Shown here: positions 1 to 51,394 of the stretch, in pieces
How the letters are laid out: each line of letters opens with the position of its first letter
Numbering within the stretch: position 1 is the stretch's first letter
DNA from: Candidatus Gygaella obscura
GTDB taxonomy: Bacteria; Omnitrophota; Gorgyraeia; Gygaellales; Gygaellaceae
NCBI GenBank assembly: GCA_030765485.1
Contig: JAVCCR010000010.1
Coordinates: 1-51,394 of the forward strand
Reading direction: 5' to 3'
Length of the DNA stretch: 51,394 bases
Program-made: the position numbers and the translations under genes
The notes under the pieces: generated by a model
The model's input: only the letters and a program-made list of their open reading frames with translations
Told to the model about the DNA's origin: nothing
Databases searched by the model: none

Positions 1-2
1 CA

Positions 3-293
3 CTTTTTGGTTATTCTGGTGAAAAAAGCGTAAATGAAATGAGTGGATCAATTAATAATTTGAGTTGTTCAATTGGTTCTGAAAATGATGTTTTAGAGTT
101 TGCCAAAGTGTTAGAAGCTTTGAATGTCCCAGCATTATCAAATGCTGTTGCCGAAGCTTATAGCGCTCCTGGTCAGGATACAAGAGGTACAAGGGGAGTA
201 CAGCAGACAGGAATTGGTAATTTAGTTCCGGCTCAAAATCCTATACCTGAAGATTTAAAGGATCTGGGTACTACTGCTGCAAGTCCAATTTAA
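3..293 (+). CDS. C-terminal part of a hypothetical protein (5' end outside the window)
   Basis: Frame is open from position 3 (LFGYSGEKSVNE-MSGS...) to the stop at 291-293 and is followed by a strong terminator. Confidence 0.6.
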   Translation, partial: LFGYSGEKSVNEMSGSINNLSCSIGSENDVLEFAKVLEALNVPALSNAVAEAYSAPGQDTRGTRGVQQTGIGNLVPAQNPIPEDLKDLGTTAASPI

Positions 294-324
294 TTAGGTC
301 TGATTGAGTTTAAAGAACATATTT

Positions 325-354
325 TAGGGAGGTTTTAACCTCCCTATTTTTTTT
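325..354 (+). terminator. Rho-independent terminator
   Basis: TAGGGAGGTT-tt-AACCTCCCTA stem followed by T8. Confidence 0.9.
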
Positions 355-407
355 ATATAATCCAACCATAGTTAAGGTGTATTTCTGATAAAAGAAGGCA
401 TTTTGTT

Positions 408-452
408 CTCATAACCTTGAGTTTCTCAGTTCAAATCTGAGTCCCGCAACCA
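408..452 (+). pseudogene. 3' half of a tRNA-Met (fMet-like); probable att scar
   Basis: CTCATAACC anticodon loop, T-arm CTCAG-TTCAAAT-CTGAG and end TCCCGCAACCA; no 5' acceptor or D arm upstream. Confidence 0.75.
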
Positions 453-455
453 GAT

Positions 456-490
456 AAAACCCGTATATCGACGAGATATGCGGGTTTTTT
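456..490 (+). terminator. Rho-independent terminator after the tRNA fragment
   Basis: AAAACCCGTATATC / GATATGCGGGTTTT stem plus T tract. Confidence 0.85.
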
Positions 491-512
491 GTTTACCCTG
501 CTAATGAGGCTA

Positions 513-544
513 TTACTACCAATTACGCTCAATTACTACCAATT
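513..544. repeat. Direct repeat TTACTACCAATT x2 (integrase arm-type-like sites)
   Basis: Copies at 513-524 and 533-544; CAATT recurs with 10-bp period. Confidence 0.55.
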
Positions 545-617
545 TTGATCAATTGTTGACACTAATTAGGCACTGTTGGTTGTTGGGTTAAAGAATTGTT
601 ATTGTTGTAAGAAAAGA

Positions 618-640
618 GCGGAGAGTGGAGAGATCCAACC
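618..640 (-). other. Degenerate tRNA-Ser-like 3' end (att core remnant)
   Basis: Minus strand reads GGTTGGATCTCTCCACTCTCCGC, resembling GGTTCGAATCCCTCCCTCTCCGCCA. Confidence 0.4.
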
Positions 641-649
641 TAAGATATA

Positions 650-859
650 ATGGATAAATTACTCACTCCTAAACAATTGAGCGAATTGCTTCAAATTAAG
701 CTATCTACAGTGTATAAATGGTCTCATTATGGATATGTTCCTTACGTAAGGATTGGTGACCTTGTGAGGTTCAAGGAAAAGAGAATTAAAGAGTGGTTAA
801 AGAAAAGAGAAAGAAAAGGGAGAAAATCATTGAGAATACACGCAATTAAAAATTATTAA
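650..859 (+). CDS. Excisionase-family helix-turn-helix protein (HTH_17 / Xis-like)
   Basis: LLTPKQLSELLQIKLSTVYKW...VPYVRIGDLVRF...IKEWL is the typical Xis/HTH_17 pattern. Confidence 0.85.
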   Translation: MDKLLTPKQLSELLQIKLSTVYKWSHYGYVPYVRIGDLVRFKEKRIKEWLKKRERKGRKSLRIHAIKNY

Positions 860-945
860 ATATTACTTGTTTCTATTATTGGTGAGATGTAATATATAAT
901 TATAGTTTTAAGTAATATGATTTCTATATGATTGGTAGGTATGTT

Positions 946-1347
946 ATGAAAAATAAATATAGACATTTAGAGATGATCCAAGGAATTATCAGTAGAATGG
1001 CCAGTAATTCTTTTTTACTGAAAGGATGGAGCGTTATTGTAGTGTCAGCATTATTTGCTTTGGCGGCTAAGGATGCAAATAGTTCTTTTGTGTATTTAGC
1101 ATTTTTTCCTGCCTTAGCTTTTTGGATTCTGGACGGCTATTTTTTAAGGCAAGAAAAACTTTTTCGAGCGCTTTATGATCATGTTAGGGGATTAGCAGAA
1201 GAAAAAATAGACTTTTCAATGGATGTGTCGGCAGTAAAAGAAAAAGTTGTTTCTTGGTTTAAATCAGCTACATCGATAACTCTTTCTATATTTCATGGGG
1301 TTATTTGCGTTTCTATTTTAATTGTGATAATCATAATTTCTATATAA
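946..1347 (+). CDS. Three-TM membrane protein (HLEMIQ..RMASNSFLLKGW family), putative defence effector coupled to TIR
   Basis: Three hydrophobic segments; ends 16 nt before the TIR gene; upstream in-frame ATG at 928 also possible. Confidence 0.7.
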   Translation: MKNKYRHLEMIQGIISRMASNSFLLKGWSVIVVSALFALAAKDANSSFVYLAFFPALAFWILDGYFLRQEKLFRALYDHVRGLAEEKIDFSMDVSAVKEKVVSWFKSATSITLSIFHGVICVSILIVIIIISI

Positions 1348-1363
1348 AAAGGAGGTTCTTAAG

Positions 1364-1807
1364 ATGGCAAGAAAAACATTTTTTAGCTTTAAATACAAAC
1401 AAGACGTTTCGAGAGCAATGGTTGTTAGAAACAGTTGGGTTACTCAAGGAAGAGAAGCGGCAGGTTTTATTGATGCGGCAAATTTTGAAGCGCTAAAGAA
1501 AAAAGGTGACGCAGAAATAAAGAAATGGATAGATAAGCAATTAGATGGAACTTCGGTAACCGTTATATTAGTGGGTGAAAAGACATGTAGTAGTCGATGG
1601 GTAAAATATGAAATTGAAAAAAGTATAAAAATAGGCAATGGTCTTCTCGGTATAGATATAAGCAAAATAAAAGATTTACAGAAGAATACTTCGGAAAAAT
1701 GTGGACAGATACCCAAAGGATATGATTTTTATTTATGGAACAATGACGACGGTTATCATAAAATGGGTGATTGGATTGAAAAAGCAGCGAAAGACGCCGA
1801 CAGATGA
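1364..1807 (+). CDS. thsB: ThsB-like TIR domain protein (MTH538 / DUF1863 family)
   Basis: RKTFFSF..D..R..VVRNSW, TSVTVILVG and RWVKYEI with catalytic-position Glu83; AGGAGG RBS. Confidence 0.85.
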   Translation: MARKTFFSFKYKQDVSRAMVVRNSWVTQGREAAGFIDAANFEALKKKGDAEIKKWIDKQLDGTSVTVILVGEKTCSSRWVKYEIEKSIKIGNGLLGIDISKIKDLQKNTSEKCGQIPKGYDFYLWNNDDGYHKMGDWIEKAAKDADR

Positions 1808-1877
1808 TTCATTATGTTTAATTTTTCCAGGGCGTTAGAGTAATTAAACTTACAGGAAAGAGAGTAAGCAGATTTTC

Positions 1878-1940
1878 TGCGCCCAAATTGCGCCCATCTA
1901 AAGCGAAAACACAGTAGACTACAGTAAACTAAAGTATAGT
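1878..1940. repeat. TGCGCCCA x2 plus 10-bp tandem ACAGTAGACT/ACAGTAAACT/AAAGTATAGT (recombinase arm or Xis-like sites)
   Basis: TGCGCCCA at 1878-1885 and 1889-1896; tandem decamers at 1911-1940. Confidence 0.55.
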
Positions 1941-2023
1941 AGGTAGAATCGTTAATCCTTTGACATGAAACAATTTACGTTGTAAATCTTCGTCGGAGAA
2001 AGAGTTACAATAACACGCTTGAC

Positions 2024-2043
2024 CGAATCACTCCCTCTTCGCC
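2024..2043 (+). other. Degenerate tRNA-Ser-like 3' end (att core remnant)
   Basis: CGAATCACTCCCTCTTCGCC resembles CGAATCCCTCCCTCTCCGCC. Confidence 0.45.
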
Positions 2044-2085
2044 TTTTTAGTAAGATAACCTTCAATAAGCAAATTTTAAAACGTC

Positions 2086-2114
2086 TTGCCAAGGATTCTC
2101 TCTAGCAGTATAAT
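2086..2114 (+). promoter_or_regulatory. Sigma70-type promoter
   Basis: TTGCCA-17 nt-TATAAT. Confidence 0.65.
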
Positions 2115-2181
2115 TAGCCTATTCACAAAGACGTGGTAAGTTAAAGGCGTTTAATGTTGATAAGCTCAAATTAGCACTTTT

Positions 2182-2216
2182 AGGCGATTTTTCTATTAAA
2201 GAGAATCGTTTTTTTA
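2182..2216 (+). terminator. Rho-independent terminator or attenuator about 70 nt after the promoter
   Basis: GGCGATTTTTCT-attaa-AGAGAATCGTT stem followed by T tract. Confidence 0.7.
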
Positions 2217-2324
2217 TTTGAAAGAAGCCTTAATGATAGATAAACAAAGAGAAGAGGGAAGAAATAAATGAATAAGGGGTTGAAGTTAGTAACTTTATTT
2301 TTGCAATTTTAATTCTTATAATAA

Positions 2325-2495
2325 GTTTTATTGCTTTATCAGAAAATAGTTTCCTTAAATAAAGAACAAAACATAGTAGAAAAAATGTTAGGGTGTGGGA
2401 ATGTTTTAATTGGGACTTCTGGCACTGGTGATTCTGAAATTAGAATACAAAACATCAATGATCCTGCAGGACTAATTAGTTTAATTAAAAGTTAG
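2325..2495 (+). pseudogene. Fragment of a bacterial PH (bPH_2-like) domain protein
   Basis: Frame reads IVSLNKEQNIVEKMLGCGNVLIGTSGTGDSEIRIQNINDP; upstream in-frame stop at 2322 and no proper N-terminus. Confidence 0.45.
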
Positions 2496-2524
2496 AAATA
2501 ATAATCAAGTTATAAAAGGTAAGA

Positions 2525-3127
2525 ATGGAAGATTTCGAGTTAATTAAAGGTTGCGTGTCGGGAGATAAGGAATCTTGGAATACATTTGTTGAGCAATATA
2601 CAAGACTAATTTATGATTCGATAATACGTACTTTTAGAAGATTCGGGGCAAGGATAGATAATGATATTATTGATGATTTACACAATGATATTTTTGTCGT
2701 GTTACTTAAAGACAACTATAGGGTATTAAGAGAGTTTGAAGGAAGAAATGGATGTTCGTTAGCTAGCTATATTAGGACTATCGGTGTACGCAAAACCATT
2801 GATTATTGGAGGAAACAACGGCCCACTATCTCAATAGATGCAGACAAGGATACAGAGGAAGGTAAGAAGGTACAATTTATTAAGGAATTGTCAGTTTTTA
2901 ACATTTTTGATTCACTCGAAAAAGAAGAAGCAGTTAATATTATCAACGAATTATTTATTGAATTAAAGGAAGAAGAAAGGAAATTCTGCTATTTATGTTT
3001 TATTGATGGTATAGAGCCAAAAGAGGCAGCTCAACAGTTAGGAATATCCGTAGATAACTTCTATGTTCGTAAGCAAAGAGCTTTGAATAAGTTAAAGAAA
3101 ATTGTAAAAGACAAAAAAATTTGTTAG
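2525..3127 (+). CDS. ECF-type RNA polymerase sigma factor
   Basis: LIKGCVSGDKESWNTFVEQY, DDLHNDIF, SLASYIRTI..RKTIDYWRK (region 2); EAAQQLGISVDNFYVRKQRA (region 4). Confidence 0.9.
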   Translation: MEDFELIKGCVSGDKESWNTFVEQYTRLIYDSIIRTFRRFGARIDNDIIDDLHNDIFVVLLKDNYRVLREFEGRNGCSLASYIRTIGVRKTIDYWRKQRPTISIDADKDTEEGKKVQFIKELSVFNIFDSLEKEEAVNIINELFIELKEEERKFCYLCFIDGIEPKEAAQQLGISVDNFYVRKQRALNKLKKIVKDKKIC

Positions 3128-3152
3128 ATTTTGGTTCCTGTTTCGTCTATTG
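3122..3152 (+). promoter_or_regulatory. Putative cognate ECF promoter, copy 1
   Basis: TGTTAGATTTTG-N10-CGTCTATTG overlapping the sigma stop codon, followed by AGGAGG RBS of the anti-sigma gene. Confidence 0.75.
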
Positions 3153-3171
3153 ACTTAGGAGGCGAATAGAT

Positions 3172-3831
3172 ATGAAAAAGAAAAAAAATAAATGTCCAGA
3201 TGTTGAAATGATAGCCTGTTATGTAGATGGTATCTTGCTTGATAGTCAAAAAGATCTTATAGAGAGTCATGCTAAAGAATGTAAACATTGTAAAGAAGAG
3301 ATAGAATGCCAAATTAGTATAGCAGGTCAGCAGAAACAAGAAGATTTGTCTTTTGCCCCGAAATATGTCACTGAGAGGGCTAAGAGTCTTGTGGATGAAA
3401 GGTTTGGTGTCAATGTTTTAGAACTTGTTGTTAAATTTACTGATAAGGCTATTGAAATTGTGCGTTCGAGTGGAGAAGTATTATTTGGAGGACAATTGCA
3501 GCCAGCTTATGCTTTGCGTGGTGAAGAATCAACAGATCGATCAACGCAGAGTATTATAAAGATTTTTAATGACATTAAAGTGGAAGTTGAAATCGTTAGA
3601 CAGGAAGATGAGTTTAACAAAATTATATTACAAATTAAGAATAATCAAACTGCAACGCCTATTGATGATTCAAGGGTTACTTTAATAGAAAAAGACATAG
3701 AAGTAGAGTCTTACATAATTCGAAATGGAAAGGCAATATTCGAGAATGTCAAACCAGGTCGCTATGCGATACAGATTTCAGATGTAGATAAGCCTATCGG
3801 AATAATAATGTTAGAATTAGATAAAGCATGA
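3172..3831 (+). CDS. Zinc-finger (zf-HC2/ZAS) anti-sigma factor, soluble, with C-terminal beta-sandwich domain
   Basis: C8...H33xxxC37xxC40; no TM; C-terminal NGKAIFENVKPGRYAIQI resembles carboxypeptidase-regulatory/Ig-like folds. Confidence 0.8.
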   Translation: MKKKKNKCPDVEMIACYVDGILLDSQKDLIESHAKECKHCKEEIECQISIAGQQKQEDLSFAPKYVTERAKSLVDERFGVNVLELVVKFTDKAIEIVRSSGEVLFGGQLQPAYALRGEESTDRSTQSIIKIFNDIKVEVEIVRQEDEFNKIILQIKNNQTATPIDDSRVTLIEKDIEVESYIIRNGKAIFENVKPGRYAIQISDVDKPIGIIMLELDKA

Positions 3832-6800
3832 TACATAATCCTACCTTTATTCTAGAAATATTAAGCGAGAAAAGCAAAATTTCAATGAGCCTTTATGAAA
3901 GAGGCTCAACGGTTCATCAATACGAAGAAGCTACCATTTCCTTTCAAGAAGTAAATAATTTATGTAAAGAGATAATAGGCCTTTTAAATAAAGCAAATAC
4001 GAAAGGAAAATTAGCTACTGGTATATCTTCTGAATTAAAAAAAGTTGGGCAAGTATTATATGACCAGTTATTGACTAATAATATAAAGCTTAAACTTAAG
4101 AATACTAAAATCGAGAATTTGCTAATTCTTATAGATGAAGGATTAGTGCAAATTCCGTGGGAGTTATTATACGATGGCGTTCAGTTTTTGTGTTTAAGAT
4201 TTAATATAGGCAGAAATGTAAAAACTCGCCAGACATTCAGAGAATCTAGCCAGAGAATAATAGGTTTTCCTATAAAAATGCTAATTTTAGCTGATCCTAC
4301 CAGTGATTTACAATTAGCACGTCAAGAAGCAAGTATTATAGAGAAGGAGTTGGATAAAAAACGTAAAATAATTAATGTTTCTAAGAAAGTAACTAATATC
4401 AATATTCAATATCTAAAGAAGAATTTAAGAGATTACGATATTGTTCATTTTGCTGGACATGCTGATTACGATTTTAAAGATGTATCTAACAGTGGATGGA
4501 GATTAATAGACGGGAGATTTACAGCTAAAGATATTATAAGCATGGGGACAACTTCGCCCTTGCCATCTATTGTTTTTTCCAATTCTTGTCAATCTGCACA
4601 GACAACGAGATGGCTAGTTGATAAGGATTTCGAAAATATAATATTTGGTTTAGCAAATGCATTTTTACTTGCAGGAGTTCGGCATTATATTGGAACTTTC
4701 TGGAAAATACCCGATGATATTGGCTTAAAGTTTGCAAAAGAATTTTATTATCAAATTGTTTTAGGAAGATCAATGGGGAATGCGATTAGAGAAGCTCGTT
4801 TAAAAACAGCAAAAGATTTCGGTGAGGACACAATAGTCTGGGCAAGTTATGTATTATACGGTGATCCTTCTGTCAGTTTTTTTGATTCTCAAAAGCCTCA
4901 ACATTGGCTAGAGAATAAGCGTAAAAAGTATACAAAACTTCTAAGTTTATTTGTAAGTCTGCTATTTATTGTTGGGATTTTTTTAGGAGTAAAAGTCTTT
5001 TCTACTAAAATTCTACCTCCTTCAGTTGCGATTTTAGATTTTAAGGATTTAAGTACAAATAAAATCGATTCATTTATCACTTATGCAATTACAGAAAATT
5101 TAAATAAGATATCTTCAGCAAATATTATTGATTTTTCTACAAGGCTAGCATCTAAGGATATCCCATTGGGGGAGTTAGCAAGCCAGTATAGAACAAAAAG
5201 ATTAATCACTGGTGAGTATATTAAGAAAGGCAATTCATTAATTATAAAAATTAAATTGATAAATCCTATCACTAGAAACATCATAAAGGCAAAGGAGATA
5301 GTCCTTAATGATGATATAGAATTAGGGGAAAATATTTCTTTGGTTCTATTAGATATGCTTAAAATAGGATTGACAGATAAAGAAAAATCAGAACTTTTGA
5401 GAAAGCCAACAGATAATCCAGACGCCTATAGAATTTTTGCACAAACGTGGGATTTGTATTTAAAGGGAAAATATAAAGAATCTTTAAGGCTTTGTAGAAA
5501 GGTCATAAAAATAGATCCTGAATATATAGCTGTTTATAAAAGAATGGGAAATATTTATGAAAGGCTTGGTCAAAGAGAGGAAGCCCTTGATTCATATTTT
5601 ACATGTGCAGATTTAAGCAAGAAAAATAATGATCTAGTAAATTTAGCAAATGCATATGCAAATATTGGGTCTGTATTACAAATATTAAAAAGAAGTCAAG
5701 ATGCATATGGCTATTATGAAAAAGCTTTGAAAATAAGTGATCAAGCTAAAGATGATTACAGTAGGGCTAAAATTTATAGTTTATTTGCAGGATGGCATGC
5801 AGAGAACAAAGAGTATGACAAGGCTATCGAATTAATCAGAGAAAGCATTGGCATTAATAAAAACAAGGAATATATATACAATCATAAGTATTATCTCGCT
5901 GCAGATTATAATCAAATGGGTATTATTCTAAAAGAGAAAGGGGAATTTGATGAGGCATTGGAATATTTTAATAAAAGCTTAGAAATATTTAAATTCTTAG
6001 GTGCAATTAGAGTTGAGAAAGAAGTAATTGAGCGAATAAACTCAGTTTTTAAACAACAGCAAGAAGAATATAAAGATACTCGAAGAAGAAAAGATGTTAG
6101 GTCGACTTCTTTTAATAAAATCGATATTCCTCAAGAACATTCTGACGCATCGATTAAGTATATAGAAAATTTTCTTGAAGAAGACAAAATTTTCTTAAAG
6201 GTAGTGAAAATATGCGATACTGCATCAAAACATCAAGATAAAGAAGAATATTTTCAGGCAATAGAGCTATACAAAGAAGCACTTGAACTAGATATTGATT
6301 ACAAAGAGCCATTACTTGCATTAGCCAACATTTATACATCTTTAGGCAAGAAAGATTTAGCTCTTGATTACTATTTTAAATATATAAAATTATGTAAATC
6401 TAATCAAGACAGTTTTTCTTTGATAAGTGCTTATTTTTCCATTGGTAATCTTTATGAAGAGATGAGCATAGATGGAAATGATCAAAGGAATCATGCGATG
6501 AAAAATTACAACAATGCTCGAGAATTAGCCAAAAAACTAAATTGTTCTTATTCGTTAGCTCAAGCATATATTGCTATAGGATGGTGGTATTCAGATTGGG
6601 AAATGGATTATAAAAAAGCTCTTGAATATTTATTGAAAGCAGAATATTTATTGAAGATTATAACACCTGAATTTGAGTTAGTAGAAGTTTATAACGATAT
6701 CGGATATCAATATCTCTATATGAATGAATATGATAAGGCATCAGAATATTTTTCAAGAAATTTTGAGTTGTTAAAATCCCTGGATCATAAAAAAGGGTTG

Positions 6801-7583
6801 ATGCGTTATTATGATAATATAGGAGGTATGTATTATTGTAGGGCCAATTATAGTGAAGCAATGGAGACATACAAAAAAGGTTTAGAAATAGCTGAGAAGT
6901 TAGAGTCCGAAGAAGATGAATTACTTTTCCAAAATGCTATTGCTCAGATATACGAGGAAAAAGGAGAATATATTAATGCAATTGATTTATATTCAAAGGC
7001 AATAAAGTTTTATGAATCTAAGAAGTTTAAATCCAGGACAACAAAATTGATTATGGCTGCAATTTATAGCGATCTTGGTAGCAGCTATTCAAAAATTGAT
7101 GATTATAATAATGCTTTTAAGAATTTAAATATTTCATTAAATTTCTATAAAGATCTTGATGATAGATCTGGTATTTCTGTTTGTTGTAATTCATTAGGTG
7201 TAGTTTATTTCTATCAAAATGATTTTGATGAAGCTTTAAGATATTATAATTTGGCCTTAAAAGAGTCAAAATTAGATAAGGAGCCAGATAATAGAGATTA
7301 TTCAATATACGGAAATATAGGGGAAGTCTATTATAAAAAAGGAGATAATGATAAAGCTTTAGTGTTTTACGATAAGGCCCTTAAATATTCTGAACAGTGC
7401 AATGACGATGCTTACAAAGCTTGGGTATATCAATATATTGGTTTAGCTTACGATAGGAAGGGTTTTAAAGATACCGCTTTAAAATATCTAACTCGAGCTA
7501 AAGAACTAATTTACAAGTTGAATACTGAAAAAGCAAGAGAGTATCAAGAAGGCTTGAAAAGGTTAAAGGAGCTTGGCAAATAA
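3828..7583 (+). CDS. CHAT (caspase-like) protease - TM - TolB_N-like - multi-TPR membrane protein
   Basis: QIPWELLYD, DIVHFAGH (H211), VFSNSC (C254), WASYVLYGD; TM about 371-388; PPSVAILDF and PTDNPDAY motifs; many TPRs; ATGA overlap with anti-sigma. Confidence 0.9.
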   Translation: MIHNPTFILEILSEKSKISMSLYERGSTVHQYEEATISFQEVNNLCKEIIGLLNKANTKGKLATGISSELKKVGQVLYDQLLTNNIKLKLKNTKIENLLILIDEGLVQIPWELLYDGVQFLCLRFNIGRNVKTRQTFRESSQRIIGFPIKMLILADPTSDLQLARQEASIIEKELDKKRKIINVSKKVTNINIQYLKKNLRDYDIVHFAGHADYDFKDVSNSGWRLIDGRFTAKDIISMGTTSPLPSIVFSNSCQSAQTTRWLVDKDFENIIFGLANAFLLAGVRHYIGTFWKIPDDIGLKFAKEFYYQIVLGRSMGNAIREARLKTAKDFGEDTIVWASYVLYGDPSVSFFDSQKPQHWLENKRKKYTKLLSLFVSLLFIVGIFLGVKVFSTKILPPSVAILDFKDLSTNKIDSFITYAITENLNKISSANIIDFSTRLASKDIPLGELASQYRTKRLITGEYIKKGNSLIIKIKLINPITRNIIKAKEIVLNDDIELGENISLVLLDMLKIGLTDKEKSELLRKPTDNPDAYRIFAQTWDLYLKGKYKESLRLCRKVIKIDPEYIAVYKRMGNIYERLGQREEALDSYFTCADLSKKNNDLVNLANAYANIGSVLQILKRSQDAYGYYEKALKISDQAKDDYSRAKIYSLFAGWHAENKEYDKAIELIRESIGINKNKEYIYNHKYYLAADYNQMGIILKEKGEFDEALEYFNKSLEIFKFLGAIRVEKEVIERINSVFKQQQEEYKDTRRRKDVRSTSFNKIDIPQEHSDASIKYIENFLEEDKIFLKVVKICDTASKHQDKEEYFQAIELYKEALELDIDYKEPLLALANIYTSLGKKDLALDYYFKYIKLCKSNQDSFSLISAYFSIGNLYEEMSIDGNDQRNHAMKNYNNARELAKKLNCSYSLAQAYIAIGWWYSDWEMDYKKALEYLLKAEYLLKIITPEFELVEVYNDIGYQYLYMNEYDKASEYFSRNFELLKSLDHKKGLMRYYDNIGGMYYCRANYSEAMETYKKGLEIAEKLESEEDELLFQNAIAQIYEEKGEYINAIDLYSKAIKFYESKKFKSRTTKLIMAAIYSDLGSSYSKIDDYNNAFKNLNISLNFYKDLDDRSGISVCCNSLGVVYFYQNDFDEALRYYNLALKESKLDKEPDNRDYSIYGNIGEVYYKKGDNDKALVFYDKALKYSEQCNDDAYKAWVYQYIGLAYDRKGFKDTALKYLTRAKELIYKLNTEKAREYQEGLKRLKELGK

Positions 7584-7613
7584 TATAAACTATTATATAT
7601 CATTGTGTTAGAG

Positions 7614-7648
7614 AAAAGAGACATAATTATAAAAATGTCTCTTTTTTT
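7614..7648 (+). terminator. Rho-independent terminator after the CHAT-TPR gene
   Basis: AAAAGAGACAT / ATGTCTCTTTT stem with T7. Confidence 0.75.
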
Positions 7649-7678
7649 GTTAGATTTTGTTTTTTCTTGCGTCTATTG
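7648..7678 (+). promoter_or_regulatory. Putative cognate ECF promoter, copy 2
   Basis: TGTTAGATTTTG-N10-CGTCTATTG with boxes and spacing identical to 3122-3152; followed by AAGGAGG RBS. Confidence 0.75.
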
Positions 7679-7691
7679 TTAGTGAAAGGAG

Positions 7692-7880
7692 GTGAGAAAC
7701 ATGGGAAAGGTGATAATAACAATTTTGGTAGGTTTAACGATTGGAATTAATAGCGTTTATGCTATGGTAGATGAGAGTAGCCGTAATTTAGTTATTAAAG
7801 GAAAAGAAAATAGGAATTATATACAACAGTCAGTTATAGTTGATGATTTTGGATCTTTAACAAACCTACGGAAGTTCTAA
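7692..7880 (+). CDS. Small secreted protein
   Basis: Signal-peptide-like N-terminus ending VYA; AAGGAGG RBS; ATG at 7701 is an alternative start. Confidence 0.6.
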   Translation: MRNMGKVIITILVGLTIGINSVYAMVDESSRNLVIKGKENRNYIQQSVIVDDFGSLTNLRKF

Positions 7881-7895
7881 AAAAGGAGACATATC

Positions 7896-8087
7896 ATGAA
7901 AAAATTAATTATTCTCGCATTAGCAATAGTAGTAAGTTTAAATCTGGCTAGTAGTGTTTTTGCAGCAACAAAATGGATAAGTGGTTATTCTACAAGAAGT
8001 GGACAGTACAGAAGCGGACATTTTAGAGATACTTCCAATGACGGCTATTTATATAATAATGCAAATTATTTAGGGTTAAATGATTAG
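7896..8087 (+). CDS. Small secreted protein with GYxxxxGxYxxxHxR motif
   Basis: Signal peptide ending VFA; mature KWISGYSTRSGQYRSGHFR; AAGGAG RBS. Confidence 0.75.
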   Translation: MKKLIILALAIVVSLNLASSVFAATKWISGYSTRSGQYRSGHFRDTSNDGYLYNNANYLGLND

Positions 8088-8109
8088 TAAAATGAAAAGG
8101 AGATATCAA

Positions 8110-8325
8110 ATGAAGGCTACTTTAATATTAGGTTTAGTTTTGATAATGTTTGTAAGTTTTATTAGCATTGCAAAAGCAGATGTGTACGTGAGAGGTTATC
8201 ATCGAAATAACGGAACATACGTAGCTCCTCATTACAGGTCAAATCCAGATGGCGTTCGTTCGAATAATTGGGGATGTTGTGGTAATGTAAATCCTTATAA
8301 TGGTAAGGTTGGCACAGGATGGTAG
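8110..8325 (+). CDS. Small secreted protein (YVRGYxRxNGTYVAPHYRS...GNVNPY.GK.GT family)
   Basis: Signal peptide ending AKA; conserved-looking motif of a widespread uncharacterised family; AAGGAG RBS. Confidence 0.8.
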   Translation: MKATLILGLVLIMFVSFISIAKADVYVRGYHRNNGTYVAPHYRSNPDGVRSNNWGCCGNVNPYNGKVGTGW

Positions 8326-8408
8326 TTTTTAATGATAGAGGGAGCAGGCTTTTTTTCTTGCTTCCTAGTGTTGATGTATTTAATCATATTTGAATAAAGA
8401 GGTATATA

Positions 8409-8595
8409 ATAAAAAGAACAATTATTCCCGTAGTCGTAGCCGTTATTATTGGTTTTTTTTGTGTGGGTAGCTAACATAGTCTCAGGAACAGCTATAACAA
8501 TAAAGAATGAAGGGAATGTGAAAGTGAAGGGCTTTGCTAAGCAGGAGATTAAATCAGATCAAGGTATTTGTAAACACAGTAGATTAAATGAATAA
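8409..8595 (+). pseudogene. 5' fragment of a SIMPL/DUF541-like protein
   Basis: TM-like IIPVVVAVIIGFF, frameshift in T8 run at 8453-8460, then VKVKGFAKQEIKSDQGI; truncated. Confidence 0.45.
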
Positions 8596-9526
8596 AAAAT
8601 ATTTAATAGTTGCATTTATCCTTATGTTGAATACTCAGATTGCTTTTGGAGGAAGTCCGAGTACTCTGACCAAGATAGAAAAAACCTGCGGTGAATATTT
8701 CATTAAAATATGCGAATATGACGAAGAAGGTATTCCATTGGTTTTGGATAGACTTGAAATTTATAAAAATAATGAGTTAATATATAAAGATGAGAACAAG
8801 CAGTTCAGAATCGGATTGATGTATGACGAAATGCCGGAAGGTGCGCTTATTAACGGTTGCCAGGATATCACTGGCGATGGGCAGCTGAACTTAGTAATAG
8901 CTAATTATAGTGGAGGTGCTCATTGTTGTTTTGGTTTTATGATTTTTCAACTAGGAGAAAACTTTAAGCTTTTAGATACAGTTAATGCAGGAGATTCTGA
9001 TTTAGCCAGATTTGAAGATTTAGATGGTGACGGCAAGCTAGAATTTATCGGTAATGATTGGACCTTTGCTTATTGGAATGAAACTTTTTTTGGGTCACCA
9101 GAACCGAGAATTGTCCTTAAATATCGAGGCGGAAAGTATCTTTTGGCATTAGATTTAATGAAGAAGCCTTTACCGAGTCCGAGAGAAGAAGAGAAAATCT
9201 TTAAGAATATTCAATCTGATATAAGAAAGATTGAGCAAAGTAGTAAAATGCAGATTAAGAAAGACCTGCCGTTTGGAGAGCCGGATGTGGGGAAAGATAC
9301 TGGATACTTTGCTTGGGTAAAAGGAGATGTTATATTACCAGGTTCTGTATGGGGGTATATGTTGGATTTGATTTATACAGGTCATCCCAGTGAGGCTTGG
9401 CGATTTCTAGATAAGGTGTGGCCAGAGGGCAAAAGCGGCAAAGAAAAGTTTATAGCCGATTTTAAAGAGCAGCTTTCCCTAAGTCCTTATTGGGATTCTA
9501 TAAAGATTAATATAGAGAAAGAATGA
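8588..9526 (+). CDS. Secreted protein with Ca-binding DxxGDG loops (FG-GAP/VCBS-like)
   Basis: Signal peptide; DITGDG, DLDGDGKLE and YSGGAHCC motifs. Confidence 0.7.
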   Translation: MNKKYLIVAFILMLNTQIAFGGSPSTLTKIEKTCGEYFIKICEYDEEGIPLVLDRLEIYKNNELIYKDENKQFRIGLMYDEMPEGALINGCQDITGDGQLNLVIANYSGGAHCCFGFMIFQLGENFKLLDTVNAGDSDLARFEDLDGDGKLEFIGNDWTFAYWNETFFGSPEPRIVLKYRGGKYLLALDLMKKPLPSPREEEKIFKNIQSDIRKIEQSSKMQIKKDLPFGEPDVGKDTGYFAWVKGDVILPGSVWGYMLDLIYTGHPSEAWRFLDKVWPEGKSGKEKFIADFKEQLSLSPYWDSIKINIEKE

Positions 9527-9766
9527 ATAAAAAACAATTAATAGTTATCTATATTCGGATAACACTCGGATAACAAAACACGCACAAACACCGTATAAAA
9601 CCGTATAACAACAAACAAATCAATCCGCTGTAACCATAAACAAGATAAAGCATTAGATAATATCAGCAAAAACCATATAAATCTCCAGGACAACTCATAG
9701 GGGAAGAGGATATTGGCAATGTTCTTTATTCCAACCAAATTCCACTCATAACAAAGATTATTCTAA

Positions 9767-9808
9767 TTGACAATAGAATTAAGTATCGTATAATGAGTAT
9801 GTACTCAT
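9767..9808 (+). promoter_or_regulatory. Sigma70 promoter with overlapping palindromic operator
   Basis: TTGACA(9767)-16 nt-TATAAT(9789); ATGAGTA-tg-TACTCAT at 9793-9808. Confidence 0.7.
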
Positions 9809-9876
9809 AATAAATAGGGCGTTAAATGGAGGTAAAAATAAAGTGTATTTTAATGATTTAAGTAAAAATAAGTAAA

Positions 9877-10179
9877 ATGAAACCTCGAGGAAGACCCAAA
9901 AAAACAAGGAAAATCCAGTATCAACCAAGGATTAGTCAGTTTAGTCCAAGGGGTAAACCTGGTAGACCTGATGAAGTAGTGCTTACTGAAGATGCTTTTG
10001 AGGCAGTCAGGCTATGTGATCATTTAGAGCTAGACCAAACTCAGGCAGCTAAAACCATGGGCATATCTCAGCAGACCTTAAGCCGGGTATTAAAAAAGGC
10101 ACGCAAAGTAATAGCAGATGCCATAGCTAATGGTAAGATAATAAAGATCCAAGCAAGTCCTGAAGTAAAAGGAAAGTAA
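9877..10179 (+). CDS. DUF134 family DNA-binding protein
   Basis: RGRPKK.R.I....FSP...V.L....EAVRLCD...LDQ..AA..MGISQQT.SRVL..ARK.IADA..NGK.I.I. Confidence 0.85.
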   Translation: MKPRGRPKKTRKIQYQPRISQFSPRGKPGRPDEVVLTEDAFEAVRLCDHLELDQTQAAKTMGISQQTLSRVLKKARKVIADAIANGKIIKIQASPEVKGK

Positions 10180-10296
10180 TGTTTACTGCAGTTATTCTTT
10201 AATAAGATCCTGCCCAAACAATAAATAAAAGAACAGATAGTAAGATAGCTTATAAACAAAAAAGGCTTTAAAAGCTTAAAAGGGCCTGTATGTGTA

Positions 10297-10324
10297 ACTT
10301 CCTATAATGTACCTTATGTTAACT
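10297..10324 (+). other. dif: dif site (XerC/XerD chromosome dimer resolution)
   Basis: ACTTCCTATAA-TGTACC-TTATGTTAACT, 11-6-11 layout close to B. subtilis and E. coli dif; intergenic at the strand-orientation switch. Confidence 0.85.
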
Positions 10325-10493
10325 TAGGCCTATAGTGAAAACCCAGGCTAACTAAGGGTATTTAATGAGGTTATATTAGTGTTAATATCGCCTGTGGATA
10401 ATCCCAGTCAAACTTACTTGGGCTTACTTATTCTTTTATTTGTCTTATTTGCCCTTATTCTAACTTACCTTATAAACCATTATACCTGAAACC

Positions 10494-11657
10494 TTATATA
10501 TTCTTACCGGGATTATAAATCTTTATTAATTGGGCAGGGATAAGAGTCCAATCACCATATTTTTGGTTGATTTTATCCATAATATTGCTTATGTCCTCTC
10601 TTCTTTGGATCTCTTTTAAGAGGTTTTTTTGAGGGGCTTGAAACTGGCTGGTTGATACCCCAAGAGCCCTTAAAAAGGGTCTATTTGGGGCTATCTTTCG
10701 CCAAATTTGGCATGTTTTCTCATAGATATCCTGGCCGTTATTGGTAGGTAATTGGAAGGTTTTTTGGCGGGTAATTCCTTTAAAATCCTTATCCTTAGAA
10801 TACCAAAAGCTGATCGTCTTAGCTGTGAGGTTATGTTTGCGTAGTCTTACAGAAACCATTTCAGAAAGCAGCCTGATCCAGTTAAGGATTAAGTCTTGGT
10901 TGTTGGTTGAGCGATTTAAGGTGTATGAATGGCCTATGGATTTGGCTGGGTTAACCTGGGGGTTTAGACTGAAAGAATCTTGCCCATGAAGTTCTAAAAA
11001 AAGATTAAAACCAACCTTACCAAAGTGGCTATTTAGAAAGCTTTGGTTTTGATTGTACAAGTCCAAACAGGTATAAAACCCTAAATTGTTAAGCCGTTCT
11101 AATGTGACTTTACCAATCCCAGACAGCTTACCCACATCAGTATTTTTTAGGGTTTTTTCCATAGTTTTTTTATCTAAAATACACACACCATCAGGTTTGT
11201 TTAGTTTAGATGCTAGCTTAGCTAATAGGCAGTTTTTGGCAACACCAATTGAGCAAGTGATGTTAAATTCTTTAACTATCCAGCGCTTTATGTTATTGCA
11301 GATTTTTACATATTCTTCAGGATGGGTATCGCGTAAATCCAGCTGAAATTCATCAATGGAGACATACTGTGGGTTAGGGTCAAACTTAAATAGCATTTCA
11401 AATATGACCTCAGATGTATATACATATTTAGCGGAGTCTGCCGGTACAAATTCTGCCTGCGGACAGATTAGAAAAGCTTCTTTAGTAGGCATTCCGGAGT
11501 CAATACCTAAGCGTTTGGCTTCATAGCTAGCAGCACAAACTACAGTATAATTTTTATTGCCGCGTGAACCGACAATCAAAGGTAAACCTTTAAGAGTAGG
11601 ATTTACAGCCTGTTCTATTGAGGCGAAAAAAGCATCCATATCAATATGTATGATCAT
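10494..11657 (-). CDS. dinB: DNA polymerase IV (Y family)
   Basis: IIHIDMDAFFASIE, AASYEAK..GI.SGM, SIDE, AKLAS...KPDG. Confidence 0.92.
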   Translation of the reverse strand: MIIHIDMDAFFASIEQAVNPTLKGLPLIVGSRGNKNYTVVCAASYEAKRLGIDSGMPTKEAFLICPQAEFVPADSAKYVYTSEVIFEMLFKFDPNPQYVSIDEFQLDLRDTHPEEYVKICNNIKRWIVKEFNITCSIGVAKNCLLAKLASKLNKPDGVCILDKKTMEKTLKNTDVGKLSGIGKVTLERLNNLGFYTCLDLYNQNQSFLNSHFGKVGFNLFLELHGQDSFSLNPQVNPAKSIGHSYTLNRSTNNQDLILNWIRLLSEMVSVRLRKHNLTAKTISFWYSKDKDFKGITRQKTFQLPTNNGQDIYEKTCQIWRKIAPNRPFLRALGVSTSQFQAPQKNLLKEIQRREDISNIMDKINQKYGDWTLIPAQLIKIYNPGKNI

Positions 11658-11666
11658 AAGCTCTAT

Positions 11667-11682
11667 ACGTACATTTGTGTGG
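11667..11682. promoter_or_regulatory. Putative LexA box upstream of dinB
   Basis: ACGTACATTTGTGTGG, similar to the site upstream of lexA. Confidence 0.6.
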
Positions 11683-11692
11683 TAGGGAGAGT

Positions 11693-11727
11693 AGAAAAGA
11701 GAGACCTCTTCTTTTTTTAGGTCCCTC
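11693..11727 (-). terminator. Terminator between the VOC gene and dinB
   Basis: Minus strand GAGGGACCT...AGGTCTCTC followed by TTTTCT. Confidence 0.6.
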
Positions 11728-11730
11728 CTG

Positions 11731-12126
11731 TTACTGCTTCAGAGATTGTTTTATCTCATATAGGTTATTATCTTTATCTCTGATAAAGGTTATAATGCGA
11801 TCTTCTTTATTGGTTTGGATTATTTTTAGGTTAAAGGCGCGGGCAGTTTCTAAAAAAACCTCTAGGTTATCAACCGTAAAGCATAGATGCGTAAAATCCT
11901 GCCTATGGTGTTTCATCTTGCTATTAATAAATACCTCTATAAAAACATTCGTAGTTTTATCTTCAAATAGCATGATTTCATCTGGGGGTTTTAGTTCAAA
12001 GATGTCACTAGATAGTTTGTCAGTTATGTTAAAGCTTGATACCTCAGCTAAGCCTAATAATTCCCTAAAGATCATCCGGGCATTGTCAACGCTGGAGGTT
12101 TCTACAGCTGCATGAATAAAACTCAT
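11731..12126 (-). CDS. VOC/glyoxalase family protein
   Basis: FIHAAV, HLCFTVDNLE, FIRDKDNNLYEI. Confidence 0.8.
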   Translation of the reverse strand: MSFIHAAVETSSVDNARMIFRELLGLAEVSSFNITDKLSSDIFELKPPDEIMLFEDKTTNVFIEVFINSKMKHHRQDFTHLCFTVDNLEVFLETARAFNLKIIQTNKEDRIITFIRDKDNNLYEIKQSLKQ

Positions 12127-12404
12127 GAAATAATCCTTTCTAAATACCAGTTAAAGGTATTAGGGTTAAATGATATCTGGTAGTTGTCAATCCCAGCATT
12201 AACTGAGAACAGGTTTATTTTATCACTGCCTTTGGCTTCTTGCCAATAATAATTAATTCTTTTTATCTTTATAAGCCTGTCTTTCCAGATAAAGTATCTG
12301 GGTTTAATTTTACCATTGGTAAATATGGCTGAGACTGATATTTTTTCATTAAAGGATGAACCTTCACTAGGTAATTGCCTATCCCAACGTGCCTCTTTAA
12401 ACAT
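12123..12404 (-). CDS. DUF6504-like small protein (mutagenesis-cassette accessory)
   Basis: P.YFIW..R..KI..I..YW...F.V......W.LERI pattern; co-transcribed with lexA. Confidence 0.6.
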   Translation of the reverse strand: MFKEARWDRQLPSEGSSFNEKISVSAIFTNGKIKPRYFIWKDRLIKIKRINYYWQEAKGSDKINLFSVNAGIDNYQISFNPNTFNWYLERIIS

Positions 12405-12406
12405 AA

Positions 12407-12997
12407 TTAGTACTTTCTGATTATAGCAATGACTTTGCCGGAGATGGTAGTATCTTTGGTAAATTCTATTGGTTTATAACGATTATTAGCAGGCTGTAAG
12501 TAAAACTTGTTATTTTTCTTAACTAATCTTTTAATAGTTGCATCATTATCTATTAAAGCAACGACAATATCATTATTATTAGCTGTTACTTGTTTTTTTA
12601 CTAAAGCTAAGTCATCTTCGTGTATGCCAGCATCAATCATGCTATCACCTTTAACCCGTAACATAAAAATACCTTCATCTCTTATAATATTATCAAGACT
12701 AAAATAATCTTCTAGGTATTCAGTAGCTAAGTTAGGCGTACCCGCTGGGATCTTACCTAAAATAGGCACTCCAATAAAGGGTTTTCTAAGTAACTCTATA
12801 GAACGAGCCTTTTTGGCGTGTATTTTAATAAAACCTTTTTCTTTTAGGCTGTTTAAGTAATCTCTTACAGTACCGGTTGATGAAAAACCCATAGCTTGGG
12901 CTATTTCACGAATGGTTGGAGGAAGGTTCTTCCCTACTCTCTCTTGGATAAATTTTAATACTTTAGCTTGTTTTTGAGTTAGGTTACTGTGTGGCAT
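12407..12997 (-). CDS. lexA: SOS repressor LexA
   Basis: LTQKQ..VL.FI, PPTIREIA; PAG cleavage site, GDSM (Ser) and TIKR (Lys). Confidence 0.95.
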   Translation of the reverse strand: MPHSNLTQKQAKVLKFIQERVGKNLPPTIREIAQAMGFSSTGTVRDYLNSLKEKGFIKIHAKKARSIELLRKPFIGVPILGKIPAGTPNLATEYLEDYFSLDNIIRDEGIFMLRVKGDSMIDAGIHEDDLALVKKQVTANNNDIVVALIDNDATIKRLVKKNNKFYLQPANNRYKPIEFTKDTTISGKVIAIIRKY

Positions 12998-13003
12998 ATA
13001 CTA

Positions 13004-13033
13004 ACTATACCACACATTTGAGTGGATTGTCAA
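13004..13033 (-). promoter_or_regulatory. lexA promoter with palindromic operator in the spacer
   Basis: Minus strand TTGACA-18 nt-TATAGT; CCACACATTTGAGTGG at 13010-13025. Confidence 0.75.
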
Positions 13034-13101
13034 GAGTTGCTTAGATATTAATAAATTTTTAACTAAAAATGTTTGAGTTCAGAACGGGTCCCCGGACTAG
13101 T

Positions 13102-13841
13102 CTAAGCATGCATGCTTTTTGAATGCCTGGTTTTGATTAATTTCTTCGCGACCTTTGAGATGACCTCATCAACTCTTATTTTTTTCATAGACAAACACGG
13201 CGTTTGGTAAAGAGAAGGCGGACATCTTAACTTATCAACGCCCCAGCACTCATCATTAATATTTAGTTTCGCTTGTATAATATTCTCGCGATGAAAATAT
13301 GGATACACATAGTCTTTGGGAGTAGGGCCATAAAGACCGATGGTCTCAACGTTCAAACAGCTAGCTATGTGCAAAAGGTTTGAATCTGGCCCGATAAAAA
13401 ATTGGCACCGTGAAATCAAGGAAATCGCCTGCTTTAATGTAGTTTGATTAATCAGTGAAATAATCGTCGGTGAAATACTATTTACTAATCGCTTGTTATC
13501 ATACTTCCCAAGGGCAATAGTTTTAATATTATATTCTTTTCTGAGACGAGATGCAAAAACAATGATCAAGTCAAACCTTTCACGATTCAATTTAAAACTA
13601 AATTTAAGTTTATCGAGAAAGTGACGGTGCTTCTCGCGTTCTAAAACTATAATCTCATCAACGCCGGGATAAACTTTTGAAGTTTTTTTGCTTTTGAAGA
13701 AACAAAAAAGGTAATATGGGCTTGAGGAAAATGCCTCTTTAAGGGTTGAATAAGAGCCAAGTCATAACAAACATCACCTATGTTGGAATGTCCTCTTATC
13801 AGAATTTTAATATTCCGATTTCTATTTAGTGTTATATTCAT
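13102..13841 (-). pseudogene. GT9 heptosyltransferase-like pseudogene
   Basis: KILI...SNIGD...PLKRHFP.AHIT and FIGPDS..LHIA...GLYGPT motifs lie in different frames (shift near an A7 run about 13683-13689); central part of the fold appears deleted. Confidence 0.75.
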
Positions 13842-14490
13842 TTTTTAAAACAGTTGGCTTGATAGAAACGTCATCTAGAAAAGACAGCAAGGCATTTAAA
13901 AACCCGGCAAAAAACATGGAAACGCCTATAAGTTTTAAGCTTTCTTCTGCAACTTCAAGAAAAATATTAATTCTCTCCAGAAAATGAAATGTCACAGTTA
14001 ACGCCAGAAAAAAACCTCCCAGGTACAAAAAAACAAGTAGCACTCTATGTTCAGCAATACTTTTGAAAAAATAAATACAGACACATATAGCCACTAACCC
14101 GAAGAATGCGATGAGAGTTGCATCTAAATTCAAATGCGAAATATCCTTACCCGTAAGCAGATAACCCACAAATTCATCCATGCCTTCATGGGCCATAAAA
14201 TACTCATCCAAGCACAGATAAAAAAACCCAATAGATGTAATCAACCAAAATAACCCTTTTTTGAAATAAGTGTGAGATTTTCTCTTTAATAAATATAAAA
14301 TCAAACAAGCAAGAGACGTGGCTCCAAGCATTAATGCTGATAAAAAAGTCACGGCTTCCTTTTCGTTAAATCTCAACATCGGGTTATTGCGGTCAATTCC
14401 TTCTTTAATGCAAATGGATAGGACAAGCCCGTTAAAAATGGCTAAACATAGCAGGGTGATACATATTCTTTTCTTGTTAATAGCAGACAT
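13822..14490 (-). CDS. Multi-TM membrane protein (LDE...HE motif)
   Basis: Six hydrophobic segments; LDEYFMAHE and EESLKLIG. Confidence 0.7.
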   Translation of the reverse strand: MSAINKKRICITLLCLAIFNGLVLSICIKEGIDRNNPMLRFNEKEAVTFLSALMLGATSLACLILYLLKRKSHTYFKKGLFWLITSIGFFYLCLDEYFMAHEGMDEFVGYLLTGKDISHLNLDATLIAFFGLVAICVCIYFFKSIAEHRVLLVFLYLGGFFLALTVTFHFLERINIFLEVAEESLKLIGVSMFFAGFLNALLSFLDDVSIKPTVLKNEYNTK

Positions 14491-14596
14491 GATATTATTG
14501 GTCTCCTATATGACGCGTTTCGCAACTGGCTGTATTGTACAGAAGAATCCAAAATATTATATAACCAACTTCAAACAGTCAATATCTAATGCAATT

Positions 14597-15157
14597 TTAA
14601 ACTTTCTTTTGACTATGTATGATACTGGCTACTTTTAGTCCTTCTTTGGTCAAAATCCAAAGAGTGCCTCTCGTAGTAGAACGAAAATAAATTAAATTTA
14701 AATCTTTTAGTTGAGCTTCAGCTATATTGAAATCCGCTGTTGTTTTTCTAAATTCCTCCTTGTAATCATCCTGAACCATATATCTATATCTTTGTTGATT
14801 TGATTGCTCAAGCAGGCTTAATAAAAGAATTTTTTGTTCTTTAGATAAACTTTTCACTATTTTATCTTCGTTGACTTCTTCAGTCTTTTCTTGCTTGATT
14901 TCTTTAACTTTTTTCTCTGCACTAAGCGGCTTCTTCAATCCTATATTTGCAATTTTTTTATATAAAAAAATTGCTATTAAGGCTATCAGAGCAACTAAAT
15001 AGACTGGAATTTTAAAATTTAATAAATTTACGATACCGGAAATAAATTTATTATTATTTATATAGGCTGGTGTAATGCCAAGCCAAATCAGAACATTACA
15101 CAAGGCACCTCCTACAAAAATAATAGTTAATATAACCGAAGTTATTCTTTTATTCAT
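14597..15157 (-). CDS. Hypothetical 2-TM protein with C-terminal winged-helix-like domain
   Basis: Two N-terminal TMs; LSKEQKILL...QLKDLNLI...LTKEG. Confidence 0.6.
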   Translation of the reverse strand: MNKRITSVILTIIFVGGALCNVLIWLGITPAYINNNKFISGIVNLLNFKIPVYLVALIALIAIFLYKKIANIGLKKPLSAEKKVKEIKQEKTEEVNEDKIVKSLSKEQKILLLSLLEQSNQQRYRYMVQDDYKEEFRKTTADFNIAEAQLKDLNLIYFRSTTRGTLWILTKEGLKVASIIHSQKKV

Positions 15158-15175
15158 CTTTTACTTTAAGGTAGC

Positions 15176-15198
15176 TATCCCCCGCGAGGACTCGAACC
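15176..15198 (-). other. tRNA 3'-end fragment (att scar)
   Basis: Minus strand GGTTCGAGTCCTCGCGGGGGATA = T-loop plus acceptor 3' strand; no rest of a tRNA. Confidence 0.6.
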
Positions 15199-15209
15199 GT
15201 AATTCTTTT

Positions 15210-15996
15210 CTTTTCCCTTTGTATCCACCCTAAAAACTTTGCATAACTGTACTACATAAACCAGCTTTTCAGTTTTATCTGGTTAATTTCTTTTACTGTC
15301 TTCAATAATATCTCTCATCGTATCTTCGATCTCGAGTAATTGCTCATGATTTACTAAATCCGATTCATTATGCATATTTTTTAATACGCTGTTTATTTCT
15401 TCCATGGTTTCTATAGCAGCATTCATTTCTTGCGTAATCCCATTGATGGATATTTCACGAATAAAACTTTTAATCTTCTCATTTTCGTTTTCTATCATAA
15501 AAATCAAAGGATTTACTTGCGGGCTAAAGAAAAAAGCTCTAGTCATAAGGTCATGATTAAAAGTATATGATTTTTCAGTTATTAAATCCAGCAATAAACC
15601 GCCTCGAGCTATTGCAAGAGTAAGGCCAGAAATGGCGACCGTTTCATTAGCCATAGTATTTAGTATCCAGCTGATTTCCAGTAACGGCATTCTTTCATCA
15701 GGTTGCATGCTCCCTATTTTTTTATTTAATGATGATCCAATGTCAGATAAATTAATGCTATTTATAGCTAGTTTTTCAGTTAAATCAAAAAGTTTTTCTG
15801 AATATTCTCCGTATTCTCGCTTTATTGATTCTGTTAAAGCAGATGAAGTTTTATTTGTTTTTTCTACATCAAAATCATTTTTTTGGCCACACCCTATTAA
15901 CAAAAAAATCAATATTAGAGTAGTTATTTTAATTCTATTTAACATTTTGTTTATATGAGTTAAACTTTTCCCCTTGCATCCACCCCTAAAACCTTG
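15210..15996 (+). repeat. 32-bp imperfect direct repeat flanking a lipoprotein gene
   Basis: 15210-15241 vs 15965-15996, 27/32 identical. Confidence 0.7.
15283..15945 (-). CDS. Hypothetical lipoprotein
   Basis: Lipobox LIGC; helical-looking mature part. Confidence 0.65.
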   Translation of the reverse strand: MLNRIKITTLILIFLLIGCGQKNDFDVEKTNKTSSALTESIKREYGEYSEKLFDLTEKLAINSINLSDIGSSLNKKIGSMQPDERMPLLEISWILNTMANETVAISGLTLAIARGGLLLDLITEKSYTFNHDLMTRAFFFSPQVNPLIFMIENENEKIKSFIREISINGITQEMNAAIETMEEINSVLKNMHNESDLVNHEQLLEIEDTMRDIIEDSKRN

Positions 15997-16008
15997 TAAA
16001 ATCTACCT

Positions 16009-16602
16009 ATGACCGATTCAAACCAAACCCAAAATATCGTAAGTTCCTCCATCAGAACCGATGCCCATACCTACAGATGGTTTGCTTATCTATTATTCCA
16101 ACTTAATGTTAAAAAAGAGCTTATAACAGATCCTACTATTAAAGCCAACTACACCCATATAAAGCATATTATCTTAAACCAGGCTCTATTAAACATCATT
16201 ATATCTCTATTCATATTGTCTGTCTATTTTATTCAAGTATATGCTTTTTTCTGGCTTGGAGTTATATTCTTATGGCCTATATTCAGGCTGCACTGGAGTA
16301 AAAAGGCTAATATTATATCTATTGCAAAGAGCTTATTAAATAATACTGAATTTACTTCTAAAGACCTATCTCTTTACCAGCTTTGTGAGGCATTAAGCAA
16401 AAAGTACTCTATCCCCTCTTTAATCAGCACGATCTACTACTTAGATACTATACTTGTTTTTACAATAATCACTTTTTTAATTATCAAAAACTTCATCTGG
16501 CCTATCTATACTGACCTGCAGTATGATATTGTTTTGGTTCTTACATACCTATTTATTAAAACCTTCTCTAAGTTCACTATTTTCTATAAGCTTCTAAAAT
16601 AG
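16009..16602 (+). CDS. Hypothetical membrane protein
   Basis: Several TMs; TTGCAT-17-TAAAAT promoter ending 6 nt before ATG. Confidence 0.6.
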   Translation: MTDSNQTQNIVSSSIRTDAHTYRWFAYLLFQLNVKKELITDPTIKANYTHIKHIILNQALLNIIISLFILSVYFIQVYAFFWLGVIFLWPIFRLHWSKKANIISIAKSLLNNTEFTSKDLSLYQLCEALSKKYSIPSLISTIYYLDTILVFTIITFLIIKNFIWPIYTDLQYDIVLVLTYLFIKTFSKFTIFYKLLK

Positions 16603-16603
16603 C

Positions 16604-18523
16604 TTACACTAGATACAATAGATACGTCAATACTATCAGATTAATCAGTAAAAACCCGATCGCAGAAGTAGTAGATAAAAACCCTATGCTTAATACGGGA
16701 TAAAACCAATTTAAAACTTCGGTATTTATATTCTTTGAACTTGTCACAAACCTCGATAGTGAGTAATTGCGCCAGTTGAAGTTGGTAATCTCATTATTAG
16801 CTAATTTATCAAAATAAAGCTTTGTGCCTGGTAAGGGCGTAAGAAACGATAAGCAAGTATAATCTGCCGGTAGCCGAAAGCAGAATTTCCAAAGAGTAAA
16901 CAGGCTTTTTAGAGTGTCGCTGTCAAAGCCGTAAATAAAATGTGCCTTTATGCCTATCCCAGTTTTCTTAATAATTTTAGACAGTCTTATATAATCATGG
17001 GCAAGGATGAATTTACCCTTCTTTTCCTGTTCCGGTGAACTGCCTGATATCTCATAACCAATTAAAAATATCTTACAGCCTGATCTTTTAGCCAGCTTTA
17101 AGGCCTCAGCATCTTTGGCAATATCAAGGCTGGCTGAACCGCTCCATCTTATCTTTAATGGTATCATTGCCTTAAAGAGTTCTTTTGCATAAACAGGGTC
17201 GGCATATATATTATTATCTAAAAAGCTTATTATTTTGGCTTTTAGTTTAGCTTTTTTTAACAAGCTAATGATATCGGCAACCGGGGTTTTTCTGATTCGT
17301 CTACCGGACAATGCCGGGATTGTACAGAAAAAGCAGTTGAATTTACAGCCTCTTCCTGTAGAGATACTTTTTGCGATTACATCTGCTGGAAGCGCAAGCA
17401 TCTTCTGCGTTGTTTTCTCATAATAGTTATCTAGTATGGGTGCAATGTATTTTGGTTTTAGGCAGTCATTTTCATAGTCATGGATAATCTCCTCCCAGAC
17501 CCCTTCGGCCTCTCCTATTACCACGCTGTCGCAGTATTCAAGGGCCTCATCTGCGCAGAAACTTACATGCGGCCCGCCCATAATTACCTTAGAGCCTTTT
17601 TCTCTAAAGCTTTTGGCTATTTTATATGCCTCTGGGCTATTAGAAGTAAAACATGTTATACCTACTAGCTTTTTAGGCTGATAAAACCTTTTACGCCAGA
17701 TAATCTGGTTGAATTCCCTTATTTTATAACCTTCTGGAGTCATGGCGCGTAAGACTGTAAAAACCGGCGGGTATATCCTTAAGATTAAAGATAAGATGCT
17801 GGGTATTACAGCTGCGCTTTTGGGGGCAATAAGGTAAAGTTCTTTTTCCGAAGAGCTGATACTATTTAATTCCTTGTAGGTCTTTAAGATAATAAAAGTT
17901 ATATAAAAGAACAGGAAAAAATGCAGGTATTTAATGGCAAAATGAACTACCCTGTATATATGGAACAGTTTAACCTCAGCAGTATAGGCAAAGGCCACAA
18001 GACCAAGACTAACGCCCAGCACTGATAAAATTACAATAATATCACTCAGGGTTATGTTGAGTTTTTTCTTGATGATGTCTAATTTTTTTAGGTACTTCTT
18101 ATTTATGATAGATGAAGCGATTATATAAAGGATTACGGTATCAAGAAAGGTGCTTACTCCAATGTAGGGGATATTTTTAAATGGTGCTAATGAAAATATC
18201 AAAAAGTGAACCACCATTGGTATTATGCTTACTGCTAGATATAGTTTCCAGTACTGTTTTAAGTTATTTTGGAAGCTTTTTATAGAAAGTGTGAGGTTCT
18301 CATCACTGGCAATCTCAACTAGCGTGCCGTAGGCGCCGCTAAAGAATAAAAACCTTAGAGTAATAAAAAATAATAGTATTGGTATACCAAATATGGAGTC
18401 TCTTATGTTTTGGCTAAAGTAAGATGTGAATATGGCAGGTTCGAAAAAAAACCCTAAAACAACAAAGCTTAATACGCTGTTTGTATAATTAAAGGTATTT
18501 TTTAGGCTGGTTTTAACAGGCAT
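16604..18523 (-). CDS. Membrane-fused B12-binding radical SAM protein
   Basis: About 6 N-terminal TMs, GGPHVS...VIGEAE B12 domain, GRGCKFNCFFC, TPLPGT. Confidence 0.85.
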   Translation of the reverse strand: MPVKTSLKNTFNYTNSVLSFVVLGFFFEPAIFTSYFSQNIRDSIFGIPILLFFITLRFLFFSGAYGTLVEIASDENLTLSIKSFQNNLKQYWKLYLAVSIIPMVVHFLIFSLAPFKNIPYIGVSTFLDTVILYIIASSIINKKYLKKLDIIKKKLNITLSDIIVILSVLGVSLGLVAFAYTAEVKLFHIYRVVHFAIKYLHFFLFFYITFIILKTYKELNSISSSEKELYLIAPKSAAVIPSILSLILRIYPPVFTVLRAMTPEGYKIREFNQIIWRKRFYQPKKLVGITCFTSNSPEAYKIAKSFREKGSKVIMGGPHVSFCADEALEYCDSVVIGEAEGVWEEIIHDYENDCLKPKYIAPILDNYYEKTTQKMLALPADVIAKSISTGRGCKFNCFFCTIPALSGRRIRKTPVADIISLLKKAKLKAKIISFLDNNIYADPVYAKELFKAMIPLKIRWSGSASLDIAKDAEALKLAKRSGCKIFLIGYEISGSSPEQEKKGKFILAHDYIRLSKIIKKTGIGIKAHFIYGFDSDTLKSLFTLWKFCFRLPADYTCLSFLTPLPGTKLYFDKLANNEITNFNWRNYSLSRFVTSSKNINTEVLNWFYPVLSIGFLSTTSAIGFLLINLIVLTYLLYLV

Positions 18524-19279
18524 TTATTTATTATACTTGCCTATTATCTGGCCGCTAGCACTATCTATAAAAAACCATTCGTCATTACCTTCACCTTCTA
18601 TTATTGAAAACCTTATTGACTGGTAGTTTCGGTCAGTTAAATATTCTAAGCCAGCAGTTTCCTCTGGAGCAAGGCTATTTAATAATACAAGCCAACCGGT
18701 TTTATCTAAGTGCATGGTAAGATTGGTGAGGTTTAATTCTTGGTTTTTTGCAGCTTCCATAGCGATATTAAGGATTTCCTTTGTAGGAATCAATACTGAG
18801 CTTGGCTGTTCTGCTGTGCTCATTTGCGGGGAATCTATAATAGTATCTACTTTTTCTTTACGCCTTAAAGGGATAATTAGATCCACATCTTTTAAGCTTG
18901 CAGTCCAAAGGTCTTTGTGTCCCTTTTCTTCAGCGTAAAACTCACCTTCTATGATGCAAAAAGTGTTTTTAAACTCATTGATATTTTCCTCCAGGCCTGT
19001 TTCTTCTGATAACTCTACCCAAAGGCCATTTTTAGTAAGTAGGTTATTGGCTGATTCAGTTGATAGATACAATGCGTTGTTTTCAAAGTTATACACAAAA
19101 TAGCCTGAAGTTTTTATTCTTAGATTGTTATAATCACCCGGGTTTGCAAGTAGGCTGACAATAGAAACTTCTACTACTGGTTTTTTAACTTGTTCTATTG
19201 GGATTTCTTCCTGAGCAAAACTACAAATAGAAAATACAAATACGCTTAAAAGAGCAATTATAAAAGAATTTCTTTTCAT
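18524..19279 (-). CDS. Secreted hypothetical protein
   Basis: Signal peptide ending SFA; VSIVSLLANP.DY. Confidence 0.65.
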   Translation of the reverse strand: MKRNSFIIALLSVFVFSICSFAQEEIPIEQVKKPVVEVSIVSLLANPGDYNNLRIKTSGYFVYNFENNALYLSTESANNLLTKNGLWVELSEETGLEENINEFKNTFCIIEGEFYAEEKGHKDLWTASLKDVDLIIPLRRKEKVDTIIDSPQMSTAEQPSSVLIPTKEILNIAMEAAKNQELNLTNLTMHLDKTGWLVLLNSLAPEETAGLEYLTDRNYQSIRFSIIEGEGNDEWFFIDSASGQIIGKYNK

Positions 19280-19299
19280 ACATGCCTCCTTTTAATCAG

Positions 19300-19749
19300 T
19301 TAGGGAGATTGCCACGGACCATTACATTTATTGTTTTTTGTATTGAAGTTTCTTTTTTGAATAATTCCGCCAGTGATTACCCGCCAGCAGTACTTACCTT
19401 CTTTTTCCGATAATGGTGTTGAACTGATTTGATAAGTGCCGTCTGTTAGTTCCTGACAGTGATAATTATAGCCTTTGTATTCACCTTTTGAGCCTTGTGT
19501 TGAGCAGGGTGCATACGGAATAAACGGCGGGTCAGTCTGCGCAAGATAGCTTAGACTGTTAGGATAAGAAGTACTCACAATAGTATAACTTTCCAGAGTA
19601 TCGCGAAGAAGCATAATGTATTTTTGTGCAGCAAAAGTTTTTACCCTTACGGCCTGGTCTTTGTAGTAAGGAACAGCTATAGTTGTAAGCGTTGCAATTA
19701 TAGCAACAACAATAACCATTTCAATTAAGGTAAAACTTTTTTTGTTCAT
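19300..19749 (-). CDS. Type IV pilin / pseudopilin (PilE-like)
   Basis: KKS-FTLIEMVIVVAII...IAVPYY N-terminal methylation motif; C-terminal Cys pairs. Confidence 0.85.
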   Translation of the reverse strand: MNKKSFTLIEMVIVVAIIATLTTIAVPYYKDQAVRVKTFAAQKYIMLLRDTLESYTIVSTSYPNSLSYLAQTDPPFIPYAPCSTQGSKGEYKGYNYHCQELTDGTYQISSTPLSEKEGKYCWRVITGGIIQKRNFNTKNNKCNGPWQSP

Positions 19750-20180
19750 TTATTTGCAGGAATCCGATCAACGATTTTATTTATTTTGGTAGCCAGCTCA
19801 GACAGGTCATCTCCTTTTCTAAAATGGATATGCTTTTTTATACCTAATTTACCGATTTCATCAAGATCCCTATAAAGCCTGTCGATTGGACCAACAAGTT
19901 TATTGGATATTCTTTGAGCTATGGCAATAATTAGCATAAGCCACATAATTACAAGTAAAACCAGAACTATGGCAGATTTACCAGCAGCAGGAATTATATT
20001 GAGAGAAATAAATGCTTTATCCGGCATCTCAGAAGCAATAATTAGAAAGCTCATTAAATATATCGTGACAGATGAAATTATAATTGAAATCAACGCTGTC
20101 CAAAACACCAACATCATCACTTTTTTCTGGTACTTATTAGCAACTTTAAATATGGATCTTTTGCATAATATGTTATTCAT
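19746..20180 (-). CDS. Small 2-TM HAMP-like membrane protein
   Basis: SNKLVGPIDRL...HFRKGDDLSELATKIN. Confidence 0.7.
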   Translation of the reverse strand: MNNILCKRSIFKVANKYQKKVMMLVFWTALISIIISSVTIYLMSFLIIASEMPDKAFISLNIIPAAGKSAIVLVLLVIMWLMLIIAIAQRISNKLVGPIDRLYRDLDEIGKLGIKKHIHFRKGDDLSELATKINKIVDRIPANK

Positions 20181-20247
20181 TGTATCTCCTTTGTTGGTAT
20201 TATTTTATTAGAAAAAATGACTTTTAGCAACTAATTAAACTTAAAAT

Positions 20248-21198
20248 TTATACGTTTTTCTTTAAGTTTACCCCTGCTAAATCTATTAAACCTGATTCTT
20301 CCTGTACCCATCCGTTAGTTAAATAATATTTCTCCAGAACCGCTTTGGCCTGGTCGTATTCTTTTTGGGTAATTCTACGGTTGATTTCAGGATTTTTTTT
20401 TGCGTTATAAAAAGGAAAGTACTGGCTCATAAGGCTGATATGTATTTGTTTTGAAAGTCTCTTATTTATAAACTCTGCAATTTTCTCTGTGCCTGAGGCA
20501 CCTTCTGGAAGTATCAGGTGTCGTATAATTATACCTTCAGTCATTATGTTGTTTTTAATCTTTGCAATTGGCGCCTGTTTAAACATCTCTAATAAGCTGT
20601 TTTGATTATACTCAGGGTAATTCGGCGCTTGAGAATATTTACCGGCAGTTTTATTATCAGCATAGCGCATGTCCACAAGATATATGTCTACTACCCCGTT
20701 TAGGATTTGAATCACCTCAGGCAGTTCATAGCCAGAACTATTATAGACTAAGGGGATATTAAGTCCTTTGGTTATAGCAAGCTCTAAGGCATCCAGCGCT
20801 TGAGCACTGACATGGGTTGGGGTAACCAGGTTGATATTATGACATCCTTTATTTTGAAGTTCCAGCATCATATCGCTTAAAGTATCTTTATTAATTTCTT
20901 TACCTTCATTAAGCTGGCTGAATTTATAATTCTGGCAATAGCAGCAACTCATGTTGCAGTTAGAAAAGAATATAGCACCTGAGCCGTTTTTACCGGAAAT
21001 GACCGGCTCTTCTCCCATGTGTGCTGTGTAGTTGTAGGCCTTGGCGAAAAGACCTGTTTTACAGTATCCAGTCTTGTTTTTAAGCCTATTCACAGCGCAT
21101 CTACGCGGACAGATACAGCAGTTTTCTTCCATCTTCATTAATGCCTGGATCTTTGTTCTCAGTAAGCCTTTTTTAAAAGTTTCAATGTATTTTGGCAT
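20248..21198 (-). CDS. PflX-like radical SAM protein
   Basis: CCICPRRCAVNR, HMGEEP, CNMSCCYCQN, IIRHLILP. Confidence 0.85.
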   Translation of the reverse strand: MPKYIETFKKGLLRTKIQALMKMEENCCICPRRCAVNRLKNKTGYCKTGLFAKAYNYTAHMGEEPVISGKNGSGAIFFSNCNMSCCYCQNYKFSQLNEGKEINKDTLSDMMLELQNKGCHNINLVTPTHVSAQALDALELAITKGLNIPLVYNSSGYELPEVIQILNGVVDIYLVDMRYADNKTAGKYSQAPNYPEYNQNSLLEMFKQAPIAKIKNNIMTEGIIIRHLILPEGASGTEKIAEFINKRLSKQIHISLMSQYFPFYNAKKNPEINRRITQKEYDQAKAVLEKYYLTNGWVQEESGLIDLAGVNLKKNV

Positions 21199-21200
21199 AG

Positions 21201-22046
21201 TTATCTGCAGATTAATTTTGTTCCGTCATCCTGGCAATAGTCATATTGTTTTGGGTATGTTTTATTACATTTAGGACAGATTTTAAGATTACAGTCGAAA
21301 AGACTTTGGTTATTGTTTATTTTGGTTATGTTTTCTTCTGTGTATTTTATGCGTTCATTTATCGGTGGATGAGAACTTAAAAAAACCAATTGCTGCGACC
21401 TATTTTGTTTTTCCGCCTCTTCCTGGAGTTTTTTAAAAAAACTAATTATGCCCTCTGGGTTAAAACCTGATTTATAGGCATATTTTACTGCTAATGTATC
21501 AGCTTGTCGTTCATCGTTTCTGCTGTAGCCTAAGGATACGTAATTAAAAACCGTGTTCATTGCCTGTATCGTGTCTACGTATTCAGCTTTATTAAATGCC
21601 AGGCTCATGACTATGGAATAACCCAATGAAACCTGCAGTCTTTTTACAGAATGTTTTGCAGCAACATGGCCGATCTCATGGGCAAGAACACAGGCCAATT
21701 CATCATCCGTAGCTTTCTCCATAAGTCCAGAGTTTACATAAATAAATCCGCCTGGTAAAGCAAATGCATTCAGTTCCTTATCTTCCGCTACATTAAAACT
21801 ATAGTTTAAGTCAGTTCTGTCTGAATTTAAAGCAATCCTATTGCCGATTTTTTTTAGTCTTTTGTTTAATGCCTCATCGTTTGAGGTGGTTAGCTGCATT
21901 TTCATCTGGGCATTGAGAAGTTTTCCTAAGGCAACTTCTTGGGAGCTGGAGATAAAAATCAATTCTTTCTTGCCTAAGGCAGTGTTGTATACGCTTGCGC
22001 AGCCAAAAGTAAACATCAATAATAAGATTACAAAAAAGTTTTTCAA
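21201..22046 (-). CDS. M48 family metalloprotease lipoprotein with C-terminal zinc ribbon
   Basis: Lipobox FGC; NAFALPGG, HEIGH, YSR..E..AD, SSHP; CPKC...YCQDDG. Confidence 0.9.
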   Translation of the reverse strand: MKNFFVILLLMFTFGCASVYNTALGKKELIFISSSQEVALGKLLNAQMKMQLTTSNDEALNKRLKKIGNRIALNSDRTDLNYSFNVAEDKELNAFALPGGFIYVNSGLMEKATDDELACVLAHEIGHVAAKHSVKRLQVSLGYSIVMSLAFNKAEYVDTIQAMNTVFNYVSLGYSRNDERQADTLAVKYAYKSGFNPEGIISFFKKLQEEAEKQNRSQQLVFLSSHPPINERIKYTEENITKINNNQSLFDCNLKICPKCNKTYPKQYDYCQDDGTKLICR

Positions 22047-22567
22047 TTTGTTATCTGAGTTTGGTAGATGCGTCTTATATGGTTAAAGGTATCAATATAT
22101 TCTTTGGTTCTGTAATCAGGGTATGTCCAAGGCAGTTCTGTAAAGGTATCCTTCGTAAAAATTAAAGTTATCTCTTCATAAATCCCTTTATTGATATAGA
22201 TTCTATGTGAAAAATCCTTTGTTGTTGCCAGAACCAGCTTTGAAAGGGCTAAATACCCTGGGTCAATATTAATAACCCTTTTTTTATCCTTAGAAAGCCT
22301 GGTTTCAAGCCTGCAGGTGGTTAGTTTTATATCGGCAAGGCTGTTCTGAGTGATTAATTTACTAAAGCTGATAAAAACTCTTTTTAGGTTTTTACCGATT
22401 TCGCTTTGATAGTAATTTGTGGTCTTAAACTTTAAGATATCAGATTTAAAGTCAATTCGGGATAATTTCTTTTCTAAATAAAAAAAAGCCTTATTGAAAA
22501 GATCCTCATCTTTTGCAATAAGACCGATTATGAGTTTTACTTTCCCAGGTAAGTAAATTTTTCGCAT
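22043..22567 (-). CDS. DUF4416 family protein
   Basis: T.YY..E.G..L.R, R.INIDPGY...LVLATTK.FSHRIY, PWTYPDY. Confidence 0.8.
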   Translation of the reverse strand: MRKIYLPGKVKLIIGLIAKDEDLFNKAFFYLEKKLSRIDFKSDILKFKTTNYYQSEIGKNLKRVFISFSKLITQNSLADIKLTTCRLETRLSKDKKRVINIDPGYLALSKLVLATTKDFSHRIYINKGIYEEITLIFTKDTFTELPWTYPDYRTKEYIDTFNHIRRIYQTQITN

Positions 22568-22583
22568 TAATGCTTTTTAAGAC

Positions 22584-22955
22584 TTACGAGAGGTGATAAT
22601 CAACGTATTGTGATAATTTTTCTACTGCTAAATTACTTATGTTGCTAAAGAAAATCGCTACGAGATAACCTTTGCCGTCAGGACTGGGGTTTTCTCTTAC
22701 CACTACCCCTTCACAGGCAAGCTTGGTTGTCTGCGTTTTTCCATTGCCGCCTTTTTTTAAAGGCACCATAAGGGTCAGTTTTAGTTTTGAAAACATGCCA
22801 ATAGGTTTGGCAATATGACAAAAAGCACCCTTTGCGCTGATATTGCGTGTTTCTGTTAAGATATCCCCTTTTTTATTAAGGGAAAGTTTCAGCGATATCT
22901 GTTTATCAACGCGACGGAAAGTTCGACGCTCATCAGGAGGTCTTTTGTCTTCCAT
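22584..22955 (-). CDS. PilZ domain protein
   Basis: ERRTFRR and NISAKG c-di-GMP motifs. Confidence 0.85.
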   Translation of the reverse strand: MEDKRPPDERRTFRRVDKQISLKLSLNKKGDILTETRNISAKGAFCHIAKPIGMFSKLKLTLMVPLKKGGNGKTQTTKLACEGVVVRENPSPDGKGYLVAIFFSNISNLAVEKLSQYVDYHLS

Positions 22956-22958
22956 TGG

Positions 22959-23105
22959 TTAATCTTGCTTTTTTTCTTTTGCTTTCCTGTAACAGGATTT
23001 ATTGCAGTAATATTTGCCATTTTTATAATAGCGTCTTACTCGTTTTAATTGCTTACTGCAATCTGTACAAGTTATAATTTTTTCTTGGTTTGTTTGGTCT
23101 GCCAT
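22959..23105 (-). CDS. 48-aa zinc-finger protein (not in ORF track)
   Basis: MADQTNQEKIITCTDCSKQLKRVRRYYKNGKYYCNKSCYRKAKEKKQD fills the gap between the two PilZ genes. Confidence 0.7.
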   Translation of the reverse strand: MADQTNQEKIITCTDCSKQLKRVRRYYKNGKYYCNKSCYRKAKEKKQD

Positions 23106-23106
23106 A

Positions 23107-23445
23107 TTATTCATGAAGTAGTAAATAATCCTCTAGATATCTGGATTCGGGGCCGTTGATTTGATCAAATTTAACCCCTACTTGGTATCTATCGCTATAG
23201 GGGAGTCTTTGTGACCATATTACCTTTGCAGTAGGATTTAGGATTTTTGAAAAGAGATTAATCTGTAAGGTAAGTTCTGTTAAAGGCGGTATAAAGTTTT
23301 CAGAGATCATTCTCATCCCGCTTTTACTAATGTCTTTGGTTACAGTTTTTCCGAATTTAGGATTTGACATAACTTTATATGTTATAGGTAGATGCATACG
23401 TAGTCTATTTGTATTTCGTTTGTTTTGTGTTAAATCGTTATCCAT
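23107..23445 (-). CDS. PilZ domain protein
   Basis: KRNTNR and DISKSG motifs; GGAGG RBS before ATG 23445. Confidence 0.85.
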   Translation of the reverse strand: MDNDLTQNKRNTNRLRMHLPITYKVMSNPKFGKTVTKDISKSGMRMISENFIPPLTELTLQINLFSKILNPTAKVIWSQRLPYSDRYQVGVKFDQINGPESRYLEDYLLLHE

Positions 23446-23464
23446 TTTTCCTCCAGCCAAGATA

Positions 23465-23524
23465 ATTATAACATAAAAAAAAAGCTTGTCAATTACTTTA
23501 CAAATACTTAATTGTTGTTAAAAT
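23465..23524. promoter_or_regulatory. Divergent sigma70 promoters
   Basis: Minus: TTGACA-16-TATAAT with TG extension; plus: TTTACA-16-TAAAAT with TG extension. Confidence 0.6.
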
Positions 23525-23530
23525 ATATAT

Positions 23531-24334
23531 ATGTACACGCAATATTACAGCCTGAAAGAACGTCCTTTTAATGTTACAAGCGATCCTTCCTTTTTCTTTT
23601 TAAGCACAAGCCATAAGGAAGCCTTGGCAGCTTTAATTTATGGGATCAAGGAAAGAAAAGGTATACTTTGCTTAACCGGTGAAGTGGGAACCGGTAAAAC
23701 AACCATCTGCAAGGCCCTTGTAAAACAGCTTGATGAATCCGTAAAAAGCGCTTTTATTCTTAATCCTGATTTCTCCAACCTGCAGCTTATCGGTTTGATT
23801 CTTTCTGATTTTGGGATCAATGCTAAGAAGAAAGATAAGCTTTCGATGATAAACGAGTTGAATAAATTTCTGCTTAATTTGGCAAAGGAAAATAAAAACG
23901 CAGTATTGATTGTTGACGAGTCGCAGAATCTAAAACCTAAACAGCTTGAACAGATAAGGTTATTGTCTAATCTAGAAACCGAGAAACAAAAACTCTTACA
24001 GATTGTTTTAGTCGGTCAGCCGGAGTTAACGGAAAAACTTAACCTTACAAGCCTGCGTCAGCTAGATCAACGAATCATGGTTCATTATGATGTAAAACCT
24101 CTTGAGAAAGTTGATGTTGCTGCCTATATCCATCACCGTCTAAAGAAAGCAGGATGTTTATCTAATGTTGAATTTGACGATATGTCCATAAATGAAATTT
24201 TTAACTATTCATTTGGGATTCCGCGTGTTATAAATATAATATGCGACTTGGCATTACTGGCAGGTTTTGTTAGGGATACGAAAAAGATCTCTGCAGAAAT
24301 TATCAAAGAAGTATACAACGAATTTAAAAAATGA
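23531..24334 (+). CDS. exeA: ExeA/GspA-type AAA ATPase
   Basis: MY..YY.LKE.PF...DP, GEVGTGKTT, IVDESQNL, LVGQPEL, GIPRVIN.ICD.ALL. Confidence 0.85.
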   Translation: MYTQYYSLKERPFNVTSDPSFFFLSTSHKEALAALIYGIKERKGILCLTGEVGTGKTTICKALVKQLDESVKSAFILNPDFSNLQLIGLILSDFGINAKKKDKLSMINELNKFLLNLAKENKNAVLIVDESQNLKPKQLEQIRLLSNLETEKQKLLQIVLVGQPELTEKLNLTSLRQLDQRIMVHYDVKPLEKVDVAAYIHHRLKKAGCLSNVEFDDMSINEIFNYSFGIPRVINIICDLALLAGFVRDTKKISAEIIKEVYNEFKK

Positions 24335-24789
24335 GTTTAATTTACGATGCGTTAAGGAAAGCACAAGGCGAACTGCAGAATCCTGTAGGTACTCAAGATG
24401 TAAACCCCTCCCAACAGGAAAAACCTGTTAAAGAAATTAAAAAAGCAAAAATAAATAAGTATTTTTATATAATTCTCGCAGTCCTTTTATTGGTATTTTT
24501 GATTAAGTCAAATTTTTCTATCCTTAAAGAAAAGTTTTCAAAGACAAAAGAATATAAAATTGAAAAAATTGTAGAAAAATTTATTCCTCTCCCAGGTCCC
24601 TCCTTTAAACAAGGGTTATTTTTAAGCGGTATCGTTTTAGGTAATGCACCTGAAGATAATATTGCGATTATAAATGACGTGATCGTAAAGCAGGGTGATA
24701 TTATTGAAGGGGTAACTGTTTTAGATATCAGTACTCTTCAGGTGGAATTACAAAAAGACGGAGAAAATTTGCTGCTGGAATTAGAATAA
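24331..24789 (+). CDS. ExeB/GspB-like protein
   Basis: MSLIYDALRKAQ; TM; LSGIV...AIIND..VKQGD.IEG. Confidence 0.75.
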   Translation: MSLIYDALRKAQGELQNPVGTQDVNPSQQEKPVKEIKKAKINKYFYIILAVLLLVFLIKSNFSILKEKFSKTKEYKIEKIVEKFIPLPGPSFKQGLFLSGIVLGNAPEDNIAIINDVIVKQGDIIEGVTVLDISTLQVELQKDGENLLLELE

Positions 24790-25875
24790 CCTTTTTTTGA
24801 TAACCTCTTTTACTAAAGCTAAAGGTATATTTTTTTTGATAACTGTTTTTCCGATGCCGCTGGTTAAAACAAATCTGTTTGTTTTGCCGATAAACTTTTT
24901 ATCATGGTAGTAGGCGTTGATTATTTTCTCTAAAGATAGTCCCTTTATTTTTGTTGGCAGACCCACTTTTTTTATTAAGGTTTCAATTCTTTCTGAATCT
25001 TTTTTGTTTAAAATTCCAAGACGATGGCTCAATTCAATCGCGCAAAGCATACCTAAGGTTATTGCTTCGCCGTGTCTATATTTATCATAACTTGAAGCTG
25101 CCTCGATAGCATGGCCGATAGTGTGGCCGAAATTAAGAATAGTTCTGATAGACTTCTCTTCTTTTTCATCTGCTGAAATTATGTCTGATTTGATTTTAGA
25201 GCACCTGTTGACAATTTTTATAAGCGCATCTGTTTTAAAAGAAAGTATTTTTTTGATATTATCTTCAAGGTATTTAAAAAATTTCCTGTCTTTTATGACT
25301 GCATATTTAATTGTTTCTCCCAGGCCTGATAAGAGGTCTCTTTTCTTCAGTGACATTAATAAATTAACATCGCAGATTACAAGCTTTGGCTGGTAAAACG
25401 CTCCGATTAAGTTTTTGCCTACAGCTAAATTTATCGCTGTCTTACCACCGATACTAGAATCTATCTGAGCTAAAAGTGTAGTAGGAACCTGTATATAAGG
25501 AACGCCTCTTTTGTAAACGCTGGCGATAAAACCGCTTAAATCCCCTACTACCCCACCGCCAAGCGCAATAATAAAAAGGCGCTTATCCTTATCGTATGCG
25601 GAAATCGCAGTAAGAATTTTATTAATCTGTGTAAATGATTTTGCTTTTTCTGAGTCAGGTACAATAAATTCTTTTACGGAGAAACCGTTTTTTCTTAAAC
25701 CCTTGGTTAATTTATTTGCGTATTTATTTTTTAAATAAGTATTGGTTATGATTATTGCATCATTACCGATTTTCAGCTTTGTTATTTGTTTAGATAAACC
25801 AGTTAGGATATTACTGCCGATAATTATGGAGTAGCTTCTATTTTTAAGCCTGACTTTATTGGAAATAGATTTCAT
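24781..25875 (-). CDS. aroB: 3-dehydroquinate synthase
   Basis: ALGGGVVGD, PTTLLAQIDSSIGGKT, LNFGHTIGHAIE. Confidence 0.95.
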   Translation of the reverse strand: MKSISNKVRLKNRSYSIIIGSNILTGLSKQITKLKIGNDAIIITNTYLKNKYANKLTKGLRKNGFSVKEFIVPDSEKAKSFTQINKILTAISAYDKDKRLFIIALGGGVVGDLSGFIASVYKRGVPYIQVPTTLLAQIDSSIGGKTAINLAVGKNLIGAFYQPKLVICDVNLLMSLKKRDLLSGLGETIKYAVIKDRKFFKYLEDNIKKILSFKTDALIKIVNRCSKIKSDIISADEKEEKSIRTILNFGHTIGHAIEAASSYDKYRHGEAITLGMLCAIELSHRLGILNKKDSERIETLIKKVGLPTKIKGLSLEKIINAYYHDKKFIGKTNRFVLTSGIGKTVIKKNIPLALVKEVIKKRLF

Positions 25876-25876
25876 A

Positions 25877-26494
25877 TTAAAACGTTACTCCTAATAAGCG
25901 CGCGAAAAAAGACACAACAGGTAAAACGATCAATCTCAGTCCGCCGAAAAAAAATAAAGCAAAAATAATAATAAATCCGTACCGCTCTAACTTCATATAT
26001 TGTCTGGCTGTTTCATCCGGCAATAGGCTGATCATTACCCTTGAGCCGTCTAATGGTGGAATGGGAATAAGGTTAAATACCCCCAGCAAGAGATTATAGA
26101 TTATCATTAAATAAAATATATGCATAAAAGCTGCATTTAAAATATTCAGCTTTAAAACTATCGCGCAGATAACTGCACACAAAAAATTAGCTAAGGGTCC
26201 GGATATACCTACCAGGGCTATATCGCGTTTTGGATTACGTAGGTTTGCGTAGTTTATGGGAATTGGTTTTGCCCAGCCAAAGATGAATCTGCCTTGGCTT
26301 AATGCAGCAAGCATTATGGGAAAAATTATTGTCCCATATAAATCGATATGCGCTAAAGGGTTAAAAGTAAGCCTGCCGGCAGATTTGGCTGTATTATCAC
26401 CTAGTTTATATGCCACCCAGCCATGGGCAAATTCGTGTATTACAATGGCAATAAAAAATAATATTAAAAAAGGTATAATTGATAAGATACTCAT
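25877..26494 (-). CDS. Site-2 protease (M50)
   Basis: HEFAH and NLIPIPPLDG. Confidence 0.9.
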   Translation of the reverse strand: MSILSIIPFLILFFIAIVIHEFAHGWVAYKLGDNTAKSAGRLTFNPLAHIDLYGTIIFPIMLAALSQGRFIFGWAKPIPINYANLRNPKRDIALVGISGPLANFLCAVICAIVLKLNILNAAFMHIFYLMIIYNLLLGVFNLIPIPPLDGSRVMISLLPDETARQYMKLERYGFIIIFALFFFGGLRLIVLPVVSFFARLLGVTF

Positions 26495-26967
26495 GATATC
26501 TTTGGCGGTATTTTTTCAATAAAGAACTTGTTTACCCATCCAAAAATAATTCCCTTGGGGTCGATTTCATAGAAATCATTTATTTTTGTCTTTATTTTGA
26601 TTATTGTTTTTTTGGGGATCTGACCGATTATCACCGAATCCATATTTGCATCCATGCGTACATTAAGACTGTTTGCTTTAACCTGTGCCAGTTCGCTGTC
26701 AGGCAGAAATTTTACATATTTACTGCTTACATAGACAGGCACTAAGTTATTAAGCTCTATCTTGTACCAGCCGTAAAGCTCATCAACTATTTTTACCTTG
26801 TCTTTAGTGTCAAGTTTGGTAATGGATTCAAAATTGATATTTGCCCCTAATCTGACATTTACATTGTCAGTTTTGACTTTACCTAAAAAAACATCAAAAG
26901 CTCCTGCGTTGCTTAAATTGACAAGCACGATAATCGATAAAAATAACAGGATCTTTTTAGGATGCAT
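26491..26967 (-). CDS. Secreted tandem bacterial SH3 domain protein
   Basis: VNVRLGA...WYKI and LNVRMDA...GWV. Confidence 0.8.
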   Translation of the reverse strand: MHPKKILLFLSIIVLVNLSNAGAFDVFLGKVKTDNVNVRLGANINFESITKLDTKDKVKIVDELYGWYKIELNNLVPVYVSSKYVKFLPDSELAQVKANSLNVRMDANMDSVIIGQIPKKTIIKIKTKINDFYEIDPKGIIFGWVNKFFIEKIPPKIS

Positions 26968-27227
26968 TATACTTTTTTGCCTGCGGGTTTTGCAGTACTA
27001 GCTGATTTTACATCTGCTGCGGCTTTTTCATCGCCTGCTTCTGTTTTCTCAACCTTTACGGACTTTTTCATTTTAATCTTCACTAGTTTTGTTTTAGGAA
27101 GTTTGAAGATATCTTCGTCTTTAAAAAGGCCTTTTTCCATAAGTTCTTTTATCCTATCGATTCTTCTCAGTACTGTCGTCTGTTTTTTATTCTTTAAAGA
27201 ATATTTTAGTGATGGATGAATTGACAT
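26967..27227 (-). CDS. PVC superphylum small basic protein
   Basis: MSIHPSLK...VL.R..RI..L....F.LPK. Confidence 0.8.
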   Translation of the reverse strand: MSIHPSLKYSLKNKKQTTVLRRIDRIKELMEKGLFKDEDIFKLPKTKLVKIKMKKSVKVEKTEAGDEKAAADVKSASTAKPAGKKV

Positions 27228-27240
27228 TTTTTCTCCTTTG

Positions 27241-27831
27241 TTATAGTTTTCTTACAAAACAGTCTTCGTATATTTCTTTTAAAGCTTTTAACTGCGATGA
27301 ACTTTTAGCCGTGTTCTTACTGGTGAATTTGCCCCAGCAGACCACTACGTGTTTTCCAGTATTTAAAGTAAAGGCGTTAAAACCCTTTTTTAATAGGCGT
27401 TTTGCTTCAGTCTGTGCATAGTCTGTGGAAGTAAAAGTAGCCAATTGAATTGTGTAATTAGCGTTTCCTGGAATTTCTTTAAAGCTAGGAATGCTTTTTT
27501 CTATTGCCGATTCAGTTACAGATTTTTTCTTATTTGTTTCAATTTTTTCTATAGGTTCTTTATTTATTACAGTTTTTTTAACCGGAATTGGCTTCGCCTC
27601 TGCAGAGACTTTAATGAAATTACTGCTATTCTTTAGTTTTGTGATAATAAAGTTTTTCCCCCGCTCTATACCGAAAGAAAAACAGACTATACCTATGATG
27701 ATATAGCTTATGATAACAGCAATAATCTTTTCCGGCTTCCCGTGGCTTTTGAAAGAAAACTTATTTTTAGTCTTATTTTCATTAAATCTGTTTTCAAACA
27801 ATTCTATCTGTTTTGCGTTTAGCTTATTCAT
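27241..27831 (-). CDS. SPOR domain protein
   Basis: TM; YTIQLATF....A......L...G...F. Confidence 0.8.
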   Translation of the reverse strand: MNKLNAKQIELFENRFNENKTKNKFSFKSHGKPEKIIAVIISYIIIGIVCFSFGIERGKNFIITKLKNSSNFIKVSAEAKPIPVKKTVINKEPIEKIETNKKKSVTESAIEKSIPSFKEIPGNANYTIQLATFTSTDYAQTEAKRLLKKGFNAFTLNTGKHVVVCWGKFTSKNTAKSSSQLKALKEIYEDCFVRKL

Positions 27832-27834
27832 TGA

Positions 27835-28890
27835 TTATTTTAAATATTTTTTCCAGCGGTTTTTTTTAACGATTTTTAAAAATGCCTCTACTACCCGTGG
27901 GTCGAATTGAGTATTATTGTGTGCTTTAATTTCCTCTACTGCTTCAAGAAGCGTCATTCTTTGTCTGTAAGGTCTGCCGTAAGTCATTGCTTCAAAGGCA
28001 TCGGCAACAGCCATTATTCTTGCACCCAAGGGAATCTGTTTGCCTTTTAGTCCTGACGGATACCCTTTACCATCATATCTTTCATGATGATGTGCGATTA
28101 TAGGCAGCGCCGGTTTAAGGATTGATAAAGAACGCAGTATTTTTGCTCCCCTAGAAGGGTGACTTTTAATTATGCTAAATTCTTCTTTTGTTAGTTTTTT
28201 TGTTTTCGTTAATATTCCCAAAGGTATATCTGCTTTTCCGGCATCATGTAAAAGGCTTGCGTATTTTAAAATGCGCAGTTGCTTGTCATCAAGATGCATC
28301 TCTTCTGCAATACTGAGTACCAGTTCGCTGAATTTTCTACTGTGGGTATAAAGCCTGGGCACCTTAGCATCTAATAGCGTTACCATGGATTTAATGCTTC
28401 CTAAAATAGTTTTTTGCTGTTCGTCATAAAGCTGCAGGTTTTTAATTCCGAAAACTATCTGTTCACTGATTGTTACCAATAACTCAAAATCAGTGTTATC
28501 AAATGCGCTACTTGTTTTGTTTCTGCTTACTATGATTATACCAATTAAATCATCAGCGATTAAAGGAAATGCCAGAACTCTTTTTTTTGAAATCGAACAG
28601 ACGTTTTTTACTATTTTCCTATATAAGGCCTTGGTAATTTTTTCTCTTTTCTCACTTATGCAGCGTTTTTTCCTTGTGGCTTTGCATTTTAGTACGCTGT
28701 AGCTGTGCGACGTATCCAAAATTATGATTTCACAAAGATCAACATTTAGGATTTGTTTTATCAAGGTGGTAATTCGGATTACCAAATCTTTTAATTCAAA
28801 GGTAGAATTGATTAATCTGTATACAGTATGGATACTGGATAAGGTTAGTCTATACTTTTTCGTAAGTGTCGAATAATTTTTTGTGCTCAT
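27835..28890 (-). CDS. GAF + HD-GYP phosphodiesterase
   Basis: LHDAGK, HHERYDGKGYP, VADAFEAM...RPYR. Confidence 0.9.
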   Translation of the reverse strand: MSTKNYSTLTKKYRLTLSSIHTVYRLINSTFELKDLVIRITTLIKQILNVDLCEIIILDTSHSYSVLKCKATRKKRCISEKREKITKALYRKIVKNVCSISKKRVLAFPLIADDLIGIIIVSRNKTSSAFDNTDFELLVTISEQIVFGIKNLQLYDEQQKTILGSIKSMVTLLDAKVPRLYTHSRKFSELVLSIAEEMHLDDKQLRILKYASLLHDAGKADIPLGILTKTKKLTKEEFSIIKSHPSRGAKILRSLSILKPALPIIAHHHERYDGKGYPSGLKGKQIPLGARIMAVADAFEAMTYGRPYRQRMTLLEAVEEIKAHNNTQFDPRVVEAFLKIVKKNRWKKYLK

Positions 28891-30016
28891 CTAATGCGTA
28901 CCTATCGGTCATACCTGCAATATAATCGCATAAAAGGCTTTTTAGCATCTTTTTATTATTCAGATCGCTAATTTTAGCTTGATATTCAACAGGTAATTGT
29001 TTCGGGTTTTGTAAATATTCGTTAAAAAGTTCTTCTATAAACCTTTTAGCCTTTGTTGACATTCTTACAACCCGGTAATGTTCATAAAGACTCTTCTTTA
29101 AGAATTCTCTCAAGGGCACTCTTTTTTGCTGTATCAGTTTGCTAAAGGTTATAAATTTTTGTTTGTATTTTCTTACGTCGTCAACACAGTCAGGCTTAAT
29201 TTCCTCTAGCATTGCTTTACTCGTATCTATTATATCAGTAACTTGAGTATTTATCATCTCTTTTATGATCTGGAATTTGCGTATGTCTTTTTTTATCCCA
29301 GGATATTTATTTTCTACTTTTACATGGATTTCATTCCAGAGCTCTATTTTTTTTAATTCTTTTTCTTGTAAAAGACCAGCAGTTAGGCCGTCATCTATAT
29401 CGTGATTATCATAAGCAATTTCATCAGCTATGTCAACCACCTGGGTCTCTAAAGATGCGTTGGGAAATATACAGAATTCCTTGTGTTTTCCCTGCTTGTC
29501 ATACGTAGAAGTATGTCTTATTATGCCTTCTCTTGTTTCCCAAGTAAGGTTAAGTCCTTTAAAGTCAGGGTAGCGTTGTTCCATTTCATCAACCACCTTT
29601 AAACTCTGGCAATTGTGGTTAAACCCACCGTTTTCCTTATTTAGTTTATTTAGTGCATTTTCACCAGCATGACCAAAAGGAGTGTGTCCTAAATCATGCG
29701 CTAAGGCAATCGCTTCTACTAAAGGTTCATTTAATCCTAAAGCGCAGGCAATGGTTCTGGCGATCTGGCAGACTTCTAGGGTGTGAGTAAGCCTAGTTCT
29801 ATAGTAATCACCCTCGATAATTACAAAAACCTGAGTTTTATATTCCAAGCGCCTGAATGCAGCGCTATGGATGATTCTGTCTCGGTCTCTTTCATAGATA
29901 TTCCTGTAGGCGTGTTCAGCTTCTTTGAAGACTCTGCCTTTAGAATCGGTTTCTGAAATAGCGTATTTAGCTAGATAATTCCTATCCATTTTTTTTAAAT
30001 AATTTTTTAAATTCAA
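28850..30016 (-). CDS. dgt: Deoxyguanosinetriphosphate triphosphohydrolase
   Basis: RDRDRIIHS.AFRRL.YKTQV, RTRLTH.LEV, HDLGHTPFGH.GE, DYIAGMTD. Confidence 0.93.
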   Translation of the reverse strand: MNLKNYLKKMDRNYLAKYAISETDSKGRVFKEAEHAYRNIYERDRDRIIHSAAFRRLEYKTQVFVIIEGDYYRTRLTHTLEVCQIARTIACALGLNEPLVEAIALAHDLGHTPFGHAGENALNKLNKENGGFNHNCQSLKVVDEMEQRYPDFKGLNLTWETREGIIRHTSTYDKQGKHKEFCIFPNASLETQVVDIADEIAYDNHDIDDGLTAGLLQEKELKKIELWNEIHVKVENKYPGIKKDIRKFQIIKEMINTQVTDIIDTSKAMLEEIKPDCVDDVRKYKQKFITFSKLIQQKRVPLREFLKKSLYEHYRVVRMSTKAKRFIEELFNEYLQNPKQLPVEYQAKISDLNNKKMLKSLLCDYIAGMTDRYALDEHKKLFDTYEKV

Positions 30017-30440
30017 CTAAAGACTGAGAGATCACCTTAGTGTTTGATACTGTGCTCATAAAATTTGTATCAGCATTCCAGCGCGGCACCAGATGTACGT
30101 GTACATGATTTTTAATTCCCGCACCAGCAGCTGAGCCTAAATTTATACCGATATTAAAACCTTGGGGTTTAATAATTTTACTTAATCTTTTTTTGCAAAA
30201 AAACAACAACTCCATTAAATCTTCTAATTCCTTTTTTAAAAGCTTATCAATATCGTTTACATGTTTTTTCGGAGCGATAAGAATATGGCCGTTATTGTAA
30301 GGATATTTATTGAGCATAGCCGAAGAATATTTAGTTTCTTTAAGCAACATGGATTTTTCTCTTTTGCAAAAAATACACACGCTTTTTTTCTTAGTCTGTT
30401 TTACATAACCAATACGCCATGGAGCCCAAAGTTTTTTCAT
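29982..30440 (-). CDS. HIT family hydrolase
   Basis: LWAPWR, CIFC, YPYNNGH, HVHVHLVPRW. Confidence 0.9.
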   Translation of the reverse strand: MKKLWAPWRIGYVKQTKKKSVCIFCKREKSMLLKETKYSSAMLNKYPYNNGHILIAPKKHVNDIDKLLKKELEDLMELLFFCKKRLSKIIKPQGFNIGINLGSAAGAGIKNHVHVHLVPRWNADTNFMSTVSNTKVISQSLVEFKKLFKKNG

Positions 30441-30444
30441 TTCT

Positions 30445-30930
30445 TTATAGTTTAATTATTTTAGTTTTAATATCTTTATCAATGTTTATCTCACCAAAAG
30501 AGTTATAAGGTGCAAATATTTTATCCGTAGGACTTCCTGGGTTAAAATATATGGTGTTGTCTTCTTTTATTGTCAGTGGAAGATGACTATGCCCAAAGAT
30601 AACCAGATCAACCTTTTTATCTTTGAATTTTTCTTTTATGTTTTCTAATAGGTTTTTCGGCGGCCCCCAGCCGTGGACTAAGGCAATTTTTTTACCCGCA
30701 AAGTTGAAGATTTCGCACTGAGAAAGCCTGTTTCTTATTTCAACCGAATCCATATTACCGAAAACAGCTTTAACCTTGCATTTTGTTTCTAGCAATTTTA
30801 GCAAATCTAAAGAGACAAAATCTCCTGTATGAACAACGAGATCAGCTGATTCTATTGCCTCTATGAGCTTTTTAGGAAGACTTGATGCATTATTCGGTAT
30901 ATGGGTATCAGATATGGCAATAATTTTCAT
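30445..30930 (-). CDS. YfcE-type metallophosphoesterase
   Basis: SDTH, HTGD, GNMD, GHSH, NPGS. Confidence 0.9.
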   Translation of the reverse strand: MKIIAISDTHIPNNASSLPKKLIEAIESADLVVHTGDFVSLDLLKLLETKCKVKAVFGNMDSVEIRNRLSQCEIFNFAGKKIALVHGWGPPKNLLENIKEKFKDKKVDLVIFGHSHLPLTIKEDNTIYFNPGSPTDKIFAPYNSFGEINIDKDIKTKIIKL

Positions 30931-30934
30931 TTTT

Positions 30935-32560
30935 TTAAGTCTTTGTAATTATTGAAGGCCTGTCATAAAGATTGAATATTCTATTTAGTTGTTCTATGTC
31001 AATAGTGGTAATATTTTCCTGTTTAGCACGGATTTTCGTATTTGCATCCAATTCTTTGCAAGAAATTAATATTTTTTTAGGTTTTTCCTTTTTAAACCTT
31101 TTTGATTCTAAGGAAAATTTTATAATATCATCCTCTTTTACGCCGTCTTGTTTTATTAATGTCAGCCACAACACGCCACCAGCACGCGCGATCAGGCCGT
31201 CTTTTAATTCCAAATCGTTAAAATGAAATGGTTTCACTTCTCTAAAATGTGTTAAACGCAATGACTTAGATTCAATCTCTATAGTACCGTCAGAAAAAAG
31301 TCCGAATAATTCATGGATTCTGTTGAATAATTTTTGCTTTGAGTGGATCATAAAAAGTTCGATTTCCCGGTTTAATTTATTCAAATATAAGTACGATTTA
31401 TCTGTTGCGGAATCATCTTTTATCGCGTAGACCGTCTTCAGCCATAATGAAAAAAGCTTATCTGTTACTGTATAAAAATTGCCGTTTGTGTATATAAAGT
31501 CATCTTTAATCAATACGGAAAGCTTTTTCTTGATTGTTGTAGAAGTGCTTTTGATATCATATATAAGTTCTTTTATTCTTTTGTGTCCATTGGCCAAGGA
31601 TAATAGAACCTGAATACTGCTGGATTTAGTAGTGTTATTTTCTAAATTAGACATTCTTTTGTTGAAAAGTTGGTTTATTACGCCAATATCTCTAAGTAAT
31701 AATTCCAATAATGATTCTTTAATTAATTCAGATGTAGCTTCCTTCTTGTTATTAACAATGATATTTTTCTTTATCTGTTCGCAGATAATTCTAAGATAAC
31801 AGATACAGCCGTTTGTAATATTAAGTAAGAAATCAAGATAATTTTCATCAATCAGGTAAGGAAATAGCTCTTTTTTTATAAATTTGGACCCGTTGTTATA
31901 ATCAAGATGTTCTAGTTTGACTATTTCGAAATTACCGAATAAAAGTCTTAGGTCGTTATCTAATATATGTTTTGACTTAAATGCGGATGAGCTACTGATT
32001 AAATATAAAACATTCTTTTGCAGACATAGTATTTTGCCCCATTCCTTAAACAGGTTTTTAATCCTAAAGTTATTCAGATTATGGAACTCTTCAATAATAA
32101 AAACTATTGATATTCCCAGCTCAATAGAGATTATATCTAAAAGCAATATTAACTCTTTAAAGCTATCAAGATTTTTCTTTCTGATGCTTAGATTAATAAT
32201 ATAATTGCATTTCTCTGCAATCTTCGGGTTAAAAGAATTAATCAATGGTTTTAATTCTGAAAGGCTTGAATAGGGACTAATTTTACCGCTTCTTTTTAAT
32301 ACGGCTATAAGAATAGCCTTTATTGTATTATTAATAAATTGTTTAAAGGTGCTTGTATTGATTGTTATATAGATAGGCACAAGCTTAGGATCATACATTC
32401 TCTGTAGCCAGTGCTTAATAAGTGTGGTTTTTCCGCAGAATTCACTACCGATAAGAGCGAGGTTTCTTCTGTATCCTACAATAAAGTCCCTGGTTCTTTT
32501 TTCCAAGAGTTCCAGGATTGTTTCCTGTCCAAAGATGTCTATTTTTTTTGTCAGTTTCAT
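30935..32560 (-). CDS. AAA (archaeal-ATPase-like) + wHTH protein with possible nuclease-like C-terminal fold
   Basis: FGQE..L, GSEFCGKTT Walker A, IIEEFH Walker B, YTVTDKLF.LWL. Confidence 0.7.
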   Translation of the reverse strand: MKLTKKIDIFGQETILELLEKRTRDFIVGYRRNLALIGSEFCGKTTLIKHWLQRMYDPKLVPIYITINTSTFKQFINNTIKAILIAVLKRSGKISPYSSLSELKPLINSFNPKIAEKCNYIINLSIRKKNLDSFKELILLLDIISIELGISIVFIIEEFHNLNNFRIKNLFKEWGKILCLQKNVLYLISSSSAFKSKHILDNDLRLLFGNFEIVKLEHLDYNNGSKFIKKELFPYLIDENYLDFLLNITNGCICYLRIICEQIKKNIIVNNKKEATSELIKESLLELLLRDIGVINQLFNKRMSNLENNTTKSSSIQVLLSLANGHKRIKELIYDIKSTSTTIKKKLSVLIKDDFIYTNGNFYTVTDKLFSLWLKTVYAIKDDSATDKSYLYLNKLNREIELFMIHSKQKLFNRIHELFGLFSDGTIEIESKSLRLTHFREVKPFHFNDLELKDGLIARAGGVLWLTLIKQDGVKEDDIIKFSLESKRFKKEKPKKILISCKELDANTKIRAKQENITTIDIEQLNRIFNLYDRPSIITKT

Positions 32561-32645
32561 TAAAGAATTATCGTAGCCAACTTTATTTTACAGAGTTATA
32601 TTATATAAATTTAAAGTGGTTATGTCCACAATTTTTACTTAATAA

Positions 32646-34004
<1,359 letters not shown>

Positions 34005-34008
34005 AATT

Positions 34009-34638
34009 TTAATTAAGTTTCTTTTTTAGTAGCTTTATGGTTGATTTTATATTTTTGGTTTTACAAACTTCTTCACAAAGAGCAATCTTATTGATTCCTT
34101 TTTTAGTCAGGGTTATTAAATTTAAACGAGTGATGCCTCCAATGGCAAATGTGCTGATTTTTTTATTATTGAATATATCTAGCGTATTTTTTATCCCAAT
34201 TGGTTTATATTCTGCTTTTGTCCTAGTTTTAAAAACTGGCCCCGCGCTTACATAGTCAAATCTGTCATTTATTGCTTTTTTAAGCTCTTTTTTACTATGA
34301 CAGGAACTTCCGAAAATTGCTTTTTTGCTCATTATAGATTTTGCGTTTTTAATCTCTATGTCTGCTTGGCCTAAATGCACTCCATCAGCTTTACACAGAT
34401 AAGCGATATCTGCACGGTTATTAATAATAAACAGGCAATTATAGCTAGCGCAGATTCTTCTTATTTTTTTTGCCAGTTCAAGCAACCTGCTGTCACTAAA
34501 GTTGTATGAACGTAGCTGAAGCATATCAACACCGTTTAAAACAGCGGTTTTAGCTGTTAAAAACGGATTTTTACAAATCTTTGTGTCTATTAAGACATAT
34601 AGTTTAGCAGAGCTTAACAGATTTTTTTTCGATTTCAT
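34009..34638 (-). CDS. thiE: Thiamine-phosphate synthase
   Basis: LQLR, FIINNRAD, DGVHLGQ.D, GPVF.T.TK, AIGGI. Confidence 0.9.
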   Translation of the reverse strand: MKSKKNLLSSAKLYVLIDTKICKNPFLTAKTAVLNGVDMLQLRSYNFSDSRLLELAKKIRRICASYNCLFIINNRADIAYLCKADGVHLGQADIEIKNAKSIMSKKAIFGSSCHSKKELKKAINDRFDYVSAGPVFKTRTKAEYKPIGIKNTLDIFNNKKISTFAIGGITRLNLITLTKKGINKIALCEEVCKTKNIKSTIKLLKKKLN

Positions 34639-35011
34639 ACAATGTGTATCTTATTCTTTTAAAATTTACTGCACTTTTTTTAGAGTAAATCTTGGAAAAT
34701 TCTTCTATGACGCGCAAGGATTCTTTGACTCTCGCAAAATTGGCAAAATAGATATCACGATAATTCTTTCTGGAAAATTCGGATTTGATATTTGTTTTTC
34801 CGATATCATTTTTTATGTCGCGGAAGATAAGCCTTTTTTTTGTATCCAGCGGAAGTTTTTCTATTTCCCTGTTTATCTTATGCCTTATATTTTTTAGCTT
34901 TTTAGTAAGTAACCGGTTATCCAGCAGAAATCTGTTGATGTCTTCTAAAACGCGCAAACCTTCAAGGCATCGATTAGTATTTGCATCAATCAATCGAATT
35001 ATCTTCTGCAT
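34604..35011 (-). CDS. ThiD2-like helical protein
   Basis: R.IDAN.NR..EGLRV.ED..RF, RD...DIG, ANF.R..ESLRV.EEF.K, RY..Y..EK. Confidence 0.8.
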   Translation of the reverse strand: MQKIIRLIDANTNRCLEGLRVLEDINRFLLDNRLLTKKLKNIRHKINREIEKLPLDTKKRLIFRDIKNDIGKTNIKSEFSRKNYRDIYFANFARVKESLRVIEEFSKIYSKKSAVNFKRIRYTLYEIEKKSVKLC

Positions 35012-35478
35012 TACATTAATTTATTTATTATTTTTGTAGTAGAAAAACCTTTTACGAAGGGAATTCTTTTAATGCTTCCTTTATATGATTTAACAAAATT
35101 GCTTCCGACGATATCTTTGATTTTCCAATCAGCGCCTTTTACAAGTATATCGGGTTTGATTTCTCTAATTAACCGTTCTGGGGTAATTTCAGTGAAAACA
35201 ACGACATAATCTACCATTTCTAATGCTGATAAGACAGTTGAGCGCATATGTTGCTTGTTAATTGGCCTGTTCTTGCCTTTTATTTTTTTTACTGAGACAT
35301 CGCTATTTAAACCAACGATTAAAATATCAGCCAAGCTTTTTGCCTTAGCAAGGTATTTTATATGGCCGTAATGAATGATATCAAAACAACCATTGGTAAA
35401 AACAGTTTTCTTTTTTTGTTTTTTTAACTTTTTTCGGATTGTTTTAAACTGCGCGATTGTTTTTATTTTATTAAGCAT
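35011..35478 (-). CDS. rfaE2: D-glycero-beta-D-manno-heptose 1-phosphate adenylyltransferase
   Basis: VFTNGCFDIIH.GH, GLNSD.SV..IKG..RP, PDILVKGADW, STT. Confidence 0.9.
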   Translation of the reverse strand: MLNKIKTIAQFKTIRKKLKKQKKKTVFTNGCFDIIHYGHIKYLAKAKSLADILIVGLNSDVSVKKIKGKNRPINKQHMRSTVLSALEMVDYVVVFTEITPERLIREIKPDILVKGADWKIKDIVGSNFVKSYKGSIKRIPFVKGFSTTKIINKLM

Positions 35479-36040
35479 TTTCAAAGGCATCGTCAATTAA
35501 CTCGCATAATATATGTAAAATCGTTATGTGCGCTTCTTGTATGCGCGGTGTATCGGATGAATCAATGCTGATCATGTAATCACAAACGTTAGGTTTGTTT
35601 TTAATGGCTTTGCTTGTGAGTAGCGCGGTTTTTAAATCCTTTTGCTTTGCTGTCTCAAGCGCCTTTATTACATTTTTAGATGTGCCGCTGGTTGATATAC
35701 CTAAGGCAAAGTCGTTTTCCAAAGCAACTGCTTCGATCTGCCTTGAGAAAACCTGCTCGTAGCCAAAATCATTACTAACCGCAGTCAGGATCGATGTATT
35801 TGTAGTAAGGGCAATTGAAGCAAGCGCCTTTCTTTGTTTTTTGAAACGACCCACTAACTCTGCGGCAAAGTGTTGTGCATCTGCGCTTGAACCGCCATTA
35901 CCGAAACAGATGATTTTGCCTTTGTTTTTCAGGCAACCGATCAACTGTTGCGCAACTGTCTCGATTTCTTTGATATTGCCAATCAGTGTTTTTTGAGTTT
36001 CTATAGAAGCGTTTATTGAAGCCTTGATTTTTTCTTTCAT
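35471..36040 (-). CDS. gmhA: Phosphoheptose isomerase
   Basis: GNGGS.ADAQHFAAEL, NDFGY, ISTSG.S.NV, TPRIQEAH. Confidence 0.93.
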   Translation of the reverse strand: MKEKIKASINASIETQKTLIGNIKEIETVAQQLIGCLKNKGKIICFGNGGSSADAQHFAAELVGRFKKQRKALASIALTTNTSILTAVSNDFGYEQVFSRQIEAVALENDFALGISTSGTSKNVIKALETAKQKDLKTALLTSKAIKNKPNVCDYMISIDSSDTPRIQEAHITILHILCELIDDAFENA

Positions 36041-36044
36041 CTCT

Positions 36045-37070
36045 TTATCCGAAAAACTCCTGGGCAATACTGTAAAAATCCTTGTCCACAAGTTTTAATG
36101 AGGCTACTGCTTTTTCTAAAGGAACTTCAATGATTTTATTGCCCTGTAAACTTGCCATATAACCGAATTTTTTATTTTTTACTAACTCTACAGCCTTGAT
36201 TCCAAAGCGTGTTCCTAAAATCCTATCAAAGGCAGTCGGAGTACCTCCTCTTTGAATATGTCCTAAGACACATACCCTTGTTTCAAAGCTGGTTTTTTCT
36301 TCTATCATTTTTGCAAGATTATCTCCAATTCCTCCAAGTCGTACATGCCCGAAAGAATCTAGTTTTTTTTCTTGAAGTATAAGACCCTTTTTAAACTTTG
36401 CCCCTTCAGCTACGACTACAATGTTGAAATTCTTGCCTCTTGATTTTCTGCGTTTTAAAATATCACAGACCTCATCGATATCAATTGGAAACTCAGGCAA
36501 AAGAATTGCATCGGCTCCTCCGGCAATACCGGATTCAAGTGCAATCCAGCCAGCATGTCTTCCCATGACTTCGACCACAATTGTTCTGTGATGGCTTTCA
36601 GCTGTGGTGTGAAGTCGATCAATACATTCTGTTGCAATATTAATTGCTGTATCAAATCCGAATGTATAATCAGTACAATTTAAATCATTATCAATTGTTT
36701 TAGGAGCTCCTACGATATTTAAACCTTCCTTGTAAAGTTTTGACGCAACCCCTAAGGTATCTTCTCCGCCGATTACGACTAAGGCATCAAGACCGAGCTG
36801 TTTAAAGTTCTCCTTTAATTTTTCTACACCAGATGGGTTTTTATAAGGATTCGTTCTGCTTGTGCCAAGGATTGTTCCTCCTTTAGGCAGGATTCCTGAT
36901 ATAGAATCCAGATTTAATTCAATAGTATCTTTTTCAATAAGACCTTTCCAGCCGTTTTTAATACCGATTACAGAGTTGCCTTCATTAATACTTTTTCTCA
37001 CTACTGCTCTTATTACTGCATTTAACCCTGGGCAATCTCCTCCGCCTGTAAGAATACCAATTTTTGACAT
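36045..37070 (-). CDS. pfkA: 6-phosphofructokinase
   Basis: GGGDCPGLNAVIR, GGTILGTSR, PKTIDND, EVMGRHAGW, LGHIQRGG. Confidence 0.95.
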   Translation of the reverse strand: MSKIGILTGGGDCPGLNAVIRAVVRKSINEGNSVIGIKNGWKGLIEKDTIELNLDSISGILPKGGTILGTSRTNPYKNPSGVEKLKENFKQLGLDALVVIGGEDTLGVASKLYKEGLNIVGAPKTIDNDLNCTDYTFGFDTAINIATECIDRLHTTAESHHRTIVVEVMGRHAGWIALESGIAGGADAILLPEFPIDIDEVCDILKRRKSRGKNFNIVVVAEGAKFKKGLILQEKKLDSFGHVRLGGIGDNLAKMIEEKTSFETRVCVLGHIQRGGTPTAFDRILGTRFGIKAVELVKNKKFGYMASLQGNKIIEVPLEKAVASLKLVDKDFYSIAQEFFG

Positions 37071-37092
37071 CTTTTCCCCCGTTAAAAGTTAA

Positions 37093-37692
37093 TTATAAGT
37101 TTTTATATCCTTGAAACGGTACTGCCCCTGAATCCTTTACCAATTCTTTTTTATTTCTCTCGTCCGACAGAATTATTTTTTGCACATGTATTTTAACTGT
37201 AATCGGATCTTCAAGTCTTAATATCTCCTGCAATTTACTTTTGATTAATTCCTGTAGTTTAGTTGTTAATTCCGGAATATTAGTTTCATAGCGAAGCGTG
37301 ATCCTTAAATAAACCTCCAAGGCCTTTTTAGTTTTTACAACATACGGTCGTGATTCTTTTATTTCAAAAATGCTATTGGTTAATCTTTTAATCAAATCCT
37401 CTATGGCCGATAGAGATATAATAACCGGGCCCGATGGGTTATTAAAGGCAATAGAACGCTCTCTTTCGATTTTACCTAAGATAATCTGGGCAAAAACAAT
37501 AGCTACAAATATAAGTATTATCCCCAAAAAGAAAGCGACATACAAGAGATTATTATCCTGAGAGATAAAATTTACAGCATCAGTTATCTGAACAGGTGTA
37601 ATCAATTGCTGTGAAAATGCGATTAATAATGCGCCCACAATACAAAGCGCTGCTGCATAAAAAATAACTCCGACAATAGTCAGAAAACGCAT
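37093..37692 (-). CDS. amaP: AmaP-like alkaline shock response membrane anchor
   Basis: Two TMs; G.V.IS..AIEDL; adjacent to Asp23 gene. Confidence 0.7.
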   Translation of the reverse strand: MRFLTIVGVIFYAAALCIVGALLIAFSQQLITPVQITDAVNFISQDNNLLYVAFFLGIILIFVAIVFAQIILGKIERERSIAFNNPSGPVIISLSAIEDLIKRLTNSIFEIKESRPYVVKTKKALEVYLRITLRYETNIPELTTKLQELIKSKLQEILRLEDPITVKIHVQKIILSDERNKKELVKDSGAVPFQGYKNL

Positions 37693-37693
37693 A

Positions 37694-38047
37694 CTACCTC
37701 CTTTCTAACCCCTTAACAATGACATTGATATCTTTAATATTCACGTCAACTATTTTATCTATTGCTAGACGTGCATTTTCCTGTACCTTTGAAGCAACCT
37801 GGCTTAAATTATAGCCGTATTTTACAATAATGGAAATATTGATAATCACTTCGTTGTTTTTATCAATACTGATTTTTATCCCAGGTTTATATTCTTTATT
37901 AATGATTTTTAACAATTCATCCCCTGGTTTTGTGCATAACGCGCTTACGCCTTCGGTATCAAGTGAAGCAATGGAACAGGTAGAGCTGATTACGTTTTTA
38001 TGAATTTTTATATTACCCAGAGCTGTTTTTGTGGAATCGGGTTTCAT
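37694..38047 (-). CDS. Asp23/Gls24 family protein
   Basis: LG.IKI...VI, IIVKYGY....VA..VQE...INV.V. Confidence 0.85.
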   Translation of the reverse strand: MKPDSTKTALGNIKIHKNVISSTCSIASLDTEGVSALCTKPGDELLKIINKEYKPGIKISIDKNNEVIINISIIVKYGYNLSQVASKVQENARLAIDKIVDVNIKDINVIVKGLERR

Positions 38048-39409
38048 TTAACCTCCCTTTTTTATATCTTCGTTTAGAAAATCTTCTACAAAATGAGTTG
38101 AAATATCTCCCTTTACAAAATAGGGGTTATTTATAAGTTTTAGATGGAAATCAACTGTAGTTTTAATAGGTTCAATGATAAATTCTGATAAAGCTCTGCG
38201 CATTATTTGGATTGCTTCATTACGGTTTCTGCCCCAGACAATGAGTTTTGCCAATAGTGAATCATAATATGGACTAACCTGATAACCCTGGTATATATGT
38301 GAATCTACCCTTACGCCATGGCCGCCAGGCAGATTCAAGAATTCAATTTTTCCCGGACAAGGAACAAAACCATTGGAGAAATCTTCTGCATTTATTCTGC
38401 ATTCAATGGAAACACCGTTTAATTTAATTTTATCTTGGTGGATTTTCAGTTTTTCACCTTTAGCAATTCTGATTTGTTGTTTAATCAAGTCAAATCCGGT
38501 GATCATTTCTGTTACCGGATGTTCCACCTGGATGCGTGTATTCATCTCCATAAAATAAATATTACCTTTTTCATCCATTAAAAACTCAATCGTACCGGCG
38601 TTGGAATAACCCGCTTCTTTTGCTCCTTTTACAGCCAGCTCCCCTAGTTTTTTTCTTAATTTCTCATTAACGGCCGTCGAAGGCGCTTCTTCTAAAAGCT
38701 TCTGGTGTCGTCTTTGAATACTGCAATCTCGTTCTCCCAAATGGATCACATTACCGTATTTATCCGCCAATAGCTGAATTTCAATATGGCGGGGTTTGGC
38801 AATGTATTTTTCAATATATACGCTCGGGTCTCCAAAACAGGCCTCTGCTTCGGCTTGGGCGGTCATAACAGAACTTAATAACGTTACATCATTATGGCAT
38901 ACCCTCATGCCTCTTCCGCCACCGCCTGATGCTGCTTTAATAATCACTGGATAACCGATTTTTTTTGCTATTTTTAAAGCATGATCTTTATCTGTTATTG
39001 CCTGTGTGCTTCCAGGTACAACCGGCAGGCCGGCTTTACGCATAAATTCTTTAGCTGACATCTTATCACCCATAAGCTTAAGATTTTCCGCTGTTGGCCC
39101 GATAAATTCAATATTGCAGGATTTGCATATTTCTGCAAAATGGGCGTTTTCTGCTAAGAAGCCGTATCCGGGGTGTATTGCTTCTACGTCTGCAATTTCC
39201 GCAGCGCTTATAATTGCAGGTATATTAAGATAACTTTGCGCACTTTGTGCTTTTCCAATACAGATTGCTTCATCTGCAAAGCGCACGTGCAGAGAATACC
39301 TGTCTGCCTCAGAATATACGGCAACTGTTTTTATTCCCAGTTCTCTGCAGGCCCGGATGATGCGTAAGGCGATTTCACCTCTATTGGCGATTAGAATTTT
39401 TGAAAACAT
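38048..39409 (-). CDS. accC: Acetyl-CoA carboxylase biotin carboxylase
   Basis: [35 protein letters not shown]. Confidence 0.97.
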
Positions 39410-39410
39410 T

Positions 39411-39857
39411 TTAAGCAGGCTCAATTAAAAATAGTGGCTGTCCGAATTCTACTGGACGACCGTTTTCTACAAGCATCTCTACGATTTTACCTTTGATTTC
39501 CGTTTTTATTTCATTCATCAGCTTCATAGCTTCGATGATGCACACGATTTGACCTACCTCGATCTTTTCTCCAGCGTCAACAAACGGCGGTGTATCCGGT
39601 GATGGCGCCCTATAAAACGTTCCTACCATGGGAGATTTTATCTGTTCATATTTTTCTTCTTTGATCTTGGTTTCATCCTGAAATTTAACAGCCGCCTGTT
39701 CTATAGATATAGGTGCGCTTGTTTCGACGTTTGAAACTGCTTGCCCCGTGACGCGTTTAAGCTTAATCTTTTGACCGTCTTTTTCGATTTCAATTTCCGA
39801 GAGGTTGTTTTCATTCATCAATGAAATCATCTCTTTAATTTCTTTAATATTTGCCAT
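39411..39857 (-). CDS. accB: Biotin carboxyl carrier protein
   Basis: [16 protein letters not shown]. Confidence 0.97.
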
Positions 39858-39866
39858 TATTTCCTC

Positions 39867-40430
39867 CTAATAAGACCTTTCGATATAGCTTGCAGTTCTT
39901 GTATCGACTTTTATTTTATCTCCCTGATTAATAAATAAAGGCACATTTATAATTGCCCCAGTTTCTATTTCAGCTGGTTTTGTAGCACTTTTGGCAGTGT
40001 CTCCTTTTATTCCGGGCTCTGTGGTTTTAATTTCAAAGACAATAAAATTAGGTAGGTTAATTTTTACCAGTTTTTCCTGGTAGAAATACCCGCTTACATC
40101 AAGATTATCTTTCAGAAATTTTTCTTCACCATCAAAAGAATCTTTCTCGATATGTACTTCTTCAAAGGTATCATTATCCATAAAATAAAAAATGTCATCT
40201 TGAGAGTAAAGAAACTGTAATTTTTTTTCATCTATATAGGCTTCCTGGATCTTATCATTGGCTCTATAAGTGCGTTCTAGTACAGCGCCGGTTTTTAGAT
40301 TCTTTATTTTTACTCTTGTAAAAGCTGCGCCTTTGCCGGGTTTAATATGATCAGCACTGATAATTACATAAGGAGCGCCATTAAGTTCGATGGTAAGACC
40401 GTTTTTTAACTCATTTATTGAAATTACCAC
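39867..40430 (-). CDS. efp: Elongation factor P
   Basis: KPGKG loop, PGIKGDT, VPLFI..GD.IKVDTR. Confidence 0.97.
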   Translation of the reverse strand: MVISINELKNGLTIELNGAPYVIISADHIKPGKGAAFTRVKIKNLKTGAVLERTYRANDKIQEAYIDEKKLQFLYSQDDIFYFMDNDTFEEVHIEKDSFDGEEKFLKDNLDVSGYFYQEKLVKINLPNFIVFEIKTTEPGIKGDTAKSATKPAEIETGAIINVPLFINQGDKIKVDTRTASYIERSY

Positions 40431-41472
40431 TTAAAACTTCGCATCCTTTCTTAGTCACAACTACTACGTCCTCAATCCTTATACCGAATTTATTCGGAAA
40501 ATATAATCCAGGCTCAACAGTAAATACCATACCTTGTTTAAGGATTTGGTTATTTCTGGAATTTACGAATGGTGCTTCATGAATCTCTAATCCTATTCCA
40601 TGCCCTAAGCTATGCAGGAAATTCTTTTGAAGTCTGTGTTTTTTAAAGAAGTTCCTAGCAAAAGCATCAATTTCACAAGCACTTATGCCTGGTTTTATAT
40701 TTGCAATAGCCAGTTTTTGCGCTTGTTGTACTAACTTATAGAGCTTATTGAAATTAGGAGTTATTTTACCCAAAAACCAGGTCCTTGTCAAGTCAGATTT
40801 ATACTGTTTTTTTGTAATCCCCATATCAATAAGCAGAGGGATATTATTTTTTATAATTGTTTTATTTGCAATATGATGTGGTTGGCTAGAATTTTTACCA
40901 GCTGCAACTATGGGTTCAAATGATAGGCTTAACCCTTCGGATAAAGCACGTTTAGTTATAAAGCTTGTTATGTTCTGTTCGTTTTCTCCAATACAGACTT
41001 TTTGTTTGGCAAGCTTGAATATGCTTATATTTGTTTTAATTGCCTGTTTTAAAAGCCTTATCTCTGAGGCATCTTTTATTATTCTTAAATTTTCTATGAG
41101 ATTTATCGTAGGGCAAAGATAGATATTTTTTAAAAGCGCAGCACGTAATTTTTCAAACAGAAAAAAAGAAACATTCTTGGACTCAAAACCGATTCGTTTG
41201 AGTTTAAATTCATTGCAGAGCTGTTTTAAACTTGTTGCAATATCTTTATCGATTAACCTTGCTTGGATATATTTTTTATCAGTTAATTTGCTGATTTGTT
41301 CGTAGTATCTTTTGTCTGTGAGGATAAAGGATTTTTTTCTGCTGATTAACATAAAACAATCAGTAGAATAATATCCGCTTAAGTAGTAAATATTTGCGGA
41401 AGAACTGATAAACAATGCATCTATATGCTTGATCTCAAGCACATGTAAAAGCTTGTTTATTCTTGAAGGCAT
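40411..41472 (-). CDS. Xaa-Pro peptidase (M24)
   Basis: SDLTRT, HSLGHGIGLEIHE, TVEPGLY, GIRIED. Confidence 0.9.
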   Translation of the reverse strand: MPSRINKLLHVLEIKHIDALFISSSANIYYLSGYYSTDCFMLISRKKSFILTDKRYYEQISKLTDKKYIQARLIDKDIATSLKQLCNEFKLKRIGFESKNVSFFLFEKLRAALLKNIYLCPTINLIENLRIIKDASEIRLLKQAIKTNISIFKLAKQKVCIGENEQNITSFITKRALSEGLSLSFEPIVAAGKNSSQPHHIANKTIIKNNIPLLIDMGITKKQYKSDLTRTWFLGKITPNFNKLYKLVQQAQKLAIANIKPGISACEIDAFARNFFKKHRLQKNFLHSLGHGIGLEIHEAPFVNSRNNQILKQGMVFTVEPGLYFPNKFGIRIEDVVVVTKKGCEVLSGNFNK

Positions 41473-41474
41473 AA

Positions 41475-41927
41475 TTACTTCTGTATTAAATTAGCAGCAG
41501 CTTTCAATCCTAAAAGATAGCTTTGTATGCCAAAACCGGCAATCTGTCCTTTGGCCACAGGTGAAATAAGTGAGGTTTTCCTGAATTCTTCCCTTGCGTA
41601 GATATTGGATAAATGTACCTCTACCGTAGGCAAACCGCATGCTGATATTGCATCCCTTATGGCAACGCTTGTATGAGTATAGGCTGCAGGATTGATTACA
41701 ATAGCGTCAAATTCCTTAGAGGAATTCCCGATTGCATCAACAATCTCACCTTCGTGGTTTGAATTGATTATCTCAACGCTTAGATTCAGCTGTTCGGCTT
41801 GCTGTTTGATTTGATCATTGATTTGCTCTAAAGTAAAACTGCCGTAAATATCAGGTTCTCTTTTGCCTAACAGGTCTAAATTTGGACCATGCAAAATGAG
41901 TATTTTCTTTTCTTTGATGTTTTTCAT
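41475..41927 (-). CDS. aroQ: Type II 3-dehydroquinate dehydratase
   Basis: [30 protein letters not shown]...RE.FR. Confidence 0.95.
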
Positions 41928-41936
41928 ACCTATCCT

Positions 41937-42092
41937 TTATTTTTCAGCTTCATCAACGAGCATAACAGGAATACCGTCTTTAATCGGATACTTCAATCCG
42001 CACTTTTTACAGATTATTTTTCCCTCTTTTTCCTCAACTTCACCCTTGCAGGCTGGGCATATTAAAATATCCATAAGTTCTTTATCGATCAT
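41937..42092 (-). CDS. Trm112/YcaR family protein (not in ORF track)
   Basis: MIDKELMDILICPACKG...CKKCGLKYPIKDGIPVMLVDEAEK. Confidence 0.9.
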   Translation of the reverse strand: MIDKELMDILICPACKGEVEEKEGKIICKKCGLKYPIKDGIPVMLVDEAEK

Positions 42093-42430
42093 TTGTTCTC
42101 CTTTCCTGCTGCAGTAGAATAACTCATCTGAAGACCATAAATTAAATCAGAAAGAAGTTTTTCCTCTTCCTGTGTAAGGTTACCTTTTGTTTTTAGTTTT
42201 AGGATATCCAGTACATCAATAATAAATTTTGCCTGGGGTAAATTTGTCTCTTTTTTATTATCCACCGGGTTAGGGACTTCTCCCAAGGCAATTGTTGCCT
42301 GCATGGCTAAAGTTGTGATGAAAAATTTAAAATCAGCTTGAAAGTCTTTTGGTATCTCTTGAGCGGTCTCATTTTTTTCTTGGGCTGCTTTTTCCTTCCA
42401 TGATTCGTCTATTTTTCTTTCGTTTTCCAT
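42089..42430 (-). CDS. DUF1844 family protein
   Basis: A.IALGE.PNP, AKF.ID.L.IL..KTKGNL..EE. Confidence 0.85.
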   Translation of the reverse strand: MENERKIDESWKEKAAQEKNETAQEIPKDFQADFKFFITTLAMQATIALGEVPNPVDNKKETNLPQAKFIIDVLDILKLKTKGNLTQEEEKLLSDLIYGLQMSYSTAAGKENK

Positions 42431-42432
42431 GA

Positions 42433-43257
42433 TTAGTTCCTTTCTATTATTATTCCTGCATAACCTACTGCACTTGATTGATCTTTAGTTATACTTGCAC
42501 TTGTATCATAGGTTACTAATTGTGCTTTTTTTGCACCTAATTCTTTTACGCTTTTAAGCATTATGATTGCCGGGATATATCCACACATGGAGATATCAAA
42601 TTCCTGAACTACATCAAAAAGAGCCTGCTCATCAAGTTTTAGGATTTCATCAATTGCAGCTTTATCTTTTTTTTCTACCGAGGCCCTGCTTTCCATATGA
42701 GTCATATCAGAGCTGACAATAATCAAGATATCGTTTACCCTGCCGTTTTTTTTCAGTGTTTTCGCTAAATCAACCGCCAGAGTAATAAAATCTTCAAAAT
42801 TATTGCTTAATCCGGCAACAATCGGTACTATTTCTACGTCTGCTTTTAAAAACTGCAAAAACGGTAGAATTACTTCAATTGAATGCTCGTATCTATGCGC
42901 TAGTATATCCGGTTCTAACAAAGAACAATTTTTTATTAAATCTTTTGCCAGAAGATGGTCAATTTTTACATCCCCTAACGGTGTTTGCCATTTACCTTCA
43001 GCAAACACGCTAAATTTTTTACCCATACCTGTATGGTTAGGGCCAATAATTATACAGGTATTTTTTATCTCAACTTCAGATATGGTTTTACCTGCGACTT
43101 TCCCTGAATATACGTAACCTGCATGAGGCAAAATACAACCCAGGCAATCTTTTTTCTGGTTACTGTCTGTAACCAAATCTTTTAACATACTGCTTAACTT
43201 GTCTTTTTCGCCTGGGTAAAATTTTCCGGCAACTACAGGATACCTAACTATAACCAT
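42433..43257 (-). CDS. amrB: MEMO1 family / AmmeMemoRadiSam protein B
   Basis: R.P.VAG.FYP, PHAGY.YSG, GPNH, EHS.EV, SSDMTH, SMCG. Confidence 0.9.
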   Translation of the reverse strand: MVIVRYPVVAGKFYPGEKDKLSSMLKDLVTDSNQKKDCLGCILPHAGYVYSGKVAGKTISEVEIKNTCIIIGPNHTGMGKKFSVFAEGKWQTPLGDVKIDHLLAKDLIKNCSLLEPDILAHRYEHSIEVILPFLQFLKADVEIVPIVAGLSNNFEDFITLAVDLAKTLKKNGRVNDILIIVSSDMTHMESRASVEKKDKAAIDEILKLDEQALFDVVQEFDISMCGYIPAIIMLKSVKELGAKKAQLVTYDTSASITKDQSSAVGYAGIIIERN

Positions 43258-43272
43258 AACAAATAGTAATAA

Positions 43273-43437
43273 TTATTTTCTTTTTTTGCTGTGTTTTTTA
43301 CGTTTTTTTTCGCTTGGCTTCTGGTAGTGCTGTCTTTCCCGCAGTTCCCGTAAAATACCCTCTTTATCTGTTTCACGCTTAAATTTACGTAAAGCTGATT
43401 CAAATGATTCTTTATTACGAATATGTATCTCTGGCAT
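43273..43437 (-). CDS. rpsU: 30S ribosomal protein S21 (not in ORF track)
   Basis: MPEIHIRNKESFESALRKFKRETDKEGILRELRERQHYQKPSEKKRKK. Confidence 0.95.
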   Translation of the reverse strand: MPEIHIRNKESFESALRKFKRETDKEGILRELRERQHYQKPSEKKRKKHSKKRK

Positions 43438-43510
43438 ATTTCATCTCCTTTTGGTACAACAATATACCACTAAACATCTGAGCTGTCAAATAGAGCTTAA
43501 AATGGCTAAT

Positions 43511-44176
43511 TTATTGGGATTCAAAGGAAATTATCACGTTAAAACTAAGAATTTCCGTATTCAGTTTTTTGGGAAATCTTGGAAAAGGGCTTGCGTCCTG
43601 AAGGCTTAAAATTGCGATATTACGCAGTGACGCAGAGTTTGAAGAAAAGGAATCTTTTATTCTGAAGTCTACCAATGTGCCGTCCTTATTTACAATAAAA
43701 TATATGTGCACTTCCCCAATATCTGAAACGTTGTAGTTGTCATAAGCAGCCTGTTTGATCTTACCGCGGATAGAATGATAATAGTCTTTGTATCCGGGAA
43801 GGTTTTGTTGAATATTTTCAATTTCAGCCAAACTGACATTTTTAGTTAAGCTGGATATGTTATCAATCGACTTAAGCGGTTTAGACAATTTTGTTTTGGA
43901 TACATCCAGTTTCTTACTTTCCAGCATTGTAGGTTTAATGTTTTTATTATTTGTATTTATTGGCTTTGATTCAGGGGATTTTCTACTTTTTACAAGCGTA
44001 TGTTCTTTAAATATTTTCTTTGGAACAATTTTGATATATTTGATCTTTAAAGGCTTTTTTACTTTTATCTTTTTTCTTTCCACATCGATACTGGGCATAC
44101 TTAGGAAAATAACCACATGGATCAATATTGAAATTATAAGCGCATTTTTAAAAAAGTTATCCTTTTGTGATTTCAT
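43511..44176 (-). CDS. TonB/TolA C-terminal domain protein
   Basis: SILIH TM, Lys/Pro-rich linker, GEV.I.F.V.KDG...ASPFP.FP. Confidence 0.75.
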   Translation of the reverse strand: MKSQKDNFFKNALIISILIHVVIFLSMPSIDVERKKIKVKKPLKIKYIKIVPKKIFKEHTLVKSRKSPESKPINTNNKNIKPTMLESKKLDVSKTKLSKPLKSIDNISSLTKNVSLAEIENIQQNLPGYKDYYHSIRGKIKQAAYDNYNVSDIGEVHIYFIVNKDGTLVDFRIKDSFSSNSASLRNIAILSLQDASPFPRFPKKLNTEILSFNVIISFESQ

Positions 44177-44177
44177 G

Positions 44178-44651
44178 CTAATTGACCAGTTTTGTATAGG
44201 TCATAAGTCCTAATAACGTGAGTGTTGTTACTATACCTGCAGCAAGCAATATTCCGCAGAATATTCCCACAAAGGCTCTGCGCAGTCTCATTTTCAAAAG
44301 GGTTGCGGCAACACATCCAGTCCAGGCGCCAGTAACAGGCAAAGGTATGCCTACAAAAAGAATCAAGCCCAAAAGTTCGTATTTTTCTATAAGTCTTGAC
44401 CTTTTTTCAGTTCTTTTAAACAACCAATCGAAAAATCTTTTTAAGATTGGGATATTTTCCCTACACCAATTAGATACAGGGGTAAGCAGTATGAGAATCG
44501 GAACAACTACCGCTATATTGCCTAAGACAGAAAGTAAAATTACTTTTAGAATCTCTTCTTTACCTAAAAGCTTTACTCCTAAAGGTATTGCCAAACGCAG
44601 TTCCGCAACCGGCAATGCTGCAGTAAAAAATACCATCAATTCATGCGTCAT
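44178..44651 (-). CDS. Small multi-drug export family protein (COG2426-like)
   Basis: LPVAELR.AIP, FVGIPLPVTGAWTG. Confidence 0.85.
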   Translation of the reverse strand: MTHELMVFFTAALPVAELRLAIPLGVKLLGKEEILKVILLSVLGNIAVVVPILILLTPVSNWCRENIPILKRFFDWLFKRTEKRSRLIEKYELLGLILFVGIPLPVTGAWTGCVAATLLKMRLRRAFVGIFCGILLAAGIVTTLTLLGLMTYTKLVN

Positions 44652-45286
44652 TATGTATAATCTCCTTTTAAAGGCACAAAGGAACAGGCGTAGTTTCTTT
44701 GGATAATCACTTTATTATTTTCTTTTTTTATAATTGTAATTATCTGATTGAACCTTTCACCTACGGGGATAACCATAATACCGGCATCATTCAGTTCTGT
44801 TATTAAAAGCTCTGGCACTTTTGTTGCTGCCGCGCTAACAATGATTTTATCAAATTTTAAACCTTGGCCCCAACCGCAGGAACCATCACCTATTTTGTAC
44901 TCAATATTAGTTAGCCCCTGGTCTTCAAGGGTCTGTTTGGCCTGATGCTGCAATTTTGCAATAAGCTCTATTGTATAAACTTTATCGACTAAATTTGCTA
45001 AAAGCGCTGTTTCATAACCAGAGCCAGTACCGATCTCTAAAATACAATCGTCCTTTTTTAAATCAAGAAGTTGTATCATTAAAGCTACGATATAAGGTTG
45101 GGATATGGTTTGCTCTTCAGCGATAGGCAAAGGATTATCAGCATAGCTTGCAAGGTGAAGCTTCTCAGGTACAAAAAGTTCTCTTTTAACTTTTAAAAAT
45201 GCAGTAAGCAAATTTTCAGAAGTTATATTCCTTGCTGCCAGCTGTAATTCAACCATTTGTTTACGCTGATTTTCGAAATCGGTCAT
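44651..45286 (-). CDS. pcm: Protein-L-isoaspartate O-methyltransferase
   Basis: QTISQPY, LEIGTGSGY, FDKIIV.AA, FVPL. Confidence 0.93.
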   Translation of the reverse strand: MTDFENQRKQMVELQLAARNITSENLLTAFLKVKRELFVPEKLHLASYADNPLPIAEEQTISQPYIVALMIQLLDLKKDDCILEIGTGSGYETALLANLVDKVYTIELIAKLQHQAKQTLEDQGLTNIEYKIGDGSCGWGQGLKFDKIIVSAAATKVPELLITELNDAGIMVIPVGERFNQIITIIKKENNKVIIQRNYACSFVPLKGDYT

Positions 45287-45955
45287 TTATTTAGTGAAAT
45301 ATTCTTTGATTATAAATTTAATGAATCGGAACGTATCAATAAAAGGATTTATCTGGCTTTTTTCTCCAGCATATATAGTTTGAATTGGAATTGATTTTAT
45401 TTTATATTTTAAGCGGGATGATTTTATCAAGATTTCGGATTCAATTTCATATTTTTTGCTGGATAAATCAATTTTTCTTATGAACGAACATTTTATAAGT
45501 CTAAACCCGCATTGTGAATCAGGAATATTTTGTCTACAGACAAAAGAGATAAGATTAGACATAATTCTATTGGTGAGTATCCTGAGAATAGGCATGTTGC
45601 GCACTTCAAACATACGGTTACCCACAACAATACCAGTTTCGTTATCGTTAAAACCCGTATCAATCAGCATCTGTATGTCTTTTGGGTTATGTTGCCCGTC
45701 TCCATCCATGGTGATGACTGCATCATAATTATTATGCGTTGCGTATTTAAAACCCTGTCTTAAGGCAATACCTTTACCTAAATTTATATTATTGGAAATT
45801 ACATGTGCTCCTTCTGATTTTGCGATTTGAGAAGTCTTATCATGCGAACCGTCATCGACTACAAGGACATCAAGAGCGATCTTTTTTATTTCTCTTATAA
45901 GACCGCCAATAGCCTTTTCTTCGTTAAGCGTGGGTATGATTACGCAGATTTTCAT
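45287..45955 (-). CDS. GT2 glycosyltransferase (DPM synthase-like)
   Basis: VVDDGS.D, N.GKG.AL, MDGDGQH, DSQCGFR. Confidence 0.9.
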   Translation of the reverse strand: MKICVIIPTLNEEKAIGGLIREIKKIALDVLVVDDGSHDKTSQIAKSEGAHVISNNINLGKGIALRQGFKYATHNNYDAVITMDGDGQHNPKDIQMLIDTGFNDNETGIVVGNRMFEVRNMPILRILTNRIMSNLISFVCRQNIPDSQCGFRLIKCSFIRKIDLSSKKYEIESEILIKSSRLKYKIKSIPIQTIYAGEKSQINPFIDTFRFIKFIIKEYFTK

Positions 45956-46811
45956 TATCAATCCAAAATTGTCTAAACATAAACCATTGTTCGGGATTTT
46001 GCTTTATTCTTTTTTCTAATATTCTTACGATTGATTCGGTTATTCTTTTTACATCACCTTCAAAATCATCTGTTGGCTGGAAGCTCAAAGGTTCTTCTAC
46101 TACCAGCTCAACCTTGTTGTTTTTTTTCATATAGCTGAAAACAGGAACTATCGCCGCGCCGGTTTTTAATGCCAGAGTTGCTGGTCCTTTAGGTATAAGC
46201 GTAGGCATATTAAAGAAATCAGTCACCAGACCTGCGTTTGTGAAATCCCTGTCTGCTACAAGGGCGATACATTCGTTGTTCTTTAAGGTCCTCATACATT
46301 CAAAAGCAGCCCTTTTTATCTGTGCCACTCTTACATTACCCACTGCCCTTAGGTTGTTAAAAAAATCGTTTACTTCTGTTTGATCATGAGAAAGCGCAAT
46401 GGCCAGCAGTTTATAACCGGAAAGTGAGGTAATTACTCCTCCTAACTCCCAATTGCCAATATGGGCTGTTGTTAGAATTACTCCCTTACCCGCTTTTAAC
46501 GCCTTATCGAGAATATGCCTATTGGTAATTTTTGCTTTTTTTACAATCTCTTCCTTTGTCTGGGTCGATAGCCTTAAAAAATCCACCAGATAATGGCCGA
46601 AATTTGCGAATACGCGCCAGGTGATAAATTCTCTTTTAAATGAATTTACTTCAGGAATAATCACCTTCAGGTTATTTCTTACTGAGCGTCTGTCTTTTAT
46701 TGAAACAACATACTGCAGGCTTGAAAGTATCCCAGCAATGCAATAAGTTATAACTAAAGGAAAATGCGCTACTATGAACTGACCGATTTTATAAATTGTG
46801 TAATTACCCAT
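45924..46811 (-). CDS. Lipid A / glycolipid acyltransferase (LpxL/PatA family)
   Basis: GKGVIL.TAHIGNWE, DRD, FF, GPA.LA..TGA, PEQWF. Confidence 0.85.
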   Translation of the reverse strand: MGNYTIYKIGQFIVAHFPLVITYCIAGILSSLQYVVSIKDRRSVRNNLKVIIPEVNSFKREFITWRVFANFGHYLVDFLRLSTQTKEEIVKKAKITNRHILDKALKAGKGVILTTAHIGNWELGGVITSLSGYKLLAIALSHDQTEVNDFFNNLRAVGNVRVAQIKRAAFECMRTLKNNECIALVADRDFTNAGLVTDFFNMPTLIPKGPATLALKTGAAIVPVFSYMKKNNKVELVVEEPLSFQPTDDFEGDVKRITESIVRILEKRIKQNPEQWFMFRQFWIDNENLRNHTHA

Positions 46812-46816
46812 AAAAA

Positions 46817-47935
46817 TTAAAATGAATCAATAGTTAACCTTGCTATTTCCATTGCTGAATCTGGATGAGATGCATCTTTGGCTGAATTGGATAAATTCAA
46901 AAGAGCCTGTTTATTTTTTAAAAGCGTATTGATTATTCCGGGAATCCTTTTTATGTGCCCTATTTTTACTGCAGCCTTGATGGACAAAAGATGCTGACTG
47001 TTGTATTCTTCTTGTCCTGGTAAGGGGTTTACAATTAACATAGGTAATTTCATCGTCAAGGCCTCGGCTGTGGTGATGCCGCCGGGCTTAGTAATTACCA
47101 AATCAGACGCATACATAAGCTCTTCGATATTATTGATAAAACCAAAAGGAAAGATTTTTTTCTGGAGCCTATTTTGAATCTTGCACAGCCACTTGAAAAG
47201 TTTTTTATTACTACCGGCAACTACAACAATCTGGAATTTAACAGGGGTTTTTATCAAGAGGCTTATGATTGCTTTTATCGGACCAATACCCTGACCTCCA
47301 CCCATAACCAGGATGCTTGGTTTCTCAAGTTCAAGGCCTATTTTTGCTTTTATGCTTTTTTTATCAAGTGTAGTATTAAACTTCGGATCAATAGGTATAC
47401 CAAAAGGTTTAATGCGTTCTTCTTCTATGCCTTTTTGAATCAAGGTTCTTTTTACAACCTGGTCCGGACAAACATAGTAATCTACATTGTCATATATCCA
47501 GAATGAATGAGCGATATAATCAGTTAAAACAGCAATAAGCTTAAAGTTAAGATTGTATTTTTTCTTAAAATCCGCCATCATCCCGCAAGGAAAAGCCTGG
47601 GTACAAATAATCACATCGGCCTCAAAATTATCATAAAGCTTTTTAAGCTTTTTGAAATTCATACTATGGACAATTTTTTTATAACGATTGAGCGCTTTTA
47701 CTACCTGGGGATTATCATATAAATAATCCCAGATGCTGGGGATACGCTTTAAGATACTCATATAAAGCGAATTGATGATTTTTTCCGATATGGGATTGGT
47801 GTAATTGAAGGCGTTTATGCTTAATGTCTGGATTGCCGGATCAGTCTGTTTTAATGCATTTTCAATGGCCTCAGTTGCTTTTTTATGACCTGACACATTA
47901 GAGATATGCAGTAATAATACTTTTTTTACGCTCAT
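46817..47935 (-). CDS. MGDG synthase / UgtP-like diacylglycerol glycosyltransferase
   Basis: SGHKKA, VLTDY..H..W, GIPI, MGGGQG, ITKPGG.T..EAL, PGQE..N. Confidence 0.85.
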   Translation of the reverse strand: MSVKKVLLLHISNVSGHKKATEAIENALKQTDPAIQTLSINAFNYTNPISEKIINSLYMSILKRIPSIWDYLYDNPQVVKALNRYKKIVHSMNFKKLKKLYDNFEADVIICTQAFPCGMMADFKKKYNLNFKLIAVLTDYIAHSFWIYDNVDYYVCPDQVVKRTLIQKGIEEERIKPFGIPIDPKFNTTLDKKSIKAKIGLELEKPSILVMGGGQGIGPIKAIISLLIKTPVKFQIVVVAGSNKKLFKWLCKIQNRLQKKIFPFGFINNIEELMYASDLVITKPGGITTAEALTMKLPMLIVNPLPGQEEYNSQHLLSIKAAVKIGHIKRIPGIINTLLKNKQALLNLSNSAKDASHPDSAMEIARLTIDSF

Positions 47936-47937
47936 AG

Positions 47938-49107
47938 CTAGATTTTATTTTCCTCAAAGAGCTTTATCATTGCTTCGACAATCAACGGATGAAACTGGCT
48001 ACCGCAGTATTTTTCGATTTCCTTTATTGCATTTGTTTTTGTTAATGCTTTTCTATAAGGTCTATCGGTTATCATGGCATCATAGCTATCGGCTACACCG
48101 ATTATTGCTGCCATTAAGGGGATCTTTTCTCCTTTTAACCCCTCAGGATAACCTGTGCCGTCAAAACGTTCATGATGGTATTTTATACCCAAAAGAGCAT
48201 CCCTTAAAAACTCTTTTATCGGATCTAGAATTGCTATACCGATATTGGTATGCTGTTTTATAATATTATACTCATCATCATCTAATTTTCCGTTTTTATT
48301 CAAAATCTTTTCCGGTATTCCGATTTTACCAACATCATGTAAGAGACTTGCAATTTTTAAATCTTCAATAAATTCTTCGGTTATTTCACCAGCCGTATTA
48401 AGTTCTTTTAATTTTCTTACGATTGCCAAGGAATAATCTATAACGCGATCTGTATGCCCAGAGGTGTAGTGATCTTTGGCATCTATCTCTTTGGCCAGCG
48501 CCAGGATACTGCCCATAAAAAGCTTGTACCTGCGTTCTGCTTCATCCTGTAATTGTTCAAACAGTTGTGCATTATATATTGCCATAGCTACATCTGATGC
48601 CAGGGCCTGGAAAAAATCAAGTTCGTCTCTTTTAAACCAACCACCTTTAGTCTTTTTACCTAATAAAAGCACCCCTAAAAGATCATTTCTAAAAAAAGAT
48701 GGTACACAAGCAACAATTTCTAAATCCTCCATTAAAAGCTTTATTTCAATAAGGTCATCTTTTATCGGAGAAAACTTTTTGTTCTTTAAGGCTTTAAGCA
48801 GGATTTTATAATTAATTATATTATCGCCAAAAACTTTCCTGCCATGTCCGTTATTGAAAAAAGCAATCAAAGGATGATCTTTATTAATGCGCATAAACCC
48901 TTTAGGGATTTTCATACCAGTTTTTCCGCGGGAAAAACTTAAAACATAACTTTGTTTGGTTTTATCAAATAATAAAATCCCGGCATGCATTACATTAAGC
49001 TTATTGATAATGACGCGTACGATAAGTTTTATAAGCGTATCCAGTTTGTGTACCAAAATCATGGTTTTGGCTGCATTTTCCAATTCTTTTTTGTAATTTA
49101 GACCCAT
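47938..49107 (-). CDS. GAF + HD-GYP phosphodiesterase
   Basis: DAKDHYTSGH, LHDVGKIG, HHERFDGTGYP, RPYR. Confidence 0.9.
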   Translation of the reverse strand: MGLNYKKELENAAKTMILVHKLDTLIKLIVRVIINKLNVMHAGILLFDKTKQSYVLSFSRGKTGMKIPKGFMRINKDHPLIAFFNNGHGRKVFGDNIINYKILLKALKNKKFSPIKDDLIEIKLLMEDLEIVACVPSFFRNDLLGVLLLGKKTKGGWFKRDELDFFQALASDVAMAIYNAQLFEQLQDEAERRYKLFMGSILALAKEIDAKDHYTSGHTDRVIDYSLAIVRKLKELNTAGEITEEFIEDLKIASLLHDVGKIGIPEKILNKNGKLDDDEYNIIKQHTNIGIAILDPIKEFLRDALLGIKYHHERFDGTGYPEGLKGEKIPLMAAIIGVADSYDAMITDRPYRKALTKTNAIKEIEKYCGSQFHPLIVEAMIKLFEENKI

Positions 49108-49118
49108 TTTATCTTTCC

Positions 49119-49484
49119 TTAGCTGTTTTCACCCAATAAAAGTGAAACTACCTTAGCAAGTTCTTTTAATTCAAGAGGTTTGCGGATAAAATCAATCGCA
49201 CCCAGCTGCTTGGCTCTGTTGATAGTCTCTTCATTCTCTTCACCGCTTAACATCATAACTTTTGCTTCCGGCACATCTTTTTTTATTGATTCTAATACAT
49301 GTAACCCGTCCAGTCCAGGCATTTTTATATCCAATAATACTAAATCAGGTTTGCAACTTGTAAACATAACCAAAGCCTGTGAACCGCTGTTGGCTATAAC
49401 TGCATCAATCTTGCGCTTACGGAAATAATTCTGGATAAAATCACACACATCTTTTTCGTCATCAACTACGAGTATTTTAGACAT
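49119..49484 (-). CDS. Single-domain response regulator
   Basis: ILVVDDE, LLDIKMP, KP. Confidence 0.92.
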   Translation of the reverse strand: MSKILVVDDEKDVCDFIQNYFRKRKIDAVIANSGSQALVMFTSCKPDLVLLDIKMPGLDGLHVLESIKKDVPEAKVMMLSGEENEETINRAKQLGAIDFIRKPLELKELAKVVSLLLGENS

Positions 49485-49499
49485 CAGAATCCTTTCAGA

Positions 49500-50030
49500 T
49501 TATGCGAGTTCGACAATTAAGTTAACTCCTAAAGCACAAGCTACATTTTTTAAAGTTTGGATTGAAACATTATCTCTGCCGCTTTCCATACGGGATATAA
49601 GCTGTTGCGATACGCTTAGTTTTTGCGCAAGTTCTACCTGGGTAATACCCTGTTTTTTTCGCGCAGAACGGATTTTTTCCGCAATATCTTTATAAGCTGT
49701 ATTTTTTGATTTTTTATCTTTTTTTAATAAGCTATCATATCGGCCTGAATCAATAAATCTTTTTTTAACATGCTCGTACACTGCCTGCCAGAATTCAATT
49801 CTTGGGCTATTCCATGAGTCTTTGCGCATGGTTTTTTTAATCTTAGCCCAGTCCTGAAGGAATATTTCCGGTTTAAGATATTCTTTAAAAACTATCTTAG
49901 GATCGTTTTCTCTAGAAAGCAGCAATGATGCAAAGTTAATAAAATCTTTATGGTAAGAATTCAAAAGTATCTCTTTTGCTTGCTCCTTTGTAATGTTTTT
50001 ATCCCAAAGCCAACTATTTGTGTGTATCAT
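49500..50030 (-). CDS. XRE-family HTH protein (putative antitoxin or regulator of the AbiEii module)
   Basis: N-terminal SWLWD domain; IRSARKKQGITQVELA..L.VSQQ.ISR.ESG; 4-nt overlap with AbiEii gene. Confidence 0.8.
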   Translation of the reverse strand: MIHTNSWLWDKNITKEQAKEILLNSYHKDFINFASLLLSRENDPKIVFKEYLKPEIFLQDWAKIKKTMRKDSWNSPRIEFWQAVYEHVKKRFIDSGRYDSLLKKDKKSKNTAYKDIAEKIRSARKKQGITQVELAQKLSVSQQLISRMESGRDNVSIQTLKNVACALGVNLIVELA

Positions 50031-50740
50031 AATACATCAATCTCTTTTTCTAAAATCAAGTCTGTTTCTTTTTTAAAATATTTTTCTAACTCGTTAAACT
50101 CAATGTCATTAGAAGTTATAATTTTCATAAGACCTTCTTTGATAGCCATTCGGTCATAAGTCCTATACCAGTTTATTAGTAGCTCACGAATGGAGCTATT
50201 GCAGTATTTGAAGCTAAATTCAGACAATCGCATAAAAATCTTAGACAAACAAAATAAATCATAATAGTCTTTGGCTTCTTGTCTTCCTCCAATGGAAACG
50301 GTTCTGCCAACATCATTGATTTTTATAGTTCCTCCAGTAATTGCACTAATTTTCCTTAAATAAATATCTTCTATTGATAAAATATTTATTCCATTTACTA
50401 CTTTAAAAGGTTTTAATGTCTTAAAATAGTCCTGAATAAAATCCACTTTTATGGATATACCCTTGCAATTTAACTTAAACATCATGTAGCTAGCTTTATC
50501 TTTAACAAAGCTTTCCTTCATGAGTTCAGTACTACAATGCATATCTTTAGCTAAGCCATTCATAATGGCTTCAATTACAGGCTTATTGATTGTTTTTGTA
50601 AAAAAATCCAAATCTAATGAATCTCTATGGTTAAAATAAAAAAATGACAGCGCTGTTCCGCCAGCTAAATAAAAATCATTAACCCTGCTAGATAAAACTA
50701 ATAATATCTTGTTGATATGGTTTTTAAATTCCGCTTCCAT
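50027..50740 (-). CDS. AbiEii/AbiGii-family nucleotidyltransferase toxin
   Basis: FYLAGGTAL..FYF.HR.S.DLDFF, K..A...R...KDYYDL. Confidence 0.85.
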   Translation of the reverse strand: MEAEFKNHINKILLVLSSRVNDFYLAGGTALSFFYFNHRDSLDLDFFTKTINKPVIEAIMNGLAKDMHCSTELMKESFVKDKASYMMFKLNCKGISIKVDFIQDYFKTLKPFKVVNGINILSIEDIYLRKISAITGGTIKINDVGRTVSIGGRQEAKDYYDLFCLSKIFMRLSEFSFKYCNSSIRELLINWYRTYDRMAIKEGLMKIITSNDIEFNELEKYFKKETDLILEKEIDVL

Positions 50741-50746
50741 ATTTAA

Positions 50747-50798
50747 ATTATACAATATATAAGTTGTTTTGTCAATATGAATACAACTTTTAAGTTGT
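50747..50798 (-). promoter_or_regulatory. Promoter of the AbiEii module with two palindromic operators
   Basis: Minus TTGACA(50770-50775)-17-TATAAT(50747-50752); ACAACTTttAAGTTGT at 50783-50798 and ACAATATatAAGTTGT at 50752-50767. Confidence 0.75.
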
Positions 50799-51394
50799 TA
50801 TCTTTGCTTAAATATTGGCAGTTCAATGATAAATTTGGTACCCTTTTTATAATGAGATTCAATGAATATCCTGCCGTTATGATTCTGTGTAATTATCTTC
50901 TTTATTACATACAGCCCTAACCCTGTACCGCGCCTGCTGGAGACTTTGGTTGTAAAAAACGGTGTGAATAGTTTTTCTCTGTCATCTTCTTTTACGCCGA
51001 TGCCATTATCTTCAAAGATTATCCTTATATGGTCATCGGGCAAGGTATGCGCATTAACCTGTATAGTTCCTTTAAAATCACTCGTCTCTTGTTCTTCAGC
51101 ATATTCTGCGATAGCATCATTAGCATTATCGATAAGATTAAAAAATACTTCCTGCAATTGTGTAAGATTGCCTTTTATAGGTGGTAAATCCTTTGCAAAA
51201 AGCCTTAATAAGTTAAGTTTCTCCATCTTTACTTTATATTTTACCATTTCAATTGCGCTGTCTAATATTTGATCAATGGATAAAGGTTCAATTCCCTCTT
51301 TTCCAGTACGGGAATATTTTAAAATACCTCTTACCACCTCACCTCCCTGCATAGCATTATCTTTTATTCTTTTTAAGGAATATTTAAGCTCTTC
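50798..51394 (-). CDS. Sensor histidine kinase, C-terminal HATPase part (5' end outside the window)
   Basis: QVFFNLIDNA, DNGIG, FTPFFTTK, GTGLGL; frame open to the window end. Confidence 0.9.
   Translation of the reverse strand, partial: EELKYSLKRIKDNAMQGGEVVRGILKYSRTGKEGIEPLSIDQILDSAIEMVKYKVKMEKLNLLRLFAKDLPPIKGNLTQLQEVFFNLIDNANDAIAEYAEEQETSDFKGTIQVNAHTLPDDHIRIIFEDNGIGVKEDDREKLFTPFFTTKVSSRRGTGLGLYVIKKIITQNHNGRIFIESHYKKGTKFIIELPIFKQR

Follow-up and report, generated by a model that had tools for sequence, protein, structure and literature searches.

A two-box motif over the stop codon of an ECF-type sigma factor gene in Candidatus Gygaella obscura and its recurrence in Omnitrophota

Genes and motif copies at the locus

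The 51,394-nt stretch of DNA analysed here (the window) belongs to the assembly of Candidatus Gygaella obscura (1,384,577 bases, or 1.38 Mb, in 33 contigs, 94% complete), a member of the Omnitrophota, which are uncultured, small-genome bacteria in which regulation is, to our knowledge, essentially unknown. It carries a forward-strand series of genes for a sigma factor, an anti-sigma factor and a large CHAT/TPR protein, closed by a terminator-like hairpin and followed by several genes for secreted-looking proteins (Table 1). Profile searches identify the sigma gene as ECF-type, in keeping with the ECF-type promoter proposed in the initial annotation: its product scores 66.6 bits against TIGR02937 sigma70-ECF (cut-off 42.9) and 26.2 bits against Pfam Sigma70_r4_2 (cut-off 25.7), with Sigma70_r2 at 19.1 remaining below its cut-off of 24, and a profile of 20 orthologous sigma factors finds SigW as its best solved relative over the full length (5wuq, E 1.7e-14). 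The protein also aligns over its full length to the SigK and RpoE structures and, comprising only regions 2 and 4 in ∼200 aa, has the architecture of the ECF (group 4) sigma-70 family; in NCBIfam it matches a superfamily model only and no equivalog.

Table 1. Features of the sigma factor locus, in positions of the window.
Feature	Position	Strand	Description and basis
ECF-type sigma factor gene, 200 aa	2525..3127	+	ORF and profile matches
A/T tract immediately 5' of the copy 1 upstream box	3112..3121	+	within the sigma coding sequence; sequence read
Copy 1 upstream box, -35-like	3122..3133	+	conserved core GTTAGATTT at 3123-3131; pattern scan, logo, ortholog loci
Copy 1 downstream box, -10-like	3144..3152	+	CGTCTATT plus G; pattern scan, logo
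AGGAGG ribosome-binding site of anti-sigma gene	3157..3162	+	ATG at 3172; sequence read
Anti-sigma factor, 219 aa	3172..3831	+	N-terminal zinc-binding HxxxCxxC domain
CHAT (caspase-like) protease domain, hydrophobic segment, long TPR arrays, 1251 aa	3828..7583	+	profile matches
Terminator-like hairpin with T-run	7611..7648	+	end of sigma/anti-sigma/CHAT unit; folding
Copy 2 upstream box	7648..7659	+	pattern scan, weight matrix
Copy 2 downstream box	7670..7678	+	pattern scan, weight matrix
AGGAGG ribosome-binding site after copy 2	7687..7692	+	ATG at 7701; sequence read
Small protein, 59 aa	7701..7880	+	signal-peptide-like N-terminus; no family
Small secreted-looking protein, 63 aa	7896..8087	+	no family
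Small secreted-looking protein, 81 aa	8080..8325	+	unnamed small hypothetical proteins make up its closest language-model clusters
Secreted-looking protein, 312 aa	8588..9526	+	weak FG-GAP-like match

The anti-sigma factor shows no membrane helix by eye and scores 18.4 bits against zf-HC2, below the cut-off of 22.2; the residues H33, C37 and C40 of its HxxxCxxC motif are invariant in 18 orthologs. A model of the sigma/anti-sigma complex, with at least 97% of contacts common to its runs and a partner pLDDT of at least 82, scored 0.83 against 0.15 for the best of three controls, a pass that supports binding of the two proteins and that may reflect likeness to known structures, because solved complexes of ECF sigma factors with zinc anti-sigma factors exist. 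In the benchmark, 58 of 80 solved complexes and 2 of 110 mismatched pairs came up to this mark. The gene adjoining the sigma gene would accordingly encode its predicted cognate partner, a further trait of the ECF family. The start of the CHAT/TPR gene overlaps the anti-sigma stop, and its product matches CHAT at E 4.2e-36 and TPR_12 at E 4.2e-59; in relatives, CHAT orthologs of ∼720-800 aa also lie 3' of the anti-sigma gene. The hairpin begins 28 nt past the CHAT stop, with stems at 7611-7624 and 7635-7648, and the 61-nt stretch that bears it (7600-7660) has a folding energy of -14.9 kcal/mol (z -3.37), which none of 200 shuffles equalled. A consensus terminator scan, limited to loops of 8 nt, did not list this hairpin, which has a 10-nt loop.

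The three small proteins downstream belong to no Pfam or NCBIfam family, apart from a sub-threshold match of the 63-aa protein to the NCBIfam ExtJ model (17.5 bits, cut-off 52.5). No relative of the 59-aa protein was found among the related loci that were fetched, and the 81-aa protein has a single match there, 42 aa at 55% identity in L107. In a protein atlas they fall into unnamed clusters, with PBCV_basic_adap as a weak lead at 0.81.

Two sites in this locus share the 31-nt pattern TGTTAGATTTTG-N10-CGTCTATTG, at 3122-3152 and 7648-7678, both on the forward strand. These are the only exact matches in the window and the only ones when three mismatches are allowed, and 100 dinucleotide-preserving shuffles of the window contained none. 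The initial annotation had described two copies with the same boxes and spacing around a varying spacer, each followed by AGGAGG, the first built into the end of the sigma gene and the second at the terminator that closes the CHAT gene, and each part of this description stands. The last sigma codon, TGT (3122-3124), and the stop, TAG (3125-3127), lie within the first box of copy 1, and the first base of copy 2 is the final T of the hairpin T-run. Since their spacers have only 5 of 10 bases in common, the copies are not a duplicated DNA segment. The genome-wide scan that had been proposed as a check returned the two window copies as the sole matches in the assembly, with none for the backwards control, and a weight matrix trained on the sites of relatives alone scored them 41.4 and 38.1, the next-best site in the genome reaching 8.5 and three shuffled genomes giving maxima of 8.3-12.0.

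The motif consists of an A/T tract, GTTAGATTT, a 12-nt variable stretch and CGTCTATT, with 16 nt between TGTTAG and CGTC. A logo of 96 sites has AAAAATTT at positions -10 to -3 and a purine-rich ribosome-binding site at a fixed distance from the motif, and it reveals conservation at positions that the pattern leaves free, namely ATTT after GTTAG and a T two bases before CGTC. Ahead of copy 1, the A/T tract is possibly an UP-like element. A sigma-70 promoter just 5' of the motif is rejected, as the logo holds no conserved sigma-70-type boxes there besides the AAAAATTT tract. ECF promoters typically combine an AAC-containing -35 box with a CGT-containing -10 box; the copies possess the -10-like CGTCTATT, whereas their -35-like GTTAGATTT lacks AAC. 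A CGTC box and a spacing of 16 nt are in keeping with recognition by an ECF-type sigma factor.

The region upstream of the sigma gene is free of copies, as had been noted at the outset: the best matrix score was -7.4 in window positions 1-2545 and, for the 400 nt ahead of sigma in 96 related loci, -2.4, with no copy in any of them. Positive autoregulation is common but not universal among ECF (group 4) sigma factors, and an upstream cognate promoter that would provide it was not found here.

Distribution and targets of the motif in Omnitrophota

The initial annotation had also proposed a look at the 3' ends of orthologous sigma genes, where the GTTAGATTT-N12-CGTCTATT core proved to be present in all 20 order-level loci (17 match GTTAG-N16-CGTCTAT exactly and 3 have one or two changes), in 62 of 80 further species-level loci, mostly from Omnitrophota, and, with one or two changes, in two of three extra sigma orthologs. 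Relative to the sigma stop, the G of GTTAG is found at -10 (23 loci), -2 (17), -16 (13), -13 (2), +2 (2) or +9 to +17 (5 loci). The motif may thus be read as Leu-Asp/Glu codons, be the source of the TAG stop or be intergenic, and because it sits in at least three coding contexts it is the DNA and not the peptide that is under selection.

In a phylum sample of 151 genomes, the motif occurs in 12 of 15 genomes with a strong sigma ortholog (E < 1e-45, set post hoc at a score gap between 4e-49 and 2e-34) vs 2 of 136 others, and at a looser E ≤ 1e-15 in 13 of 62 genomes with a sigma match vs 1 of 89 without, counts that overstate independence because members of one order are related to each other. 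Two genomes from a different class again have the motif directly 3' of sigma. Among 41 relatives, 96 motif sites were found against 11 for the backwards control, and the second copy just 3' of the CHAT gene recurs. The same control gave ∼0.3 chance matches per genome in the phylum sample (∼49 in 151 genomes), so single isolated matches carry no weight alone. Three strong-ortholog genomes (G026, G123 and G164) lack the exact motif; in G026, sigma runs directly into the anti-sigma gene with no motif.

This distribution bears on the possibility that the motif, although a genuine promoter or operator, is read by a different sigma factor or a DNA-binding regulator, for which the anti-sigma/CHAT unit is merely one target. 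One genome of 94% completeness, G006, has 7 motif sites and no sigma or CHAT ortholog detectable with three queries; the first box is atypical for ECF promoters; and the Candidatus Gygaella obscura genome has at least one more sigma-like gene, which is weakly related (C11, E 4.7e-4). Such a reader is nonetheless unlikely, given that the motif is nearly confined to sigma-holding genomes, is physically tied to the sigma stop in ∼80 species and has the spacing and CGTC box that suit ECF recognition, while the sigma locus may just be missing from the G006 assembly.

In sister families, the motif precedes comEA-comEC, aroK-dprA-topA, comM, recA and radC (in families f3 and f5, 9 sites at ComM, 6 at RecA, 6 at ComEA-ComEC, 6 to 8 at the dprA operon and 1 at RadC), and it also lies 5' of Y1 transposase-like genes, ORF6N genes and tRNA genes. 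Pilus, comF and ssb genes are not among the motif targets. The motif is placed 20-31 nt before protein genes and, at four sites, 31-33 nt before tRNA genes; at recA it lies ∼100 nt upstream, ahead of a TTGACA box. This spacing, together with the position 5' of the recA TTGACA box, fits a transcriptional rather than a translational signal. Motif sites ahead of DNA-uptake genes are a feature of the f3 and f5 relatives that Candidatus Gygaella obscura does not share: a matrix scan found neither the motif nor a degenerate copy at its recA, comEA-comEC or aroK-dprA-topA genes, and its recA, comEA-comEC and aroK-dprA genes carry sigma-70-like promoters. Sequence comparison points to what may be a regulon signal on the scale of the phylum, with targets that vary from one family to the next.

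The frequency of Y1 transposase-like, ORF6N and Bro-N genes downstream of the motif in relatives, and a same-genus genome (G001) that has neither module nor motif, would suit a mobile-element remnant or chance repeat with no regulatory function. This is scarcely credible for a motif of which only the two boxes are common to the copies, their flanks being different, which no shuffle reproduced, and which keeps a constant position and orientation to start codons in 96 sites, with housekeeping genes also among its targets.

At many sites in relatives the spacer can pair with the sequence downstream, a property that a plain promoter does not need. The motif could on this account be a transcribed 5'-leader RNA element, in which a hairpin of spacer and ribosome-binding site, with CGUCUAUU in its loop, controls translation and the boxes contact a protein or ligand. 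Pairing between spacer and downstream sequence of the same site averages -8.89 vs -7.19 kcal/mol across sites (none of 5000 permutations being this low), some individual sites form very stable folds (-25.3 kcal/mol, z -5.65 for L030; -21.3, z -4.61 for L039), and the purine-rich ribosome-binding site stands at a constant distance from the motif. The pairing varies by gene class, however, with anti-sigma (-4.5, n=22), ComM (-6.0) and ComEA (-5.9) sites close to 228 control genes (-4.8), and neither window copy folds better than shuffled sequence (z -0.9). A leader RNA is also hard to reconcile with a motif that precedes tRNA genes and the TTGACA box of recA, has no conserved promoter 5' of it by which it could be transcribed, and in copy 2 starts at the last T of a terminator; Rfam returned 0 matches at E up to 1 for window positions 2000-9000. 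It is considered very unlikely, and the promoter reading is preferred. The spacer hairpin was also considered as an intrinsic terminator and rejected, as just 6 of 63 motif sites have TTTT ahead of the start codon, vs 7 of 228 control genes. The TTTT-bearing sites form a minor subset, mostly at Y1 transposase-like genes.

Proposed wiring of the module

Both copies are, with good probability, promoters read by the adjacent ECF-type sigma factor. Copy 1, embedded in the end of the sigma gene, would drive the anti-sigma and CHAT/TPR protease genes, so that free sigma would raise its own inhibitor and the presumed signal protease and not itself. The result would be negative feedback and resetting with no positive autoregulation, the absence of an upstream copy in all 96 loci being the reason for which feedback of this kind, separate from classical autoregulation, is proposed. 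Basal anti-sigma and CHAT would come from read-through from a separate promoter of the sigma gene, and CHAT would inactivate the anti-sigma factor. ECF-dependent transcription usually starts a few nucleotides past the -10 box. By this geometry, messages would begin at about 3155-3158 for copy 1 and 7681-7684 for copy 2, with the ribosome-binding site almost at the 5' end. Copy 2, right after the terminator of the unit, would drive the three small secreted-looking proteins; membership of the 312-aa gene in this unit is uncertain because a 262-nt gap precedes it and it has no clear ribosome-binding site. The predicted regulon of this genome would then comprise the anti-sigma/CHAT unit and the three small secreted proteins only.

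A wider interpretation, which we hold to be possible but rather doubtful, is that the module is the master switch of a competence-like DNA-uptake and recombination programme in Omnitrophota. A signal sensed by the TPR arrays would lead CHAT to remove the anti-sigma factor, sigma would read GTTAGATTT-N12-CGTCTATT promoters, and the stop-codon promoter would reset the system. The targets would be comEA-comEC, dprA-topA, comM, recA, radC, mobile-element-type DNA-binding genes and unusual A34 tRNAs. At many of these promoters, the upstream arm of a hairpin would lie between the boxes and silence read-through transcripts, leaving only sigma-initiated messages to be translated. In Candidatus Gygaella obscura, the programme would have been rewired to small secreted proteins.

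The sigma factor and its probable promoter, conserved in ∼80 species-level genomes, form a pairing tight enough for regulons to be read from sequence. The wiring would be unusual twice over, with a cognate promoter placed over the sigma stop codon and none upstream. The regulon of the sister families resembles a textbook DNA-uptake and processing set, and if this holds true the control of natural transformation in an uncultured phylum would become testable.

Comparison with known systems

Full-text literature searches found no account of this sigma/promoter system; ECF classification supplements, outside that scope, may list the sigma group. There is a general likeness to ECF (group 4) sigma factors such as B. 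subtilis SigW, which share the two-domain sigma of ∼200 aa, an adjoining zinc-type anti-sigma factor, and bipartite promoters with 16-nt spacing and a -10 of the CGTC type. The present system differs in its -35-like GTTAGATTT, devoid of the consensus AAC, and in having no autoregulatory promoter. In E. coli, rseA P3 is described as a sigma-E-dependent promoter within rpoE that transcribes rseABC (PMC8595263, citing Rhodius et al., 2006), and the proposed role of copy 1 is similar, in that a promoter read by sigma and located in the sigma coding region would serve the anti-sigma genes and provide negative feedback. The rpoE gene is in addition preceded by a sigma-E-dependent promoter, which gives positive autoregulation, whereas no upstream copy is present in the 96 loci; furthermore, P3 starts 228 nt before rseA and yields a long leader, whereas the boxes here overlap the stop and the leader would be ∼15 nt.

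Two parallels concern the relatives more than the window. In the fold-back inhibition of IS10 and IS50, the ribosome-binding site is sequestered by pairing to sequence that lies ahead of the native start, and read-through transcripts go untranslated. The complementarity of spacer and ribosome-binding site at many sites in relatives is similar, except that the arm lies inside the promoter spacer with the -10 box in the loop, that it would act regulon-wide and not on a transposase gene, and that pairing is not significant at the two window copies. ComX of streptococci is a competence sigma factor whose regulon includes DNA-uptake and processing genes. SigH of Staphylococcus aureus is reported as a competence sigma factor (PMC3486894). 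The likeness to both applies to the sister families only, where the motif of an alternative sigma factor lies 5' of comEA-comEC, dprA, recA, radC and comM; the Candidatus Gygaella obscura versions of those genes have sigma-70-like promoters, and the likeness is one of gene content, homology aside.

The remaining parallels involve proteases. In the type III-E CRISPR craspase, an ECF-like sigma factor (CASP-sigma), the inhibitor Csx30 and the TPR-CHAT protease Csx29 are encoded together; once the inhibitor has been cleaved, the freed sigma factor activates promoters in and near its own locus (PMC10028731). The locus described here likewise encodes a sigma factor, a protein inhibitor and a TPR/CHAT protease side by side. 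Its inhibitor, however, is a zinc-finger anti-sigma factor and not Csx30, cleavage is a proposal, and its protease has CHAT first, followed by a membrane segment and TPR. The sigma factor scores 33.9 bits against the CAS_III-E_sigma model (cut-off 100), which places it outside type III-E, and inspection of the ORFs of positions 1-14000 noted no cas genes. A similar set of parts is described for DdvS and DdvA of Myxococcus (PMC11506125), where the ECF sigma factor is controlled by an anti-sigma domain that binds zinc and is associated with a TPR-CHAT module. DdvA, by that account, unites anti-sigma and TPR-CHAT in one transmembrane protein, whereas here they are divided between two genes and the anti-sigma factor has no evident membrane helix. 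The separate CHAT/TPR protease would in this way connect the module with the sigma factors of defence systems that, as recently described, are released by a protease.

The two motif copies and the genes around them

A pattern scan of the window for TGTTAGATTTTG-N10-CGTCTATTG returned exactly two matches, both on the plus strand and still the only two with up to 3 mismatches (0 matches from 100 shuffles), confirming the repeated two-box motif and the AGGAGG that the initial annotation had described behind each copy; an ATG follows 8-9 nt further on. Its placement of copy 1 within the final codon and stop of the sigma gene, and of copy 2 at the terminator closing the CHAT gene, is borne out by the coordinates (table below). 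The sequence outside the boxes is unlike, and a duplicated DNA segment is therefore ruled out as the origin of the copies. The genome-wide scan that the annotation had proposed agrees: these are the only two occurrences in the assembly (1.38 Mb, 33 contigs, 94% complete, 35% G+C), where a weight matrix built from relatives' sites alone scores them 41.4 and 38.1 and the runner-up 8.5, the same level as shuffled genomes.

By its sequence, the first gene of the module is that of an ECF-type sigma factor, and a profile of 20 orthologs gives full-length matches to the SigW, SigK, and RpoE structures (SigW E 1.7e-14). The family of the second gene, the zinc-type anti-sigma gene, retains H-x3-C-x2-C without exception in 18 orthologs. 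A complex model pairing the sigma factor with the first 80 residues of the encoded protein (0.83; best of 3 controls 0.15; contact agreement at least 97%, partner pLDDT at least 82) supports binding of the sigma factor to this N-terminal part; the mark applied is attained by 58/80 solved complexes and 2/110 mismatched pairs, and a pass denotes likeness rather than proof because comparable complexes have already been solved. Downstream of copy 2 lie small ORFs of 59, 63, and 81 aa, all three with N-termini resembling signal peptides and without a family assignment; beyond a 262-nt gap comes a 312-aa secreted-looking protein. Small proteins from this cluster (table) share G-Y-x-R-x-x-G-x-Y...H-x-R, and their closest named cluster in a protein atlas has PBCV_basic_adap (score 0.81), a lead only.

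Coordinates of features in the window and in loci (L) taken from relatives
Source	Position (strand)	Feature	Detail
Window	2331-2495 (+)	54-aa ORF just 5' of sigma	bacterial PH domain model, positions 29-74 of 78 only; may be a truncated gene
Window	2525-3127	sigma ORF	TIGR02937, 66.6 bits (cut-off 42.9)
Window	3122-3152 (+)	copy 1	overlaps last codon TGT (3122-3124) and stop TAG (3125-3127)
Window	3172-3831	anti-sigma ORF	weak zf-HC2 match
Window	3828-7583	CHAT/TPR ORF, 1251 aa	CHAT domain (E 4.2e-36), then long TPR arrays
Window	7600-7660	61-nt stretch containing hairpin	-14.9 kcal/mol, z -3.37
Window	7611-7648	hairpin + T-run	28 nt past stop of 1251-aa gene; copy 2 begins at final T
Window	7648-7678 (+)	copy 2
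Window	7896-8087 (+)	small protein	shared motif
Window	8080-8325 (+)	small protein	shared motif
Window	10494-11657 (-)	ORF	resembles Y-family DNA polymerase (DinB-like), by eye
Window	12407-12997 (-)	ORF	resembles LexA, by eye
L030	4471-4530 (-)	strong hairpin	z -5.65
L039	1501-1560 (+)	strong hairpin	z -4.61
L086	4397-4472 (-)	tRNA	directly 3' of 23S-5S rRNA genes
L107	4396-4471 (-)	tRNA	directly 3' of 23S-5S rRNA genes
L063	1562-1637 (+)	tRNA	directly 3' of 23S-5S rRNA genes
L061	1560-1634 (+)	tRNA
L063 (G038)	126-422 (+)	group I intron in 23S rRNA gene	Rfam, 64.7 bits
L065 (G012)	1614-3143 (+)	510-aa fusion gene	LexA DNA-binding domain + S24 peptidase + N6/N4 DNA methylase; motif ~90 nt 5'

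Conservation at the sigma gene end and probable feedback wiring

Most genomes of the order encode a sigma ortholog (28-36% identity), and the conservation at the 3' ends of these genes that the annotation had put forward as a check is found in 20/20 loci from the order, 17 matching GTTAG-N16-CGTCTAT exactly and 3 with 1-2 changes, and in 62/80 loci at the species level. The latter were drawn from a one-genome-per-species scan that found 210 relatives (80 kept, most labelled Candidatus Omnitrophota) and counted as positive if a matrix score >15 fell between -40 and +60 relative to the sigma stop; the 18 without a match comprise 9 on G+C-rich contigs under other phylum labels, 5 Omnitrophota whose sigma gene end differs, and 4 with variant spacing or sequence, or a site at +63. 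Measured from the stop, GTTAG has its G at -10, -16, or -13 in 38 loci, where the codons read Leu-Asp/Glu; in 17 loci this G falls at -2 and the motif's TAG doubles as the stop codon, the arrangement also found in the window; it is at +2 in 2 loci, and in 5 it lies in intergenic sequence at +9 to +17. One DNA word is thus kept in three coding contexts, which is not explicable by protein constraint.

Across a phylum sample of 151 genomes, the exact motif occurs in 12/15 with a strong sigma ortholog (E < 1e-45, a threshold set post hoc at a score gap) vs 2/136 others, whose matches look like chance. The motif pattern reversed gave, by the author's count, ~49 matches spread over the 151 genomes, so single matches mean little by count and the weight rests on position; in G062 and G163, genomes of another class, the motif again lies directly 3' of the sigma gene. 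G026, G123, and G164 carry the sigma factor and no exact motif. G006 (94% complete) carries seven sites, including comM, recA, the spoVG-dprA operon, and comEA, and three queries found no sigma or CHAT ortholog there: either its sigma locus is unassembled or the motif has another reader. G001, a 93% complete genome from the window's own genus, lacks sigma factor, CHAT gene, and motif alike; the module is thus not constant among members of the genus, and its location may be a variable region.

The lack of a copy upstream of sigma, and with it of classical autoregulation, holds well beyond this genome: among 96 loci no motif, even weak, lies within 400 nt 5' of the sigma gene (best score -2.4), which argues for negative-feedback wiring. 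The sigma factor would drive the anti-sigma and CHAT genes without amplifying itself.

Anatomy of the probable promoter and spacer pairing

Scanning 41 relatives with the pattern yielded 96 matches, spread over 27 genomes; the reversed pattern matched 11 times. Aligned sites read AAAAATTT from -10 to -3, with no conservation further upstream of this tract, then an upstream box GTTAGATTT, a pyrimidine-rich stretch, a T, one free base, CGTCTATT, and a purine, and positions +35 to +42 are rich in purines. The TGTTAG-N16-CGTC geometry is that of ECF promoters, but the AAC usual in their -35 is absent from the upstream box. Most sites have a start codon 20-31 nt downstream, while recA sites lie ~100 nt upstream of the gene, ahead of a TTGACA box. 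Four sites have tRNA genes 31-33 nt downstream, namely tRNA-Val(AAC) x2, tRNA-Ala(AGC) x1, and tRNA-Val(GAC) x1; Val and Ala anticodons beginning with A are unusual in bacteria. Comparative sequence data support the element as one half of an ECF promoter/sigma pair, a variant of the established type.

A leader-RNA element is retained as a rival reading at a low level, chiefly on account of a pairing seen in relatives, where the inter-box stretch is often complementary to the bases that immediately follow the -10-like box, in most cases those of the ribosome-binding site (duplex means -8.89 same-site vs -7.19 kcal/mol cross-site; 0/5000 permutations as low). Strong hairpins, such as those of L030 and L039, pair promoter spacer with ribosome-binding site and place the -10-like box in the loop. 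The strength of the pairing varies with the class of gene downstream (see the duplex energies below), and such hairpins are absent from the anti-sigma sites and from both window copies, whose folding does not surpass that of shuffles (z -0.9); the pairing is thus optional, and we regard it as an add-on rather than the motif core. Under the preferred promoter reading, our best guess is that the pairing serves insulation: read-through RNA carrying both arms would mask the ribosome-binding site, and sigma-initiated RNA would be without the upstream arm, much as fold-back inhibition works in IS10.

Predicted regulon and comparison with known systems

The regulon predicted from sequence in this genome has one unit with the anti-sigma and CHAT genes and a second with the genes of the small secreted proteins, and comparative genomics supports the annotation's interpretation that the sigma factor drives both. 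In relatives, a second site directly past the CHAT gene recurs, usually ahead of a secreted BNR/Ycf48-like protein of ~520 aa, and several loci have a divergent site upstream of sigma that is predicted to drive a Y1 transposase-like gene. The 94 non-own sites were classed by first downstream gene.

First genes downstream of the motif in relatives and mean spacer duplex energies
Class	Sites of 94	Mean duplex (kcal/mol)
Anti-sigma (two = 78-79-aa paralogs)	21	-4.5
Y1_Tnp	14	-11.6
ComM-like Mg-chelatase family	9	-6.0
ORF6N	8	-11.0
RecA	6	-11.9
SpoVG, then shikimate kinase, DprA, topoisomerase I	6	-14.1
ComEA-like, then ComEC	6	-5.9
BNR-like	4	-15.2
Others (incl. RadC, Bro-N, LexA-peptidase-methylase fusion, four tRNA sites; L116 a probable chance match)	20
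228 control genes		-4.8

Allowing 1-2 changes adds ~6 sites in G035 (Y1, BNR-like, Bro-N, XRE/UvrD-like). Short second paralogs of the anti-sigma N-terminal domain (L026 and L028, from G013 and G036) each have their own motif copy away from the sigma locus. DNA-uptake and DNA-processing targets are found in sister families f3 and f5; the motif is absent from recA, comEA-comEC, and aroK-dprA-topA of the window's own genome, whose promoters are sigma-70-like. On sequence grounds, the family-dependent regulon looks like a competence programme in relatives. In Firmicutes, alternative sigma factors such as ComX and SigH are known to drive competence genes.

Three features are unusual: the first box of the motif, a promoter over the sigma stop codon without an autoregulatory copy, and a regulon varying by family and competence-like in relatives. 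Full-text literature yielded no paper tying Omnitrophota to sigma factors and competence, and no Omnitrophica ECF sigma factor with such a module, points on which supplements may bear. E. coli rseA P3 offers a precedent, a promoter within the sigma gene that depends on the sigma factor and serves the anti-sigma, but E. coli rpoE is also autoregulated (PMC8595263). No cas genes were noticed on inspection of ORFs in window 1-14000, and the sigma factor falls outside the CAS_III-E family (33.9 bits, cut-off 100). Type III-E craspase, where cleavage of Csx30 by Csx29 releases CASP-sigma (PMC10028731), and Myxococcus DdvA/DdvS, in which the anti-sigma is fused to TPR-CHAT (PMC11506125), have in common an ECF sigma factor controlled by a CHAT/TPR protease; in the window module, unlike the DdvA fusion, anti-sigma and protease are separate genes.
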